Shown here: positions 1 through 64,000 of the stretch, piece after piece | Position numbering within the stretch: the stretch's first letter is position 1 | Layout of the letters: every line of letters begins with the position of its first letter | DNA from: a virus | Taxonomy: Duplodnaviria > Heunggongvirae > Uroviricota > Caudoviricetes | Reading direction: 5' to 3' (one strand) | DNA length: 64,000 nt | IMG/VR virus record: IMGVR_UViG_3300012346_000380 | Span: 64,001-128,000 of that record | Notes under the pieces: generated by a model | What the model was told of the DNA's origin: nothing | The model's input: the letters and a program-made list of their open reading frames with translations, nothing else | Database searches by the model: none | Program-made: the position numbers and the translations under genes

Positions 1-753
1 AATACCAACTCTTTCTGCTCCATCTTTTAATTGAGCTTTTGTTAAAATTAAAACGATAGAAGCTGCATATTCTGGTCCAGTTCCACCACCAACAGTATGC
101 GTTGGCATAAAGTCTTGTGACAAGTAAGTGTGGTTTGTAAATAAGAAAGGAATCTTTAAATCAGCTAAAGGAGTCATGATAATTCTAAAGATTGATTTTA
201 AAACTTTAGAACGAGTCATATCTGCTTTATCAGAGCCTGAGGCTGCATCATCGATCTCTTTTTGTGTAGCTAAGTTACCTGCAGAATCCAGTAATATCAT
301 CACCTTAGGTAATTCTGCGCCGTTTCTTTTAGCTTCTTGCATCTTCTTAGTAATTGTAGTTACAGAAGTTCTAAATTCTTGTACAGTATTAACTGGTTGA
401 TAGTTTACTTTGGAAATATCAATGCCAAACTTTTTCATAAGTTCTTTATCGATAGCTGCTTCTGAGTCATAATAAATGACGCTGTAACCTTTTTCGATAG
501 CTTCTCTTACTGTATTTAACATTAAGAAAGTTTTACCTGTTCCTGATGGTCCAGCCACTGAACATGCTCTGTTGTTTGGCCATCCTTTGAAAAGAGATCC
601 AGAAACACACGCATTTAAGTGATAGTTTCCAGTATCTAAGTATTCTGTAATCTCACTGAAATCTGACATTTCCATTACAGAACCCATTGGGTTTAAATTT
701 GCTAATTCATTGTTCAAATCATCGAACGTGAATGTTTTGTTGCTTTTAGCCAT
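1..753 (-). CDS. uvsX: RecA-like recombinase UvsX (3' end runs off the window)
   Basis: Not in the ORF track; translated by hand from ATG at 753: MAKSNKTFTFDDLN...DTGNYHLNACVSGSLFKG...AGPSGTGKT (Walker A)...YYDSEAA...IILDSAGNL (Walker B)...FTNHTY. Confidence 0.93.
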   Translation of the reverse strand, partial: MAKSNKTFTFDDLNNELANLNPMGSVMEMSDFSEITEYLDTGNYHLNACVSGSLFKGWPNNRACSVAGPSGTGKTFLMLNTVREAIEKGYSVIYYDSEAAIDKELMKKFGIDISKVNYQPVNTVQEFRTSVTTITKKMQEAKRNGAELPKVMILLDSAGNLATQKEIDDAASGSDKADMTRSKVLKSIFRIIMTPLADLKIPFLFTNHTYLSQDFMPTHTVGGGTGPEYAASIVLILTKAQLKDGAERVGI

Positions 754-928
754 TTTGTATTTGTTTTTTTTCTAATTCTCGTAATTGTTCTAGTTCTTCT
801 AGTGCATTATTCAAATCTGTTTCAACTAATGACATTCTAGTTTGTAGGGTTTCAATTCTATGATACAATTCTGTGTATTTTTCAACAAAATCGATCTGCT
901 CTTCAGAGTAGTTTTTTAAAAGATCCAT
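746..928 (-). CDS. Small coiled-coil hypothetical protein (60 aa)
   Basis: Fills the gap between the polymerase C-terminal gene and uvsX, overlapping the uvsX start; heptad-like pattern. Confidence 0.7.
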   Translation of the reverse strand: MDLLKNYSEEQIDFVEKYTELYHRIETLQTRMSLVETDLNNALEELEQLRELEKKQIQNG

Positions 929-929
929 A

Positions 930-2126
930 TTAAAATAATGAAGTTGAATAAATTAAGTTTCTGTTTAATGTCTGAAGACCAATACAGCCTAAAACTCTAT
1001 TCAATGGATCAATTACTGATTTTTCAAATTGAGTTTCATAATCTACAGCTGGTGCAAATTCATAAGGATGATCACCTGGTAAATATGCAAAGATCTCACA
1101 TGTTTTATGTTCACAATGGAATAATCTTAGCTTTTCACCATTACCAATCATTCTGTATTTGTTTTTATACTTAGGATTGTTATTCATTAAGTAATTATAA
1201 AATCCAGCAGCTTTAACATTGGGTGGACATTTTAGTCCGTATTGAAACTCAACATGATCATCTACAATATACTTCTCTAAATTGTTTGTTCTCTTGTTAA
1301 AAGAGATTTCATCTATCGGTGCTAATTTAAATTCTTTCTTAGCCTTTTTAAGAAATGAAACAATAGTTGTTAAAGTTTCTGGGGTTGGCTTCTTTTCAAA
1401 AAGAATTTGTAATGCTTCTGATAGTTTTTTACGAGCAAACATTGGTGTTGAAGATTGAATAGTATCATAACCGATGGTTTTGATCTTCTTTAACATTGCA
1501 TGTCTTTCGTTTACGCCAAGTTTATCGTCCCATGCTAAATTCTGCAAGTATTTTTTTTTAGCCATCCAAATACCTGAGTATGCGATAGATTCCAATTCAA
1601 ATTCTAAAAATGAATCAGTGTTTCTATTTTCAGCGTATTTGTCTAGTGACTTAACGATATAATCTTTGATACGTAAATTGTAAAGTTTAAGAATAAACGT
1701 TACAATGTCTAGTTTTTCACCTAACCACTCGATAGATTCATACATCTCTTGAAATTGGACGTAATTAGAATCCGTATCGATATAAATTACAGCTGGTTTA
1801 ACGCAAGCTCTTTTAACTTTGATATTTAATTCTTCATGAATTTTAGTATCTTTGACAAAGAATTCTTGAAAGTACTTATTAAGTATCTTTTCAGAATATA
1901 AGATTGCATTTTGACCTTGTAAAGTAATAGATTCAGCAATGTCAATATTAAAGAAGTGAAACCACTTATTACCAAAGGCTCCGTAGATCGAGTTAAGTGT
2001 TAACTTAACTGCTTGTTCATAAGCTGTAAACTTAGCAGACTCGTTTGAATAAAAGTCTGCTAAGGATTTAAGCTCAACCAAAGTTAGTTGGTCTTCTGGT
2101 TTATTAAGTAGTTGTTCAATAGTCAT
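930..2126 (-). CDS. gp43B: Family B DNA polymerase, C-terminal subunit (gp43B-like: second finger helix, palm, thumb)
   Basis: Motif B KLTLNSIYG, motif C YIDTDS, KKKY motif, C-terminal clamp-binding-like tail LIYSTSLF. Confidence 0.92.
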   Translation of the reverse strand: MTIEQLLNKPEDQLTLVELKSLADFYSNESAKFTAYEQAVKLTLNSIYGAFGNKWFHFFNIDIAESITLQGQNAILYSEKILNKYFQEFFVKDTKIHEELNIKVKRACVKPAVIYIDTDSNYVQFQEMYESIEWLGEKLDIVTFILKLYNLRIKDYIVKSLDKYAENRNTDSFLEFELESIAYSGIWMAKKKYLQNLAWDDKLGVNERHAMLKKIKTIGYDTIQSSTPMFARKKLSEALQILFEKKPTPETLTTIVSFLKKAKKEFKLAPIDEISFNKRTNNLEKYIVDDHVEFQYGLKCPPNVKAAGFYNYLMNNNPKYKNKYRMIGNGEKLRLFHCEHKTCEIFAYLPGDHPYEFAPAVDYETQFEKSVIDPLNRVLGCIGLQTLNRNLIYSTSLF

Positions 2127-2875
2127 TAATCAGTGCTTTGGCAAGTTGCGATTGTTAAAAGAGTGTTTGAATCTTTAGAGCGTAAAACTACTCTATTGTT
2201 AAAGACATAAGTAGAATAATCTTCTTTGTCAAACAAGTTCAAATACTTTTTGTAAACAGTCACATTAGCCTTAGAAACGCTAGTTGAATTGATTAATTTG
2301 TTGTAAGATTTACCTTTAATACGAACGCCTTCTTTAGAAGTTGAAATTGCAAAAGTCTCGTCTTTATCTAAGTTGAAAAGAGATTTAATCTTAGATGTAT
2401 CAGTGAATGATAAATCAAAGTTAACTTCAGCACCTTCAGTCATGAAGATATTTTGTAATTGAGACTCTGTTAAGTCTTTGTAACCTAAAGATGGTTCTGA
2501 ACAAGCTAAAACGATTTCTAACTCGTCATTAAAGATTTTAAATGTAGAAGCTACACAGTCTTCATCGTTTTCTACGAATTCAATTTCTGCTTGAATAGAA
2601 TCGTATTCAAATTGTTTGAATGCTTCGATAATTTTACCAGCGTCAAAGAAAGCCACTTTAAGGTCTTTGTCTGATGTTAATTGACTCGCATCAATTTGAA
2701 ATACTTCTGAAATTGGAAGCGTGTGGTGTTTTACAGCATCACGTTGTGGCAAATAAGCTGAAGAGATGATTTGTTCGTCTTTAATTTTGAAATAGACAAA
2801 AGAATCAATAACTCTCAAACGATTAATGAATGCTACAAAGTTGTTCTGATCTACTTTGTTAATAACTACTTTCAT
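2126..2875 (-). CDS. DNA polymerase sliding clamp (gp45-like)
   Basis: 249 aa, alternating alpha/beta pattern, coupled to the polymerase subunit by a 1-nt overlap; no diagnostic catalytic motif. Confidence 0.65.
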   Translation of the reverse strand: MKVVINKVDQNNFVAFINRLRVIDSFVYFKIKDEQIISSAYLPQRDAVKHHTLPISEVFQIDASQLTSDKDLKVAFFDAGKIIEAFKQFEYDSIQAEIEFVENDEDCVASTFKIFNDELEIVLACSEPSLGYKDLTESQLQNIFMTEGAEVNFDLSFTDTSKIKSLFNLDKDETFAISTSKEGVRIKGKSYNKLINSTSVSKANVTVYKKYLNLFDKEDYSTYVFNNRVVLRSKDSNTLLTIATCQSTD

Positions 2876-2906
2876 GTTTTTTGTGTTTAAATTAAATTAT
2901 TTAAGC

Positions 2907-2935
2907 ATTATAATTGAATTAGTCATTTTGTTTCA
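2907..2935 (-). promoter_or_regulatory. Putative early/middle promoter TGAAAC-N17-TATAAT
   Basis: Same motif and spacing recur at 8084-8112, 15201-15229, 30114-30142 and 30350-30378, all upstream of replication-type genes. Confidence 0.7.
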
Positions 2936-2963
2936 TAAAAAAACCTGTCATTACTGACAGGTT
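2936..2963 (-). terminator. Intrinsic terminator
   Basis: AACCTGTCA-GTAA-TGACAGGTT perfect 9-bp stem followed by a U-run on the minus strand. Confidence 0.8.
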
Positions 2964-3024
2964 GAAACTCTTATGAGTAGGTCCTCCGATTCTATCCTGA
3001 GGAGTGGTTCTTTATTTATCAATT

Positions 3025-3312
3025 TTAGTTATCGATTTTAGCCGCATTCATATAAACGTCATCATTCAAATATCGATTAAGTACGTCGATGACATTTTTA
3101 ATACTATTAGCTCTATCCTGTGGTTCATTACTTTCTAGTGCTGATATTAAAATAGCATTTGCTGGACTATTATCTCTAGGTGTAATGCCGTACGTTAACG
3201 CTTTTTTAATTCTCATCGCATCCCTATCGCTATATAAATTTTTGATCGACTGTGGCATTCCATTTGTGTTTGCTTCGTTTGCAAATTGTTCGAATAATTC
3301 AATGTGTTTCAT
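3025..3312 (-). CDS. Putative internal head protein with capsid-targeting-like N-terminus
   Basis: N-terminus MKHIELFEQFANE resembles the T4 internal-protein targeting sequence MKTYQEFIAE. Confidence 0.6.
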   Translation of the reverse strand: MKHIELFEQFANEANTNGMPQSIKNLYSDRDAMRIKKALTYGITPRDNSPANAILISALESNEPQDRANSIKNVIDVLNRYLNDDVYMNAAKIDN

Positions 3313-3405
3313 AATTTTGTTGTTTTTTGATATACAAATATAATTAATTTATTTGAAATAAAAAATATATTTGAAATTATTTTATTATATATCTCCTTAA
3401 AACAT

Positions 3406-3443
3406 AAAAAGGGCAGGAATAGTAGCGAACTTGTTTCCTGCCC
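3406..3443 (-). terminator. Intrinsic terminator downstream of nrdA
   Basis: GGGCAGGAA...TTCCTGCCC 9-bp stem plus U-run. Confidence 0.75.
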
Positions 3444-3499
3444 AACCCGTTAACTAAAACGGTCCTAAAATGTGGCTGTATTTCAAGCCACCGGATCTT

Positions 3500-5125
3500 T
3501 TATGCCTCGCAGCTTGCACATTCAAGAATATCTCTTGCGAATGATTGTGCTGAACTTTGGCTAAATTGATAATATAAAGTTTTAACGCCTTCTTCGTGTG
3601 CTGCTAAATACAATTGATTAATATCTTTAGCTGGTACACTTGGATGAATCATTAAATTTAAAGATTGTGATTGATCAATGAACTGTTGTCTTTGAGCAGC
3701 TTGTGTGATCAACTCTCTTGGTGTAATTTCAATAAATGATTTAAAAACTGCTTTAGTTGGAAAATCTAAGTGCTGAACTGAACCATCTTTCTTTAAGATT
3801 CCTTCCCAAACGTCTGTTGTATTTAAGCCATACTTTTCTAATTCTTGAATTAAGAAAGGATTCTTATAGATTGTTTTAGATTTAGCTAAATCTTTTACAA
3901 AATAATTAGATTTAATTGGCTCAATTCCCATTGAAACTTGACCATGAATAAATGAACTTGATTTTGTTGGAGCAATTGCAACTAAAGTTGTATTTGCAAA
4001 TCCCTCTCTTAAAGATGTATAACCTCTTTCGTCATGTAAAAATTTAGAAGCTGATTCAGTTTTTTCTTTAAGTGTTTTAAAGATCTGATAATTTAATTGC
4101 TTTGCTTCTAATGATTCAAATTCAATTAATTTAGATTGGAATAAAGAGTGATAACCTAATACACCTACACCCAATGCTCTGTGTTGAGATGCAAATCTAT
4201 GTGCTCTTGACATACCTGGCATATTGTAAGATTTCTTAACAAACTCATCCATCACTGCGTTTAAGAACAACGTGTAGATTTCAATAGCATCTGTGTCTTT
4301 TAATTCATCCCAATGTAATAGGTTAATAGAACCTAAACAACATACGAAAGAATTAAAAGAGTCTGTTGGCAATTGAATTTCAGAACATAAGTTTGAAGCT
4401 GTGATTTCAAGACCTAATGCTTTGTATGGTGAATTGTTGTTGGAATTATCTTTAAACATAATGTAAGGAAAACCAAACTCATTACGTCTTTGAATTACTT
4501 TAGCCCAAATTTTACGTTTTTCTGCATCTCCAGCCTTCATTTCTTCAAGCCATTTGTCTGTTACAGTAACTCCGTATTGTAAATTTTGGATAGGATTTCC
4601 TTCTGTTCCCATATCCAAAAATTCTAAAATATCATTGTGTTCTACTGGTAACCAAGCTGCACATGCTCCTCTTCTTGCTTCTGATTGTTTACACACATCA
4701 ACTGTAGTGTCATACATTCTAGCGTAGTGGACTGGTCCGTCTGCTGTTCCACCTGTTGAAATTTTAGCTCCTCTTTCTCTAATGTTTCCTAAGAAAATTG
4801 AAGTTCCACCTCCGTATTTACTCATCATTCCAATTTCTCTAGAACCATTTAAGATACTATCTAAAGTATCATCAACATTTGATCCATAACAGCTAATTGG
4901 AAGTCCTTTATCTTTTCCGAAGTTAATCCAAACTGGTGTTGAAAGGCTATAAAATCCTCTAGACATATAGTCTTCGAATTTGTTAGCAAAACCTTCAATT
5001 TTTAAATACTTTTCTGCTTTGTTAGCAATGTCCTTGATTCTTTGTTCAGGCGTTTCAGTAATGTAGCCTCTTGATAAAAATGTGCGACTGTCTTCATTTA
5101 GCCAGTAGTATTTCTTATAATCCAT
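3500..5125 (-). CDS. nrdA: Class I ribonucleotide reductase alpha subunit (short, no ATP cone)
   Basis: GLPISCYG, ASNLCSEI, CCLGSIN, AIAPTKSSS, VKTLYY, C-terminal CASCEA. Confidence 0.96.
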   Translation of the reverse strand: MDYKKYYWLNEDSRTFLSRGYITETPEQRIKDIANKAEKYLKIEGFANKFEDYMSRGFYSLSTPVWINFGKDKGLPISCYGSNVDDTLDSILNGSREIGMMSKYGGGTSIFLGNIRERGAKISTGGTADGPVHYARMYDTTVDVCKQSEARRGACAAWLPVEHNDILEFLDMGTEGNPIQNLQYGVTVTDKWLEEMKAGDAEKRKIWAKVIQRRNEFGFPYIMFKDNSNNNSPYKALGLEITASNLCSEIQLPTDSFNSFVCCLGSINLLHWDELKDTDAIEIYTLFLNAVMDEFVKKSYNMPGMSRAHRFASQHRALGVGVLGYHSLFQSKLIEFESLEAKQLNYQIFKTLKEKTESASKFLHDERGYTSLREGFANTTLVAIAPTKSSSFIHGQVSMGIEPIKSNYFVKDLAKSKTIYKNPFLIQELEKYGLNTTDVWEGILKKDGSVQHLDFPTKAVFKSFIEITPRELITQAAQRQQFIDQSQSLNLMIHPSVPAKDINQLYLAAHEEGVKTLYYQFSQSSAQSFARDILECASCEA

Positions 5126-5147
5126 TTAATTTTTTATGTTTTGTTTT

Positions 5148-6125
5148 TTAGAATAAATCGTCTTCTGTAATAGACTTGCTTTTTTTGTTATAATCGATTT
5201 GTTTTTTGTAAAAGAAATCACCTTCTTTGGTTGAAAGAATTTCTACATCGAACCATAACGTCTTTTCAATTTCTTGAAAATCTACATCAAACACAGGTTT
5301 CATACCAATTCTTTGTAATGAATTGTTAAATCTGTTTTGAATAAACTGTTGAATTGTGTTTTTTGACAAGAAGCTTAATTCGCCTTTTTCAAAGATCCAG
5401 TCTAAAATTTTGCATTCGGCAATATAAGCTTTCTTACATGCGGAATCAATTAATTGTTCAAACTCTTCGTCGAACCATTCTGGATTTTCTTCTTTGATAA
5501 TGTTAATAAGTTCTGAGCCAAAATTACCATGAATTTCTTCTTCTTTTGAAGTAGCCTCAACTACATTCGAGATACCTTTAAATAAGTTTTTCTCTTTGTT
5601 AAAGCTCATCATGATTAAAAATTGACTAAATAGACTCACGTGTTCGATGAATAAAGAAAATAATAACACTGATTTTGTGTACATCTTATTGTCTTTGCTT
5701 CTTGTGCCGTCTAAATATTTTGATAGATATGCGATTCTATCTTTAATAGCTGGAATTTCTACAACGCTTTGGAATTCTTCTTCAAGACCTAAAACTCGTA
5801 GTAATTGAGCGTATGCATCTTTGTGTCTTACTTCAGATTCGGCAAATGTCATACCAACATCTCCGATTTCTGTGATTGGCATTCTCTTATAAAGATCTGC
5901 CCAAAATGTTTTAACATTTACCTCGATTTGAGCAATAGCCAACATCGATCTTTTAATAACTTCTCTTTCTTGATCTGTGATTTTAGTTTTAAAATCATCA
6001 ATATCTGTTGTGAAATTGAATTCTGTATGGATCCAATATGAGTGTCTAATTGCATCTTTATATGCTAGTAATGAAGGGTATTCGTATGGTAAAATATTTA
6101 CTCTTTTTTGAAAAATATTGCTCAT
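5148..6125 (-). CDS. nrdB: Class I ribonucleotide reductase beta subunit (class Id-like)
   Basis: AIAQIEVNVKTFW, ESEVRH, FIEHVSLFSQF, KEEEIHG, C-terminal KSITEDDLF. Confidence 0.95.
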   Translation of the reverse strand: MSNIFQKRVNILPYEYPSLLAYKDAIRHSYWIHTEFNFTTDIDDFKTKITDQEREVIKRSMLAIAQIEVNVKTFWADLYKRMPITEIGDVGMTFAESEVRHKDAYAQLLRVLGLEEEFQSVVEIPAIKDRIAYLSKYLDGTRSKDNKMYTKSVLLFSLFIEHVSLFSQFLIMMSFNKEKNLFKGISNVVEATSKEEEIHGNFGSELINIIKEENPEWFDEEFEQLIDSACKKAYIAECKILDWIFEKGELSFLSKNTIQQFIQNRFNNSLQRIGMKPVFDVDFQEIEKTLWFDVEILSTKEGDFFYKKQIDYNKKSKSITEDDLF

Positions 6126-6180
6126 GATTTGTAAATTTTTTATTTGTTAGTTATATATTATTGTCAAAATACTCATGAAC

Positions 6181-7599
6181 TTATTGAGCTGCTTTTTCAA
6201 GAGCCTTTATTTTCTTTTTAAGCTCTTCTGCTTTATGAAAATATTCATAGGACATACCCTTGTATTCCTTTCTCTGTGAATAAAGATCTGATAATATTTT
6301 TTTAAGAATAGAATCTTCATTTTTATAAACTACACCGTTTTCACAAACAATAACATTTTTATCTTTACGTCTTTCTTCTATTTTAGAAGTCTGTACCTTT
6401 TCAATGAAAGCATCTGGAGAAACATTAAACTGTCTCATAATAGATGGGTATAGCGATGCGTAGTCAAATGCACTTACTCCTTCATAAAAACCAACAATGG
6501 GTTCTTTAACAAATGCTCCAGCAAATTGACCGTCTTTTTTATTATCTTCTCTAGCTTCAGTTCCAATACGTTTACCTTCAGATGCAATTTTTCTTGCAAT
6601 CAAGGCTTCAGTTACTGCTACCGGCGAAGCTGCTTTATATAATGGCATTTTTGTAATAGATGCAAGAGTAATAAGTACATCCATTGATTTTAATTTTTTA
6701 TCAATGTAATAAACTAAGATGGAGTCAATTACGTTATAATAGATGTACTTAGTAAAGTTATCTCTGTATAAATCTTGTAATGATCCTGTGAATTTAATCT
6801 TATTAGTACCTAACACTTGGCTAGAAACGTAATCCAAAGAGTTTGACTCTTTTACTTTAACAGATCTATCATATTTGTCATATAATTGCATGTAATCTAG
6901 AATTCCCATGTGTAATGGTCTACTGTCTTCTGGATCTAATGAACCTGTTCTGGACGAACCAACTATATCGATCTGTAGATGTTTACAACGATTTACAATG
7001 TACTGCCAGTCATAGTTAATGAAGTTCCAACCAGTCATCATAGGAAACTTCGGCATAAATTTATAAACGAAAGTATAAACCATGTCATACTCTGTTTTAA
7101 ATTTAATATATTGAAAGGTCCACTCATCACCAAATTTTTTCATGTATTCGTTAGTGTCATCTTCAATCTTTTTAATTTTATCAGACTCTAAGTCTTCTAA
7201 ACCTAATACGATTACCTTTTTGTCTGGCGTAACTATAGAAAAAGCTAAGATTCTTGATTTAGCTTCTTCGGCTTTTGGAAAGCCATCGACAATTTCAGTT
7301 TCAATATCGACGAAATATGTTCTAGGTGAATTATATTCGTAAATAACTTCTTTGTCTTTTTCTGGTAAGCCATCCATAAAATAAACTAATGAAAATTTAT
7401 TAAATTGTCTAGCTTGTGAAAGTTTCACTGAACGTCCATCCCAATTTTTAAAATCTCTACTAGCACCAGCTTCTTTAGGATCACAAACATACCAATTTTT
7501 AAATTGTGTGATTGGATAACGTTTAAAATCTATAGTGCCTTCTTTATTGTAATACGAAACAATAATCTCTTTCTCTCTTTGTTCAATGTCTAATAGCAT
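6181..7599 (-). CDS. gp43A: Family B DNA polymerase, N-terminal subunit (gp43A-like: 3'-5' exonuclease, motif A, first finger helix)
   Basis: ExoI FVDIETE, ExoII GWNFINYDWQY, ExoIII YNVIDS, motif A AFDYASLYPSIM. Confidence 0.93.
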   Translation of the reverse strand: MLLDIEQREKEIIVSYYNKEGTIDFKRYPITQFKNWYVCDPKEAGASRDFKNWDGRSVKLSQARQFNKFSLVYFMDGLPEKDKEVIYEYNSPRTYFVDIETEIVDGFPKAEEAKSRILAFSIVTPDKKVIVLGLEDLESDKIKKIEDDTNEYMKKFGDEWTFQYIKFKTEYDMVYTFVYKFMPKFPMMTGWNFINYDWQYIVNRCKHLQIDIVGSSRTGSLDPEDSRPLHMGILDYMQLYDKYDRSVKVKESNSLDYVSSQVLGTNKIKFTGSLQDLYRDNFTKYIYYNVIDSILVYYIDKKLKSMDVLITLASITKMPLYKAASPVAVTEALIARKIASEGKRIGTEAREDNKKDGQFAGAFVKEPIVGFYEGVSAFDYASLYPSIMRQFNVSPDAFIEKVQTSKIEERRKDKNVIVCENGVVYKNEDSILKKILSDLYSQRKEYKGMSYEYFHKAEELKKKIKALEKAAQ

Positions 7600-7600
7600 A

Positions 7601-8068
7601 TTAATATCCGCGTTGTTGGCGTGCTTTGTTTTCAGCTGCCTTTGTGAAGTAATAGTTATATGCTGTTTTTGCGTCTAAGCCAATAGAAGCTGCGTAATTG
7701 ATAAAGAAGTGCAGAATGTCGATCCATTCCATATACAATTCTTTTTTATCGCCTTCAGAAAGATCTGCAACTTTTAAAGTGTCATACTTGGCGAAATCTT
7801 TTTTCCAGTATTTCCAAACTGCGTTACCGCTACCGTCTTTAATACCACCTAAAGCGTCTGTCATCTCGTGAATTTCATCAATCACAGCGTGTGTATTTAC
7901 ATGCCAAAAATTCATTACTTCACGGATTGTCATATCTTCAAACTTAATTCCATAAGTCTTTTCCTGCATCTCCTTTTGATGCTCCATTATATCTGCTAAA
8001 TGGGTCGTAGATTCATCGTAGAAGTCATTAACTTCTAAATCTTTACATTCGTTGTCTATGTTTGCCAT
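7601..8068 (-). CDS. Dimeric all-alpha dUTPase / gp56-like dCTPase
   Basis: EIHEMTDAL, EWIDILHFF, C-terminal ENKARQQRGY. Confidence 0.8.
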   Translation of the reverse strand: MANIDNECKDLEVNDFYDESTTHLADIMEHQKEMQEKTYGIKFEDMTIREVMNFWHVNTHAVIDEIHEMTDALGGIKDGSGNAVWKYWKKDFAKYDTLKVADLSEGDKKELYMEWIDILHFFINYAASIGLDAKTAYNYYFTKAAENKARQQRGY

Positions 8069-8083
8069 GTTCTTATTTTTCAG

Positions 8084-8112
8084 GTTATATTTAAAAAGGC
8101 TTAATTGTTTCT
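8084..8112 (-). promoter_or_regulatory. Putative early/middle promoter AGAAAC-N17-TATAAC
   Basis: Recurrent motif; precedes the dUTPase and polymerase N-terminal genes. Confidence 0.65.
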
Positions 8113-8118
8113 ATTGAA

Positions 8119-9225
8119 TTATTTAAAAAATGTATTGGTTTTCAAATCTGACAAAGCAGATGCTATAACTTGATGCATATCATAGTACTTGTATTCTGCT
8201 AATCTTCCACCAAAAAATATATTTTTTATATTACTTGCAGATTGTTTATATTTTTTAAAAATAGATGCGTTGCGTTCGTCATTGACTGGATAATAAGGTT
8301 CAACGCCTCTTTTATAGTCTACTGGATATTCCCAAGAAACTACTGTATCTTTTTGATTTTTAAAATTAAAATGCTTATGCTCTATAATTCTTGTATATGG
8401 AATAGTCGCATCTGTATAATTTACAACAGCGTTACCTTGAAAGTCTTTATTTTCTATGGTCTTTGTTACAAAATTGACTGTCTTATATTCTAAATCACCA
8501 TACTTGTAATTAAAATAGGCATCTATTGGTCCTGTGTAAATTATTTTATCTGCTTTAGAATTCCAATAATCTCTGTCTTTTAGATAATCTTGATTTAATT
8601 CTACGTCTATACCTTCTAACATTTTTTCAAATAGACTAGTGTAGCCATCGATTGGAATGCCCTGATATTTGTCGTTAAAATAATTATTATCCCATGTAAA
8701 ACGTACTGGCAATCTTTTAATTATCGAAGTTGGTAAAAGCTTAGCTGATTTCTTCCACTGTTTTTCAGTGTAACCTTTGATTAGCTTTTCATAAATATCT
8801 GTGCCTACTAAAGAAAGTGCTTGCTCTTCTAAATTTGTAATTGGACCAGTGTATCTTTGTGAATCTATAATCTTTTTGGCTTCCTCTGGTGTTTTAGTTC
8901 CCCATAATTTGTAAAAAGTCCACATTGAAAATGGAAGAGAATATATCTCATCTTTATAATTAGCTATTGGTGAATTTTTAAAATTGTTAAATTCTCCAAA
9001 TTGTTGGATCCATTGCCATATAGCTTTATCATTTGTGTGAAATATATGAGCTCCGTATTGGTGAACGTCGATGTCATTTACTTTTTTAGTATATGCATTT
9101 CCACCGATGTGATTTCTTTTATCAATCACGAGTACTTTCTTGCCTAAACGGCTCAGTTCGTATGCACAAACTGAGCCGTAAAAACCTGCGCCGACTATTA
9201 AATAATCGTAATTCTTATTAAGCAT
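8119..9225 (-). CDS. glf: UDP-galactopyranose mutase
   Basis: FAD-binding IVGAGFYG, HIGGNAY, YGAHIFHT, YTRIIEHKHF, PYYPVND, GRLAEYKYYDMHQVI. Confidence 0.95.
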   Translation of the reverse strand: MLNKNYDYLIVGAGFYGSVCAYELSRLGKKVLVIDKRNHIGGNAYTKKVNDIDVHQYGAHIFHTNDKAIWQWIQQFGEFNNFKNSPIANYKDEIYSLPFSMWTFYKLWGTKTPEEAKKIIDSQRYTGPITNLEEQALSLVGTDIYEKLIKGYTEKQWKKSAKLLPTSIIKRLPVRFTWDNNYFNDKYQGIPIDGYTSLFEKMLEGIDVELNQDYLKDRDYWNSKADKIIYTGPIDAYFNYKYGDLEYKTVNFVTKTIENKDFQGNAVVNYTDATIPYTRIIEHKHFNFKNQKDTVVSWEYPVDYKRGVEPYYPVNDERNASIFKKYKQSASNIKNIFFGGRLAEYKYYDMHQVIASALSDLKTNTFFK

Positions 9226-10366
9226 CTTGTAATCTTGCTTCTAAATTTTTAAAATGATTTAAATTATCGATAAGTCTCGGCTTAGCATGTTCAAAGTCCG
9301 GATCATTAATAATTTGATTAATTAATTTAACGCCTTCTTCAACTCTATTAGTCCAAAAACAAGCAACTGATAATTCATCATTGACATATTTACCATAACA
9401 ATTAGATGTTACAAATAATAAATATTTACTTTGTGCATATTTTAAAGAGATGTCTTTGGCTTTTTTCAAATAATCATAAGCCAATTCATGATTTCCTATT
9501 TTATTTAAATAAGTACCTAAATGAAAATATGGTTCAGCTCTATCTGGTGAAATTTCTATAGCAGCATTCATTTCATCAATGATTAAATTTGGATCTGAAT
9601 CTGGTATAGCCATTAAACATCTTGAAATTCTCATTTGAGCTTCAAATCTTTCTTCACTCCAAGTATCTTTTAATCTTGTATAAAGCCTATTCCATTGTAA
9701 ACCTTCTATCATCATGTTAGAATCCATATAACTCTGTGCACAGTAGAAGGCTGATCTGTGATTTAATCCATCTGGATCATCTACCAAAGTATCGAAGAAT
9801 TGCTTTTTCAATCTTTCAGCATCGTAAAAATATTTCTTAGGATCAAATGCTCTTGATCCAACTGGATCGCATATAACCCAACCTCTTGTTGATAAATCTC
9901 CTACTGTGTAATGAGGTCTTTCAATACATTTAATTATCGTATGCGCTGTTCCACAGAATTTCCAATGCACTCTATTATTATAAATGACTGTTGCTTTGTA
10001 AGTTGCAGTTCCACGTTTCATAGTCATGTGATATGCATCTTCACCAGCATCGTCATTAGTAAAACTAAAATCACCTGCTAAAATATCATCAGCGTCTAAA
10101 TGCAATACGTAATCTGTTTTACCATGTACATATTCCATCATCATGTTTTTATTTTTGTCAAAACCGAGCCATTCATCGTTATGAATTTCTCCTGGAATTC
10201 CAGTACGATCCATAAACTCTTGGACAATTTCTAACGTTCTATCAGTAGAACCGTTATCGGCAACTACTAGATAATCAATATATGGTGCAACTGCATCAAG
10301 AACTTGTCCTATGACGTGTTCTTCATTTTTACACATAGTTGCAAATGCTAATGTTGGTCTGTTCAT
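9218..10366 (-). CDS. GT2-family glycosyltransferase with C-terminal TPR repeats
   Basis: Start re-assigned to MNRPTL (10366); MCKNEE, VADNGSTDRT, LHLDADD (DxD), TPR-like PDRAEPYFHLG; 8-nt overlap with glf. Confidence 0.85.
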   Translation of the reverse strand: MNRPTLAFATMCKNEEHVIGQVLDAVAPYIDYLVVADNGSTDRTLEIVQEFMDRTGIPGEIHNDEWLGFDKNKNMMMEYVHGKTDYVLHLDADDILAGDFSFTNDDAGEDAYHMTMKRGTATYKATVIYNNRVHWKFCGTAHTIIKCIERPHYTVGDLSTRGWVICDPVGSRAFDPKKYFYDAERLKKQFFDTLVDDPDGLNHRSAFYCAQSYMDSNMMIEGLQWNRLYTRLKDTWSEERFEAQMRISRCLMAIPDSDPNLIIDEMNAAIEISPDRAEPYFHLGTYLNKIGNHELAYDYLKKAKDISLKYAQSKYLLFVTSNCYGKYVNDELSVACFWTNRVEEGVKLINQIINDPDFEHAKPRLIDNLNHFKNLEARLQDA

Positions 10367-10371
10367 AATTA

Positions 10372-11265
10372 TTATTTTACGTCTACGATTTCGCCCCATT
10401 CTCTTTGGGCATTGATTGATTGTTTAGTGTCTTCATTTTCAGGCTTAGGATTACCTCCTACATTCCAGAACCAAGCTCCAGGATTTCCATTTTTAAGCAT
10501 TAATTCCCATGCTTTAGCGTCATAATTCAATGCACTTGGAAATGGCGGTTCAAACTCAGCTGCTACGTTTTGGCTAAATTCTTTTGGATGTGACCAAATA
10601 GTTGCTCTACCTCTTTCACCATCTTTGATGTTTCTAGCTACTGCAACTCCATTAAATTCTGCATTAGGCCATGCAATTTGCAAAGCTCTACCTAAAACAC
10701 CAGTTGAAATAGCATGCCAAACTTCTTTAGGTTCACCGTGTACTTGTGCCATATCATAAGCTACTTTAACTGCAGCTGCTGTAACTAATTCGTGTCTTAA
10801 ACCTAAAGGTATAAAAAAGCCATTGTTTTCTTTGGCCCAATCAGCTGCAATTTTATTAAGATTTGGCATTGCTGCAATTCTACGGAATTTCATATCTGCG
10901 CCTCTTTCAATACAAATGGCTTGATGATCTGAAATTTCTTTTTGACTTGGACTAAAAAGAACTAGTTTTTTATTGTATTTCTCAGCTAAATAAGCTAATG
11001 AAATTCCAGCAAAACCATATCTTGGCTGTACATAAACTAAAGTATCTGATGGACAACTTTGAACTAAAATATCACCAAAGCGACACTTAGAACCAAAGCC
11101 CATTAAATCTTCTCTAACTACATTAAATCCTTCGTGTTCTTTTACAATAGGCGCTGGAAATGGATCTTTCCAATCTCCTGCTAATTCTAACCAAGCATCT
11201 CTATTTGGGTAAGCTAAATTTAAGTCTTGATTAAAACTACTTTTTGTATGATTATTGTGTGACAT
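10372..11265 (-). CDS. PLP-dependent enzyme (fold type II, ACC-deaminase/cysteine-synthase-like)
   Basis: VVREDLMGFGSKCRF (Schiff-base Lys region), AISTGVLG phosphate loop, LNYDAKAW, FWNVGG. Confidence 0.75.
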   Translation of the reverse strand: MSHNNHTKSSFNQDLNLAYPNRDAWLELAGDWKDPFPAPIVKEHEGFNVVREDLMGFGSKCRFGDILVQSCPSDTLVYVQPRYGFAGISLAYLAEKYNKKLVLFSPSQKEISDHQAICIERGADMKFRRIAAMPNLNKIAADWAKENNGFFIPLGLRHELVTAAAVKVAYDMAQVHGEPKEVWHAISTGVLGRALQIAWPNAEFNGVAVARNIKDGERGRATIWSHPKEFSQNVAAEFEPPFPSALNYDAKAWELMLKNGNPGAWFWNVGGNPKPENEDTKQSINAQREWGEIVDVK

Positions 11266-12318
11266 TTAATCTTTTTTAAGTGAAAATGATTCTGGAAATA
11301 TCCAAGTATAAGGTATTCTTTTTGTTGGTGATTTAACACCATGTGAGATTGCAATGTGTTTATAAAAGAAACATGTTTTATCTTCTATGTTTAACCATTT
11401 TTGGCTTGTCATTGGATTCTTAGGATGATTAACTAAAGTTTCCATTTGTTCTAACCACAACTCAGCATATTTATTCTCGGCAATAAATTCGCCGTTTTTA
11501 CCGATAGTGTACTTAACTTTACCATTAACATTAACACCGCTAAAAACTTGTTGCATACCATCAAAGTGTCCTGTTCCACCATATAAAGGTGTTTCTGGAT
11601 CTATTAAATGTGGATATGCCATGGCTAAATATCTAGCTGCATTTTTACATGGATATAAAGGACTTCTAAAGTTTTGATCCTCTTTAAAATACTTCTCCAT
11701 GATTTTAGCAAATTCCATCATCGTATAAGGTCTGTCTAAATTCTCTAGAACATGTGACATTTTTTCTGCCGCTCTTTTTGGACCCCACAGAAGCCACTCC
11801 TTAACATCTGTGCCCTTTGGATAGTATATCTGAAACAGATCATTGCGTGCGTGTCTATTATCTTTAAAATGTTTCTTAAGAGCTTCTTCACCATCATTAA
11901 TTAACATTGTTAAAGTTCCCCAATGCTCATTTGTAAATGAAAACACCAAAGTATACCAAAGTCTTTTCATTGGATCAGTCACATCTTTCATTAAATCACA
12001 AAAAGGATGTTCATGCCAGTGTAATCTGTGTGAAAATATCTGATAATCTTCAGCTAATAATTTGTCTTGTCTTTTATCAAAGGCTTCGCAAAATTCAAAG
12101 AATTTATCAAAACGTTCTTCTTGCGTCCAATCTTTCATCCAAGATTCAATAGGCTTGCCATTTTTCATTTTAACATCAGCCGTATTTGGATATTCGATGT
12201 TTGTATAATGAACGCCTTCGTCTTCAAACAAAGATTCTGCTTGCTGATATTTCTTTTTTGCTTTTGGTAATTCGCAAGCATCTGGTCTTATAAAATCTTC
12301 TGCTAATAAAGTATTCAT
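11266..12318 (-). CDS. aGPT-Pplase / amino-acid:DNA transferase-like protein, paralog 2
   Basis: YPCKNAARYLAMAYP, YGGTGHFDGM and NIEDKTCFFYKH follow the order of the family's helix, Gly-loop and ExxxC motifs. Confidence 0.55.
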   Translation of the reverse strand: MNTLLAEDFIRPDACELPKAKKKYQQAESLFEDEGVHYTNIEYPNTADVKMKNGKPIESWMKDWTQEERFDKFFEFCEAFDKRQDKLLAEDYQIFSHRLHWHEHPFCDLMKDVTDPMKRLWYTLVFSFTNEHWGTLTMLINDGEEALKKHFKDNRHARNDLFQIYYPKGTDVKEWLLWGPKRAAEKMSHVLENLDRPYTMMEFAKIMEKYFKEDQNFRSPLYPCKNAARYLAMAYPHLIDPETPLYGGTGHFDGMQQVFSGVNVNGKVKYTIGKNGEFIAENKYAELWLEQMETLVNHPKNPMTSQKWLNIEDKTCFFYKHIAISHGVKSPTKRIPYTWIFPESFSLKKD

Positions 12319-13541
12319 TATTTGTATATTTTTTTAACCATTTCTTTATATTGATCTACTGTTAGGCCAGCTTCTACTAAAATTTTATCATCCGATGGGT
12401 GACTAGTCATTCCATTAAACGTCTTAACTATACCTAAATCTAACATGGCTTTTTGTCTGCCAAATGGATGATCTTTTATTGTACTACTATTCCAGACTGT
12501 GTCCATGTCTACGTGGTTGTAATCTTTTCCTGGCCTTAAGTAGTTTTCGATCCATCTAATATAATCACAGGCCACGTCTTCTGCGTTATATGGCAGCGAT
12601 CCTGTATCTGCATAGATCTTAGTCATAACAGCATCCAAGAATTCTTCTCCTTTTTTATTACCTTTACCATTTTCAGGATCTGCTAAATAACCAATACATT
12701 CTACTGCGTTAGTTCCATAGTAAAACATAGATTCTCTAACAACATATTCTGGGTACCAATCTGCGATGTCTGCAATAACTGCAGCATATTGAAATCTATA
12801 AGCTCTTAGCCCATTATCATAGTTCCATTTAAAAAGCCATTCACCTAATTCTCTAAGTTGTTTCTTTTCTCCAGTTGTTAAATATATTGCTAATTCTCTA
12901 GCTAATCTTGGTGCAAATTCACAAAGATAATAATCTCCACCTCTTTTGTAAGTGTATTTTACTTCATTAGAAAATCCTGTCATACCAACAAATAAATCTT
13001 CTGAATTAGTTTGATTTTCTGGTGGCTTTGGAAAGGCTGGAAATTGATAACCAACTGAAGTATAAAATGGATATTGGTGTGATTTAATCACTTCGCACAT
13101 ATCTTCTATCGTATCACATTCATGTAAATGAAATAAGATTGTGTTGTGATAACCGGAAGGTTTAGTTGCATAATTAATTCCAGAACCCGTAACTCTGTGC
13201 AGAATAAAAAGATAAAGCCATTCTTCTAATCCAAATGTTTTCTGCTTTCCTGTCCAGTTTTTAGCAACTTCTTCTCGCTGTGGTGTGTAAATGCCATTTT
13301 TCATTTTATCCCAATAAGGATGCTCTGGTGTCCAACCATAAAAAATATCGTTTACAATTTGAGAAAAACCTGCATATTTTCTTTCAACAACATCATAAAG
13401 TTCTATGTGCTCCATTAAAGAATCGCCCATATTACTTTCCATATATCCAACTGTTCCTAAATTACAAAGATCTTGCTGCTTTTGTGCAAGATCAAAGTAT
13501 CTTATAAACTCGTCGTAATATCTTGTAGTTTGAATTTTCAT
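12318..13541 (-). CDS. aGPT-Pplase / amino-acid:DNA transferase-like protein, paralog 1
   Basis: FQYAAVIADIADWYP, YYGTNAVECI, NAEDVACDYIRW; next to a PLP enzyme as in known thymidine hypermodification loci. Confidence 0.6.
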   Translation of the reverse strand: MKIQTTRYYDEFIRYFDLAQKQQDLCNLGTVGYMESNMGDSLMEHIELYDVVERKYAGFSQIVNDIFYGWTPEHPYWDKMKNGIYTPQREEVAKNWTGKQKTFGLEEWLYLFILHRVTGSGINYATKPSGYHNTILFHLHECDTIEDMCEVIKSHQYPFYTSVGYQFPAFPKPPENQTNSEDLFVGMTGFSNEVKYTYKRGGDYYLCEFAPRLARELAIYLTTGEKKQLRELGEWLFKWNYDNGLRAYRFQYAAVIADIADWYPEYVVRESMFYYGTNAVECIGYLADPENGKGNKKGEEFLDAVMTKIYADTGSLPYNAEDVACDYIRWIENYLRPGKDYNHVDMDTVWNSSTIKDHPFGRQKAMLDLGIVKTFNGMTSHPSDDKILVEAGLTVDQYKEMVKKIYK

Positions 13542-13795
13542 TATGCGTTATGCTTTTCAAAAATATCGTAATAGTCTCCTTCGGTTTTTACACCGACAGT
13601 ACGCTCTAATTCTGTGTTTGATTCATCTACTAAAATAACAGTAGGCACACTTCTAATTCCAAATTGTGCTGATAACTCTTCGTTCTCATCTACATTAATT
13701 TTTTCAACAGTGTACTTTTGGCCAACCTTTTCCATAATTGGTCCTAACATTCTACAAGGTCCACACCAAGGTGCAGAAAAATATAAATATTTCAT
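13541..13795 (-). CDS. Thioredoxin
   Basis: Start re-assigned to MKYLYF; WCGPC active site, GIRSVPT. Confidence 0.92.
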   Translation of the reverse strand: MKYLYFSAPWCGPCRMLGPIMEKVGQKYTVEKINVDENEELSAQFGIRSVPTVILVDESNTELERTVGVKTEGDYYDIFEKHNA

Positions 13796-13812
13796 AAATT
13801 TATGTTTGCGTC

Positions 13813-14892
13813 TTAAAATAAAGACATTGTTTTCTTTTCTAATCTTTTGTTTGGGCAATTTGCTGTCATGTCCCATCGATAATACTCTCTAGAAATATGA
13901 ACAGATTTTGGTTGTTCCATCACATCAAACGTTAATTCACCTTTATCATTAAAATAAACATCCGAATGTTTGTAAACTTTCCAATTATTTCTTTTACACA
14001 TTTCATCAATATAGTTATTGATTTCTTTAGACAATTGAGTACGTTCTAACCAAGAGCCGTAAAATGGAGTGTCTTTATAATAACCTGTTTTTGGTAAAAC
14101 TCTTGATTCATTTTCGATTGGTAAAACATGGATCAATTCAATATTACTAATTCCGTTTTCTTGTAACGCTTTAAGCTGTTGCTCATAATTTTTCATCATG
14201 ATTTCAACTGCATTTTTAGGATTAGCTTGTCTCATCAAGTGATGTCTAACATCAATATTACCCATATAACACGTTAATGTTTTTATCCATGGATAAATGT
14301 AAGAATCTAATCCTCTTTTAAGAGCACCGTGCATTGTTAAACCATCGTGTCTTTGACACATATAACCAGCTTGATACATTCCAAATGAATGACTATCGCC
14401 AAAACAAAGCTTGTCTGTTTTTTCAATATGATCTATTTTAGGAATGTCATTAGCACAAATACCTTTGATCAAATCAATGTCTTGTTCTAAAGTCTTAAAC
14501 AAATCTGTACCTGTTTTTAATCGTTGTTCAATTAAAGCACCGATACATGGCATCTCATGATGTAAACTGTACATCTTAACTTTACTCTTAATGCGAATTA
14601 TTTGATTGTATAAATCATCATTAGCTCCTCCAAAAATATTAAAGTTGCCTTTGAATTCCATACCATGATCGATTAAGATAATGTCATAGTTATTCCAATC
14701 AGTTTCGTTAGATGTGATAACATCTACGCTTTCAAATCCAGCATTTGTCAATTGATTGGCAATCATAAAACACCACGCAGATTTATGCGAACTAATCTTA
14801 GGGCTTAATTTACCAACAAGAGCTGAAATACCAATCTTAGCTGATTTGTCAGTAACGTAGTCTGTAAAATAACTAAACTCTTGATTATTCAT
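13813..14892 (-). CDS. Two-domain protein: T4 beta-glucosyltransferase-like N-domain plus SGNH-hydrolase-like C-domain
   Basis: Start re-assigned to MNNQEF; N-domain VDVI...DWNNYDIILI...FNIFGG...KSKVKMYSL; C-domain FGDSHS, YMGNIDVRHH, SVHI. Confidence 0.55.
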   Translation of the reverse strand: MNNQEFSYFTDYVTDKSAKIGISALVGKLSPKISSHKSAWCFMIANQLTNAGFESVDVITSNETDWNNYDIILIDHGMEFKGNFNIFGGANDDLYNQIIRIKSKVKMYSLHHEMPCIGALIEQRLKTGTDLFKTLEQDIDLIKGICANDIPKIDHIEKTDKLCFGDSHSFGMYQAGYMCQRHDGLTMHGALKRGLDSYIYPWIKTLTCYMGNIDVRHHLMRQANPKNAVEIMMKNYEQQLKALQENGISNIELIHVLPIENESRVLPKTGYYKDTPFYGSWLERTQLSKEINNYIDEMCKRNNWKVYKHSDVYFNDKGELTFDVMEQPKSVHISREYYRWDMTANCPNKRLEKKTMSLF

Positions 14893-15184
14893 TCGTAACT
14901 GGTTTTTCAGTGTCTTTATAACCGAATTTTTCAACATAATTATCTAGAGCACCTAAGTAAGCTACTGCATCTAATAAATTATCTTGTTTGTAGTTGTATG
15001 AGTGACGACTTAATTTTAATGCAACTAAAGCTGCATACATGTCACTACCAGAAAAATCTTTACCAGTCATACCGCTGGCAATTTGTGCGGCTCTGCGCAT
15101 ACCTTCTTCAAATGGACCGTATTGACGTTCTTTTTCTTCAGAGCGTTCATTAATAATCTTGTTTGCTTGGTCTAATATGTTCAT
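14885..15184 (-). CDS. DUF6378-like small all-alpha protein
   Basis: RQYGPFE...LVALKLSR...DNLLDAVAY pattern. Confidence 0.65.
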   Translation of the reverse strand: MNILDQANKIINERSEEKERQYGPFEEGMRRAAQIASGMTGKDFSGSDMYAALVALKLSRHSYNYKQDNLLDAVAYLGALDNYVEKFGYKDTEKPVTNE

Positions 15185-15200
15185 AGATTATGTTTTAGAT

Positions 15201-15229
15201 ATTATATTTATACGAATTAATTTGTTTCA
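15201..15229 (-). promoter_or_regulatory. Putative early/middle promoter TGAAAC-N17-TATAAT heading the modification cluster
   Basis: Exact motif and spacing match to the other four copies. Confidence 0.7.
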
Positions 15230-15480
15230 GTTTTTGGCCAACCACCTAATGGCATAATTTTACCGTTATCGATTGGACCATTTTCATTCACCCAATCTTC
15301 TCTACCCGAGGCAACTCCCATAACTTTAATAAAGCCACATGTAAATGCTTTTACTTTATCTATGGCCATTTGAGCATCTTCAGCCATTACGCATGCAACA
15401 AAATCAGACTTATTGCTCCAGTTTGGAACTAATAACATTTCATCTTTGTAATGTAAATAATAAATCGTGTATGGTTTCAT
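15217..15480 (-). CDS. Hypothetical protein (87 aa)
   Basis: Start re-assigned to MKPYTIYY, preceded by an A-rich leader; the longer track ORF runs through intergenic DNA. Confidence 0.6.
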   Translation of the reverse strand: MKPYTIYYLHYKDEMLLVPNWSNKSDFVACVMAEDAQMAIDKVKAFTCGFIKVMGVASGREDWVNENGPIDNGKIMPLGGWPKTETN

Positions 15481-15600
15481 TTTGTTTCTTTTAATTATGT
15501 AGTAAATATACAAAAAAAATCTCAAATATAAAAATATTTTAGCAACTTTTTTAATAAATAGTTTGTCGAATAACCGACTTAAATAAACTATTGATAACCA

Positions 15601-15732
15601 ATGGCTAAAGCTTCTTCTCCAAACGGTGGCGCTTTTCAAAAGACTAAAAAATCTGGTAAAGCATCAAAGAAACAATCTAACAACAAGCACTCTAAAAACT
15701 ACAAGAAAAAGTATAGAGGACAAGGTCGTTAA
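15601..15732 (+). CDS. Small basic peptide (43 aa) ending YRGQGR
   Basis: MAKASSPNGGAFQKTKKSGKASKKQSNNKHSKNYKKKYRGQGR; upstream AATAAATA box at 15553-15560; bidirectional terminator right after the stop; below the track length cut-off. Confidence 0.8.
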   Translation: MAKASSPNGGAFQKTKKSGKASKKQSNNKHSKNYKKKYRGQGR

Positions 15733-15734
15733 AT

Positions 15735-15765
15735 AAAAAAGTCTAACCAACGGTTAGACTTTTTT
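15735..15765. terminator. Bidirectional intrinsic terminator
   Basis: AAAAAAGTCTAACC-AAC-GGTTAGACTTTTTT between convergent genes. Confidence 0.8.
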
Positions 15766-15985
15766 TAGTATTTAAATATGTGTTTAGTAATTTAGTAATT
15801 CTTTGTAATTCATCTGCATTAAAATTAGAATTTACAACAGATGCTAATACAAATTGATCTATCATTCTTTTACAAGTTTGAAAATGTTCTTCAGTATTAG
15901 AAGTATCTACACATTTGATTATTTTATCAACTGCAGCATGTGACCATTTTTCATAATCTACTTTAAATATTTTGAATATATCCAT
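15743..15985 (-). CDS. Hypothetical protein (80 aa)
   Basis: ORF fills the gap between two terminators. Confidence 0.6.
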   Translation of the reverse strand: MDIFKIFKVDYEKWSHAAVDKIIKCVDTSNTEEHFQTCKRMIDQFVLASVVNSNFNADELQRITKLLNTYLNTKKSLTVG

Positions 15986-15998
15986 ATCTTTATAAAAT

Positions 15999-16028
15999 AA
16001 AAAACTCAGCTTTTATACTGAGTTTTTT
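15999..16028 (-). terminator. Intrinsic terminator
   Basis: AAAAAACTCAG...CTGAGTTTTTT inverted repeat after the 148-aa gene. Confidence 0.75.
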
Positions 16029-16040
16029 TAATTTGTTTAT

Positions 16041-16487
16041 TTAAAGCTTTCCATACTTTTCGAAAATAAAAGATTCGTATGATTTCGCTAGCTTTTTCTC
16101 GCGTTTCTTTTTCTTTTTCTTTTCTTTTTCGTATTCATCATCAGCATCGCCTCTACCAGCTGGTTTATCACCAGAACCGACGGCGCCTGTACCTAAATCT
16201 GGTAAAGCTATTTTACCCATACCCATACCTGGCATTCCAACAGATTGCGGTCCATTTGATCCAGTTGCAAAACCCATAGATTCGTTTGAATCTGATTCTA
16301 CAGTGTCTGGTAAACCCTCGTGTGGTGTAGTAGCATAATCTTTAAGTTGTTCGATACTCATTGAATTAACAAGTTCTTTAACTTTATCTTTATACTCTGC
16401 ACCAACTTGAGCAATATTCATGTAACCTTGCTTAACTGAATAAGCTAGTCCCATTAATCTTTGTTGTGCTTTTGATTTTGCTGGCAT
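16041..16487 (-). CDS. DUF3008-like protein with Gly-rich and Lys-rich C-terminal region
   Basis: MPAKSKAQQRLMG...YATTPHEGLP N-terminus; C-terminal KSYESFIFEK motif. Confidence 0.6.
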   Translation of the reverse strand: MPAKSKAQQRLMGLAYSVKQGYMNIAQVGAEYKDKVKELVNSMSIEQLKDYATTPHEGLPDTVESDSNESMGFATGSNGPQSVGMPGMGMGKIALPDLGTGAVGSGDKPAGRGDADDEYEKEKKKKKKREKKLAKSYESFIFEKYGKL

Positions 16488-16501
16488 GTTTATGTTTTAT
16501 T

Positions 16502-17020
16502 TTATAGGATAATATCACCTAATTTTAAAATAGATAATGCATTTTCTAAGTTTTTAGGACTCAAACTGTTAAATACAAGTTCTTTAACTTGGTGTGATGC
16601 ATCGCTTTTATATTCTTTATTACTACCATCGATTGCTCTCATAGGACGCATTTCGTGTGCTTGTTTAGTCCAATCTTCAAGATCTTTTAATTTTTGATTA
16701 CCTTCGGCGTGGTTATCGAATAAATCTGAATCGGTCTTATATACAAACTGCATAGAAATATAGCTGTTATTATGTCCTACGTGAACTGCAATAATTTCAA
16801 TTTTAGCATTTTTAAGACCTTTACTTGCGCCTGGACCTCCCCAGTTTCTACCAACCATTTTTTTAAGTTCTTCTCCGTTGATAGTTTTACCAACAGCTCC
16901 TTGTAAAACTTCTAATACTTGTTGTGCCTTTTCATCTATGTTTTTAGGTGTCACTCTACCTAATTTAACTTCAGCTTTAGCTTCGTTAATAAATTGTTCG
17001 AATAATTGAATGTGTTTCAT
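16502..17020 (-). CDS. Putative internal head protein
   Basis: Start re-assigned to MKHIQLFEQFINE (targeting-like motif, near-identical to the one at 3312). Confidence 0.65.
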   Translation of the reverse strand: MKHIQLFEQFINEAKAEVKLGRVTPKNIDEKAQQVLEVLQGAVGKTINGEELKKMVGRNWGGPGASKGLKNAKIEIIAVHVGHNNSYISMQFVYKTDSDLFDNHAEGNQKLKDLEDWTKQAHEMRPMRAIDGSNKEYKSDASHQVKELVFNSLSPKNLENALSILKLGDIIL

Positions 17021-17046
17021 TTTATATTTGTCTATTTTGATTTTGA

Positions 17047-19071
17047 TTACCAAAGATATGAAAAAGAATCTATTTTATCAAGTCTGTCTTTAAGTTCTTT
17101 TGCTTTTTGTTCAACTTCTCTTTTATACCAAGATTCTGCTTCTCCATATTTAGCAACTGATTCTTCTTGTTGTGCAACAACACGAACATATCCAGAATAA
17201 TCATCTAAGATACGTTGCATGTGATTAGCAACATCTGCTAATTTAGCTTCAGCGCCTTTTGCATTTGTACCTACGATAATTTCGCCGTAACGTCCTTTAG
17301 TTTGTTTAGCTAAACCGTCTTTGATTTGTTCAGACATTCTTTCGATTGCTTTTGCAACTAAGCTATCCATTGGCATTTGAGTGGCTTTTTGAGCAATGAT
17401 TTGATTATATCTTGCCATGTTTTCAGCTTTAAAATCTTTATCTGATTTAAATGCAATTGCACCTTTTTTAGCTGCTGCTCTTTCTGCTCTTTCAGCTTCT
17501 GCTGAATACTTTTGTCTTAATAAAGCTGTATTGATTACAATTGCTCTATCAGCTACTTCTGAAATTCTTTTAACATTGTAAAGTCCTGTTGCATCCCATC
17601 CGCTGTATTTTTTATTAATACCGATTGAATCACTTGGATTGTTATCAACTTGTTTTAATGTTCTATTTTTTGGATTTCTGTCCCATCTTCCACCTGTCCA
17701 AACGTTATCATAGAATTTATTATCTCCTGAAGCTACAGCTAATAAATAGCCTTCACCCGGAATTGTTTTACTTGTATAATACGCATCTGATGGTGCATAA
17801 GTATTTGGTTTTTCTACATCAGAGATATAAAAAACAATAGAGCTTTCTAATTTGTTTTTGTATGCTAATGCGGGTGTTGTAGAAATAAGATCTTCGTCTT
17901 CAATTTGATCTAATTTTAATTTAGTAGCTCCGTAAAATGCTTTTGCTAATGTAGCATCAAATTTACCTTGTCTTGTAAATAAGCCGGCTAACATAGATGA
18001 TTTAAATGATTCTGAAACTAATTCAAAAGATTCATCAATTGAATTAACGAATTCAGAAAATGATTCATAAATGAATTTGGTTTCCATATTTATATTGTTA
18101 TTTTCGTTTGTTTTTAATTTATAATCACTTTGGTAAAGAGTAGCCGCGATTCTTTGTCCAGTTTTAGTTAAACCAACTTTATCTTCTTGAATATTAAAGA
18201 ATGTTGAATTTCTTCTTAACCATCTTTTAGAATCTTCTGTTAATCCAGAAACTAAAGTATCGAATTCTTCTTTGGTTAATTCACCGTCTTTTAAAGCTTC
18301 AATAATTTTATTTCTAATAGCTGCATGTTTTCCGGCTGTTTTAGCTGGATAATTTTCAGTATATTGTCTTTTTAAAGTGATTTTAGATTCATCTAGTTCT
18401 TCTGAATTTTCATCGTATGCATCTAAAAATGATTCTTTAACTGGTTTTTTTAAACCTTTAATAAAGTCTTCAACTGACGAATCAGAAGTTCCATAAATTT
18501 CATTAGGTGTTACTGCGTGATTAACAACAGAACCATCATCATAAATATTATATGAGCCACCATCGTATTCTTCTCCGTTATAATCTAAATCAAATGAATC
18601 TTCTTCTAATGTTCTAAGATTAACTGTTACTTTTGCATTATCGACTTTTGACATTGCTTTAGCTAAAGTTTCTGCAACCTTTTTAGTTTGAGCTTTAGTT
18701 AAACCAGCTGGAGCTCCAAATTTAGAAGCTTCATCTAATTCATTAGATTCACTAACTGCACTTTTAGCAGCATTAACGATTTTTGATTTGTTATTTTTAC
18801 CAAAATACCAATACATTCCTGCTACAGCGCTATCATCGCATTCTCCTATAATAATTGCATCAGCTGCTTGTCTACCTGCTTTGCTATTTAATAAAGCTAC
18901 TGCTTCAGCATCTTTAAGACCAAATTCTTTCATTAAGTCTTTAACAGCTGCATCGAATATTTCGTATGCTATTTTTTCATTATGCGCATCTTCCATGGCA
19001 CCAAAGAAGCCATACGAAGTGTTGATGTCGTCTTTGCTATATTTCTCATTAAGAAAGTTTTGAAAATTCAT
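17047..19071 (-). CDS. Large modular putative internal head protein (674 aa)
   Basis: MNFQNFLNE start; internal LDE, LDE, TNE and VSE junctions. Confidence 0.6.
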   Translation of the reverse strand: MNFQNFLNEKYSKDDINTSYGFFGAMEDAHNEKIAYEIFDAAVKDLMKEFGLKDAEAVALLNSKAGRQAADAIIIGECDDSAVAGMYWYFGKNNKSKIVNAAKSAVSESNELDEASKFGAPAGLTKAQTKKVAETLAKAMSKVDNAKVTVNLRTLEEDSFDLDYNGEEYDGGSYNIYDDGSVVNHAVTPNEIYGTSDSSVEDFIKGLKKPVKESFLDAYDENSEELDESKITLKRQYTENYPAKTAGKHAAIRNKIIEALKDGELTKEEFDTLVSGLTEDSKRWLRRNSTFFNIQEDKVGLTKTGQRIAATLYQSDYKLKTNENNNINMETKFIYESFSEFVNSIDESFELVSESFKSSMLAGLFTRQGKFDATLAKAFYGATKLKLDQIEDEDLISTTPALAYKNKLESSIVFYISDVEKPNTYAPSDAYYTSKTIPGEGYLLAVASGDNKFYDNVWTGGRWDRNPKNRTLKQVDNNPSDSIGINKKYSGWDATGLYNVKRISEVADRAIVINTALLRQKYSAEAERAERAAAKKGAIAFKSDKDFKAENMARYNQIIAQKATQMPMDSLVAKAIERMSEQIKDGLAKQTKGRYGEIIVGTNAKGAEAKLADVANHMQRILDDYSGYVRVVAQQEESVAKYGEAESWYKREVEQKAKELKDRLDKIDSFSYLW

Positions 19072-19111
19072 AGTTTTTATTATTTTTCTTTATCTATATA
19101 TTAAGATAATA

Positions 19112-20248
19112 TTATTCCGTTGGATTTTTAATGCTTCTTTCAACAAATTTTAAACTTGAAATTGAAATTGCAGTTGGAACAAAATCTGTTGTTACATTAA
19201 TGGCATCTTTTCTAAATACGATATATGTTAAACCAGCGTGGATCTGATCTACTGCCTTTTGCATATCATTATCTAAATCTTTAGGATTTCTAACATATTT
19301 TAAACGCTTTAATTCTGATAAAACATAAGTATCTGTTTGATCTGCTTTAGCAATATGAAATGTGATAGTATCTCCAGAAACATCAGCTGGATCTAATAGA
19401 TCAATACTCAATTCAATAGGTTTTACATTTGGACCTCTTAAAATAACATTGGTATAACCATGCATGAAATTTTGAATTTGGCTAGCTTGTTGATAGAAAT
19501 TTCTAAAATTAGCTAAATCAGAAAGATTACATTCTCCTGATAAAATAACATGTTGTCTATTTAATAAAGCATTAATAGATGCAACTAATTCTGGTGTAAA
19601 ATACAAAGACACATCAAATTTTGAACGTGTTGAAAATCCTGTTAATTTATCTAGTCTTCTTAAAGTATCTACTAATTCTTTCCAGAATTCAAAGTTACTT
19701 ACTTTTGAACGAACACCTGCCAAAATAGCTGCATTTCCTTGACCTGAATAATCTTTAACTTCATATTTATCTTTACCTACAAGTACATCAAAGCTTTCAC
19801 TACCACCTTGAATTTGAGAGCCTTTAATTGTCCAAGCTATCATAGGTTCACCTCGACCTAAACCTCTTGAAGGAATACAGTCGAATAATCTTCCTAATAC
19901 ACTACTTTTATTAGAGTACATTGATATTTTTAATTCATTTGGTGATTTTAAAGAATATAAACTATTTGCTAATTCAATAGAATCTTTTGGATTTAAACTC
20001 GATATGAAATTAATAAGTACTGCTGAAGCTTGTCCATTGGGATATAGTGATGCAAAATTTATATAATCTTGAATTTTACCGTTCTTTTTAATTTGATCAA
20101 TTAAAACCATGTTACGATGTTGAGAACCAGGTGCATTTACCTCACCATTTAATGAATCGTTTGCAGCTTCATTAAGTACTCTAAATATTTCATTTTTATT
20201 TAATTGACTAGCAAATCTAGCTTTAATATCTCCGTGCGTTTGTGCCAT
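19112..20248 (-). CDS. Hypothetical protein with PD-(D/E)xK nuclease-like motif
   Basis: GLGRGE...GGSESFDVLVGKDKYEVKD; VLNE site near the N-terminus. Confidence 0.45.
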   Translation of the reverse strand: MAQTHGDIKARFASQLNKNEIFRVLNEAANDSLNGEVNAPGSQHRNMVLIDQIKKNGKIQDYINFASLYPNGQASAVLINFISSLNPKDSIELANSLYSLKSPNELKISMYSNKSSVLGRLFDCIPSRGLGRGEPMIAWTIKGSQIQGGSESFDVLVGKDKYEVKDYSGQGNAAILAGVRSKVSNFEFWKELVDTLRRLDKLTGFSTRSKFDVSLYFTPELVASINALLNRQHVILSGECNLSDLANFRNFYQQASQIQNFMHGYTNVILRGPNVKPIELSIDLLDPADVSGDTITFHIAKADQTDTYVLSELKRLKYVRNPKDLDNDMQKAVDQIHAGLTYIVFRKDAINVTTDFVPTAISISSLKFVERSIKNPTE

Positions 20249-20252
20249 TTTA

Positions 20253-22133
20253 TTATTTAATAATATTAGTATTTAATTTAAATTGTTCAAAGGTTAATAC
20301 ATCTGTACTTGCTTCTGTTTCAATAGCTTCTGAAATCTTTAATGAAGTTTCTAACTTTTGTTTAAGTTCATTAAATAAAGGACCTAAAGCTTTTGGTGTC
20401 ATTTTGTCAAAAGTCTTTTTGTCATTAGCTAATAAAGCTTCTCTAACTTTAGTTGCTGAAATATCTTCATCGTCTCTTTTGATCTCATATAAACCAAACT
20501 CTGGCAAAACACCAAGTTCATCTCTATATTTGTCATTGTTTACTTGATAGCCATAAGTTTTGAAACGATCTGTACCTGTTCCCCATAAAACTGGTTCATA
20601 TTTAGGTCTCATTTCATTAAACATAACATCGATGCCTGCTGTTGGAATTACAAAAATCTCTTTTAAGAAAGGATATTGCTTTTGCACTTGCATAAACATT
20701 TGAATTTGTGTTTCTGTATCAAATGGTCTTTTAACAGCGTCATCCTTTTGTGCTTTTGCAGCTTTAACCAAAAATACTACGACTGGATAACCATTTTGTT
20801 TGTGGATTGTTTCTAAAACTTTAGCATGTCCAAGAGTAAATGGCTGGAATCTACCAACAAACATGTTTACTTTTTCTTTACCTTGTTCTGAATAATTAAT
20901 TTTTAATGCTTCGTTCATGTTAGTTTTACTAGCAGAAATCTTATTATGCATTAAGAAATTATTGAAGTTGTGAATTGCATTTTCATCTGCGTTTTCTACA
21001 AATACTTTTTGTTCAATTACATCAATAATTTGATTTAATTGTTCTAGTATATTTGAATTTAGCAAAGCAGATTCTTTTATTTTCTTTTTAGAAAAAGAGC
21101 TTAACATAATTTTATAAAGTTCTGCTAAGACTGGATTTTCTAAATATTCTAATGTCTTTTCATTGTCAATATATTTTGTATTGATATTGAATAATGCAGA
21201 TTTAGAAAAATCGGCTGCTCCAAAATCAACTCCGACATATTTAGTAGCATTTTCTTTAACATACGAATTGTACATTGCTGAAATTAACTCAATATATCTT
21301 TTATCTGAAGCTGTTTCTAACAGTTCAATGTTGTCTAAATCTACTGTTGAAAAGAATTCTAACAAATCAACCATTGTAATTTGATACATGTGACTTGCTT
21401 CTCTGTTAGAGATTTCAGCTTCATTGGCTGGTTTAAATTCTTCTAATTTAAAACTTTTAATTTGTGTTGAATCTACGAAAGAAACTATTAAACCGTCGAT
21501 TGGTTTAACCAAATCTTCATTTAAAATGGTTTTATAAGCTCCTGGATTAAATAATTTGTAAATGTGGTTGGTGAACGCTTCATTTCCAAATCTTTTAGCG
21601 TATGATTCGTTTGACATTGAAAGCAATGTCACTAAATTTCTCTTTTGATCCTCGTTTAACATACCATCGAAAATGATTGATGGTCCTTGTACTTGTAATT
21701 TTTGTGCCCATTCTTTTAGAATTTTAGGATCTGTTAAAACTTTTTTAGCTTTGCCATTAGTTCCTAAAACTTGAATGTGTGTTAATATCATAAAATTGAA
21801 AGGTGTTGAATCGTATTCAATAGAAGACATATTAGCTTCTGGTAAATATTCAAATCCAAACTTCCAATCGCTTGGCATTTGATTTTTCTCGTTTAGTGTT
21901 AAACTTTGAAAGTGTTTAATGGCATTTTCATATACTGAAGTTAACGTTCTATCTATAATATTCATAGCTTCGTTATTTCCAGATTTGAAATACTCAAAAC
22001 CTTCCATTGCTCTTCTAACATGAAATGAAGCTCCTGCAATCTTTTCAGTTACAACAACTCTTGATTTTAACATGTCGTTAAATGTATTGGGATTCGTACC
22101 TTGATAAAAATCTCTTAATTTTTGTAATGCCAT
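20253..22133 (-). CDS. Cytidylyltransferase-like (HxGH) nucleotidyltransferase with a ligase-like N-terminal domain
   Basis: C-domain FVGRFQPFTLGH...ISATKVREAL; N-domain VTEKIAG (KxxG-like). Confidence 0.7.
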   Translation of the reverse strand: MALQKLRDFYQGTNPNTFNDMLKSRVVVTEKIAGASFHVRRAMEGFEYFKSGNNEAMNIIDRTLTSVYENAIKHFQSLTLNEKNQMPSDWKFGFEYLPEANMSSIEYDSTPFNFMILTHIQVLGTNGKAKKVLTDPKILKEWAQKLQVQGPSIIFDGMLNEDQKRNLVTLLSMSNESYAKRFGNEAFTNHIYKLFNPGAYKTILNEDLVKPIDGLIVSFVDSTQIKSFKLEEFKPANEAEISNREASHMYQITMVDLLEFFSTVDLDNIELLETASDKRYIELISAMYNSYVKENATKYVGVDFGAADFSKSALFNINTKYIDNEKTLEYLENPVLAELYKIMLSSFSKKKIKESALLNSNILEQLNQIIDVIEQKVFVENADENAIHNFNNFLMHNKISASKTNMNEALKINYSEQGKEKVNMFVGRFQPFTLGHAKVLETIHKQNGYPVVVFLVKAAKAQKDDAVKRPFDTETQIQMFMQVQKQYPFLKEIFVIPTAGIDVMFNEMRPKYEPVLWGTGTDRFKTYGYQVNNDKYRDELGVLPEFGLYEIKRDDEDISATKVREALLANDKKTFDKMTPKALGPLFNELKQKLETSLKISEAIETEASTDVLTFEQFKLNTNIIK

Positions 22134-22204
22134 TTTTCTTATTTTTGTTTTACAAATATACTAAATCTATTTGATATATGAAAATATTTATAGATTTATT
22201 TTAT

Positions 22205-23485
22205 TTATCTTCCGTATTTTATAATACCCATAAGCTGATTAATGGCAGCAAATGTTCCAGTAAGCTTAAATAATTTACCTTTATATTGAAAAACTAAGCC
22301 TTCTGAAGGTACGATAGAATCAATACCACCGATAGAATCTAATCTAGCTAATTCTTTTTCTACTTTAGCTAATTGAGTTAAATCTCCGTTTTGTTTGATT
22401 TTATCAGCCTCTGTTTTAATTTGTGTATGTAGTCTCTGCATTTCTTGAGCTGGATTAGCAACTAAAAGATTAGAAACATTTTTTAATACAACTGAACCTA
22501 ATTCTAAGAATAAGTTTTCAAATGGTAAAATGTTTTCTTTAAATTTTTTAACTGAATCTTCTTTGTCAAATTTTTGAAATGCTTTATATTCTGCTGGATC
22601 CATTTTCTTTGCAAGATCTCTAATATTTAAAGTTTTCTTGTCATTGAATGCCCATCTTTGTACTAAACCTGCTTTGTCAATTTCGTCTAATTTTGAAAAG
22701 TCTTTATCTATAAGTTCTTTCCACCACATTTCGTGATATTTAGAAACTGGCTCAGTATCTTGTAAGTTATATCTTTTTTGTAAAACATTAACCTTATTTA
22801 AGAAATAACCTTTCTTTTCTTCAAAGTCAATTGATTTACCTATTTGTAATTCCTGAGGTGGAATGATTTCAAATGTTTTTTGTACGTGTGAATTAACTGA
22901 TTTTAATGCGTTTGCTATTTTACCAGCTAATTTAGAATCAGAACCTATCTGATTACCTTCTCCATCAGTGTGAACCATGCCATGAAATTGAATAACATCT
23001 TTACCATAAGCAATTACATTTGAATTGCCAGAGTAAATTAATTCCATATTCATAAATGAGGTTCCATCATTAAATTCTTGTTGATCCTTTGCAGATAGCG
23101 ACTGTAACGCACTGGCCAAATCTTGTGCAGCGAACGTAAATGTATCTCTAACGCCGGTTGATGGATGATCCTGAAACATCTGTGTGATTCCATTAAGATC
23201 TATTGGTTGTTTCATCTGTCCCTTATTTCTAGCGAACATTGCTTGACCATTTTTAACTGTAACAAATACGTTTTGACCATCTGTTTTTTCAGTAGGAGCT
23301 GCTTCGAAATCTAAACGACCTTCTAATGCACCATCAATAATGTGTTTGATTTCACCGAATGTAAGAGTTTCATCATCAAATGGATGCATCATGTGACCTG
23401 CTGCTCCACCTTCTAAGATAATGTCTGGATATTGTTGATTCCATTTTTCAATAAGGAACTCTGTATAATTTAAAAGTGTTTTCAT
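22205..23485 (-). CDS. RNA/DNA-ligase-fold-like protein (DUF6267-like) with capsid-targeting N-terminus
   Basis: MKTLLNYTEFLIE; GHMMHPFD; TEKTDGQN (motif I), SEGLVF (motif IV), FKLTG (motif V). Confidence 0.6.
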   Translation of the reverse strand: MKTLLNYTEFLIEKWNQQYPDIILEGGAAGHMMHPFDDETLTFGEIKHIIDGALEGRLDFEAAPTEKTDGQNVFVTVKNGQAMFARNKGQMKQPIDLNGITQMFQDHPSTGVRDTFTFAAQDLASALQSLSAKDQQEFNDGTSFMNMELIYSGNSNVIAYGKDVIQFHGMVHTDGEGNQIGSDSKLAGKIANALKSVNSHVQKTFEIIPPQELQIGKSIDFEEKKGYFLNKVNVLQKRYNLQDTEPVSKYHEMWWKELIDKDFSKLDEIDKAGLVQRWAFNDKKTLNIRDLAKKMDPAEYKAFQKFDKEDSVKKFKENILPFENLFLELGSVVLKNVSNLLVANPAQEMQRLHTQIKTEADKIKQNGDLTQLAKVEKELARLDSIGGIDSIVPSEGLVFQYKGKLFKLTGTFAAINQLMGIIKYGR

Positions 23486-23499
23486 ATTAGGAGAAATAT

Positions 23500-23527
23500 A
23501 AAAGACCCAAGATTAATTGGGTCTTTT
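23500..23527 (-). terminator. Intrinsic terminator
   Basis: AAAAGACCCAA-GATTAA-TTGGGTCTTTT. Confidence 0.8.
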
Positions 23528-23543
23528 TAATTTTATAGATATT

Positions 23544-25820
23544 TTAGTTTTCAGTGTTTGATTCTTCAATATAATCTGCAAGATCTTCATCATCCCAGCC
23601 ATATTCGTCATCTGCTAAAACTGCTTTAAGATCTTTAGTATCTCCAGTTAATTTAACTTCTGGATAACCAGATGGTCCCTTTTTGTTAATTACTTCTAAA
23701 GTAACATTGTGTTTCTTTAATAATTTAGCTAAGTTTTTATCTTTAGGGTCTGTAGCATCTACTTCAACAGTAGCTTCGTTAGTAACTGATTCTCCTAAAG
23801 AACTTGTTAACATTCCGATAGCTGCGCCGTAATCGCCATCAACTTTACCAAGAATTCCTTTGATAACATCTTCTGCTTTAGCTTCATCGAATTCATCTTT
23901 GAATGCATCTTTTAAAACTGTCATTGCGTATTCTTTAAATTGATCATCAGACTTGATGTCTTCTTCATTAAATTCTACAGCTTCTTGAATTTTTTTAGCA
24001 GCTAATTTATCATCTTTCTTAGAAACGTTATCTGTGTAAGAACCATCTCCCCAAAATGCTACGATAGCATTTGTATCAGATGTTGAGTGAAATCCTGAAC
24101 CTGCATTAAAAACATCTACGAATTGTAAACCTTTTTTATTTTTGATTAAGTCTTTTGCAAAAGCCATAGCTTGACTTTGGTTACCGAATTTTTTGAATGC
24201 TCTTACGCCATCTGAGTAATGAACTTCAAAACCTTCATTAACGTCTAAAGATTCCATTGCTAATTCTAAGTCTTTGTCTTTATCTGAAACAACTGCATCT
24301 AATTCAGCTTCTAAAGCTTTCTTTTTTGCTGTCATTTCTTTTAAAGTGTTTAATAATGCAGTTTTTGCATCACCTTCAGCTGCTTTCCAACTAGCTGCAG
24401 CGTCTTTCATTGCATTAGTAACTTTAGTCCATTCTGTTTGAATTTTATTAATCGATCTAGCTTCGTTTACGTCATCGCTTTCGATTGATTCAGTAGATTC
24501 TTTTAAACCTTTTAATTCAGTTTTTAATTTTGAATCTAAACCTCTTTCAATACCCCAGTTGTGAGATGCTTTAACTAACATTTCTAATGGTAAGTTTGCA
24601 TTCTTTTTACCGAAAGGAGAAGTTCTAATCCAATCAATATAATGTTGTGCTAATTCTTTTGACATTTTAATACCTTCTGCGCTAGAAGAATCTCCATCTA
24701 CAATAGCTTGAAGTAATTTAGTAGCCATTCCGTGTGAACCTTCAGTTAATGCTGATTCATACATGCCTTCAAATTTATCATTGATTCTATATGCAATGTA
24801 ACCGATGATTTCATCTAATTCAAAACCTTCTTCATATAGATCTTCAATAACTGCTTTAGAACAATCTATTAAAGAATTCATTTCTTTAATTGGCACTAAA
24901 CCACCCATTCTACCGATAGCTGATCTAGAAACATTGTAGTTTGCTTCAAATACATCATCAATTACGTCAAATTCAGATGCGTTATCTTCTTTAACTTTGT
25001 AAGTTTTACCGTCAAATTCAAATTCTTTTTCTCCAGCTTCTTTAGCTTTAGTAACTGCAGCTCCAAAAGCATTACCTTCAGTTAATAAAGATTCTGCAAC
25101 TGGTTTTAATTCTTTATCTTCGTACGTGTCAGCCATGTACCATTTACCGTCTCTTTCATCGTATAAATAAGCGTATTCTGCACCCGATTGGTTTGCAACA
25201 CCTTTTAAATACTTAGCTACGTTTTTAACATCTGCTTTAGTAGTCATGTCACCTTTTTCATTTCTATCTCTTCCGTAAAATAAAGTAACGCCTTTTTCTG
25301 GATTACTGAAATCCATTGGTTTATCACCAATTTTAGCATCTAAGTATGAAATACCAGCTTTACCTAATTTTAATAATTGATCTACTGATTTAGTGTCTTT
25401 GTAATTTTTCAATAATGGCACCATATTCTCTGGATAACCATCATAATGTACGTAAGTTGATACGATTTTACCTGACTTGTCAATTTTACCAATTTGAGAT
25501 CTTGTCCCTTCATTGATAACTGCCTCGTTTGTTAATTCTTCGCCTTTTTTAGGATCTTCTTCTTTAGGTTCACCTAATTTAACAATATCTTTTTCAATTT
25601 CTTCTGCTTCATCTTCATTAAAGATTTTAGCAACTAAGGCATTTCTTTTTTCTTCATCTAATTCTTGTAGTGAAGTAACACCCATTTCTTCAAGAGCTGC
25701 ACCGATTTTAGATACGATTTCTGCTCTTTTGGCTTTACCTTCTTCATGAAGTTGAGCTGCCTTTGTTTGATTTTTAACCTCAGTAAAGGACTTAAATGAT
25801 GAAATTTTTTGTACTGACAT
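23544..25820 (-). CDS. Modular putative internal head polyprotein (758 aa)
   Basis: Repeated [LVIF]-[NT]-E|[AG] junctions separate distinct small domains. Confidence 0.65.
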   Translation of the reverse strand: MSVQKISSFKSFTEVKNQTKAAQLHEEGKAKRAEIVSKIGAALEEMGVTSLQELDEEKRNALVAKIFNEDEAEEIEKDIVKLGEPKEEDPKKGEELTNEAVINEGTRSQIGKIDKSGKIVSTYVHYDGYPENMVPLLKNYKDTKSVDQLLKLGKAGISYLDAKIGDKPMDFSNPEKGVTLFYGRDRNEKGDMTTKADVKNVAKYLKGVANQSGAEYAYLYDERDGKWYMADTYEDKELKPVAESLLTEGNAFGAAVTKAKEAGEKEFEFDGKTYKVKEDNASEFDVIDDVFEANYNVSRSAIGRMGGLVPIKEMNSLIDCSKAVIEDLYEEGFELDEIIGYIAYRINDKFEGMYESALTEGSHGMATKLLQAIVDGDSSSAEGIKMSKELAQHYIDWIRTSPFGKKNANLPLEMLVKASHNWGIERGLDSKLKTELKGLKESTESIESDDVNEARSINKIQTEWTKVTNAMKDAAASWKAAEGDAKTALLNTLKEMTAKKKALEAELDAVVSDKDKDLELAMESLDVNEGFEVHYSDGVRAFKKFGNQSQAMAFAKDLIKNKKGLQFVDVFNAGSGFHSTSDTNAIVAFWGDGSYTDNVSKKDDKLAAKKIQEAVEFNEEDIKSDDQFKEYAMTVLKDAFKDEFDEAKAEDVIKGILGKVDGDYGAAIGMLTSSLGESVTNEATVEVDATDPKDKNLAKLLKKHNVTLEVINKKGPSGYPEVKLTGDTKDLKAVLADDEYGWDDEDLADYIEESNTEN

Positions 25821-25856
25821 ATTCTTTTTTTATTTTTTAATAAGTTATTATGTTAA

Positions 25857-27365
25857 TTATATATCTCCTTCGAATTTGACTTTCTTAATATCATATTCAA
25901 ATTGCTCCTGTCTGTATATACGCTGTCTTTCAAGAGCATGTTTATATAGATAGTTTTCCCATTCTAAAGTGCAAATATTATCTACAAAGTCTATAATAAG
26001 TACATCTGTTTTAGACTCGTGTTGTCTTAGACCACGACCAATAGACTGTCTAATAATTACTTCAGATTTAAACGACTCTGTGAAAAAGATGTTGTGAATT
26101 TTCTTAACAGAAATACCCGTTGAGAATGTACCATAAGAAGCTACAATAACGATTTCTTCACCGTTTTCCATCTTCTTTTTATGTTCTTCTCTAATATCTG
26201 AGTCTGTAGAGCCATCGACGTAATAAACCTTTTTATCGCTATTCTGTCTAAGGGCGTCGTATATTTTCTTGCCATGTTCGATTCTATGGAAAAGTACCAA
26301 AGAATTCCTTGGAATTCTGGATATAACAGACACAACAAAGTCAAGGCGTGCTTGATTGTTGACCACATAATTTTGTTCAAGTTGAAAAACATCTTTACTT
26401 TCGTATTTATTTTGAGCCAATTCTTGAAAGGCAATTTTAGCTGATTCTGGAGCATAGTCCATTTCAATGATTTTAACTTTACAACCTGCAATGTGTCCTT
26501 CTTTTTGTAAGAATGAAGCCTTAACCTCAGTAATTACTGGGCCAGTTTGACTCATTAAAGTTAATTTATCAAGCGTACCGTCTTTTGGCAAAGTACCAGA
26601 AAGACCGAATTTATAATGTGCATTTCTACATTTAGCTAAAATGTCTTTAATAGATTGTGATTTAGCTTTGTGCGTTTCATCGACAATAACTGCGTCAAAC
26701 TCATCAAAATAATCTTTGTCTTTTTTAACAAGTGACTGATACGTACCTATAACAATATTTGCGTTTGGTTTTAATTTTTGACCAGCATATATCTGTTGCA
26801 CTTTGATCTTAACTCTATTTTGCCAATTGTACTCATAGAAATCTTCAGTAGCTTGAACTACTAAAGATACGTTAGGTACTATAAATAAAATCTTAGTTGC
26901 TTTTTGTTTTTCAAGCATATATGAAACGACCATGAAACTAATCATAGTCTTACCTGCTGATGTAGCTAATTCTGCTAAACATCTTTTAAATTTAAGTATA
27001 TTGAAAGCTGCTTCTACTTGATAGTCCCTTGGAACCATCTTTGATCCATTAAAGAAATCATTAACCCATGCTTCAAAAGATTCCATGGTAATGTTAGGAT
27101 CAAAAAGTCTTGTGATACCATTAACTTTTAATTCGAATCTATATTCTTTGCAAAGCGTCATGACATATCGCCATAAACCTACTGGAATCCATTTGTCATC
27201 TTTAATATAAGAAACATAACCGTCCCATAAGCCTCGCTTTACAAGTGGATTAAATCTCCAGCTATCAATTCTTTTTGTTAGTGAAATGTTTAATTGCTCT
27301 AACTCAAGTTCATTAGCCTCATCAATCCTTAAAAATCTGTTATCCTCTGTTAGGGTTAGAACCAA
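25857..27365 (-). CDS. uvsW: Superfamily 2 DNA helicase UvsW
   Basis: PRDYQ, ELATSAGKT, IVDETH, GLSGT, FSTGIS, QSIGRGLR. Confidence 0.93.
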   Translation of the reverse strand: MVLTLTEDNRFLRIDEANELELEQLNISLTKRIDSWRFNPLVKRGLWDGYVSYIKDDKWIPVGLWRYVMTLCKEYRFELKVNGITRLFDPNITMESFEAWVNDFFNGSKMVPRDYQVEAAFNILKFKRCLAELATSAGKTMISFMVVSYMLEKQKATKILFIVPNVSLVVQATEDFYEYNWQNRVKIKVQQIYAGQKLKPNANIVIGTYQSLVKKDKDYFDEFDAVIVDETHKAKSQSIKDILAKCRNAHYKFGLSGTLPKDGTLDKLTLMSQTGPVITEVKASFLQKEGHIAGCKVKIIEMDYAPESAKIAFQELAQNKYESKDVFQLEQNYVVNNQARLDFVVSVISRIPRNSLVLFHRIEHGKKIYDALRQNSDKKVYYVDGSTDSDIREEHKKKMENGEEIVIVASYGTFSTGISVKKIHNIFFTESFKSEVIIRQSIGRGLRQHESKTDVLIIDFVDNICTLEWENYLYKHALERQRIYRQEQFEYDIKKVKFEGDI

Positions 27366-27381
27366 AACATATTAGATATTT

Positions 27382-27825
27382 TTAAATCTGCTTCATATCC
27401 ATACGCTGCTTTATTGCAAAGCCCATGTTATCAAGAGTTTTGATAGACGCTGTTAAAAATTCTTTGTGAGATACTAATAAATCTTGGACCTGTAAGTCTT
27501 CGGCCATATCAGCTTCTATGAATTTCTCGCGTTGTTTATCGTTTAATTTGTATTCGTATTGATAGTAACGAATCCATGCTTCTTTAAAGTTTTTGTCTAC
27601 TCTAGCTTTATTAGTTCTAATCTTAGACGAAACAGATGCAATGTTTTCAACCAATATTTGCCTATAACTTAAAGTATATGAAGCAACTTCATGTAAGTTT
27701 TCTCCATGTTTTAAATCTTCAGCTAAATCTTTGATTTTGTTAGTCCATGATAGTCGTTGTGTGCCGAATAATTCGTCTAATTGTACAACTTTATTAACTA
27801 CCTTTGATATTGGTGTATCTTGCAT
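27382..27825 (-). CDS. uvsY: Recombination mediator UvsY-like
   Basis: FIEADM...FLTASIKTLDNMGFAIK C-terminal pattern; adjacent to uvsW as in T4-like phages. Confidence 0.65.
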   Translation of the reverse strand: MQDTPISKVVNKVVQLDELFGTQRLSWTNKIKDLAEDLKHGENLHEVASYTLSYRQILVENIASVSSKIRTNKARVDKNFKEAWIRYYQYEYKLNDKQREKFIEADMAEDLQVQDLLVSHKEFLTASIKTLDNMGFAIKQRMDMKQI

Positions 27826-27835
27826 GTGTTACTTT

Positions 27836-28057
27836 TTAAAATAGTGAGCGCTTGTTCTTGTCTTCTTTAATATAAATAGAAGATTTTACCTTTTGTTTAA
27901 ACTTTGGTTTAATTTCAAATCCCAAAGCGTTACCATCATATTGCGTGCTCGTAGAAGTAAAATCGACAAGAGATTTTAAACCCTTTCTTTTTTCTTTTTC
28001 GTTTTGAAAATCTTCTAGTTCTTCGTCAACCATTTGTAATAATCTTTCTAAAATCAT
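27836..28057 (-). CDS. Hypothetical protein (73 aa)
   Basis: Start overlaps the primase stop by 4 nt. Confidence 0.6.
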   Translation of the reverse strand: MILERLLQMVDEELEDFQNEKEKRKGLKSLVDFTSTSTQYDGNALGFEIKPKFKQKVKSSIYIKEDKNKRSLF

Positions 28058-29130
28058 AGGTAATATGCGTCTAATTGTGAATCACTGAAATAAGTTTCTA
28101 ATTCTTTTAGACATTTGCTCTTTGTTTGAAAAGCAACTAATACCAAGTCATTTAAGTCTTTTATTTGTTTAGAATATGTATCTAGCTTATTTTCGGTTAG
28201 AAATTTATTCCAAGTAAATACGCCTTTGCCTTTTTTAAGCTTTTGCATCATCTTCTTTTTACCAGTTTCATCATTATCAAACATATATCTGATGGTTGGT
28301 ATTTCATCTAATTCTTCAGTGTCTCTGTGAGCTGAAGCTAATGCTAATGAATTATGCATGAATAATCTGTCTAATGGTCCTTCGAAGATCGTAACAGGAA
28401 TCATCATATTAACTTGCATAATACCAAACAATGTTGACATTTTGTTAATAGGAACTAATTCTTCTTCTGTTAATTCTAAAGGAGTGCCTAGCCATTCTTT
28501 AAGCTTGCCTAAGTCGTATGTTAAATATCTACTATTTGTAGATTTGACCAAAGTTCTAGATTGCATACCTATAACCTTTTCTTCTGGTCCTATATTTAAA
28601 ATGTAAAGCCTTTTATCTTTAGGCGAATACATGAAATGTTCTAATTTATTTGATAATAATCTCTTTCTTAGATAAAAGAAAGCTGGATCACCTGGCTCTA
28701 TATCGACAAATCCTAATTTTTGTCTAAGCTCTTGTTTGGTTGGTGCTATTTCTAAAACTTTAGCAAAGATACCGTGTTGTAAAACTTCTACATCACGAGT
28801 TTCTAATTTATGTTCTTTAACATAATCGATGATTTCAATGGTCTCATCTGTATTTAATCTAATGCCGTGATCTTTTAAAAGACCATATACGTCGGTGTGA
28901 TGTGAACAATTGAAACAGTGATATTGAAGCGTAGCCCAATAAAGATTGCCACGCTTCTTATTATCATCTGTTGTTGAATCGCCACAATAAGGGCATGCCA
29001 TAGTTATTCGCCCTGGCATGTCTTTTAGAGTGTGTTTATTTGGTTGAGCATGTTCTTTGGTAATAACTTGCTTAACTAATAATTTAATTCTACCTTTAAG
29101 TTGTTCTGATATTTTAGATGTCAAGGTCAT
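28054..29130 (-). CDS. gp61: DNA primase (gp61-like)
   Basis: Zn ribbon CPYCGDS...YHCFNC; TOPRIM FEGPLD, MFDND; IKDLND. Confidence 0.9.
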   Translation of the reverse strand: MTLTSKISEQLKGRIKLLVKQVITKEHAQPNKHTLKDMPGRITMACPYCGDSTTDDNKKRGNLYWATLQYHCFNCSHHTDVYGLLKDHGIRLNTDETIEIIDYVKEHKLETRDVEVLQHGIFAKVLEIAPTKQELRQKLGFVDIEPGDPAFFYLRKRLLSNKLEHFMYSPKDKRLYILNIGPEEKVIGMQSRTLVKSTNSRYLTYDLGKLKEWLGTPLELTEEELVPINKMSTLFGIMQVNMMIPVTIFEGPLDRLFMHNSLALASAHRDTEELDEIPTIRYMFDNDETGKKKMMQKLKKGKGVFTWNKFLTENKLDTYSKQIKDLNDLVLVAFQTKSKCLKELETYFSDSQLDAYYL

Positions 29131-30049
29131 TCAAGAATGCATCTAAATCGTCTGAAGAATCAACACTTGAAGTTGTAGCGCTTGCTGCTGGTGCAGATGT
29201 AGTATCGAAATCGAAATCATCTGAACTTTCTTGTGCTTTTGCAGCTGCTGTAGCTTTAGTTGTTGCTTTCTTAGTATTAACGATCTCGTCCATTGCTGAA
29301 CCTGGATTTAAATACTGACGTAAGATTGAATTAACAAAATCTCTTGCTTCATCGTCCCATGGTTTGTACTCATAAGGCTCTAATGATGGAGCTTTGTCTA
29401 ATTCTGCCTTGATAGCTGACATAACCTCTTTAGTTTTTTCAGCTGTTTTACCATCAATGTTGATTGCGCTTTTAGAAGCTGAAAATTTAGATTTGTCATA
29501 GTTATTATAGTCACCTTGACGAGTAATAATCAATTCAAAGTTTTTACCTTCGAATAAATCGAATACTTGTGTTGGTTCACCGAATGCTGGTTTTAATTCT
29601 TCATCAATTTTCTCTTTGATTTTATAACCAAATTTGAAGATTTTGTAAGTACCATCATTTTCTGGGAACTGAGGATCTTTGATTACTTTAATAAGAGCGT
29701 AGTATTGTTCACGTCTTTTTAATTTCTCACTCATTTTACGATCTACTGCTGAATCAGACTTACGTAGTTTGAAAAATGCATCAGCAATAGGACACTTTTC
29801 ACCAATAGAAGTTGGAGAGTCAACTAGTTTACCTTCGCCTGAAGCGTCAGTCAACCAATGTACATACTTTTTAACTAATGAATTACGTGGATTTGCTGGG
29901 TTTGGAACAAAACGAATAAGTGCTTTGTAAGTTCCGTCTTTGCCTTGATCGGCTGTTGGTTTGTAAACATCATTTGTAGATGATGCTGTTGCGGTTTCGT
30001 GAGTGTCAACATCGGTTACACTCAGATTGAAAATGTCAAATTCTGCCAT
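29114..30049 (-). CDS. gp32: Single-stranded DNA-binding protein (gp32-like)
   Basis: YKPTAD..KDG..ALIRFVP, CPIAD, FDLFEGKNF, NYDKSKF, acidic tail DDLDAFLNDLDI. Confidence 0.9.
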   Translation of the reverse strand: MAEFDIFNLSVTDVDTHETATASSTNDVYKPTADQGKDGTYKALIRFVPNPANPRNSLVKKYVHWLTDASGEGKLVDSPTSIGEKCPIADAFFKLRKSDSAVDRKMSEKLKRREQYYALIKVIKDPQFPENDGTYKIFKFGYKIKEKIDEELKPAFGEPTQVFDLFEGKNFELIITRQGDYNNYDKSKFSASKSAINIDGKTAEKTKEVMSAIKAELDKAPSLEPYEYKPWDDEARDFVNSILRQYLNPGSAMDEIVNTKKATTKATAAAKAQESSDDFDFDTTSAPAASATTSSVDSSDDLDAFLNDLDI

Positions 30050-30113
30050 GTCTTTAATACTTTAATTACGTTTAAATTGTTTAGTTTGCCTCTTCGTGAG
30101 GCTGTTTATACCT

Positions 30114-30142
30114 TTTATATATGATAAAAAATTACTGTTTCA
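30114..30142 (-). promoter_or_regulatory. Putative early/middle promoter TGAAAC-N17-TATAAA upstream of gp32
   Basis: Recurrent motif with exact spacing. Confidence 0.65.
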
Positions 30143-30344
30143 AAACCTTCATGGTCAACACTGCACCATTTTCATCTTTGAATACACCGGTTTCTATTTT
30201 AGTTAAACCTGATTTAGTTAAGAGATTATCCATTTCTTCTTGAGAAATTTTATCCATTAACACCATCTTATTTAAGACGTTGTGTAAATCAAAATGATCT
30301 GTAGTTGTCATTTCTTGTGCTTGAATGTAGTTATTAAGAATCAT
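30132..30344 (-). CDS. Hypothetical protein (70 aa)
   Basis: ORF preceded by its own promoter-like motif. Confidence 0.55.
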   Translation of the reverse strand: MILNNYIQAQEMTTTDHFDLHNVLNKMVLMDKISQEEMDNLLTKSGLTKIETGVFKDENGAVLTMKVLKQ

Positions 30345-30349
30345 ATTAT

Positions 30350-30378
30350 CTTATATATCTCAACCTTATTTTGTTTCT
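30350..30378 (-). promoter_or_regulatory. Putative early/middle promoter AGAAAC-N17-TATAAG
   Basis: Recurrent motif with exact spacing. Confidence 0.6.
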
Positions 30379-30491
30379 TTTTAATTTATTTTAAATTATT
30401 TTTACTTTTTTTGAAACAAACCGGGGCCAAACCTATATAAGTTAAGTTCTTTAGCGTCGGTGAAAGGTTATTATGGGAAGGGTTTAAAACT

Positions 30492-31139
30492 TTAAAGGGC
30501 CCTAAGGTATGACGCTAAAAAATAAGCATCAATAAGGTCATCAAAGGGCTTTGGAACTTTGGCCCCAATTTTAAGGTTGTTGGCAAAGCCCCACACAGAA
30601 TTTTCATTTAATAAAGAATCGTTAAGTTGGTTTTCAACAAACACATCCCACAATTCCCTTTTCTTGAGTCTACCGTTGCCTGCATGTTTCTTAATTGTAG
30701 TAGGAGCAACTGTCACAATGTTAACTTTATAATCTCTATAATACAAAAGAAGAGAATATTTAAAGATAGCTGCAGCAGCTGCTAAATCAATTAGATTGTT
30801 TGTACCACCTCCGCCTGAACCATAAGAAACTCCTTCAAAACCAAAAACAATAGGTTCATTAAGATCTATATGGGGTTGAATCATTTCAATCATATCTTTA
30901 GCCATTGTTATAAAACGATGAAGCTTAGATATTTCTTTTTCAGAGAAGTCTTTTGAAGTTGTAAAAGTTGGTTGTATTTTAAAAGAGATGTCCTTACATA
31001 AAGCAAGTTCTTCATTCATTTTAGTTTCAGCTTTGGTTCCAATTCCATCTTTAATATAAGATATAAAGTGAACTGAATCCTTTTTTGAAATTACAATACC
31101 GGGTGAATTAAGTGAGAAGTCAATAGCGACTATGTTCAT
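30492..31139 (-). CDS. RuvC-like Holliday junction resolvase
   Basis: Start re-assigned to MNIVAIDFSLNSPG; FEGVSYGS, PTTIKK, DDLIDAYFL. Confidence 0.8.
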   Translation of the reverse strand: MNIVAIDFSLNSPGIVISKKDSVHFISYIKDGIGTKAETKMNEELALCKDISFKIQPTFTTSKDFSEKEISKLHRFITMAKDMIEMIQPHIDLNEPIVFGFEGVSYGSGGGGTNNLIDLAAAAAIFKYSLLLYYRDYKVNIVTVAPTTIKKHAGNGRLKKRELWDVFVENQLNDSLLNENSVWGFANNLKIGAKVPKPFDDLIDAYFLASYLRAL

Positions 31140-31149
31140 ATTAAATGAA

Positions 31150-31518
31150 TTAGAATCTAGTACCAAGAGCAGAACCTACTGCAGCTCCAACTAATCTAGA
31201 AGTTAGTAAATCGTATAAAATACCAGATTGTACACCTAAAGCTTTAGCAACTATTTTACCAACTGAAGTTCCTAATGCAAAACCAGTTAAACCACCTAAA
31301 ATAGATCCTAAGAAACCTTCATTGGTAACGTCTTCATTAAATCTTGCGATTTCAACGATACCGTCTTCATTAGTATATTGAGCCATAAATTCGTCAATAG
31401 CTCTATCTATTTTTTCTTCTAATTCTGGTGTAAGTTCAGAAGTTAAAGATTCTTGTAATAAAGTCCATTCTGAACCAGTTACTTTTTGCTCTTCTAAGTG
31501 TTGTACAAATGTTTTCAT
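31150..31518 (-). CDS. Putative virion protein with targeting-like N-terminus and C-terminal glycine zipper
   Basis: MKTFVQHLEE; VTNE|GFLGSILGGLTGFALG...GAAVGSALG. Confidence 0.6.
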   Translation of the reverse strand: MKTFVQHLEEQKVTGSEWTLLQESLTSELTPELEEKIDRAIDEFMAQYTNEDGIVEIARFNEDVTNEGFLGSILGGLTGFALGTSVGKIVAKALGVQSGILYDLLTSRLVGAAVGSALGTRF

Positions 31519-31528
31519 ATCCTATATA

Positions 31529-32080
31529 TTAATCTATTTCTAGTTCGATATTAAATTTATTATATGTGAATGATAATTCGAAAGTATCAAACTCAGCAAT
31601 ATTAGAACTCATATTTAGATCAATCTCTGAAATTTGGTGTAATATTGGTTTTTCAAACACTGCAGAAACTAGATGAATTCCTTCTGCATCCATAATTTGT
31701 AATTTTAAATCAGATGTATAAGGTTCTTTAACAGCCTTTGAATAATAATACAAAAGAGTATCTTGCATGATCCAATAATTGATATAACCATCTAACATTT
31801 GCATCTTAATAGTAAATGTTCTATCAATTACATTTTGAATAGGTATTGCACCTCTAAAATATCTAGTAGTACCATCATTATTATTTTGACTAATAGGATC
31901 AAAACTTAAACCAGGTAAATTGATACCTTGAATAGAATAATTAACAAAGTCAATAGGCTCAGTTATTAAATTGCCAGGAATTCTGTTCAAATATTTTTTA
32001 TATTTGTCAGCAACTTCCTTAGGAATAAAAGTCCTAGGTAACTTAAAGTTAAATAAATTGTTTCTACTATTTAAAATCAT
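31529..32080 (-). CDS. Tail-tube-fold protein (gp3 tail terminator / gp19-gp54 family)
   Basis: IQGINLPGLSF, DGYINYW, FELSFTY. Confidence 0.6.
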   Translation of the reverse strand: MILNSRNNLFNFKLPRTFIPKEVADKYKKYLNRIPGNLITEPIDFVNYSIQGINLPGLSFDPISQNNNDGTTRYFRGAIPIQNVIDRTFTIKMQMLDGYINYWIMQDTLLYYYSKAVKEPYTSDLKLQIMDAEGIHLVSAVFEKPILHQISEIDLNMSSNIAEFDTFELSFTYNKFNIELEID

Positions 32081-34125
32081 TATATGATATTTACGTTTCC
32101 ATGATACAACATAGATGATGTTGAACCATTTTTAATATTTATGTAAAATGTATCGCCTGCTATATTAGCATCTGGTTGATCAAATCTTGTTGCAACTGAT
32201 TTATCAATTTTAAATAAAACTTCACCTTTACCCATATCTACATTTGGGAATGTAGGATCTGCATATATGATTTGTTCAATGTTTCCGCTTTTTAAGATCA
32301 ATTCTATTTGTTCAGCATTTACTAATGAAACTTCTTTTAAAGTATCAGCTTCTAATTGTGCAATTCTAAACTTAATAAAATTATCTGAAACTTTAGAAAG
32401 AGTTATAGAACCCTGACCCATTCCGTAATATGTCATATTATTTAAAGCAGTTACATTTGCTCCATCTAATTGTACGTTTGTACTTGATACATTAATATTA
32501 GTTGTATTTACTGCAACAGGTACATATTTAGTTTCACCAACTGAAGGTCTAATAGAATTAACAAAATTATTAATAGAAGAACTCGCAGCCGTGCTAGCAA
32601 TTTTATTGTAAACTTTAGTAGTTGCTAAAACATTATTCAATTGAATCATTCTCTTAGCGTACTTACTAGGTTTCTTATAAATTAAAGAAGCTTGCTTTAC
32701 TATTTGAGTATTATCTGTTTCGTTGTAAATTCTTAATGTATAATTAATTAAAAAAGAATTTGCTATATTAGCAGATTGTATAATAGGTCTAAATAAAATA
32801 GGCTTGTCTAAATTATCAACTTGGGCATAAGTTACGTTTGAAGTTTGATTAAATGTATTTCCAGATTGTTCTAAAACTTCTATATCATGAAATACTGTAA
32901 TGTCATCTCCTGAAGTTTGATGTCTTAGATTTACATATCTAGCAAAATTATCAATAGATCCATCTTTTAATCCATAGATTTTAAAGTAATCTCCGTCCGA
33001 TGCTTCTTCAATAACAGCTGAAATATCTTGATATTCATCTTCTTGAGCTAATGTAACTAATAGAACTTCAGCAGCATCTACATATTTTACATTATTAACT
33101 TCATAAACGCTATCGATTAATTTAAAAACTATTTCATAATTAGAAGTAGGATTTAAAGCATCTTGTGTACCTTGAGTTCCAAAGAATGCTTCTTCAAAAT
33201 CTAAGTTTAATGTATTATCATACATGTCAACTAATGAAGGTACTTTAACTTCAATGAATTTAGAAAATGCAACTCCTCCTAAAACAAAAGGTGTTGGATT
33301 TTGAAGTTCGTAGTTTGAATAATTTAAATATGCTAAAGAAGTAAAGTAGTTGTAAACACCTGAATTTCTTTTAGCTTTTACTTGAAATAAGAAACCTTCA
33401 TATCCTCTATTAGAGAATGAAAATCCAGTTCTTAAGTGCAATCTTATAGTATCGTAATTAACTAAATTACTTGCAATAATTTCATTAGAAATAGATGTAC
33501 TACCATTCCAATTTTGAGTAGCTAAGTAACCTAATGTATTGTCTAATAATGCAAATTTAGTTCCATCAGTATTGTATTCTACTGCGTAATATCTACCAAC
33601 TTCACCAGTTCCGGTCTTAATTGTATTTCCAGTTTCTTGATCTGGCGTTGCAAATAAAGGATTCGCTTTATCACTTACTATAATTGAACCACCGTTATAC
33701 GCGATACCGTTATCGTTATATGAATATGAATAAGTTCCATTTGTATTAGGAACATAAATAGCTTTAGAACCAATTATAGTAAAACTACCACCTGCATTAA
33801 TAGAAAAATTAGAGGGTGTTGCCAAGTTAGATAAATCAAACTCGTATGTTTTACCGTTTTGTAATTGTAATTCTCTTCTAGAAAAATTGTTTACAGCAAT
33901 GTAAATACCTGAAACATCTACAGTAAAATTTACAACATCTCCACCTAATTCGTGAATTAGGTATCTTGACGCTGTATTATCTCCGTCAACCGTATTTAAA
34001 AATTTAATATGGCTTCCATTATTATCAGTTTCAATAGTAGACAAAGCAGGATTAGACTGATCGTGGTAAATGAATTCCAGCAATACGTCTTTATCTAATC
34101 TTAAAAATTTTGATGATCTAGCCAT
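32080..34125 (-). CDS. Putative virion structural protein (681 aa)
   Basis: Beta-rich, inside the tail module, 1-nt overlap with the downstream gene. Confidence 0.55.
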   Translation of the reverse strand: MARSSKFLRLDKDVLLEFIYHDQSNPALSTIETDNNGSHIKFLNTVDGDNTASRYLIHELGGDVVNFTVDVSGIYIAVNNFSRRELQLQNGKTYEFDLSNLATPSNFSINAGGSFTIIGSKAIYVPNTNGTYSYSYNDNGIAYNGGSIIVSDKANPLFATPDQETGNTIKTGTGEVGRYYAVEYNTDGTKFALLDNTLGYLATQNWNGSTSISNEIIASNLVNYDTIRLHLRTGFSFSNRGYEGFLFQVKAKRNSGVYNYFTSLAYLNYSNYELQNPTPFVLGGVAFSKFIEVKVPSLVDMYDNTLNLDFEEAFFGTQGTQDALNPTSNYEIVFKLIDSVYEVNNVKYVDAAEVLLVTLAQEDEYQDISAVIEEASDGDYFKIYGLKDGSIDNFARYVNLRHQTSGDDITVFHDIEVLEQSGNTFNQTSNVTYAQVDNLDKPILFRPIIQSANIANSFLINYTLRIYNETDNTQIVKQASLIYKKPSKYAKRMIQLNNVLATTKVYNKIASTAASSSINNFVNSIRPSVGETKYVPVAVNTTNINVSSTNVQLDGANVTALNNMTYYGMGQGSITLSKVSDNFIKFRIAQLEADTLKEVSLVNAEQIELILKSGNIEQIIYADPTFPNVDMGKGEVLFKIDKSVATRFDQPDANIAGDTFYINIKNGSTSSMLYHGNVNII

Positions 34126-34137
34126 TTATATTATTTA

Positions 34138-34968
34138 TTATTTTCCGAATTGTAACCATTTAGGTGTCCATAGTAAAGATGCGCCAATCCATGGTGATAA
34201 ACTTAAAGTTGATCCGTTTACTAAAGAAACGCCATAACCAACTCCAACTCCCATAACCCAACGATCTCTCTTTTTAGGAGCTTCATTCAGTTTATTATTT
34301 ATCAAATTTATATTTTCAATATCTAAGACATTCAAACCAGGATATGAAGATGCCATTTTAACTTCTTTATATCCTTTAGATTCGTCTATAGATGCATATA
34401 ACTTTATGTTTTGTTTAATATCAAATTGAGTTTGTGTACTATCTAATAAGAATTTTTTATCAAAATATAAAACTTTAGCTTTACCTGTAAATGTTCTAGA
34501 ATTACCCATTCCAAAATCATCAAACTTAGTAAAATTAATAAATGCAGATGAATCGTTAAGTTGAGCTACTGTACCTTCTGGTTTAATAGTAGATAAAATC
34601 TCTATCTGCGATTTTAGTAAAACATTTTGTTTACTTAAATTTTTACCCAAATTTAAAGCATCTACGTATTCAGATTTAAGATCTTTGTAGTTTTTTTCAA
34701 ATTCTTCTTGAGTAAAAACAAAAGCTCTTTTTTCTGCTATTAATCCACCGTTTTCAGCTCTATAATATTTGATAGTATCTTGTGCAGCTACATAATTATT
34801 ATGAGCTCTTTCAGCTTCAATTTTAACTTGATTTAATTCTGTTTTTAGATTTGTTTTATCATTACATTGTTTTAAAAATAACAAGACAAATAAAGCTCCT
34901 AAAATAAAAATAATAGTATTCTTATTTAAGCCTTTTAAAAAATTATAGATTGAATTAATAAATTTCAT
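34138..34968 (-). CDS. Membrane-anchored coiled-coil protein with C-terminal beta-hairpin (spanin candidate)
   Basis: TM IIFILGALFVLLFL followed by KQC; coiled coil; WVMGVGVGYG...PWIGASLLW. Confidence 0.45.
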   Translation of the reverse strand: MKFINSIYNFLKGLNKNTIIFILGALFVLLFLKQCNDKTNLKTELNQVKIEAERAHNNYVAAQDTIKYYRAENGGLIAEKRAFVFTQEEFEKNYKDLKSEYVDALNLGKNLSKQNVLLKSQIEILSTIKPEGTVAQLNDSSAFINFTKFDDFGMGNSRTFTGKAKVLYFDKKFLLDSTQTQFDIKQNIKLYASIDESKGYKEVKMASSYPGLNVLDIENINLINNKLNEAPKKRDRWVMGVGVGYGVSLVNGSTLSLSPWIGASLLWTPKWLQFGK

Positions 34969-34979
34969 TTTAATTAATT

Positions 34980-37253
34980 TTATTGAAGTTGAATTCTAGT
35001 GTCCCAACTTCCACATGTATTACACACTGGTCCAATTGCATTTAATGTAAATGAATAAGTTCCAGTGCTTGATATAGTTATAAACTGTTCATCAGCTGGT
35101 TGTTGATTTGATTTATATGCTGAATAAGATCCAACATTTTGTATATCTAAAGAACTATCACAGAAACAATTAATAGATGAATATCCTCCAAGCGTAGAAT
35201 ATTTTATAACAGCTGGAGCAACATTTACTGTAATATAACCGGTAGCAACAGTTGGTGTAGAGCAATTTACCACGGTATTTCCTGAAATTGTATTTCCAAG
35301 AAGAGTCATCGTAATTGGTGTAGTAGCATAAAAAGATTTACCAACGCCGTTTGTTCCAGGCTCATTTATTTTTGCAGTTACTCTATAATATACTGTACCT
35401 GTTCCAGCTTCAGACGTTGTTAAATTAGCTGAAGTAGCTCCAGAAATATCAGACCATGAAATGTTATCTGTACTAATCTGCCATTGATATGCGTATGTCG
35501 GTGAGCCTTTCCATGTTGGTGCACTAACGCTTGAATTTAAAGTAAAGTTAGTATTTATTAATGAAGTACCTGTCGTACCACCACCTGAATGTGTATTACT
35601 AACTACTAATATTGCCATTGCATCGTCTCCCTCTTGGAATCCTGTACCATTATCAAATACTTTACCATCTGAAGATTTAACAAATCTTAAATAGCTATTT
35701 TTAATCCAAGTACCTTGAGCGGCAAACGAATTTAAATTTGTATCTGTATATAATTTAACATCTTCACCTGCAGTTCCAGTCCAATATTGTAAAGTTGGAT
35801 TTTTCCACGCATCATCTAATGTCGATTGTGTCCAAGTTCCAGAATTATAAACAGAATTCCATGCAGAATAAGATGGATTATTACCAGGTACAACTAATGT
35901 ACCTACCGCAGTTCCACCAGAACTAGAAGATCCTAAATTAGAAGGAATAAGTGATTGTGTCGGTGTTATAACATTATTATCTGCATATTTAAACGTTACG
36001 TTATTAAATACTAAATCAGAATTACTACCTGCAATTGTTCCATTATCTTGCCAATATAGATCATCTTCACCTAAAAACACAACATATATGAATCTTTGCA
36101 TTTCAAGTTGAGTTCCGCCTGAACTTGGATTGTATATAGAAACTGATGATGTATCAAACGAAGATATAATACTGTACTGACTACCTGCAAAGGTAGCAAT
36201 CATTGTCATATCGCTTCCACCAACAATAGTTTGTACATTGTCTGTTTTATCAGCAACACCTTGACCAGCACCTGAAGGATTAGCATCAATATGGTATGTA
36301 AAAGAAGATAAATCTGGAACAGTATATGTGTTAGCTGTGTTAGGTTTGATCCAATTTTCTCCGTGACACAAGTACCAACCTCTGTAATTGTTTTTACCTC
36401 TACCAAAATAAACTTCTAATGGCGAAGTAGAATTAGGTAAATTAAATCCTTTTTCAAAGTTATTAGAATCATTAAAAACAGAAGACAAAATAGGAACTAT
36501 AGTTCCAACCGGAACACCAGCTTGTATCTCTGTAATAGATTTCCATGCAACTGTACCCTGATTATCTGTTGATGTTAAAAGTTTATCAACTGCTGGAGAA
36601 CCAACGTTGATTTTTAAATTAGCACCTTTAAATTCAGAATTACCTTCAAATAGAGAAGGTACTTTAACGTTAAATTGCGTTGCGCTTAAATTAGCAAATT
36701 CAGTAGTTGCATTTTTGTAGATGAATTTATCTGCAACGTATCTTATAGTACCACCACCCGAAAAGAATCCTTCTGCATATTTAACAACACCTGCGCTTTT
36801 AAATAATCTAAAAGAAACTTTTGTAGAACCACTGCTATCATCAGTCAATTGAAAGTTATCATTGAAAACACTAGATTTTCTATGAATCCATAAAGTAGCA
36901 TCTGTTAAAACATCATTATATCTAGGATCAGCTTTATCAATACCAATTATAATAGAAGGCGGATTTGTATATGTTGAATCGTCGTGAATAGGTACAAGCG
37001 TTACGTTATTTGTACCTACATTTATTTTCCATGAAGTATCACCATCATTACCAGAAGGTCCTTGTGCACCTTGAGGTCCTTGTGCACCTTGAGGTCCTTG
37101 ATCGCCTGTTAAACCAGTAAAACCTTGAGCACCCATTGCACCTTGAGCACCCATTGGGCCTGCTCCGTTTGCAATAATCTGATCGAAGTTATAATTAACC
37201 TTATCTAACTTTTCGTTATCTGTGTCAATTACGAATATTTGTTTTAAATTCAT
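34980..37253 (-). CDS. Tail fibre/baseplate protein with collagen-like repeats and tail-collar domain
   Basis: (G-X-Y)n near the N-terminus; PVGTIVP...GWYLCHG...VPDL collar motif. Confidence 0.75.
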   Translation of the reverse strand: MNLKQIFVIDTDNEKLDKVNYNFDQIIANGAGPMGAQGAMGAQGFTGLTGDQGPQGAQGPQGAQGPSGNDGDTSWKINVGTNNVTLVPIHDDSTYTNPPSIIIGIDKADPRYNDVLTDATLWIHRKSSVFNDNFQLTDDSSGSTKVSFRLFKSAGVVKYAEGFFSGGGTIRYVADKFIYKNATTEFANLSATQFNVKVPSLFEGNSEFKGANLKINVGSPAVDKLLTSTDNQGTVAWKSITEIQAGVPVGTIVPILSSVFNDSNNFEKGFNLPNSTSPLEVYFGRGKNNYRGWYLCHGENWIKPNTANTYTVPDLSSFTYHIDANPSGAGQGVADKTDNVQTIVGGSDMTMIATFAGSQYSIISSFDTSSVSIYNPSSGGTQLEMQRFIYVVFLGEDDLYWQDNGTIAGSNSDLVFNNVTFKYADNNVITPTQSLIPSNLGSSSSGGTAVGTLVVPGNNPSYSAWNSVYNSGTWTQSTLDDAWKNPTLQYWTGTAGEDVKLYTDTNLNSFAAQGTWIKNSYLRFVKSSDGKVFDNGTGFQEGDDAMAILVVSNTHSGGGTTGTSLINTNFTLNSSVSAPTWKGSPTYAYQWQISTDNISWSDISGATSANLTTSEAGTGTVYYRVTAKINEPGTNGVGKSFYATTPITMTLLGNTISGNTVVNCSTPTVATGYITVNVAPAVIKYSTLGGYSSINCFCDSSLDIQNVGSYSAYKSNQQPADEQFITISSTGTYSFTLNAIGPVCNTCGSWDTRIQLQ
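37057..37100. repeat. 18-bp tandem repeat encoding collagen GPQGAQ units
   Basis: GGTCCTTGTGCACCTTGA x2 plus a partial copy. Confidence 0.8.
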
Positions 37254-37289
37254 TATATTACTGGTCTTTTTATTATCTATTTATCTGTT

Positions 37290-39419
37290 TTATATTGTAA
37301 ATCCATTGATTGGACATTTAGATCTATTTTGCAATACACCTCCATCGTAACAATATCTGTGAAATAAGCCTGATTCTAGTCCGTAAGCCGCATTATTTTC
37401 AATCAATGTTATAGGTTCATAACCTTCATTACCTGTTAAAGAATATATGTTTCTATAAACTGGACTTATAAACGGTTCAGTACTCATAAACGTAACATCG
37501 TCAGTATAAAGATACATAATATCGTCGTATATTTGATTACAATAGTTAAAGACAGAAGAAGCTCTAGCCATATAATCTCCATCTGCGCTTGGATTACTTG
37601 TAGATCCTAATATATTCATTATATAATCTCCAAAAACATCAGCGCCAATAAAAGAACCTTCTACTTGACTCCAGTATCTTCTATAAAGTCCTACTCTATA
37701 CCAACCATTCGGCGCATAATAAAACGGAGTAGAAGCTGCATTAGTATACATTTTAGTTGCATTGATAAAAGAACTATTGTCAGCATATATTGTTATATCA
37801 GTACCTGAATAAGGTGCTGAAGAACCATTTAAGTTAAACATATTAGGTCCTAAAGTTGCAGTAAAGCTATTTACAGTTTGACAGTTTTCAACATGTACAA
37901 AGGCTTCAGTTACGAATGTTCTAACTACACCCCCATTTGAATAATAACCAGATCCTACGATTGTATTTCCCGCTGCGTTATATATTAATTTACCTGTTAA
38001 ATTAGCTCCTAAATTAGCCCAAAGTGCAGGATCAAAATCAATTTTATACGCAGAAGCTGGATTTTGGCATGCTTCAGCTCTAGACATTGAACTAAAAGAT
38101 AAATTTATATCATATAATGTAGGCGCTGGCGGAATAACTGTAGCATCTTCCCAATACATGTCAATTTCTTTTAAGTAACATATATAAATTAATTTAGAAT
38201 CAGATTGTGATAATGAACCATCTGAATTAAATATTTCAGTTTGATTGGTAGTTTCGTGATTAGTATAAGTTGAACTATATGTACCACCAGATTGCGTGAT
38301 ATTTAATTTTAAATCAGAACCACCTAAAATAGATAATTTACTAGGACTAGAAACTATATTTTCTTGATTAGAATTTCCAGAAGTATCTTCATCTATTTCA
38401 TACGTATATGCATTTAAATTTGGTAAATCATACGTAATAACGCCTTTTTTCCAAGTTTTACCGTTACAGATATACCAACCTTGATACATTGTATTAGTTT
38501 TACCGGCACCATTCGTGTTATGCAAATATTCTGTGGTTACTGTTTTAGTTTCATTAATTAAAAAATTATTACTATTAAATTGTTCAGCATTAATAGCAAT
38601 AATACTACCAACTGGAAAACCAGGTATAACTTTAAGAGGATCTACCCATTTTATTTTACCGTTTGTGTCTATTGATTGTGCAATCCAATTTGTAGTTGGA
38701 GTTTCAGTATTAAATTTAGTAGAACCTTGTATTTCGTTAGTTTCTATTGTATCACCGAATGTTGAATCTGCAGACTTTATTTTAAATAAAGATTCTTTGA
38801 AATTACCAAATGTTGATGTTGTACTAGGATTAATGTTATATGTTAAAACAGCTTCATCACTTATTAATTCAAACTCAGTATTAGTAGTATCGTCAAAACC
38901 ATACTCCAATATCGTATTTTGATTTTCTTTAAATAAATTTAATGAAACTATTTGATCTGATTCTTCATCAGAAAAAACAACGTTCTTTTGATTGTAACCA
39001 TCTTTTGTATGAATTTTACCCAAAATACCTATTTTAGGCACATTGTATTCATTTAAAACATCTGTACTATTAGAAATACCGAATAAAAAATTGGTAGGAT
39101 TATACTTACCAAATTGATTTATTTTTAGCGTGATATTTTCTATAGTTTCGCTTTCATTTTTAAGCCAAACAGTTTCTCCATCTGCACCTTGAGAACCGAT
39201 AGCACCTTGAGAACCGATAGCGCCTTGTGGTCCAATTGGACCTTTTGCTCCATCTAAACCTTGATCTCCTGGAAAACCATGAGGTCCAGCAGGTCCACCG
39301 CCGGATATTAGAATTTGATCAAAATTGAAATTTAACTTTTCAATTTTTTTAGATGACCACCAATCATTGTTGTATTGATCTAAATCACTTTCAAATAATT
39401 CTTTTATTATGATAGACAT
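37290..39419 (-). CDS. Paralogous tail fibre/baseplate protein with collagen-like repeats and tail-collar domain
   Basis: KLNFNFDQI + (G-X-Y)n; FPVGSIIA...GWYICNG...LPNL. Confidence 0.75.
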   Translation of the reverse strand: MSIIIKELFESDLDQYNNDWWSSKKIEKLNFNFDQILISGGGPAGPHGFPGDQGLDGAKGPIGPQGAIGSQGAIGSQGADGETVWLKNESETIENITLKINQFGKYNPTNFLFGISNSTDVLNEYNVPKIGILGKIHTKDGYNQKNVVFSDEESDQIVSLNLFKENQNTILEYGFDDTTNTEFELISDEAVLTYNINPSTTSTFGNFKESLFKIKSADSTFGDTIETNEIQGSTKFNTETPTTNWIAQSIDTNGKIKWVDPLKVIPGFPVGSIIAINAEQFNSNNFLINETKTVTTEYLHNTNGAGKTNTMYQGWYICNGKTWKKGVITYDLPNLNAYTYEIDEDTSGNSNQENIVSSPSKLSILGGSDLKLNITQSGGTYSSTYTNHETTNQTEIFNSDGSLSQSDSKLIYICYLKEIDMYWEDATVIPPAPTLYDINLSFSSMSRAEACQNPASAYKIDFDPALWANLGANLTGKLIYNAAGNTIVGSGYYSNGGVVRTFVTEAFVHVENCQTVNSFTATLGPNMFNLNGSSAPYSGTDITIYADNSSFINATKMYTNAASTPFYYAPNGWYRVGLYRRYWSQVEGSFIGADVFGDYIMNILGSTSNPSADGDYMARASSVFNYCNQIYDDIMYLYTDDVTFMSTEPFISPVYRNIYSLTGNEGYEPITLIENNAAYGLESGLFHRYCYDGGVLQNRSKCPINGFTI
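39184..39219. repeat. 18-bp tandem repeat encoding collagen-like GAIGSQ units
   Basis: GCACCTTGAGAACCGATA x2. Confidence 0.8.
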
Positions 39420-39420
39420 G

Positions 39421-42400
39421 TTACGCTATTATTTTGACAACGACTTTAAACTCATAGTTATAAGACGGTTTTTTATTATATATTAATCTAAAATTAAGAC
39501 GTTCTTGTACAAAGCCTTCAGTAGAATAATTAGTTTGTTTCTTATAAATATCAGTGTCTATTAATAAAGGATCAGCTTGATTTAAAAATGAAGAATTGAT
39601 ATTTTTACCTTCCTTGGCATATATGTTAATGCTTTGTATAATAAATCTTGGCACTATATTTTGTTCTGAATATACTTGTAAATCATCAGACGTTGTAGTT
39701 AAATCACCATACGATTTTGATGGATTTATATAACTATCGAAAGAAGATTTAATGCCTTTTTCTAATAATTCATCTAAAACTGCTTTTTTAACATAAAAAT
39801 CTGCATAGATTTTATCTTCAACTTCTGTCCAAGCCAATGAATATGAACCTTTGTTATTTTCTCTATAAGAATTTAATTCATCTATGTTAGATAATCTAAT
39901 TTCACTAAAAGAAGATATTTCATAAACATTTGAAACTTTCATTATCGTAGAAGCCATAAAAGCTTTTTCTTCAATTGGATTAACAGTACCGTATACAAAT
40001 GAATATTCATTATTTGCACCTGATTTAATATAGTAATTTTCAGCATATTTAGACTGTAAGATATTTAAATCTCTTTTATCAATTGCTATTTCACCAATTT
40101 TAGGATATAGTGGTAATTTATCTGTACCGCTAGATAATTTTAATGTGCTATCTGGTGCTTCAGTGTTTACTTTATGATAAAAATAGTTTTTAATTATTCC
40201 ATAATCATTTAAACCCAATGTATCGAAATAAGAACTAAATGCAATTCCAGTTCTATTGAATTTATTGTAAATCAACAATTCTCTATTTGGAACTGCATTA
40301 TTTTTTAAAGCTTTGTTTTCTGAATATATGTCAGTGAAGTATAAAACATCTTTAGTTAATGGTACATAATAGCCGTTCATTCTTCTCAAGATTGTTCTAT
40401 ATGGAGTCTCTGATTCAACAATTTTCTTACCTACTTCAGCTGAAGATATTTTATAAGATTTTGGTTTATCATCATCTACTGCAGTTTTAATATATGCATT
40501 TTTATAAAACGGTGTTCCATTTTCAATCTCTAAAACGAAAGAATCATTTGCGATAGTTCCAATTTCATTTACGTCGATATAATTTACCTTTTTTGTAAAA
40601 TCATTAAATATCTCTTTAAATGATTTAGCTTTAATATCATCCAGGTTTTGTTTGAATGCGTCCCATCCACCACCGTAATATGTATAAGTTAAATTAGATT
40701 GATCAACTGGTGTGATTTCTATTATAGCTGGCGCGTCAGCACCTACAGTATTAGTTACATTATTCCATACTTTAGGATAACCAATTACGCTAATAGACGT
40801 ATCACTTAATACTTTAGAAATTTGAAAAGCATAAGTGTTACCGTTATAGTCAAATAATAAGTATGAATAAGCTCCTTGTTCTGTAATACTAATTTGTTTT
40901 TCAAATGCTGGAGATTTACCATCGATATCTTCTAAGCCATCTATTACAACTTCAGTAGTAGAAGTTAAATTAGTTATATTGGCATAAGCTTCATATATAT
41001 TTAAAGCACCTTGAATCTTGCTATTTGATAACGTATCTTCAACGTAAGAGTGTCTTAGCTCATATAAAATTTTATGAGATATTTCTTTTACGTTATTTTC
41101 TTGTAAAGAAATATTAATATAAACACAGATAAATTTGAATTTGTCATTTTTAATAACATCAATACTTGTGCTAGTTTCATTTGAATCTTTTTGTAGATTT
41201 ACAATAACAGCAAACTTATAATCATTTGCTAAGTTATCATTCACATACTCAGAAGGAATGATTTTTACATTCTCTTTTCTTGATTTATAAACATATTTTA
41301 AACCTCTAAATATAGTGTCAGAGAAATTGTAAGCATCTCCTTTATTAAATTTAGTATATAATTTCTTAGTTTTATTTTTTATAAATTGTACATCGGCATT
41401 ATTGATTTGAAATAAATCACCAACCACTATACCATTCTGTGCTGGTATAGTACCAAGACAAGTTAATATCGTTTTATCAACGTTTAAAAATGGTAAAGTA
41501 AGAGGTACAAATACTCCGTTCTTCTTAGTAACACCAGTGTTGGTTACAGCATTTTCATCTATTGGTTTGTCAAATGTAATATATGTTGCACCATTCGCAG
41601 AAGAAATGCTAATAACTTTAGAAAAATCTAGATACGCACCTTCCCATACAAAATACTTGCTAAAATAATCTCTATCAATGCTTTTAAGATTGTCTATTGT
41701 TAATTCTCCATCATTTAAAAAGTTAACATAACTCTTAAGCTTGCTAAAATTATCAGAATCATATTTAAATAATGTTGGAATTTGATTGATATGAAAATAT
41801 TCCATATTATAATCCAATGGATTTCTTTCTAAACCAGATTCTACATTAGGTGACATGTTGTCAGATCCAAATGCTTCGCTCACTGTAAATAAATACGGAT
41901 TCATTCTTGCATTAAAAGAATCCTTTAGTGCAAATTTATTAATATAAGGTACAACTCTGCTTAAAAGTGAAGTTTCTTTTAATTCATTTTCATGCAATCT
42001 ATCGTATTCTGAATATATTTTTAAATCTTTAATAATAATTTTAGAATCAACATTAAATCCATTACCAACATCTTCTAATCTATTTACAATATCTGATTCG
42101 TTTAAAGAAACTAAACTTGGGTAATATTCTTCATGACCAATTAAAAAAGAAGAAGAACATGCTAAATCATAATATTTGTAATATGTACCTTCAACGCTAG
42201 ATGCTACTATTAAATCATCTAAAGCCAATTCAGCATAATTTGAATTAGAAGTATCATAAAAATCAAAATCAAAGTCCTTTAAATTATATGCGCTAAATTT
42301 ACCGAAATATGTAACCGGAGATTGATAATAATTTAAATTAGTGTACGTATTTAATTTATTAATCTTCTTAGATAAACACACTCTGTAAAAATTAGAATCA

Positions 42401-44172
42401 AAGGCATCTTCTAAGATTTCTAAAACTTCTGATTTTGTATTGAATACAGGATCTTTAATTATGTGACCTTTTCTAAGGTTACCTAATTGTTGTTTTTCTA
42501 AGTATATAAATCTATTTTCATCTTTACCACCTGTCATTGCATAGTTAGTCCAATCGTTAAAATCAACTAAGCTACCAACAGGTAAAATAGAATTATTGAT
42601 ATTAGATATTTTGCCAGATATGACATTAATGAAATCTGAAATATTACCAGTTCTAACTCCAAATGCAACTGAATTTCTATCATATCCTTGTGCGTAATCT
42701 TCTATCACGATAGTATCATCAACGATAGTAGCTACGAATGGATTATCTGAATGTGTTATACAAGAAGCTAATGCGTGTAAAATATGCTTTAAATCTCCTT
42801 GTGTTGAATATCTTTGTTGTTCAAACTTACCAGCTTGTAAATAATTATCAGCCATATAAGTAAATGGCGTTAGATTGAAATTATCGGCCTTGAATTCAGA
42901 AATAGCAGTTAAGTATAATTTATCACCATGATGTGGCGCTTCAGTAATTTTAAATTTAATAAAGTCTTTTGCATCTTTAGTTAAAACACTAATCTTAAGA
43001 GTTCCAGCTAAAACATCATCAGTAAATTCAGTTATTGTTTTATTATCTAAACTAACTGGTAATTTTTTAGTGTTATCAAAGTTAACTCCATTTTTTACGT
43101 GAAAGAAATTATTGTATGGAGATTTGATCCAGTTTAATGTTGGATAACTTAAATCTTTTGTATTTAAAAACATATCTTGGTGTGATATACCATTTGGCAA
43201 ATCATAATAAGATAAAACACCATCATTTTCTATAATAATGCTTTGTTCAGCATCATTATTTATAATATCGTTTACTTTAAATTCACCTTCATATAAAGAA
43301 TCAACATATAGTCCAAAATATCTGTAAATTTTATAATCGGTTGCTAATTCATCATCAAATAAAAATTCAATGTTTAATAAATTAGCTACAGCTAATTGAT
43401 TTCTTTCGAAACCTTCTGTGATGATTTGATTATTAAGAATTTCTATTTTATCTATTAATAGATCTTTATTTGTATATTCTCTTTTTTCAACAAAACCACC
43501 TTTAACAACATCAATACCGCAATACGTAGTATGACTGTTTGCATCAAAATTTTGAATAATAGGTGCTACTGGAAAAGAAGGACTATTAACGTGATTAGCG
43601 ATGTATTTTCCTAAATTAGAATTATTAGTTATGTCAAATGTTTTAACAATAGTAGCTTTATTTAAAAGCTGCATTATTCTATTATTTTGAGAAGCTAAAC
43701 TATCATCCAATAAAGTGTCATAATCTGTATCTTCTACTCGATATATTACAAAATGATTTGGCGTCTTTTTATCTAACCAAATAGGAGCTAAGAATTTGTA
43801 TTGCTCATCATATAACTTAGTTGAATTAAAAGAAGCACCATATTGATACTGATCTTCAAATTGTTTTGAATAATCACCAAATACAGAAAGATCTGAATTT
43901 TGTTTAAAAATATCATATCTTAAATTTAATGGCAAATCTCTATAAAATCTAGAAACGTCAGTTGAATAAAAGCCAGATGGATTGATTGGAAACTTTTTAA
44001 AAGATGCACTGGCTAGTGTAGCATTGGCATCAATTGAATCCATGTATAAAGAACCCGATGAGTTAACTACCAATTTTATATTAGTACTTAGCTTTGGATT
44101 AGTTCTTAAAATACCAAATGACAGATCGTCAATTTGATTATTTGCAGTGTTAAAATTTGTTGATAAACTCAT
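39421..44172 (-). CDS. Very large putative structural protein (1583 aa)
   Basis: Uninterrupted ORF in the tail/baseplate module; no recognised motif. Confidence 0.6.
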   Translation of the reverse strand: MSLSTNFNTANNQIDDLSFGILRTNPKLSTNIKLVVNSSGSLYMDSIDANATLASASFKKFPINPSGFYSTDVSRFYRDLPLNLRYDIFKQNSDLSVFGDYSKQFEDQYQYGASFNSTKLYDEQYKFLAPIWLDKKTPNHFVIYRVEDTDYDTLLDDSLASQNNRIMQLLNKATIVKTFDITNNSNLGKYIANHVNSPSFPVAPIIQNFDANSHTTYCGIDVVKGGFVEKREYTNKDLLIDKIEILNNQIITEGFERNQLAVANLLNIEFLFDDELATDYKIYRYFGLYVDSLYEGEFKVNDIINNDAEQSIIIENDGVLSYYDLPNGISHQDMFLNTKDLSYPTLNWIKSPYNNFFHVKNGVNFDNTKKLPVSLDNKTITEFTDDVLAGTLKISVLTKDAKDFIKFKITEAPHHGDKLYLTAISEFKADNFNLTPFTYMADNYLQAGKFEQQRYSTQGDLKHILHALASCITHSDNPFVATIVDDTIVIEDYAQGYDRNSVAFGVRTGNISDFINVISGKISNINNSILPVGSLVDFNDWTNYAMTGGKDENRFIYLEKQQLGNLRKGHIIKDPVFNTKSEVLEILEDAFDSNFYRVCLSKKINKLNTYTNLNYYQSPVTYFGKFSAYNLKDFDFDFYDTSNSNYAELALDDLIVASSVEGTYYKYYDLACSSSFLIGHEEYYPSLVSLNESDIVNRLEDVGNGFNVDSKIIIKDLKIYSEYDRLHENELKETSLLSRVVPYINKFALKDSFNARMNPYLFTVSEAFGSDNMSPNVESGLERNPLDYNMEYFHINQIPTLFKYDSDNFSKLKSYVNFLNDGELTIDNLKSIDRDYFSKYFVWEGAYLDFSKVISISSANGATYITFDKPIDENAVTNTGVTKKNGVFVPLTLPFLNVDKTILTCLGTIPAQNGIVVGDLFQINNADVQFIKNKTKKLYTKFNKGDAYNFSDTIFRGLKYVYKSRKENVKIIPSEYVNDNLANDYKFAVIVNLQKDSNETSTSIDVIKNDKFKFICVYINISLQENNVKEISHKILYELRHSYVEDTLSNSKIQGALNIYEAYANITNLTSTTEVVIDGLEDIDGKSPAFEKQISITEQGAYSYLLFDYNGNTYAFQISKVLSDTSISVIGYPKVWNNVTNTVGADAPAIIEITPVDQSNLTYTYYGGGWDAFKQNLDDIKAKSFKEIFNDFTKKVNYIDVNEIGTIANDSFVLEIENGTPFYKNAYIKTAVDDDKPKSYKISSAEVGKKIVESETPYRTILRRMNGYYVPLTKDVLYFTDIYSENKALKNNAVPNRELLIYNKFNRTGIAFSSYFDTLGLNDYGIIKNYFYHKVNTEAPDSTLKLSSGTDKLPLYPKIGEIAIDKRDLNILQSKYAENYYIKSGANNEYSFVYGTVNPIEEKAFMASTIMKVSNVYEISSFSEIRLSNIDELNSYRENNKGSYSLAWTEVEDKIYADFYVKKAVLDELLEKGIKSSFDSYINPSKSYGDLTTTSDDLQVYSEQNIVPRFIIQSINIYAKEGKNINSSFLNQADPLLIDTDIYKKQTNYSTEGFVQERLNFRLIYNKKPSYNYEFKVVVKIIA

Positions 44173-44174
44173 GT

Positions 44175-44223
44175 ATTAGTCCTTCTATTTATTACTTTAT
44201 ATATCTTAAATAGAAGGACTAAT
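44175..44223 (-). promoter_or_regulatory. 17-bp perfect hairpin with a promoter-like box in its loop, covering the translation-start region of the 1583-aa gene
   Basis: Arms 44175-44191 and 44207-44223; loop holds GATATATA (44198-44205); the 3' arm ends 2 nt before the ATG. Confidence 0.7.
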
Positions 44224-44226
44224 GAT

Positions 44227-47200
44227 TTACATATATCTTAGTGAAGTTATAGAACCTGGTGTTGAGAAATCATTTTCAGAATCTACAAATTCTCTACGAC
44301 CATGATAATTAGGTACTCTAAAAGTATCTATCATTTCTTTAGTTACGTTAGCTACTGATGAACCTTCTGGTTTGTATTTAGCATAAACTTCAATATCAAA
44401 GGAGAATACGTCGTTTTCTCCTTTTAAAATATCTAATCCTATCTTTTTAGAATATGTTAGGTTTGTTAAACTTGTAGAAGCAATTCCACCGACTCTTCCT
44501 GCGTTATTAGCAGACGTTGTACTAGATGTAACTCCAAAATAATCAGTCATTCTATATTGGAATATTAAATCAACTGAAATTGCATTAGTAGCTCCTTGTG
44601 AGATTGACTTTTTACCAAATTTATTATCAGCATCTACCGTTAAACTTGTAGTTTCAATAGGGCTTAAAAATAAATAAGCTCCACATGAATGTCCACCTAA
44701 TAAGAATTGATCTTCTGCATTAAATGACATTTTTAAACTTCTATATACATCAATCGGTGTTGAAGTATTAGATTTCATTTTCCAATGAGCTCTTTTATAT
44801 GGATTTTGGAATAATCCGTCTGTCATATTAGCTCTTCTTGGTGCATTTTTTGACATAGAAACCAATCCAGTTTCTGCAATATTTAAAGGTGTCAATGCAC
44901 TACCAGCATTTAATAAAGGGTGATCTTTGTGTAAGAATAAACCATTATCATAGTCAGTTTTACTAACAGTATTAGTTGCAGTACTTAATGAAGTTCTATT
45001 AGGTAATCCATTGCTATCATAATCGCCTGACCAAATAAAATCGTCAGTTCCATTGTTAGCAGCGTATGCTGCTGATGTTGCATTAGCAAAATTAAAATAT
45101 CTAGATTCGCCTGATCCTACAATTACTGGATTAGTACCGAATTTATAATTAATACCGTATTCAAAATCATCTACACCATTTCCAACAGTCCAGCTTGTAA
45201 CGCCATAATCTGTGTCTGGCGGTGTCATTGAATAAAGTTCAGCGTCATTGGCTAGATTTTTATATCTTGAATAAAGAAATTGACCTCTTAATTGACCAGA
45301 CTGGTATGGAGTACTGTTCATGTAATCTACGCCTGTCATATTAGAATTTATGTTTTGGTATTGTAATGGAACCAAATCATATCTACCTTCATTTGCATAA
45401 TAAGTATCACTAGAAACAACTGGATCAATTACACCAGGTGCAACACCTAATACAGTAGATGCACCAGATCCATAAGCAGCTTTAGTTCTATCTCCTACCA
45501 ATCTAGCTATTAATTCTAAATCAGTTGCTTTTGAATTACTTAATTTTAATTTAAAGTTTTTAGTAACAATAGCTCCTTTTCTGTCAATTTGATTTGTAAT
45601 TTCATCAACATAATAACCAGCAAATAATTTAACAGTCGTGTGATTAGAAACTGAAGTTTGCGCTCCAGATTCATCTTCAATATAAACTACTAATTCTCCA
45701 AGAGTTCCAGCTATTTGAGCTTTTAATTTCTCAATTTGAGTTTGCATTTCAACTAACTTGTCAAATAAACTAACTGGATTTTGTTCAGTTGTTAAGAAAC
45801 CAGATGCAATTGAAGTTGCGTTATGTGAAAAATATTTAGAGTTAGCTGTGAATGAATCATCTAAGTGTGTGTATAAACCAGCTGTTGTTAAATCTTGTGT
45901 AATTTGAATTCTTACAGTTTCTAATGAATTTTCATTGATAGCTTCTAATAAAGTATCTCCTGTAAATTCACCTTCTGGAAATTCATAAGTCATTATGTCA
46001 GACCAATCTGATTCTATTGAATTTGCTGGAAAACCAGCTTCTGATAAAGATTTAACTGAAATCTCTACCTTTTCTCCAGGTTGAATGGCAATATCTAATG
46101 AATTAAAATTAATAGCATTTGCATCTTCTTCGCTATCAGTTCCCCAATAAAATTTACCAGAAGCATCTTTAATTCTTTTTCTCACAGGACCATCTACTTC
46201 AATCCAATTTGAAAAAGCAGCCGTTTTTGTAGTGCTTCCGTCTTGGAATGGTATTTGATCAATTTGTGAAGTTTTACCATTAGATGAAACGTAACGGTAT
46301 CTTATTTTAAATTGAACTACTGATTGTTCTACAACACCTTGTGAACTCTTAGGTTCTGGAATAGACCAAAAACCTCTAAGTTTATATTTAGGGGCAACGT
46401 TTGATAAATTATTAGAATTAGCAATAGATTTAATTTCGCTAACAACAGAAGAATACAGAGCAGACTCTGAAGTTCTCTTTTGTGCTAGCGTACTTAATTC
46501 GTTAGTATCTCTGTCTCTTTCTACTGTAGATTTATATTTTACAGTATTGATCGATGATTTCTTTTTGGCAATCGCGTCATCTAATTTTTTTAGATTTTGT
46601 TCAGAAGCAATCTTATCGTTCTTAAGTTGTTTTATTTTATTAGTCGAATCATTATCAGTTAAATGCTTATTTACTTGAACTACTTTAAAATTAGCAGTGT
46701 CTAATACTGGTGCATTAGGAACTAAACCAACAGATGCTGGTGGAATAGAATCGATTTTAAAACTTTTAATAAATTGACCAAAGTCTGCAACTTCTAATCT
46801 GTAATAGTCAGCTAAATTCATAACTGTACCATTTTCGGTTGCTATTTGTAATTCATTAGAATAAAATGCAACACCCGGTGAAAAGCTTTCAGATAATATC
46901 TTAGATACTGAATCAATTGCTTTAACAAACACAACTTGATATTCGTTAAATGCTACGTTAACATCAATATTAACTGCAACATCTACATCTTTATAGATCT
47001 TTAATTCTCCAGCACCAATTCTAATAGGTTCTGAACCTTCAATTAAATCTAATTCAGCTTGTAAAGTATCAGTATTTAATGCTGTGATTTTATATCTAGT
47101 TGAATATTGGTTTGAATTAACAACCAAGAAATCTCCAACTTTAAGTGTCTCTGTGTTCTTTAGCGTTTTAGATGAATCTGAGTACGTCAATTGATTTAAC

Positions 47201-47922
47201 GTAAATAATCTAACGTTTACAGTTTGAGTAGTCCCATCGACAACCAGTGTCTTCTCAGCAGTATCTATACCTAAAACATCAAAGTTACCGTAATATGACA
47301 TAGATCTAGATGGCATATCAATATCTGATGCATCTTTTCTATAAACATATTTATTTTGTGCAATATCATTTATGAAAGTATCGTAGTCGATGTTGTTAGA
47401 TCCTTTATATAAAGAATTAAAAGCTTGAATACTATTCACATCATTACTATCAAAAACATATCTTTCAATATAAGCTTTTTCTGTAGTTGTTGGAATTTGA
47501 CCACTTACATTTAAACTAACTGTTAATAGAGGATTTAAAAAATCTTCAAAGAATTCATTAGCTTTAGTTTTGAATGCAGTAGGTGCAGCTAGATTAGTAA
47601 TGCTAGGGGCTGGTCCTTGTAATTTAGAAGTAATAATTCTTCTAAAAGAACCATCCTTTAATTTAACATTAGACGTTGTACTTGTAGTTCCAGCTAATGC
47701 ATCTAAATTACCATTTAATCTTTCAATTTCTCTTTTCAAAAAACCAAATGATGGAATCTGAACCGTTTTAACTGAACCTTTTTTAGGATCATAAAGATCT
47801 ATAGCAACAGTTTCTTTGTCTGTTGTTATAGCTTCGTTAGTTTTTTCAAACGTACTTAAAGAATTATTGTAAAGTTCAATAAATTGTTCAAGTAGTTGAG
47901 AGATTGAATTATTAGCGCTCAT
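44227..47922 (-). CDS. Large putative structural protein (1231 aa)
   Basis: Coiled-coil and beta-sandwich-like segments; tail module context. Confidence 0.6.
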   Translation of the reverse strand: MSANNSISQLLEQFIELYNNSLSTFEKTNEAITTDKETVAIDLYDPKKGSVKTVQIPSFGFLKREIERLNGNLDALAGTTSTTSNVKLKDGSFRRIITSKLQGPAPSITNLAAPTAFKTKANEFFEDFLNPLLTVSLNVSGQIPTTTEKAYIERYVFDSNDVNSIQAFNSLYKGSNNIDYDTFINDIAQNKYVYRKDASDIDMPSRSMSYYGNFDVLGIDTAEKTLVVDGTTQTVNVRLFTLNQLTYSDSSKTLKNTETLKVGDFLVVNSNQYSTRYKITALNTDTLQAELDLIEGSEPIRIGAGELKIYKDVDVAVNIDVNVAFNEYQVVFVKAIDSVSKILSESFSPGVAFYSNELQIATENGTVMNLADYYRLEVADFGQFIKSFKIDSIPPASVGLVPNAPVLDTANFKVVQVNKHLTDNDSTNKIKQLKNDKIASEQNLKKLDDAIAKKKSSINTVKYKSTVERDRDTNELSTLAQKRTSESALYSSVVSEIKSIANSNNLSNVAPKYKLRGFWSIPEPKSSQGVVEQSVVQFKIRYRYVSSNGKTSQIDQIPFQDGSTTKTAAFSNWIEVDGPVRKRIKDASGKFYWGTDSEEDANAINFNSLDIAIQPGEKVEISVKSLSEAGFPANSIESDWSDIMTYEFPEGEFTGDTLLEAINENSLETVRIQITQDLTTAGLYTHLDDSFTANSKYFSHNATSIASGFLTTEQNPVSLFDKLVEMQTQIEKLKAQIAGTLGELVVYIEDESGAQTSVSNHTTVKLFAGYYVDEITNQIDRKGAIVTKNFKLKLSNSKATDLELIARLVGDRTKAAYGSGASTVLGVAPGVIDPVVSSDTYYANEGRYDLVPLQYQNINSNMTGVDYMNSTPYQSGQLRGQFLYSRYKNLANDAELYSMTPPDTDYGVTSWTVGNGVDDFEYGINYKFGTNPVIVGSGESRYFNFANATSAAYAANNGTDDFIWSGDYDSNGLPNRTSLSTATNTVSKTDYDNGLFLHKDHPLLNAGSALTPLNIAETGLVSMSKNAPRRANMTDGLFQNPYKRAHWKMKSNTSTPIDVYRSLKMSFNAEDQFLLGGHSCGAYLFLSPIETTSLTVDADNKFGKKSISQGATNAISVDLIFQYRMTDYFGVTSSTTSANNAGRVGGIASTSLTNLTYSKKIGLDILKGENDVFSFDIEVYAKYKPEGSSVANVTKEMIDTFRVPNYHGRREFVDSENDFSTPGSITSLRYM

Positions 47923-47923
47923 A

Positions 47924-49894
47924 TTATCTTAATATATCTAGTTCAAATTGTTTATTAACAGCATCAGTGCATATTAACTCAACGTATGGTTTGGTTGTTA
48001 TAAAGTTTGAACTACTTAATGTTGAAATCAAAGTCCAACCTAAAGTAGAAGATTTTAAACTCCAAATTTTAACGTTAAAACCTGCCATGTTAATGGTATT
48101 GTTAAATTTAATTTTAACAACTTGACCTTTCTTCCATGTTGTTGCTGTGTCGTCTATGTATATATTAACATCATTAACAGCATCGTTTGATGAATTAACA
48201 TCGATAGCAATTCTATTAGTATATGGTTTTAATCTAGACCAAATAGCATAATTATTAGCCAACGTTGGATCAAATGGTGCAGTTGTTTCTATTTTAGAAC
48301 TAACTACCCAGTTTAAAAATGAAACTGGAGTAACATCAAACAAATAAGGTTCACATATTTCATAACCATCTACTGTATTAGTGATTTTGATAATATTACT
48401 AGTTGATTTGTCAATATTTATACCTGGGCCTGGCTTAATAACATCAATGTTATATTGAACTGAAGTTGGCACAGTACCATCTAACATTTGATTGATCTTA
48501 AGATTGGTAGATTGAATCAATGCTAATAAGGTATTAGACTGTGACATATTTAATTTAGCATTAGCTACGTCTTTTTCAATGTCAGAAATTCTATTTTTAA
48601 CATCTGCTATATCAGCTGAAGTTAAAATTAAGCTTTCGATGTCTGCAACTCTTGCAAACATTTCTGTATATTTTGTATCGGCATCTTTCAATAATTTAGT
48701 AGCATTACTAAGTGCAGAAACAGTATCTAAAAAGATGTCCATTCCAAATGTACTAAAATCATTGATGTTATTTTCAACACCCACGTTATCCATTGAACTG
48801 TTAAATTTAACATTCAATTTCAAAGAGAACGCATTACCATTTAAACCAGTAATATCGTTAGGTTTATATTTTGTTTGAGTTGGAATAAACCAACCAGATC
48901 CATTAGGATCTTCTTTAAAGTTATCTAATATTAAAACACCATATAAATTAGTTGATCTGTTTGTAGGTGTTGATTTAGAATATAAATCATAGTAAACTAA
49001 AATAGCATTAAATGTGAAATCTCCACCTCTTTTAGAATAATCAAAAAGAGAACTCATTTGAGCGTCATTTACTATTTTAGCGTATGACGATGCATTAAAA
49101 TCAATACCTAAAGCATTTTCAACAATTCCAGATTCATTAGGATCAATTATAATTTCAGAATTTGCATTATCTGTAATGCTTTCTAAATTAAGATTAATAT
49201 CAGGATGCGTTTGTCCAGCTCTGCCTTCGATAAAACTTCCAGGAACATATTGTAAAGCATTGGTATTATAAGTTGCAGATTTTAATAAAACGTTTGGTGT
49301 ATAACCAACTGCAGAAGGTACATTAATGAAAATTTCATTATAAACATCACCTTTATAATTCTTGTCATTAGAAACGTCTATGTTTCCTAAATATTTAATA
49401 ACTCTTTCGTATTCAGCACCTGTTAAAGCAGAATCGTCTAATTCGACCATTCTACTTAAAGAACCAACAGCTTCTTGAGAAGTTGCTGTTCTAGCTTGAA
49501 ATGCTCCAATTCTATTTAAATATTTAAAGAAAATCTTTTCGGCATCTGAACTAAAAATTGCACTATCAAAATCGTCATCGTTTAAAACCAACTGTTCAAG
49601 GTTTAATGCATAATTTTGAAATGTTTGTGCAAAATGAATGTTTGCATTACCGTTTAATGTAGTATCGTCGTATGCAGCACCAGAAGCATCAAATAATTTA
49701 TTAAATTGTATGTAGTTGTTTGTAGAACCCTGAGCAGGCGCAGTCATCACAGGTACTTTAACCAAAGCAAACTTTGAAAACTCAAAGTTTAAATCTGGAT
49801 TATAATAAGACCTTGTTAAATCTCTTGCTGATGAAGAAAAGGCATATAGCGTTCCTCCTTGTTCCTGTGGTATTCTAATTAATGGTGTTGCCAT
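47924..49894 (-). CDS. Putative structural protein (656 aa)
   Basis: Central coiled coil; tail module context. Confidence 0.55.
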   Translation of the reverse strand: MATPLIRIPQEQGGTLYAFSSSARDLTRSYYNPDLNFEFSKFALVKVPVMTAPAQGSTNNYIQFNKLFDASGAAYDDTTLNGNANIHFAQTFQNYALNLEQLVLNDDDFDSAIFSSDAEKIFFKYLNRIGAFQARTATSQEAVGSLSRMVELDDSALTGAEYERVIKYLGNIDVSNDKNYKGDVYNEIFINVPSAVGYTPNVLLKSATYNTNALQYVPGSFIEGRAGQTHPDINLNLESITDNANSEIIIDPNESGIVENALGIDFNASSYAKIVNDAQMSSLFDYSKRGGDFTFNAILVYYDLYSKSTPTNRSTNLYGVLILDNFKEDPNGSGWFIPTQTKYKPNDITGLNGNAFSLKLNVKFNSSMDNVGVENNINDFSTFGMDIFLDTVSALSNATKLLKDADTKYTEMFARVADIESLILTSADIADVKNRISDIEKDVANAKLNMSQSNTLLALIQSTNLKINQMLDGTVPTSVQYNIDVIKPGPGINIDKSTSNIIKITNTVDGYEICEPYLFDVTPVSFLNWVVSSKIETTAPFDPTLANNYAIWSRLKPYTNRIAIDVNSSNDAVNDVNIYIDDTATTWKKGQVVKIKFNNTINMAGFNVKIWSLKSSTLGWTLISTLSSSNFITTKPYVELICTDAVNKQFELDILR

Positions 49895-49927
49895 TGAGCG
49901 AAATTTCTTTTATGTTTTGTGATTCAA

Positions 49928-50488
49928 TTATAGAATAGTAGCTAAATAACTAGATACGATATTCCAAAAACCTTCAGCGAATCTAACAGTTAATGTTGCT
50001 TTATCTGCTAAAGAGATTGATGTAGCTCCAGAAACGTATGTTGTATCAATACTTAATGTTCCACCATTAGCCATGATAGTAATTTCTTGTCCAGCATTAC
50101 CAACAGGTAAATTAACACTATTGATTGTTGAAGCATCTACAATATAAGTAGAATGCAAAAACGCATTAGCTGCAGGTAAATCAGAAGTACCAGTAATTGG
50201 TCCGATTTTTCTAATAGAATATGCAACATCAGCATTAGCAGTAAATGTACTATTAATAGTTACAGGAACAGCAGATGTTACAGCAGTTGAATTTGCTATG
50301 AATTTATTAGATGCTACGTTTAATGAACCAAATGCACTAGCACCAGCTAATGTAATAGTTTCGTTTGTAGTGTCTAATACACCAGCAATAGAGGCTAAAT
50401 CGTTATTAACGTTAGCGAAATTGTCATTGATAGTTACTCTAGACGAAGAAACGCTGTCAGTACCTAAAATTAAAGTTATGTTTGCCAT
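49928..50488 (-). CDS. Putative fibre-like structural protein (186 aa)
   Basis: SRVTINDNFANV N-terminal anchor-type motif; Ser/Thr/Ala-rich beta strands. Confidence 0.55.
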   Translation of the reverse strand: MANITLILGTDSVSSSRVTINDNFANVNNDLASIAGVLDTTNETITLAGASAFGSLNVASNKFIANSTAVTSAVPVTINSTFTANADVAYSIRKIGPITGTSDLPAANAFLHSTYIVDASTINSVNLPVGNAGQEITIMANGGTLSIDTTYVSGATSISLADKATLTVRFAEGFWNIVSSYLATIL

Positions 50489-50573
50489 TTTTGAACAGTT
50501 TGTTTGTTATTTTAATGTGACGCTTTATCACGTATTATTGTATTATATATCATCTTTAAAATTGAACCTGAAA

Positions 50574-53402
50574 CTAAATATACAATTCTTCAGCTTTGAC
50601 TATAGAAAGCATATTTCTGGTGATTTCATTTTTGTTTCCATTACTATCTATTAATTCTAGTTTTATAGCATAATCGCCTCTTTCTGAAAACAAATAAGTC
50701 AACCATTGGTTATAACAAGTAACTTCTTCAAACAGTGGATTTGAAGTATTATTTATAGTCCATTTCCAAGAAACTACTCCTGGCATATTTGTTTTTTCAA
50801 ATGCAAATGTCAAGTGTGTCATTAAGGTTACTTTTGCATGATCATCAAACACAACAACGTCATTCCATGTAGGATTATATGCAGTGTAATGTACTTTACC
50901 AATAACTTCACCACCAGTTGAACTTTCAAAATACACATCTTCAAAATCATAAGTTGAAGAATATTCTTTACCAACTGCTAGAATTTCGTATGCAAAATCA
51001 TCAGTATCATATAAACCATCTGCATCTGCATCTATTATCACTTGATTCCATGTGAATTTAGAAAAAATAGGGTTTGTTGCAGGCGTTAATGTATTTAATT
51101 CATTACATATTGCAATCCAGGCATTAATATCTGTTTGATCTGTTGGATATGGATTTTGAATAGTATAAGACTCGTAAATAAATTCTTGAGTACCGGGAAT
51201 TCTCCATTTGATAGTTAATGGTGTTCCATTATAATATCCATTTGGAAAGTGATTTTGTCTAATATCTATTTTAAATGAAGCTGCCAAATCTGAGCCGATT
51301 CTAGTAGAATCCCACGTATTATTTAAAGCATCATTCCATGTTTGTTGTTTTAATCTATTCCAAATATAAGGACCTGTTGTTTCACTAAAAGAAGTTGGAG
51401 AACTAACATCTAAATATCTACTAACTGTAGAAAATTCTACGCCAGCTGCATCATTATATATGTAGTTGTTTCTGTCTAGTGTTAAATACCACGAAGCCAT
51501 CATATCATTTACCAAGACTGGACTATCTTGTGAAAAGTCATAGAATCCACCTGCTAAATCCCAAGTATATGCTTGATCTTCCCAAGATTCGTTGTGATTT
51601 TTCCATTCATATAAACCATAAATCTCTACAGATTTATTTTCAACTTTTATTTCAGAATCTTTAATTGTAAATGATCTAGAATTATATAAGTCATACATAT
51701 TTAATGTAACATTATAAATTCCAGAATAAGGCAATACTAAAGCCATGTTATAAAGATCCTTGACAGCGCCTCTATAAGTTACTAGATAATCTTTAGGTCC
51801 ACTTACAATCCATTCAATTTCATAAACATCTCTAGACCAAATATTGTCCCATGTGTAAATAGATGCTCCATTATTAGTATAGTCATTCGCTGCTAAGTCT
51901 GTATCATTCCATGTATAATCTGCATCGTCATAAAAATCAGACAGCGAGGTAGCTTCTAAAACAACAGGGCAACCGATTGGCACATTACTTAGAGTAGTAA
52001 ACGTATTTAATTCTTTATCATAATAATGATTATAGAAATCTTTAATATCTGCAATAACGCTAGTATTTAAAATTGGTTGTAATGGAAAAGAATTGGTATC
52101 AGTTGCTAAGTCTTGACTAACTAATCTTAAATCTTCTATAAACAATCTTCTTTTTGGAAATACATGAAAATCAACTTCAATACCTGCACTTTGTACTTGG
52201 ATTGTGTTTTGATTATTCCAAACGTTTTGCGTAAATTGACTAAAGAAATCACCTTCGGCGGTGATGTCTATAATCTTAGCTTGCAAAGGCAAGTATTCTG
52301 TTTGTAACTTTCTTTTTAAGCCATATAATTTTATTAAGACTTCGTCTGGTGTAAAATCAAATGTTTCTTTTACAACAGGTAAATCCCATTCATCTAAAGA
52401 TCCAGTCGGTTCATTTATTCTATAAACTAATGAAAATCTAGAAGTTTTCTTATGATTAGAATTAGGTAATTCTATTTTATCAGCTTTAGACGCTAAAAAT
52501 CCATGAGTATCTTGATTAGGTATTGCAACGGCCATTAATTTACCAAAACCTGGTGTTTGTTCATTGATGTTTAACCAATACTCTTTTATAGTTAAATTAT
52601 CATAACCATAAAATTTCATAGCATTCAAAAGAGCTTTATAGGTACCTATAAATGGCATTATGTTATGCGCTTCTAAGAGTAATTCTTTTCTTTTATTATT
52701 GATGATTTTCCAATCTGTTGAAATTTCATTAATATCAGAATCTCTAAAGATAATACCGTCTTCTTCTTTGATAGAAGCTCCCATGTTTGAAAGTAATACA
52801 CTTAATCTCTCATCTTCAGCTTCTGTTTCTCCATATATTAAAATCTTTGCAATGTGAACATAGCCGCCGTTTTCAGTTGCATAAATATTTAAAGTTCTAG
52901 TATGAATACCTTCAACATCTGAATGTAAAGTAATATTACAAGAAATCGGTGTTTTATCAATAGAATCAGAAACTTCTTTATAATCGTGAGTTTCGCCAGC
53001 GACGTTAGAAGTATGATTAGTTTGTTGATATGTTATAACATTTGTTGAATTTGTCTTTGCTAGGATTTCTTCAGAATACGAAGTAAATTCTAATACATTA
53101 TATTCATTATCAACTATGTCTATTGAATATAATTTAATGTCTTCACTAAAATCAAAATCTGACTCCAAATCAAAAAGAAACAAATTCTCATCAGCATCGT
53201 CTGAAATAGGTCTAACATATTCTAAAACACCAGAAGACGTAACGACTTCTTCAAAGACGAATAAATTAGCAGTCTCATATAAACCAACCGAAACTTTAGG
53301 CAGATAAATTGAACCTGTCCAAAGTTCTAGTGTTGAATCATAAGAAAAATCTAATTCTCCAGAAGCTCCGTTAAAAAATCTTAAATTTTGATATTTTGTC
53401 AT
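50574..53402 (-). CDS. Baseplate wedge protein (gp7-like candidate)
   Basis: FIGTYKALLNAMKFYG segment; follows the gp25- and gp6-like genes; C-terminal PKD-like domain. Confidence 0.5.
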   Translation of the reverse strand: MTKYQNLRFFNGASGELDFSYDSTLELWTGSIYLPKVSVGLYETANLFVFEEVVTSSGVLEYVRPISDDADENLFLFDLESDFDFSEDIKLYSIDIVDNEYNVLEFTSYSEEILAKTNSTNVITYQQTNHTSNVAGETHDYKEVSDSIDKTPISCNITLHSDVEGIHTRTLNIYATENGGYVHIAKILIYGETEAEDERLSVLLSNMGASIKEEDGIIFRDSDINEISTDWKIINNKRKELLLEAHNIMPFIGTYKALLNAMKFYGYDNLTIKEYWLNINEQTPGFGKLMAVAIPNQDTHGFLASKADKIELPNSNHKKTSRFSLVYRINEPTGSLDEWDLPVVKETFDFTPDEVLIKLYGLKRKLQTEYLPLQAKIIDITAEGDFFSQFTQNVWNNQNTIQVQSAGIEVDFHVFPKRRLFIEDLRLVSQDLATDTNSFPLQPILNTSVIADIKDFYNHYYDKELNTFTTLSNVPIGCPVVLEATSLSDFYDDADYTWNDTDLAANDYTNNGASIYTWDNIWSRDVYEIEWIVSGPKDYLVTYRGAVKDLYNMALVLPYSGIYNVTLNMYDLYNSRSFTIKDSEIKVENKSVEIYGLYEWKNHNESWEDQAYTWDLAGGFYDFSQDSPVLVNDMMASWYLTLDRNNYIYNDAAGVEFSTVSRYLDVSSPTSFSETTGPYIWNRLKQQTWNDALNNTWDSTRIGSDLAASFKIDIRQNHFPNGYYNGTPLTIKWRIPGTQEFIYESYTIQNPYPTDQTDINAWIAICNELNTLTPATNPIFSKFTWNQVIIDADADGLYDTDDFAYEILAVGKEYSSTYDFEDVYFESSTGGEVIGKVHYTAYNPTWNDVVVFDDHAKVTLMTHLTFAFEKTNMPGVVSWKWTINNTSNPLFEEVTCYNQWLTYLFSERGDYAIKLELIDSNGNKNEITRNMLSIVKAEELYI

Positions 53403-53403
53403 G

Positions 53404-53685
53404 TTATCTTACTTTCGTATAGTCTTTTTTGACAGTATATGATTTGTATACTCTAAGAGTCGTTACTGTATTTATAAACCTTATTATCGGTAACTGTATG
53501 AGATTGATAAAGTTGGCTAAATATTCGTTTTTAAATAATAATGGTGAAAGATTTTTACGCATTAGATCTTCAGAGAAATCATAACCTGTATTTTTTCTAT
53601 CATCTTTTGCAGAATCAGTTGCATCATAAATACTTATTTTAGTATTTTTGAATAAACCATCTAACATATCTTCGTTTTGTGCCAT
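53404..53685 (-). CDS. Small baseplate-associated hypothetical protein
   Basis: Coupled between the gp6-like and gp7-like genes. Confidence 0.55.
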   Translation of the reverse strand: MAQNEDMLDGLFKNTKISIYDATDSAKDDRKNTGYDFSEDLMRKNLSPLLFKNEYLANFINLIQLPIIRFINTVTTLRVYKSYTVKKDYTKVR

Positions 53686-55502
53686 TATATTTTCTTTCTA
53701 TTTTGTGTTTGTATTGTAGAGAAAATAGTATTAGGTCTAGCAGGCTCATCAAAATAAACTGAAAGTGCAGCTTGTTCTCCTAATAAAGCATTATCTAAAA
53801 CTGTAACATCATCTCTATCTGTCCAATCACCTCTAAATAAAGCTACTTGTTCTTTACCTAAAATAATATCACCAAATGAATCTAAACCAATTACTGATTC
53901 TGGAAGTGGATCGTTGGGTGCAAAGTTTACTGTGGTTTTTGTTACTGTCTTTTTAAAGAATACAAATTTAGATTGACCATTTCCAACATCTTGTAATGTT
54001 GGTGTAGAAGGTGTAACTGTTGTAGAAGTTACTGTGTAATAACCATTTTTTCTAGCTATTTCTTCAGTCTCAGACACAAATCTAACATTCACAGAGTCAA
54101 CACCATTAACAGATTCGATTATAGCAATAATGTCTGACTTAGGCAAACGATCTCTTCTAGTAATATTCATTAAATAATCTGAAACTTTAGATCTAATCTC
54201 TGTGAAAATATCTTGTTTAGCATAGTTTTCAAAGTATCTTACTTTAATGTCCATTCTAAATCTTAAAACTTCAGGATTTACAATTTGAACCTCAGTAGTT
54301 ACCATTTGTTGGCCTGATTTTTCTAAAGTCGTTAAGATTGCCGTTTTCTCGTCTTGTGAAAAGAAGAATTCATCAACTGGCAAACTAAAGTAATCTTGAT
54401 TATTAGTTAATTTTCTTTTAACATCAGGTAACATAAACAAATAAATGATATTGTCATCATCTAAATATCCATCATCGGTTGTATTATAAGCATCTAAATA
54501 AGAAAACATTCCGTATTTAGATAAAAAGTATTCATAATTTTCAGGTGTTGCAAGAACAAATGATTTTGAAGCTAAAGGAGCTATTAATTTAGTTAAGTTT
54601 AAATTTTCTTCATCTGCGCCCATGATTGGTGCAACAGTACATTGAACATCTAAGACATCATTTAAATTATGAGAATTTCCCATAGAATCAAAACCTTGTG
54701 TTTCAAATTTAAAGGTTAAATCCTTAGAGTGATTTAAATTTCCTAATGCACCTCTAGAAACTAAATATTCAACTTGAATAGAAGCACCAGTCTGTGGTAC
54801 GGCACCAAAGTTACCATTACCAAAATAAAGATCTAAACCTCCTGTAATTCCAGTTTTGATTAAATAACCTTTAGTTGTTGGTTTCATATCATATAAAGAA
54901 TCATACTTTTCCCATTTTTCACCATTAACAGAAACTGTAACATTATCATGATCACTTTTTCTAGTTATGATATTAAAGGATTGTAAATCATTTCCATTAG
55001 ATGTAACTGTTTGCGTTTCAAAAACACCTTGTATAATTGGAATATAGATATAATTAGAATTAGATTTTTCAATTCTAAATTGATCTGCATTAGTTCTTAG
55101 TGCATATTTTAAACCATTTGATTGAGATGTGATAATTGCATTAGCTGGAATGTTTAACGTGCTGCCTGCGATGTCACCGGCTGAAGACGTATTCAATCTA
55201 ATCTTAATTTCACCAATAGCGCTGGCACCTCTGTATGAATCATGGCCAGCTAATCTAGCCAAACCATACACTGATTCAGGTTGTTGAGCAGTTATAATAT
55301 TTTGTTCAACTGTTGAATTTTCAACATAAAAGAATATCAATTCCCCTAATTCAGAAACTACTTGTATAATTTGTGAAAAAGGTGATGCTGTTGTAAACAA
55401 TTCACCTAAACGACCGTACACTCGACCTATGTAGGTCTTAGTGTCGTCTAACATCTCAGTTGCTTTAATTCTAGATGTTGATAAAAATTTTAAATTTGCC
55501 AT
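53685..55502 (-). CDS. gp6: Baseplate wedge protein (gp6 / baseplate-J-like)
   Basis: ARLAGH, LYFGNGNFG, LATPENYE, LPKSDII; follows the gp25-like gene. Confidence 0.8.
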   Translation of the reverse strand: MANLKFLSTSRIKATEMLDDTKTYIGRVYGRLGELFTTASPFSQIIQVVSELGELIFFYVENSTVEQNIITAQQPESVYGLARLAGHDSYRGASAIGEIKIRLNTSSAGDIAGSTLNIPANAIITSQSNGLKYALRTNADQFRIEKSNSNYIYIPIIQGVFETQTVTSNGNDLQSFNIITRKSDHDNVTVSVNGEKWEKYDSLYDMKPTTKGYLIKTGITGGLDLYFGNGNFGAVPQTGASIQVEYLVSRGALGNLNHSKDLTFKFETQGFDSMGNSHNLNDVLDVQCTVAPIMGADEENLNLTKLIAPLASKSFVLATPENYEYFLSKYGMFSYLDAYNTTDDGYLDDDNIIYLFMLPDVKRKLTNNQDYFSLPVDEFFFSQDEKTAILTTLEKSGQQMVTTEVQIVNPEVLRFRMDIKVRYFENYAKQDIFTEIRSKVSDYLMNITRRDRLPKSDIIAIIESVNGVDSVNVRFVSETEEIARKNGYYTVTSTTVTPSTPTLQDVGNGQSKFVFFKKTVTKTTVNFAPNDPLPESVIGLDSFGDIILGKEQVALFRGDWTDRDDVTVLDNALLGEQAALSVYFDEPARPNTIFSTIQTQNRKKI

Positions 55503-55517
55503 TTAGTTTTAAATGTT

Positions 55518-55871
55518 TTATATTATTACTTTGATTTGATATTGAGAATCTATAGTTACGTCTATAAATATAGCGTCTCTATCTTCACCTCTTTCATACG
55601 TAGTAGATACAACTGTTTGTAATCTTCTAGCTAATGGACAATATCTGTCAATCTGTTGGTTTATTTCACGAGTTAACTGAAAATCATTATAGCTGAATTC
55701 AAATATAAGACTTTCTAAATCACAACCAAAATCGGGTTCACCTAAAACTTCTCCTTTTTTAGTAAAAAGAAGAACTTCAAGTTGTGTAATTGCTTGTGCG
55801 ATGTCACTTTCTGATTGTAGTTTATACCTGTCAAAATGTGGATCTTCAATAGATTTTATATAGAATTCCAT
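55518..55871 (-). CDS. gp25: Baseplate wedge subunit gp25-like
   Basis: LLFTKKGEVLGEPDFGCDLESLIFE. Confidence 0.88.
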   Translation of the reverse strand: MEFYIKSIEDPHFDRYKLQSESDIAQAITQLEVLLFTKKGEVLGEPDFGCDLESLIFEFSYNDFQLTREINQQIDRYCPLARRLQTVVSTTYERGEDRDAIFIDVTIDSQYQIKVII

Positions 55872-55886
55872 TAAGTATATATTTTA

Positions 55887-56720
55887 TTAAGAATGCATCA
55901 TCCAATCTGTACCTTCATCAGACTTGATTTCTTCTATAACTGCTTCTAATTCACTTTCGCCTAGACTTTGAATTGCATCAGCATTAACTGAGATTCCACC
56001 TGGTAAATTATAACCAAAGATTTGCATTTTATTTCCTAAAGATATTTTAATTTTTGCTGAGCAATATCTAAAGAATGCTTCATCTGCAAAAAGAGCACAT
56101 TCAGGAATAGTTTCATATATTTCTAAAACTATATCTTTTTTAGGCAATTCTCCAGTAAAACGAATCTCGTGTGTTAATTGATTGTAATTAAAACTCAATG
56201 GATTATTTAAGATCTGTCTAGTTAAATCAAAATAACTTTCGTTAATTACATAATATTGTAAATTCTCAGCGCCTGCAACAGTACCAGTACCTCCGTAAAG
56301 ACCACCATATAACATTCTTTCTACTGCGAAGTCACCCGTTGTAAAAGTAACTGAAGTTCCAGAACCAAATCTAGATCCAATTTCACGAACACCATAAACC
56401 GAATATACTTCACCGCCACCTGTCAATGGATCTTCCTTTGGTAAAGTAAATGATCTTGTCTGTTTAAAATAATCTGTTTTAAAAAGAGCTATTGGTAAAA
56501 TATAAAAACTCTCTTTCATAGAGTATTCATAATTTTTATAAAACCATTTCTTAGCGCGTTGCACTATGTTATAAACTTCTTTTTTGGGTAAGTTCATAGG
56601 GATCATACAAGATCCTGTAATATCGTCTGCTAATTGATTTAAAAAATCATTAGCACATGAACTATCCCAAGATGGTGGAGTAGTAATACCTGGTAATTGT
56701 CCGTCGTTAATATTGCTCAT
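55887..56720 (-). CDS. gp13: Neck protein gp13-like
   Basis: RYCSAKIKISLG...NLPGGISVNADAIQSLGESELEAVIEEI. Confidence 0.8.
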   Translation of the reverse strand: MSNINDGQLPGITTPPSWDSSCANDFLNQLADDITGSCMIPMNLPKKEVYNIVQRAKKWFYKNYEYSMKESFYILPIALFKTDYFKQTRSFTLPKEDPLTGGGEVYSVYGVREIGSRFGSGTSVTFTTGDFAVERMLYGGLYGGTGTVAGAENLQYYVINESYFDLTRQILNNPLSFNYNQLTHEIRFTGELPKKDIVLEIYETIPECALFADEAFFRYCSAKIKISLGNKMQIFGYNLPGGISVNADAIQSLGESELEAVIEEIKSDEGTDWMMHS

Positions 56721-56729
56721 ACTTGTTAA

Positions 56730-58031
56730 TTATATTTTGTAAGATTTTATTATCTCAACATCATCAAATTTTGCAAACTTTGCATCGTATTTACCTTCTC
56801 TAAAGATTCCGCCTTGCATAGTTCCTTTAAATATAGTGTCAGATCCATATACATAGCAGTTTTTAAGCACTGCATTCCATGCTGTTTGTGATGAACCTAC
56901 TTTTGAATTATTGACTTGAGTGTTATAATAGATATTGCAATTTTTAATATCAGATGACTGTATATCACATGTAAAGAAATCGCAATACGTAAATTCACCT
57001 TGTAATGAACATCCAATAAATTCATAAGCTTCTAATTGAAAGCAATATGGTAAATGTCCATCTTGTACTTGAATTCTACCAGCATCAGAATCATAATTGA
57101 TATTTCCTTTGTCCATTTGACCTTGAGTAAATAACAAAGCTACTCTTTCTTTTATCTGTGGCCAATATAAATCTAAAACACCAGGATCATTTGACATATC
57201 CACTGTGAATTTACATTTTGGAAAGTTCTTTTCGATATTTCTCCAATCGACTCTTAGATCAATTACTTTTTTGTTATCTGCTAAAATCTTTTTAAGTTCG
57301 ATTTTGTTTAAATCATTAAAAGATGTTTGATTGTCACTTGCAGTTGTCCATAATTGAACTAAGAAATAATCCATAAGATTTAAAATCTTAGCAGATTTTT
57401 CATGCCAGTTTTCACCACCTAAATATCTAAATTCAAGATAGTTCTTTTGAAGTTTTTCAAAGTTAACTCCGTAGTATTTTGTTCTAGGAAATATAAAGTT
57501 GTTTGAACTAATATGCTCACCGTTATAAGAATATGTTTCAATTCTAGGAATTACAAACTTTATTGATTTTGCGTATGTTGAATCTTGTCTATTTGGAAAT
57601 GCTTTCCAAACTTTGTCTTCATTAAAATCCAAGATAAATTTTAAAGGATTCATTTTAGAAAGTAAGTTTTTATTACCAGATAATTCTGGATTAAAACTTA
57701 AATTTAAATGAATAGAAGATCTATCTGTAGTGTAACCATTCTTTTTAATCCAGTCACACATCTTGATAATCATTAATCTACATGCAGAATAAGGAACAGC
57801 GCCTGTAACTAATTCAATTAATCCAGCTCCACCAGACATATCCGGTTCCATTTTAAATTCATCCTGTGTTGGTTGAAATTCACTATGGGCTTTCTTTTCT
57901 ACACGTATTTTCTTACCAAGTAATTTGCCAACTTCTTTGGCTGTATCTTCAATGCTTGTATTAGAATAGAATTCGAATTCTACTCCGACTAGAGCTTTTG
58001 ATAAAATGTCTGAGTCTTTAAGGTTTATCAT
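56730..58031 (-). CDS. Putative amidoligase (COOH-NH2 ligase) with C-terminal beta-helix-like repeats
   Basis: VGVEFEF, EPDMS..IELVT, SSIHLNLS, KYYGVN, LEFRYLGG. Confidence 0.7.
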   Translation of the reverse strand: MINLKDSDILSKALVGVEFEFYSNTSIEDTAKEVGKLLGKKIRVEKKAHSEFQPTQDEFKMEPDMSGGAGLIELVTGAVPYSACRLMIIKMCDWIKKNGYTTDRSSIHLNLSFNPELSGNKNLLSKMNPLKFILDFNEDKVWKAFPNRQDSTYAKSIKFVIPRIETYSYNGEHISSNNFIFPRTKYYGVNFEKLQKNYLEFRYLGGENWHEKSAKILNLMDYFLVQLWTTASDNQTSFNDLNKIELKKILADNKKVIDLRVDWRNIEKNFPKCKFTVDMSNDPGVLDLYWPQIKERVALLFTQGQMDKGNINYDSDAGRIQVQDGHLPYCFQLEAYEFIGCSLQGEFTYCDFFTCDIQSSDIKNCNIYYNTQVNNSKVGSSQTAWNAVLKNCYVYGSDTIFKGTMQGGIFREGKYDAKFAKFDDVEIIKSYKI

Positions 58032-58079
58032 TTATATAATGAATGTTATTAGTTCACTATATATATCCTTACAAATTAT

Positions 58080-58889
58080 CTACAACAAAGCATCTAACTT
58101 TGTTTGTAACTTCTTGATTGTTTTGTTGTAATCAGCTATGTTGCGTAGTTTGTCATGAACATTGATTCTTTTCCAAGATTCAATTCTTTTAGCTATGCCT
58201 TCTTCTCGCTGATCGTTGTAATATGATTCATCGTTATTGTAATTTTTAGCAGCGTCTCTCTTTACTATTTCCTTCCAAGTTGGCCATTCATACCAAGAAT
58301 CTTTAGGATCATTTTTTATGGCTTGTATTATTTGATCATCGCTTAACTTAGAATTTTTATTATATAATTCTTCGGCTCTTTTGATTCTAAATTCATACAT
58401 TGATATTTCATCATTGATTTTTTCAAGCTTTGACATCTTTTTAATTTTGTCACTATATTCTTGAGTTATAATTTTACTAGAAGTTTTAGGAATACTTGTT
58501 TTAGTAATATATCGATAATGTAATCTTTGTATGTTATAACCTCCGGCGTAAATTACTTCTGTTGAAAAATTATACGTAACACCTTCTCTTTGTATTTGTG
58601 CAGTTATTTCTATATTTCCTTTAGGACTTCCGCCTGCATTAATTGAAAGTAAATTATCAGAAGGCATTGTATATGCTTCAATAGATTTAACCATATCATA
58701 TATCAGAGTAAGTCTAGTAATTTCTCTTTCATATTTAGAAAACTCTTTACTAAATTGTTTAATGTACGCTGTTTCAGATTGAGATAACATGTTAACAATT
58801 GTTGGTTCTAAAGCATCCAATATCACATTTACTATATTCGTAGAGTTAGATTCATTCAAAAATTGAGTATATGATTTAATTTTGTTCAT
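58080..58889 (-). CDS. Putative internal head protein
   Basis: MNKIKSYTQFLNE|S targeting-like N-terminus. Confidence 0.6.
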   Translation of the reverse strand: MNKIKSYTQFLNESNSTNIVNVILDALEPTIVNMLSQSETAYIKQFSKEFSKYEREITRLTLIYDMVKSIEAYTMPSDNLLSINAGGSPKGNIEITAQIQREGVTYNFSTEVIYAGGYNIQRLHYRYITKTSIPKTSSKIITQEYSDKIKKMSKLEKINDEISMYEFRIKRAEELYNKNSKLSDDQIIQAIKNDPKDSWYEWPTWKEIVKRDAAKNYNNDESYYNDQREEGIAKRIESWKRINVHDKLRNIADYNKTIKKLQTKLDALL

Positions 58890-58927
58890 ACGTTATTTAT
58901 CTGTTTTAATTATACTGTAAATATAAA

Positions 58928-58956
58928 CAAAAAACCCGAGATTAAAAAATCTCGGG
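58928..58956 (-). terminator. Intrinsic terminator after the S1 gene
   Basis: CCCGAGATT-AAAA-AATCTCGGG plus U-run on the minus strand. Confidence 0.8.
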
Positions 58957-58984
58957 CTAATTAATTTTATAAAGTTATTAACAA

Positions 58985-60253
58985 TTAAAGTTTTAAGAAA
59001 ACTTTTCTGCTAGCTTCATCAATCCTAGTTACTGTAACTGCAATAGGATCTCCTTTTTTAATTGTAGAAGTGTCAATACCTTCTAATTCAGAGATATGCA
59101 ATAAACCAACGATGCCTTCTTCGATTGTGATAAAGATACCGTAGTCTTTTGTAGCTTTAACTGTACCTTGAACTAAAACAGGCACTGTATATTTAGCAGC
59201 TAAGCCGTCCCATGGATTAATTACTTCAACTTCTTCTTTTTGAGTTAACATAATTTTCTTTTCGGAGATGATTTCTTTAATACCAAACTCTATTGCATCA
59301 CCCGGATTAACTTCTTTGGCTTCTAATTTAGCAACCCATTCTTCGTTTAAGTCATTGATATGAATCATACCTGTTAGACATCCGTTAAATTCAATAAAGA
59401 TACCAAATTTAGCAGAACCTGTAACTTCTCCAGTAAATGTTTGATCTTTAGCAACCGTTTTAAGTTTTTCAACTTCGTTAGGGATCATTGCTTGCAAATA
59501 CTTTCTGTGTGATACGACAACTGTACCTTTTTCATGCGAATAAGAAACCGGAACAACGTACATTTCAGTACCAATAATAGATTCAAAATTAGCTAATTTA
59601 TTAGCACCTGCTAATGAACCTGGCATAAAACAGTCAATTCCCTGAATGTTAACCATGTAACCACCACCTGGAATCATGCTAGTAACTGTACCGATATATG
59701 CAGTATTTCCAGTATCAATTGATTTTTTCAAATCATTAATAATAGTTTGACGCATTCCTTCGCTAATAGATCCTAAGATAAATCCTTTTTGATTTTTAGT
59801 GCTTAAAATTCTAACAGTGAATTTAGCACCAACTTCAATAAGACTTCTAATAGAAGATGGTTCTCTACCTAAATCGATATAAACCATTTCTCTGTGTCCT
59901 ACGTCTAGCATAGCCCAATCGTTACTCATAGAGTAAATTGTACCATCATGATGCTCGCTTGGTTCAATAACAGCTTTGAAATCTGCCATAACACCTTCGT
60001 ATAAATCAAACCATTTTTGTGCGTCAGCGCCTTGATAATAAACCTTTGTACCTCCGTTAGTTTTTACAAAAGGATTTCCCTTTCTCATTCTACTTGGACA
60101 ATCGGCAGCGTGTGTGTCCCAATCAAAATCTTCAAGAGATTGATTTGCGTTTAGGAAACGATTAGTTTCTTTTGTTTCTTTTTTTACAACTTCAATCGCT
60201 GGAGCTTCTAATTCTACAGTAGCTGAAAGTCTTGTTCTTTTTTGTGTTGTCAT
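58985..60253 (-). CDS. rpsA: Ribosomal protein S1 homolog (four S1 domains)
   Basis: EDFDWD N-terminal segment; S1 repeats: GGYMVNIQGIDCFMPGS, FGIFIEFNGCLTGMIHINDL, YGIFITIEEGIVGLLHISEL. Confidence 0.85.
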   Translation of the reverse strand: MTTQKRTRLSATVELEAPAIEVVKKETKETNRFLNANQSLEDFDWDTHAADCPSRMRKGNPFVKTNGGTKVYYQGADAQKWFDLYEGVMADFKAVIEPSEHHDGTIYSMSNDWAMLDVGHREMVYIDLGREPSSIRSLIEVGAKFTVRILSTKNQKGFILGSISEGMRQTIINDLKKSIDTGNTAYIGTVTSMIPGGGYMVNIQGIDCFMPGSLAGANKLANFESIIGTEMYVVPVSYSHEKGTVVVSHRKYLQAMIPNEVEKLKTVAKDQTFTGEVTGSAKFGIFIEFNGCLTGMIHINDLNEEWVAKLEAKEVNPGDAIEFGIKEIISEKKIMLTQKEEVEVINPWDGLAAKYTVPVLVQGTVKATKDYGIFITIEEGIVGLLHISELEGIDTSTIKKGDPIAVTVTRIDEASRKVFLKL

Positions 60254-60290
60254 TTTTTTTGTTTTTAAATAATTAAGTTATATATTGCTC

Positions 60291-61829
60291 TTAAAATACT
60301 ACAGGTACGAAGCCTACCATCGGTGCTGTTGAAACGCCAACGTATATTTGACCCATGTAAATAAATTTTAATTCTAATAAATGTAAAGCAAATGCAACCG
60401 CTAATGCAGATGCAACTACTTTTGTGGCAGGTTGAATTGTCGGTGGATATTCAAAATATTTACCACTATTCAAGGCTCTTTTTATATTGGCTGCTAATTT
60501 TTTTTGTGAACCATAATAAACAGGTATGTATGTGCCAGGCGTTGGTATCATACACGGCGGGATTGGAGGCCCAGGTTGAAATGGTTTAGTTGCAGTCGAC
60601 ATCCAGTAGTCAATAACAGCTTTAGCTATTTTATCGTAAGCTTCGTCAGATCCTTTATCTGCTTCTTTTTTATAAGAATCTGCTATTTTATTGATACAGT
60701 CAATTCTATCTTTGTTCCATCTGTCTCTTTCGATTTTCCATAAGTCTACCTTTTCATTTACTATACGTGTTTCGTGTTGATTTGTGACTGCCGGCAATGC
60801 CATTAATAATTTATGTTCAGCTTTTTTAACGCTGTCTTTTATAGGATGATATGTAAATTTTACGATAATTTCTTTTTCTTTTACGAAATCTGGTAAAGTC
60901 TTAACATCTTCGTGCGAAGATTGAAATTTATGCTTATTGTATGTTAAAGTGATTTTTTTATTTTCACTAATCCATTTTTTAACAAGAGATGCAACTTTAT
61001 TACCCAAGCTTGCGTTTGTACCATGTTTTAATCGATCTAACCACAGTCTAAATTCTTCGCTTTTATCATATTGATAATAAACTTTATTGGCTAATAATTC
61101 GATAATTTGTTCTTCTTTTAATTTAGGTAAATCAACTGAAGTTTCTTTAATATAAGTTTCCTCGTATTTATTTTCAGGTACTATTACAATAACGAAAGAA
61201 TCCATTTCTTTGCGAGTGTCTTTGGCATCTGTAATACCGATCAATCTATATTCAAAACTACCGGGTTTTGATTTATCTATATCAATTGTGATTTGACCAG
61301 ATTTATCAGACATTATATTTGGTTGAATTACACCATCTATAGAATAAGTAAATGAATAAGGAGCTTCTCCATCGACGCCACTAAATAGTATTTGCGGAAT
61401 TTCAATCTCTGTATATTTAATTTCAGTGATTAATTCTTTAGTGACTACAGGACTTGTTATAAATCCAAAATCATAAAACACATATTCTAGTTTAGTTGCT
61501 AGACAAGCTTCTAATTCTTTATCTATATTTGCATTTATGTTAGGAATTGGCAAAGCATCTTTAAGATCATTGAAAGTAGGATCTAACTTTTTATCTTCTA
61601 ATGAAGGTGCATGTGATTCATAAAGTTGTTTAAATGCTTCTTTAAAGCCAGCATCTAAAATTGCTTTTTGACCAGATTGGTGAATGTTACCGAAAGGTGT
61701 TTGTGAAGTTTTGACTGCATTGAAATATTCTTGAGAAATAAGCATAGCCATATCGTCTGATGTCTTAAGTGACTTAGACGCCATTTTTGAAGATACGTTA
61801 TTTATGAATAATGGCCACTGTGCAGGCAT
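60291..61829 (-). CDS. Putative baseplate-hub-associated protein (512 aa)
   Basis: Downstream of the two gp5-like genes; internal Ig-like segment; Pro-rich C-terminus. Confidence 0.5.
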   Translation of the reverse strand: MPAQWPLFINNVSSKMASKSLKTSDDMAMLISQEYFNAVKTSQTPFGNIHQSGQKAILDAGFKEAFKQLYESHAPSLEDKKLDPTFNDLKDALPIPNINANIDKELEACLATKLEYVFYDFGFITSPVVTKELITEIKYTEIEIPQILFSGVDGEAPYSFTYSIDGVIQPNIMSDKSGQITIDIDKSKPGSFEYRLIGITDAKDTRKEMDSFVIVIVPENKYEETYIKETSVDLPKLKEEQIIELLANKVYYQYDKSEEFRLWLDRLKHGTNASLGNKVASLVKKWISENKKITLTYNKHKFQSSHEDVKTLPDFVKEKEIIVKFTYHPIKDSVKKAEHKLLMALPAVTNQHETRIVNEKVDLWKIERDRWNKDRIDCINKIADSYKKEADKGSDEAYDKIAKAVIDYWMSTATKPFQPGPPIPPCMIPTPGTYIPVYYGSQKKLAANIKRALNSGKYFEYPPTIQPATKVVASALAVAFALHLLELKFIYMGQIYVGVSTAPMVGFVPVVF

Positions 61830-61856
61830 AGTTATTTTTATTTACAGATTATCTAT

Positions 61857-62513
61857 CTACTTTTTCTGCTTAATCTTTTCTAATTTAGATTGTAAACCTT
61901 TTACCTTAGGTAATTCGGGTGCAATCGGAGGACCTGAAGGTCCAGTCGGTGTTGGATGTGTATGCGAATTAAACGCATTCATAAAATCATCTAAAATACC
62001 TCTTAATGTTTCGCCTCTAACAGCAGGTTCTGATTCATCAGTTGGACTTGTTGCTATAAAAATATTGTTAGAGTTTAAATAAATTTTATCATCTTTAAAC
62101 TTAATCATCGGTTGAGAGTCTTTATCTTTACCTGTCGTAATGATTAAACCATCTTCTTCAGATTTATAAAATCTAAAATTTCTAGTTGCATCGTATATTA
62201 AAGCTATTACATCTTCTGGCTTTGATGTGCTATCTAAAATCTCAGACTTTAATTGTTTATTTTGATTAATCTGATATGAATAAACGGGTGCATAGATATT
62301 ACCATTATCAAAAGTAATAGCAACTATATCACCAACATTTGGTATTAAGTGCTGACCAACTGCCATTCTATTTCCTGCACTAGCCCATGGTATGGTATCA
62401 GCTGTAAGATTATCAAAAGTTCCATAAACTTTAACCTTACATCTGCCATTTTTAAGAGGATCTTTATTATCGATAACCTCTCCAAGCCAATGTCCGTCTC
62501 TAAATGAATTCAT
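61857..62513 (-). CDS. gp5/gpV-like spike protein (OB fold plus HxH tip)
   Basis: WLGEVIDNKDPLKNGRCKVKVYG, PNVGDIVAITF, HTHPTPTGPSGPP. Confidence 0.85.
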   Translation of the reverse strand: MNSFRDGHWLGEVIDNKDPLKNGRCKVKVYGTFDNLTADTIPWASAGNRMAVGQHLIPNVGDIVAITFDNGNIYAPVYSYQINQNKQLKSEILDSTSKPEDVIALIYDATRNFRFYKSEEDGLIITTGKDKDSQPMIKFKDDKIYLNSNNIFIATSPTDESEPAVRGETLRGILDDFMNAFNSHTHPTPTGPSGPPIAPELPKVKGLQSKLEKIKQKK

Positions 62514-62530
62514 TAGAATATTTATCTATA

Positions 62531-63880
62531 TTATGTAAATGCGTTTGGATTATCTTTTAAAATGGCCCAATAGTCTGCAAATCTATTCACACGATCTTGT
62601 AAACCATTAAAACCTCCATTAATTCTTCGTGTTATTGCTTTAATACTTGCAAGTGAATCATCTACTGCATAAGCATTTAATTTTCTAGTTTGCCAAAACC
62701 ACGTTGCAGTATCTGCAGCGTACTTAGTCGCTAACGCAGTTGGATTAGCGGTAAGATCTTCTCCGCAGTATTTCGAAAACTGTTTATAGTTTGCACGTCC
62801 TGTAATTTGAACAAAGCCACGACCTTTAAAACGTACACCATCACCTGGTTGAGTATTACCAAGATCCTTTCTGCCTTCATACGCTGAACCTGAAGCAAAT
62901 TCTTCGCGCCATTTGAATTCGCCAGATTCATGTGCACATTGAGCTAAAAAGTGAGCTCTTTGCAAGGGGCTAGTAATACCGTATTTTTTCATAGCCATGA
63001 TCAAAGATCTTGGCACAGCTTTAGGTTTTTTAGAACCAGATTTATAAACTATGTTATCAGTCTTATATGAATCTATTTCTTTCTTAAGCTTTTTAGATGC
63101 GTCAGGATCAGGCTTTGAACTACCGTCCAATGCAGATAACGTTGAAGAACTAATAGATCCTCCACTTAACGATGCTGAATCTGCAGCAGCTAATTCTTCG
63201 TCTGTCATTTCAACAGATTGTACTCCACCAACATGCTTTATAGTTTCTAAATCATCTTGTATTAATTTAAAATCAGCTTTGTTAATAGGTACATCTGAAA
63301 TACCAGAAGGCGTTAAATGTTTATGTGCATTGATAGCATCTATAAAATCACTTAAAGTTTTTCTTAATGTTTCACCTTTGGCTGTAGGTTCGCTTTCGTC
63401 ATTTGCATCTTTAGACACAAATATATTATCAGAGTATAAGAATATCTTACCATCTTTGTCAAACCTAATCATTGATTGCGATTCAGCATCTGAACCGTTA
63501 CCGATCACAAAACCAAGTTCTTTACTATATGTTAAGATGAATTTTCTATTTACGTCAAACGAGAATGAAGTTACTTTACTCGAATCTTCTTCTTTGTTAA
63601 TAACTTTATCTTTAAGATTTTTATTCTGATTGACTTGAGATGTATACAACGGCATGTATATGTTATCGTTATCGAATGTAACTTCAACAATATCGCCAAT
63701 GCTTGGTATAGTATGCTGTCCTCCTAAAAGTCTATTCATAGGAGAAGCCCATGGAATAGAATCCTTGGGAATATTATCGAATCTGCCATAGACTTTTATC
63801 TTGCATCTTCCATTTTTTAATGGATCTGCATTGTCTACAACTTCACCAATCCAATTTATAATTTTTGAAGTGTCAAGCAT
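62531..63880 (-). CDS. gp5-like spike protein fused to a GH19 lysozyme/chitinase-like domain
   Basis: OB fold WIGEVVDNADPLKNGRC; HKH tip; AHFLAQCAHESGEF, GDGVRFKGRGFVQITGRANY, TRRINGGFNGLQDR. Confidence 0.9.
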   Translation of the reverse strand: MLDTSKIINWIGEVVDNADPLKNGRCKIKVYGRFDNIPKDSIPWASPMNRLLGGQHTIPSIGDIVEVTFDNDNIYMPLYTSQVNQNKNLKDKVINKEEDSSKVTSFSFDVNRKFILTYSKELGFVIGNGSDAESQSMIRFDKDGKIFLYSDNIFVSKDANDESEPTAKGETLRKTLSDFIDAINAHKHLTPSGISDVPINKADFKLIQDDLETIKHVGGVQSVEMTDEELAAADSASLSGGSISSSTLSALDGSSKPDPDASKKLKKEIDSYKTDNIVYKSGSKKPKAVPRSLIMAMKKYGITSPLQRAHFLAQCAHESGEFKWREEFASGSAYEGRKDLGNTQPGDGVRFKGRGFVQITGRANYKQFSKYCGEDLTANPTALATKYAADTATWFWQTRKLNAYAVDDSLASIKAITRRINGGFNGLQDRVNRFADYWAILKDNPNAFT

Positions 63881-63916
63881 AATAATATAGTACTATAATA
63901 TACTATCTATCATTCT

Positions 63917-64000
63917 TTATTTGTATACGTTTCCTAATGCTTTTTGTAAGCCATTATTTAAAATGTCTTGTATAGATTGGCCAGCTCCGAAATACACATT
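63917..64000 (-). CDS. C-terminal fragment of an upstream gene (start lies outside the window)
   Basis: Open frame NVYFGAGQSIQDILNNGLQKALGNVYK* ending at 63917. Confidence 0.6.
   Translation of the reverse strand, partial: NVYFGAGQSIQDILNNGLQKALGNVYK

What the first reader, a model, noticed from the sequence alone, without database searches (positions are those of the whole stretch)
7601..15229. Candidate new DNA hypermodification locus combining amino-acid-transfer, acyl and sugar modules
Seen: one tightly coupled minus-strand unit (several genes overlap) under a promoter at 15201. Order: DUF6378-like, BGT-like/SGNH fusion, thioredoxin, two aGPT-Pplase-like paralogs, PLP enzyme, GT2-TPR, UDP-galactopyranose mutase, then dUTPase/dCTPase and the polymerase. 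Known: aGPT-Pplase/amino-acid:DNA transferases with PLP enzymes build hypermodified thymidines in ViI- and M6-type phages, and T4 BGT glycosylates hydroxymethylcytosine. Inference: this combination could make a base modification not yet described (aminoacylated then PLP-processed, acylated and/or galactofuranosylated) that shields DNA from restriction or CRISPR. Caveat: no dUMP/dCMP hydroxymethylase or 5-hmdU DNA kinase is in this window.
Basis: partly seen in the sequence, partly recalled or inferred. Interest (0 to 1): 0.85.

Follow-up and report, generated by a model that had tools for sequence, protein, structure and literature searches.

The report
Kinase-less hydroxymethylcytosine DNA hypermodification cassette
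A 256-kb uncultured T4-like phage carries, next to its DNA polymerase, a tight gene cassette that most likely decorates hydroxymethylcytosine in its own DNA by an undescribed route, using relatives of the enzymes that hang amino acids on thymine but without their usual DNA kinase; in this phage alone a sugar module is added.

Summary
ORF4 (12318-13541) has the fold of the solved 5-PmdU glycinyltransferase PaMx11 gp46, its best PDB match. ORF5 is a distant paralog. The PLP enzyme belongs to the same PHROG as the M6 gp52 decarboxylase. ORF2 joins a T4 beta-glucosyltransferase-like N-domain to an SGNH domain with intact catalytic residues. UGM, GT2-TPR, thioredoxin and a T4 gp56-like dCTPase are confirmed.

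The target is probably not thymine. The complete genome has no 5-hmdU DNA kinase, no dUMP hydroxymethylase and no TET/JBP. It does have a gp42-type dCMP hydroxymethylase, gp56, a dCMP deaminase and a normal ThyA, which is the T4 set for hydroxymethylcytosine DNA.

In 30 well-flanked IMG/VR loci ORF2 accompanies ORF4 30/30 and the PLP enzyme 26/30. A kinase is never nearby. In distant relatives ORF2 and ORF4 are fused. In one clade the module sits between gp42 and uvsX, where T4 has beta-gt.

GT2-TPR, UGM and thioredoxin occur only in near-identical kin. The GT2 resembles protein glycosyltransferases, so galactofuranosylated DNA is only a possibility.

The scan had already reached the "kinase-less hmC cassette" reading on other genomes. 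My tests agree independently. The chemistry is inferred, not shown.

The parts
15201..15230 (-). Promoter-like sites upstream of the first gene: a sigma-70-like site (CTGAAA-18-TATAAT) and a T4 late-type TATAAATA at 15212-15205.
   Evidence: These are consensus matches only and neither motif class is enriched over shuffles. Terminator-like hairpins lie upstream at 15735-15765 and 15999-16028.
14885..15184 (-). DUF6378 protein (99 aa), the conserved first gene of the cassette in the split-polymerase clade.
   Evidence: PF19905 at 5.6e-11. It lies next to ORF2 in 22 of 30 well-flanked related loci (L018 and L019). Its function is unknown.
13813..14892 (-). ORF2: a T4 beta-glucosyltransferase-like N-domain (residues ~33-129) joined to an SGNH domain (~172-363). 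The likely start is M16 (14892); the longest ORF runs to 14937.
   Evidence: AF2 pLDDT 88.6. SGNH fold: VIA Z 13.4 and Foldseek 1e-5. Ser182 (GDSHS), Gly199, Asn227 (GNID) and His347 are invariant. hhalign to a BGT family alignment gives 91%, E 1e-6, with controls at 2.4% or less. Homologs are 357-360 aa. It is fused N-terminally to ORF4-like domains in P0271, P0284, P0295, P0318, P0338, P0348 and P0351.
13541..13795 (-). Thioredoxin (84 aa counted from M28, WCGPC motif). It is a lineage-specific insertion.
   Evidence: PF00085 at 7e-17; sequence. It is present only in the 96-99% identical kin (3 of 30 loci). It may serve the adjacent ribonucleotide reductase rather than the pathway.
12318..13541 (-). 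ORF4: a Pplase/AADT-superfamily transferase-like protein (407 aa) with an invariant E321-D-x-x-C325 motif.
   Evidence: AF2 pLDDT 92.4. Its best PDB match is 8z2n_B, PaMx11 gp46/PUGT: Z 10.3, rmsd 3.8, 209 residues aligned. BFVD: a 60%-identical protein named AADT-domain, followed by Pplase1 and HMUDK_hel entries. Atlas features point to the same families. Invariant residues are listed.
11266..12318 (-). ORF5: a diverged paralog of ORF4 (350 aa) with E312-D-K-T-C316. It is an optional member of the cassette.
   Evidence: hhalign of A2 against A3: 91.6%, E 8e-7, across the C-terminal catalytic region. It is present in 15 of 30 loci.
10372..11265 (-). Fold-type II PLP enzyme of the M6 gp52 (DNA-linked amino-acid decarboxylase) family, with Lys60 in a GSK motif.
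   Evidence: phrog_7093 at 1.7e-40; M6 gp52 hits the same PHROG at 3.6e-159. PALP at 7e-5. Sequence. Present in 26 of 30 loci. The function of gp52 is from PMC8989533.
9218..10399 (-). GT2 (GT-A) glycosyltransferase with C-terminal TPR repeats. It is a lineage-specific insertion.
   Evidence: PF00535 at 3.7e-12. Nearest solved catalytic domains are GmaR (1e-5) and SunS (2e-3), and residues 272-334 match TPR proteins. Present only in near-identical kin (3 of 30).
8119..9225 (-). UDP-galactopyranose mutase, which makes UDP-galactofuranose. It is a lineage-specific insertion.
   Evidence: PF03275 at 5e-79 and TIGR00031 at 432.8 bits against a cut-off of 303.75. Homologs occur in 90 phage records, including 22 Rhizobium and 5 Agrobacterium phages. 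A precedent in a proposed DNA-glycosylation pathway is in PMC13326640.
7601..8068 (-). All-alpha dNTP pyrophosphatase, a homolog of T4 gp56 dCTPase/dUTPase.
   Evidence: BLASTP to T4 gp56: 1e-17, 29% identity over 111 aa. It hits the same three PHROGs as gp56. It lies next to the cassette in 22 of 30 loci.
6181..7599 (-). Context: the N-terminal half of a split family-B DNA polymerase, immediately downstream.
   Evidence: PF03104 and PF00136. The C-terminal half is at 930-2126.

Best explanation
This is a post-replicative DNA base-hypermodification cassette that acts on 5-hydroxymethylcytosine.

Shown or strongly supported:

- The phage has the T4-type precursor set. It comprises a gp56-like dCTPase inside the cassette, and a gp42-type dCMP hydroxymethylase, a dCMP deaminase and a normal ThyA elsewhere in the genome.
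- ORF4 and ORF5 belong to the Pplase/AADT structural superfamily. That family uses a catalytic Cys to eliminate a leaving group from the C5-methylene of a flipped pyrimidine and then adds an amine or hydroxyl nucleophile.
- The PLP enzyme is of the M6 gp52 / ViI gp226 decarboxylase type.
- ORF2 (BGT-like DNA-acceptor domain plus a catalytically intact SGNH domain) is the obligate partner of ORF4.

Inferred pathway:

1. ORF2 binds hydroxymethylcytosine in DNA through its BGT-like half.
2. Its SGNH half esterifies the 5-CH2OH. This supplies the leaving group that the 5-hmdU DNA kinase supplies in thymidine systems.
3. ORF4, and ORF5 with a second donor or sequence context, replace that group with an amino acid bound through its side chain.
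4. The PLP enzyme decarboxylates the bound amino acid to a cationic aminoalkyl group, as in ViI.

GT2-TPR plus UGM form a recent add-on. It may put galactofuranose on the new side chain, but it may equally serve protein glycosylation. The likely purpose of the whole cassette is protection of the phage DNA from restriction and other nucleases.
For: Transferase fold:
- ORF4's best PDB match is PaMx11 gp46, ranked above the HhH glycosylases.
- Its BFVD hits carry AADT, Pplase1 and HMUDK_hel names.
- ORF5 is linked to the ORF4 family at 91.6%.
- Both proteins keep an E-x3-C motif spaced like PUGT E243/C247 and 15599 Pplase2 E222/C226 (PMC11472151, PMC13458397).

PLP enzyme:
- It is in the same PHROG as M6 gp52, and the Schiff-base Lys is present (PMC8989533).

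ORF2:
- The SGNH fold has invariant Ser, Gly, Asn and His.
- The N-domain is homologous to the T4 BGT N-domain, with clean controls.
- ORF2::ORF4 fusions occur in seven distant relatives.
- ORF2 lies within 5 kb of ORF4 in 30 of 30 well-flanked loci.

No kinase:
- PF18748, PF18723, PF18724 and PF18746 find nothing in the complete genome.
- An M6 gp54-like protein is found in 0 of 80 loci.

Hydroxymethylcytosine supply:
- The extra ThyA homolog is best matched by T4 dCMP hydroxymethylase at 3e-19.
- It has the D-C-D-D signature, as do all 18 gp42-like genes next to the module in relatives (criteria from PMC13326640).
- The relatives' gp42 is 56-58% identical to T4 gp42.
- A gp56 homolog, a dCMP deaminase and a canonical ThyA are present.

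Synteny:
- One clade has gp42 - dCMP deaminase - ORF4 - (ORF5) - PLP - ORF2 - UvsX. This is the slot that beta-gt holds in T4.
Against: - No chemistry was measured, and the phage is uncultured.
- ORF4 and ORF5 do not match the Pfam ADDT, HMUDK_hel or Pplase3 HMMs.
- hhalign of the ORF4 family against M6 gp51 finds nothing.
- VIA Z 10.3 lies in the range where helical proteins can match by arrangement alone (note).
- The E-x3-C correspondence to PUGT is by motif spacing. It was not checked residue by residue.
- No SGNH enzyme is known to act on DNA, and no acyl donor is identified.
- ORF4 keeps the Glu that binds the metal contacting phosphate in Pplase2. That would fit a phosphate leaving group and an unrecognised kinase.
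- The structure search of ORF2 did not list BGT.
- In this genome gp42 lies about 90 kb from the cassette.
- A dCMP deaminase could in principle convert hm-dCMP to hm-dUMP, so a uracil-derived target is not excluded.
Confidence: 0.55

Rival explanations
1. This is the first reader's version: a ViI/M6-type thymidine hypermodification. 5-hmdU in DNA is phosphorylated by a kinase encoded elsewhere or taken from the host. The two transferases then add an amino acid, and the product is decarboxylated, acylated and glycosylated.
For: The transferase superfamily and the PLP family are so far characterised only on 5-hmdU (PMC8989533, PMC11472151, PMC13458397). A dCMP deaminase is present and could feed a uracil route. 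ORF4 keeps the metal-binding Glu of Pplase2.
Against: The complete genome has no HMUDK (PF18748, E up to 10), no M6 gp54-like protein and no Tet_JBP. One ThyA homolog is canonical. The other carries Asp at the N177 position, which marks dCMP specificity. A gp56 dCTPase is in the cassette. No kinase is found in 80 related loci.
Confidence: 0.1
2. The core (ORF2, ORF4, ORF5, PLP enzyme) modifies DNA, but GT2-TPR plus UGM are unrelated passengers. They glycosylate a protein or peptide, or make a galactofuranose glycan (virion protein, host envelope). The thioredoxin serves the neighbouring ribonucleotide reductase.
For: GT2, UGM and Trx occur only in 96-99% identical kin, and the 74-80% relatives lack them. 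The nearest solved catalytic domains of the GT2 are GmaR (a flagellin glycosyltransferase) and SunS (a peptide S-glycosyltransferase). It also carries TPR repeats, an architecture typical of protein glycosyltransferases. RNR genes lie 1.5-4.6 kb downstream of the cassette.
Against: The two genes are inserted inside the cassette and overlap their neighbours: 28 nt with the PLP gene and 8 nt with each other. The same slot holds other tailoring genes, such as a LOG-like gene, in relatives. A phage UGM is part of the proposed DNA-glycosylation pathway of Rhizobium phage RL38J1, and GT-A enzymes do glycosylate phage DNA (PMC13326640; bioRxiv 10.1101/2023.12.21.572611).
Confidence: 0.45
3. ORF2 is not the activating enzyme. 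It is a late tailoring enzyme, an esterase or an N- or O-acyltransferase acting on the appended group. In that case ORF4 uses unactivated 5-hmC, a leaving group made by a host enzyme, or a group already present on the incorporated nucleotide.
For: SGNH enzymes are mostly esterases, and some are acyltransferases (PatB and OatA appear among the matches). PaMx11 ends its pathway with an acetylation (PMC8989533). No acyl donor is evident. An earlier first-reader note (e1-5414074) proposes the same role.
Against: ORF2 is present even where the PLP enzyme and ORF5 are absent (L093 and L096). It accompanies ORF4 in 30 of 30 loci, more often than any tailoring gene. It is fused N-terminally to ORF4-like domains, which mirrors the kinase-helical domain fusion of SP10 gp186 (PMC8989533).
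Confidence: 0.2
4. The cassette does not act on DNA bases at all. It would act on free nucleotides, RNA or a small metabolite, and it merely sits among replication genes.
For: No direct evidence links it to DNA. The Pfam DNA-transferase models do not match, and the fold matches are of middling strength.
Against: ORF4's best structural match is a DNA-bound base-flipping transferase, followed by DNA glycosylases. ORF2 carries the DNA-acceptor half of BGT. The cassette is consistently linked to gp42, gp56, polB and uvsX.
Confidence: 0.08

Closest known systems
Thymidine hypermodification pathways of phages M6, ViI, PaMx11, PhiW-14, SP10 and SH-Ab 15599 (5-HMUDK kinase, Pplase2/AADT/DADT transferase, PLP decarboxylase and tailoring enzymes)
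   Same: The transferase has the helical, HhH-containing fold and an E-x3-C motif. The PLP enzyme is in the same PHROG as M6 gp52. The cassette is modular, with a variable tailoring slot, and lies next to nucleotide-precursor genes. The activating partner can be fused to the transferase-like domain, as in SP10 gp186.
   Different: There is no 5-hmdU DNA kinase anywhere in the genome or in related loci. The invariant partner is instead a BGT-N/SGNH protein. The precursor genes are those for hydroxymethylcytosine (gp42-type, gp56), not a dUMP hydroxymethylase. The transferases fall outside the Pfam ADDT, Pplase and HMUDK_hel models. There is no radical SAM isomerase and no flavin lyase.
T4 hydroxymethylcytosine glucosylation (gp56, gp42, alpha- and beta-glucosyltransferases)
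   Same: The precursor logic is the same: a dCTPase and a dCMP hydroxymethylase with the identical D-C-D-D active-site signature. In one related clade the module occupies the gp42-uvsX slot that beta-gt holds in T4. The N-domain of ORF2 is homologous to the DNA-acceptor domain of BGT.
   Different: No complete BGT or AGT is present. The UDP-glucose-binding half of BGT is replaced by an SGNH domain. The group added is expected to be amino-acid-derived rather than glucose.
Glycosylated 5-hydroxycytosine pathways (RB69, DLP3, Rhizobium phage RL38J1; PMC13326640)
   Same: A ThyA homolog makes the modified dCMP. RL38J1 encodes a UDP-galactopyranose mutase in its proposed DNA-glycosylation gene set.
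   Different: The ThyA homolog here keeps Asp at the D169 position, whereas 5hoC synthases have Asn. It is therefore predicted to be a hydroxymethylase. The glycosyltransferase here is a GT2-TPR protein of the GmaR/SunS kind, not one of the DNA glycosyltransferases described there.
SGNH/GDSL esterases and O-acyltransferases (PatB, OatA, sialate O-acetylesterases)
   Same: The C-terminal half of ORF2 has the fold and all four catalytic-block residues.
   Different: None of these enzymes is known to act on nucleic acid. Here the domain is fused to a BGT-like DNA-acceptor domain, and in some relatives to a Pplase-like transferase.

Membership tests
Pplase2 / amino acid:DNA transferase (Pfam PF18724 ADDT; PUGT, DADT) | Match to the family's sequence profile | tested here: not met
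   ORF4 and ORF5 get no Pfam hit at E up to 10. PF18724, PF18723 and PF18746 find nothing in the genome. Only 1 of 67 ORF4 relatives hits ADDT, at 1e-3. hhalign against M6 gp51 finds nothing.
Pplase2 / amino acid:DNA transferase (Pfam PF18724 ADDT; PUGT, DADT) | Helical HhH-containing fold of PUGT (8Z2M, 8Z2N) | tested here: met
   The ORF4 model (pLDDT 92.4) has 8z2n_B as its best PDB match: Z 10.3, rmsd 3.8, 209 residues aligned, ranked above the HhH glycosylases at Z 8.1 or less. BFVD hits carry AADT, Pplase1 and HMUDK_hel names. ORF5 was tested only through hhalign to the ORF4 family, at 91.6%.
Pplase2 / amino acid:DNA transferase (Pfam PF18724 ADDT; PUGT, DADT) | Catalytic Cys with a metal-binding Glu four residues upstream | tested here: inconclusive
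   E321 and C325 are invariant in 67 ORF4 relatives, and E312 and C316 are invariant in ORF5 relatives. The spacing matches PUGT E243/C247 and 15599 E222/C226 (papers). Structural equivalence of these residues was not checked.
Pplase2 / amino acid:DNA transferase (Pfam PF18724 ADDT; PUGT, DADT) | Works downstream of a 5-hmdU DNA kinase (PF18748) on 5-PmdU | tested here: not met
   PF18748 gives no match at E up to 10 in the complete genome. An M6 gp54-like protein is found in 0 of 80 related loci.
T4 beta-glucosyltransferase (GT63) | N-terminal DNA-acceptor Rossmann-like domain | tested here: met
   hhalign of ORF2 residues 33-129 against BGT 1-101: 91.1%, E 1e-6. Column-shuffled, reversed and unrelated controls give 2.4% or less. 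The fold searches did not list BGT, so the support comes from sequence profiles only.
T4 beta-glucosyltransferase (GT63) | C-terminal UDP-glucose-binding domain | tested here: not met
   The C-terminal half of ORF2 is an SGNH fold. phrog_7922 finds nothing in the genome.
SGNH/GDSL hydrolase-acyltransferase superfamily | The fold, plus Ser (block I), Gly (II), Asn (III) and His (V) | tested here: met
   VIA Z 13.4 to 4rsh_A and Foldseek 1e-5 to 3p94. S182, G199, N227 and H347 are invariant in 23 sequences. The Pfam Lipase_GDSL score of 16.7 bits is below the cut-off.
M6 gp52 / ViI gp226 PLP-dependent decarboxylases of DNA-linked amino acids | Family membership and the Schiff-base lysine | tested here: met
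   phrog_7093 at 1.7e-40, against 3.6e-159 for M6 gp52. The REDL...GSK60 motif aligns by eye with M6 REDL...SK. Decarboxylase activity was not testable.
dCMP hydroxymethylase (T4 gp42 type) | Catalytic Cys, Asp at the ThyA N177 position, an acidic residue at L143 and Asp kept at D169 | tested here: met
   D145, C148, D171 and D179 (T4 numbering) are all conserved in the genome's 301-aa ThyA homolog and in 18 gp42-like genes of related loci. The best PDB match is T4 dCH at 3e-19. The criteria are from PMC13326640.
T4 gp56 dCTPase/dUTPase | Sequence homology to gp56 | tested here: met
   BLASTP 1e-17. Both proteins hit phrog_173, phrog_18650 and phrog_12184. Substrate specificity was not testable.
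UDP-galactopyranose mutase (Glf) | Equivalog-level profile match | tested here: met
   TIGR00031 at 432.8 bits against a cut-off of 303.75, and PF03275 at 5e-79.

The most novel reading that the evidence does not exclude
A widespread group of aquatic T4-like phages makes an undescribed hypermodified cytosine. An SGNH-domain enzyme that borrowed the base-flipping half of beta-glucosyltransferase esterifies 5-hydroxymethylcytosine in DNA. It would be the first DNA-base acyltransferase, and it replaces the nucleobase kinase. Pplase-like enzymes then swap the ester for an amino acid, which is decarboxylated. In this phage the resulting side chain is further galactofuranosylated.
Probability: 0.2. 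Interest if true: 0.9.

Novelty: new variant of a known kind. Interest (0 to 1): 0.72.

Why it matters
All characterised Pplase/AADT pathways start from 5-hmdU and need a dedicated nucleobase kinase.

This cassette ties the same transferase superfamily and PLP decarboxylase to the hydroxymethylcytosine pathway. It replaces the kinase with a BGT-N/SGNH protein. It occurs on at least 570 IMG/VR contigs.

- It predicts a new class of cytosine hypermodification in abundant uncultured aquatic phages.
- It predicts a new way of activating a hydroxymethyl nucleobase.
- It would give a new activity to the SGNH fold.

Such bases matter for evasion of restriction, CRISPR and glycosylase defences. They can make phage DNA hard to sequence or amplify. 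Their enzymes can also serve as tools for site-selective DNA derivatisation.

The prediction can be tested directly by heterologous expression on hmC-containing DNA.

Tried and rejected
- Megablast of the region and tblastn of ORF4 against 50,697 phage records found nothing. No cultured relative was available.
- BLASTP of ORF4 against ORF5, and hhalign of the two shallow alignments, were not significant. The link appeared only with the deeper ORF4 alignment.
- PDB sequence searches with ORF4, ORF5, their profiles and the ORF2 profile gave nothing useful.
- Foldseek of ORF4 against the PDB gave only E > 1. VIA-align was needed.
- hhalign of the ORF4 family against the single M6 gp51 sequence found nothing.
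- T4 bgt as a single sequence against the ORF2 alignment gave only 30%. A 7-sequence BGT alignment was needed.
- Fold searches of ORF2 (pdb_via_wide, afdb_swissprot) were filled by SGNH and generic alpha/beta matches and did not list BGT.
- phrog_800, the PHROG of M6 gp54, hits only a generic 128-aa AAA_33 kinase near the RNA-repair genes. It also rings in all 14 control genomes, so it is not specific.
- The other P-loop proteins in the genome are replication or recombination ATPases, or AAA_33/Zeta-type kinases.
- Complex prediction on ORF2 plus ORF4 returned no verdict, with a score of 0.00.
- The promoter and TATAAATA counts are not above chance.
- DUF6378 has no PDB relative by sequence.
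- I considered a 5-hydroxycytosine route. I rejected it because the D169N signature is absent.

Full report
**Setting.** The window is bases 64001-128000 of a complete 256,444-bp virus record with direct terminal repeats. It has about 31% G+C, and nearly all genes lie on the minus strand. It is a T4-like phage with a split family-B polymerase. Megablast of the region and tblastn of its central protein found no cultured phage relative.

**Observation.** The ORF list gives a packed minus-strand run of ten genes.

| Coordinates | Product | Evidence |
|---|---|---|
| 14885-15184 | DUF6378 | PF19905, 5.6e-11 |
| 13813-14937 | ORF2 | see below |
| 13541-13876 | thioredoxin | 7e-17 |
| 12318-13541 | ORF4 | see below |
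| 11266-12318 | ORF5 | see below |
| 10372-11265 | PLP enzyme | see below |
| 9218-10399 | GT2-TPR | |
| 8119-9225 | UDP-galactopyranose mutase | TIGR00031, 433 bits vs cut-off 304 |
| 7601-8068 | gp56-like dCTPase | see below |
| 6181-7599 | PolB N-terminal half | |

Homolog lengths and a WCGPC motif suggest that ORF2 starts at M16 and the thioredoxin at M28. This removes two of the larger overlaps. The unit still has no gap above 50 nt.

A sigma-70-like site (15230-15201) and a T4 late-type TATAAATA (15212-15205) precede the first gene. Neither motif class is more frequent than in shuffled sequence. The promoter is therefore plausible but not shown.

**The two "Pplase-like" proteins.** Neither ORF4 nor ORF5 matches any Pfam, NCBIfam or PHROG model. 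The Pfam models HMUDK_hel, ADDT and aGPT-Pplase3 find nothing in the genome.

- Language-model features pointed to exactly those families for both proteins, so I tested the lead.
- An exhaustive profile search gave 167 relatives of ORF4. A 67-sequence alignment folded with pLDDT 92.4.
- Foldseek against the PDB was weak. VIA-align ranked PaMx11 gp46/PUGT first, at Z 10.3, rmsd 3.8 Å and 209 aligned residues. PUGT is the solved 5-PmdU glycinyltransferase. It stood ahead of the archaeal 8-oxoguanine glycosylases at Z 8.1 or less.
- That order mirrors what the PUGT authors reported for their own structure (PMC11472151).
- In BFVD the top hit is a 60%-identical uncultured-phage protein named "amino acid:DNA transferase domain-containing". 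It is followed by Pplase1 entries and the helical domains of the PhiW-14 and SP10 kinases.
- ORF5 is unrelated to ORF4 by BLASTP. Its family aligns to the deep ORF4 profile at 91.6% probability, E 8e-7, over the C-terminal 129 columns.
- Both families keep an invariant Glu-x3-Cys: E321/C325 in ORF4 and E312/C316 in ORF5. The spacing equals the metal-binding Glu and catalytic Cys of PUGT (E243/C247) and of the 15599 enzyme (E222/C226) (PMC11472151, PMC13458397).
- I did not verify residue equivalence structurally. hhalign of the ORF4 family against the single M6 gp51 sequence found nothing.

They are therefore members of the structural superfamily but lie outside the curated sequence families.

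**The PLP enzyme.** It hits phrog_7093 at 1.7e-40. M6 gp52, the decarboxylase shown to act on DNA-linked Cα-glycinylthymidine, hits the same PHROG at 3.6e-159 (PMC8989533). The REDL…GSK60 segment keeps the Schiff-base lysine.

**ORF2.**
- The model has pLDDT 88.6. Residues ~172-363 form an SGNH fold. Foldseek gives 1e-5 to 3p94 and VIA gives Z 13.4 to 4rsh. The peptidoglycan O-acetyltransferases PatB and OatA are among the matches.
- Ser182 (GDSHS), Gly199, Asn227 (GNID) and His347 are invariant in 23 sequences.
T4 BGT as a single sequence gave only 30%.
- A 7-sequence BGT alignment taken from phage records gave 91.1%, E 1e-6, aligning ORF2 33-129 with BGT 1-101.
- Twenty-five column-shuffled BGT alignments gave at most 0.8%. 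The reversed alignment gave 0.3%, and three unrelated families gave at most 2.4%.
- Fold searches did not list BGT. I could not fold the domain alone.

**Fusions and co-occurrence.**
- Seven distant ORF4 relatives of 640-790 aa carry an ORF2-like domain N-terminal to the ORF4-like domain, with the same GDSHS, GNID(V/I)RHH and (K/Q)S(V/I)H motifs.
- At least 570 IMG/VR contigs encode ORF4 relatives.
- I examined the 30 of the best 80 loci that have at least 5 kb on both sides of ORF4. Counts of genes within 5 kb are in the table below.
- No homolog of the M6 gp54 kinase was found in any of the 80 loci.
- Some loci hold only ORF4 and ORF2 (L093), or ORF2, ORF4 and ORF5 without the PLP enzyme (L096).
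- An 80%-identical relative has DUF6378-ORF2-ORF4-PLP-gp56-PolB and nothing else.
- A 74% relative has a LOG-like gene in the slot where this phage has GT2 and UGM.

| Gene within 5 kb of ORF4 | Loci (of 30) |
|---|---|
| ORF2 | 30 |
| PLP enzyme | 26 |
| DUF6378 | 22 |
| gp56 | 22 |
| ORF5 | 15 |
| LOG-like | 4 |
| GT2, UGM, thioredoxin | 3 (all 96-99% identical kin) |

**Which base?**
- The complete genome has no 5-hmdU DNA kinase. PF18748, the family of M6 gp54, gives no hit at E up to 10, and phmmer with gp54 finds nothing.
- It has no Tet_JBP and no complete BGT.
- It has two ThyA homologs. One is canonical and runs across the record ends. The other is 301 aa, and its best solved relative is T4 dCMP hydroxymethylase (3e-19).
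- By the criteria summarised in PMC13326640, the 301-aa protein has an acidic residue at E. coli L143, keeps Asp at D169 and has Asp at N177. An acidic residue at L143 marks a hydroxymethyl product. Asn at D169 marks 5-hydroxycytosine synthases. Asp at N177 marks dCMP specificity.
- The same D-C-D-D pattern as T4 gp42 holds for all 18 gp42-like genes next to the module in related loci. Those genes are 56-58% identical to T4 gp42.
- The 155-aa protein that ends the cassette is a T4 gp56 homolog (BLASTP 1e-17, same three PHROGs).
- A dCMP deaminase is also present.

This is the T4 toolkit for replacing C by 5-hmC while keeping T.

In one related clade the order is polB … gp42 - dCMP deaminase - ORF4 - (ORF5) - PLP - ORF2 - uvsX - gp41. 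T4 has 43 - imm - 42 - beta-gt - segA - uvsX - 40 - 41. The module therefore occupies the beta-gt slot.

**Mechanism (inferred).** In Pplase2 enzymes the Cys activates the flipped pyrimidine. The C5-CH2-O-phosphate leaves, and an amine or hydroxyl adds to the exocyclic methylene (PMC8989533, PMC13458397). Nothing in that chemistry requires uracil rather than cytosine, but it does need a leaving group.

The only invariant partner here is ORF2. It is sometimes fused to the transferase, in the arrangement that SP10 gp186 shows for kinase plus helical domain. My best guess is that ORF2 uses its BGT-like half to present hmC and its SGNH half to esterify the hydroxymethyl group. ORF4 would then displace the ester with an amino acid.

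The cassette has a gp52/gp226-type decarboxylase but no radical SAM isomerase. The amino acid is therefore probably attached through its side chain, which leaves the α-amine free as in ViI O-serinylthymidine. It would then be decarboxylated to an aminoalkyl group. ORF5 would add a second donor or sequence specificity.

Weak points:
- No SGNH enzyme is known to act on DNA.
- No acyl donor is identified.
- ORF4 keeps the Glu that holds the phosphate-contacting metal in Pplase2.

**The sugar module.** The UGM is certain. The glycosyltransferase is a GT-A enzyme whose nearest solved catalytic domains are GmaR (1e-5) and SunS (2e-3). It has TPR repeats at 272-334. This is the architecture of protein and peptide glycosyltransferases.

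Together with the thioredoxin, these genes are confined to near-identical kin. The thioredoxin may simply serve the RNR genes that lie 1.5-4.6 kb downstream.

Three things favour a DNA role:
- The genes are inserted inside the cassette and overlap their neighbours.
- The same slot holds other tailoring genes in relatives.
- A phage UGM belongs to the proposed DNA-glycosylation pathway of Rhizobium phage RL38J1. UGM homologs occur in 22 Rhizobium and 5 Agrobacterium phage records (PMC13326640).

I rate a DNA target at roughly one in three.

**Known or new.** Full-text searches found no paper that links SGNH enzymes to DNA hypermodification, or Pplase-type enzymes to the hydroxymethylcytosine pathway.

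Within this scan, follow-up agents had already called related cassettes in two other genomes a [quoted passage not shown] (e1-5366197 and e1-5362697). I reached the same reading from my own tests before seeing those notes.

What this work adds:
- controlled support for the BGT-like N-domain;
- the ORF2::ORF4 fusions;
- the co-occurrence counts;
- the finding that GT2-TPR, UGM and thioredoxin are an add-on peculiar to this phage lineage.

**Verdict.** This is a new variant of a known kind of system. It is widespread and experimentally tractable, and its chemistry is still unproven.

Noticed in passing
window 6181-7599 and 930-2126 (minus strand): The family-B DNA polymerase is split into an exonuclease/N-terminal half (472 aa) and a C-terminal half (398 aa; PF00136 positions 154-238). 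Both ribonucleotide reductase subunit genes (5148-6125 and 3500-5125) and a 249-aa ORF lie between the halves. Relatives L018 and L019 share this layout.
   Followed up: partly
L004 (G000:162869-166510), outside the window: The gp42-like dCMP hydroxymethylase gene (301 aa, with a ~70-aa C-terminal extension relative to T4 gp42) lies between a ClpX/ClpB-like AAA_2 ATPase (415 aa) and a ClpP protease (228 aa). The phage therefore encodes its own Clp protease pair.
   Followed up: no
L002/L003 (G000:6-524 and 255882-256442): [quoted passage not shown] This is consistent with the terminal repeat or circular permutation of the assembly.
   Followed up: no
window 15735-15765 and 15999-16028: Two strong A-run/T-run hairpins (14 and 11-12 pairs) look like bidirectional intrinsic terminators. 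They lie just upstream of the cassette and flank an 80-aa ORF.
   Followed up: no
L019:12345-13016: In a 74% relative, a LOG/lysine-decarboxylase-like (LDcluster4) gene sits between ORF5 and the PLP gene. This is the slot where this phage has GT2 and UGM. It is found in 4 of 30 loci.
   Followed up: partly
P0256 (494 aa) and alignment A3: One ORF4 relative carries a different, unassigned ~130-aa N-terminal extension in place of the ORF2-like domain. One member of the 67 gave a weak MGDG_synth (GT-B) Pfam hit at 8e-4.
   Followed up: no
(phage records): UGM homologs occur in 19 Aeromonas phage records as well as in Rhizobium and Agrobacterium phages. I did not look at their gene context or at any link to DNA glycosylation.
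   Followed up: no
L021 (G000:6570-6956) and L022 (G000:196667-197386): Two small AAA_33/Zeta-type P-loop kinases are encoded elsewhere in the genome. Neither matches the 5-hmdU DNA kinase family, but I did not experimentally or structurally exclude them as nucleobase kinases.
   Followed up: partly
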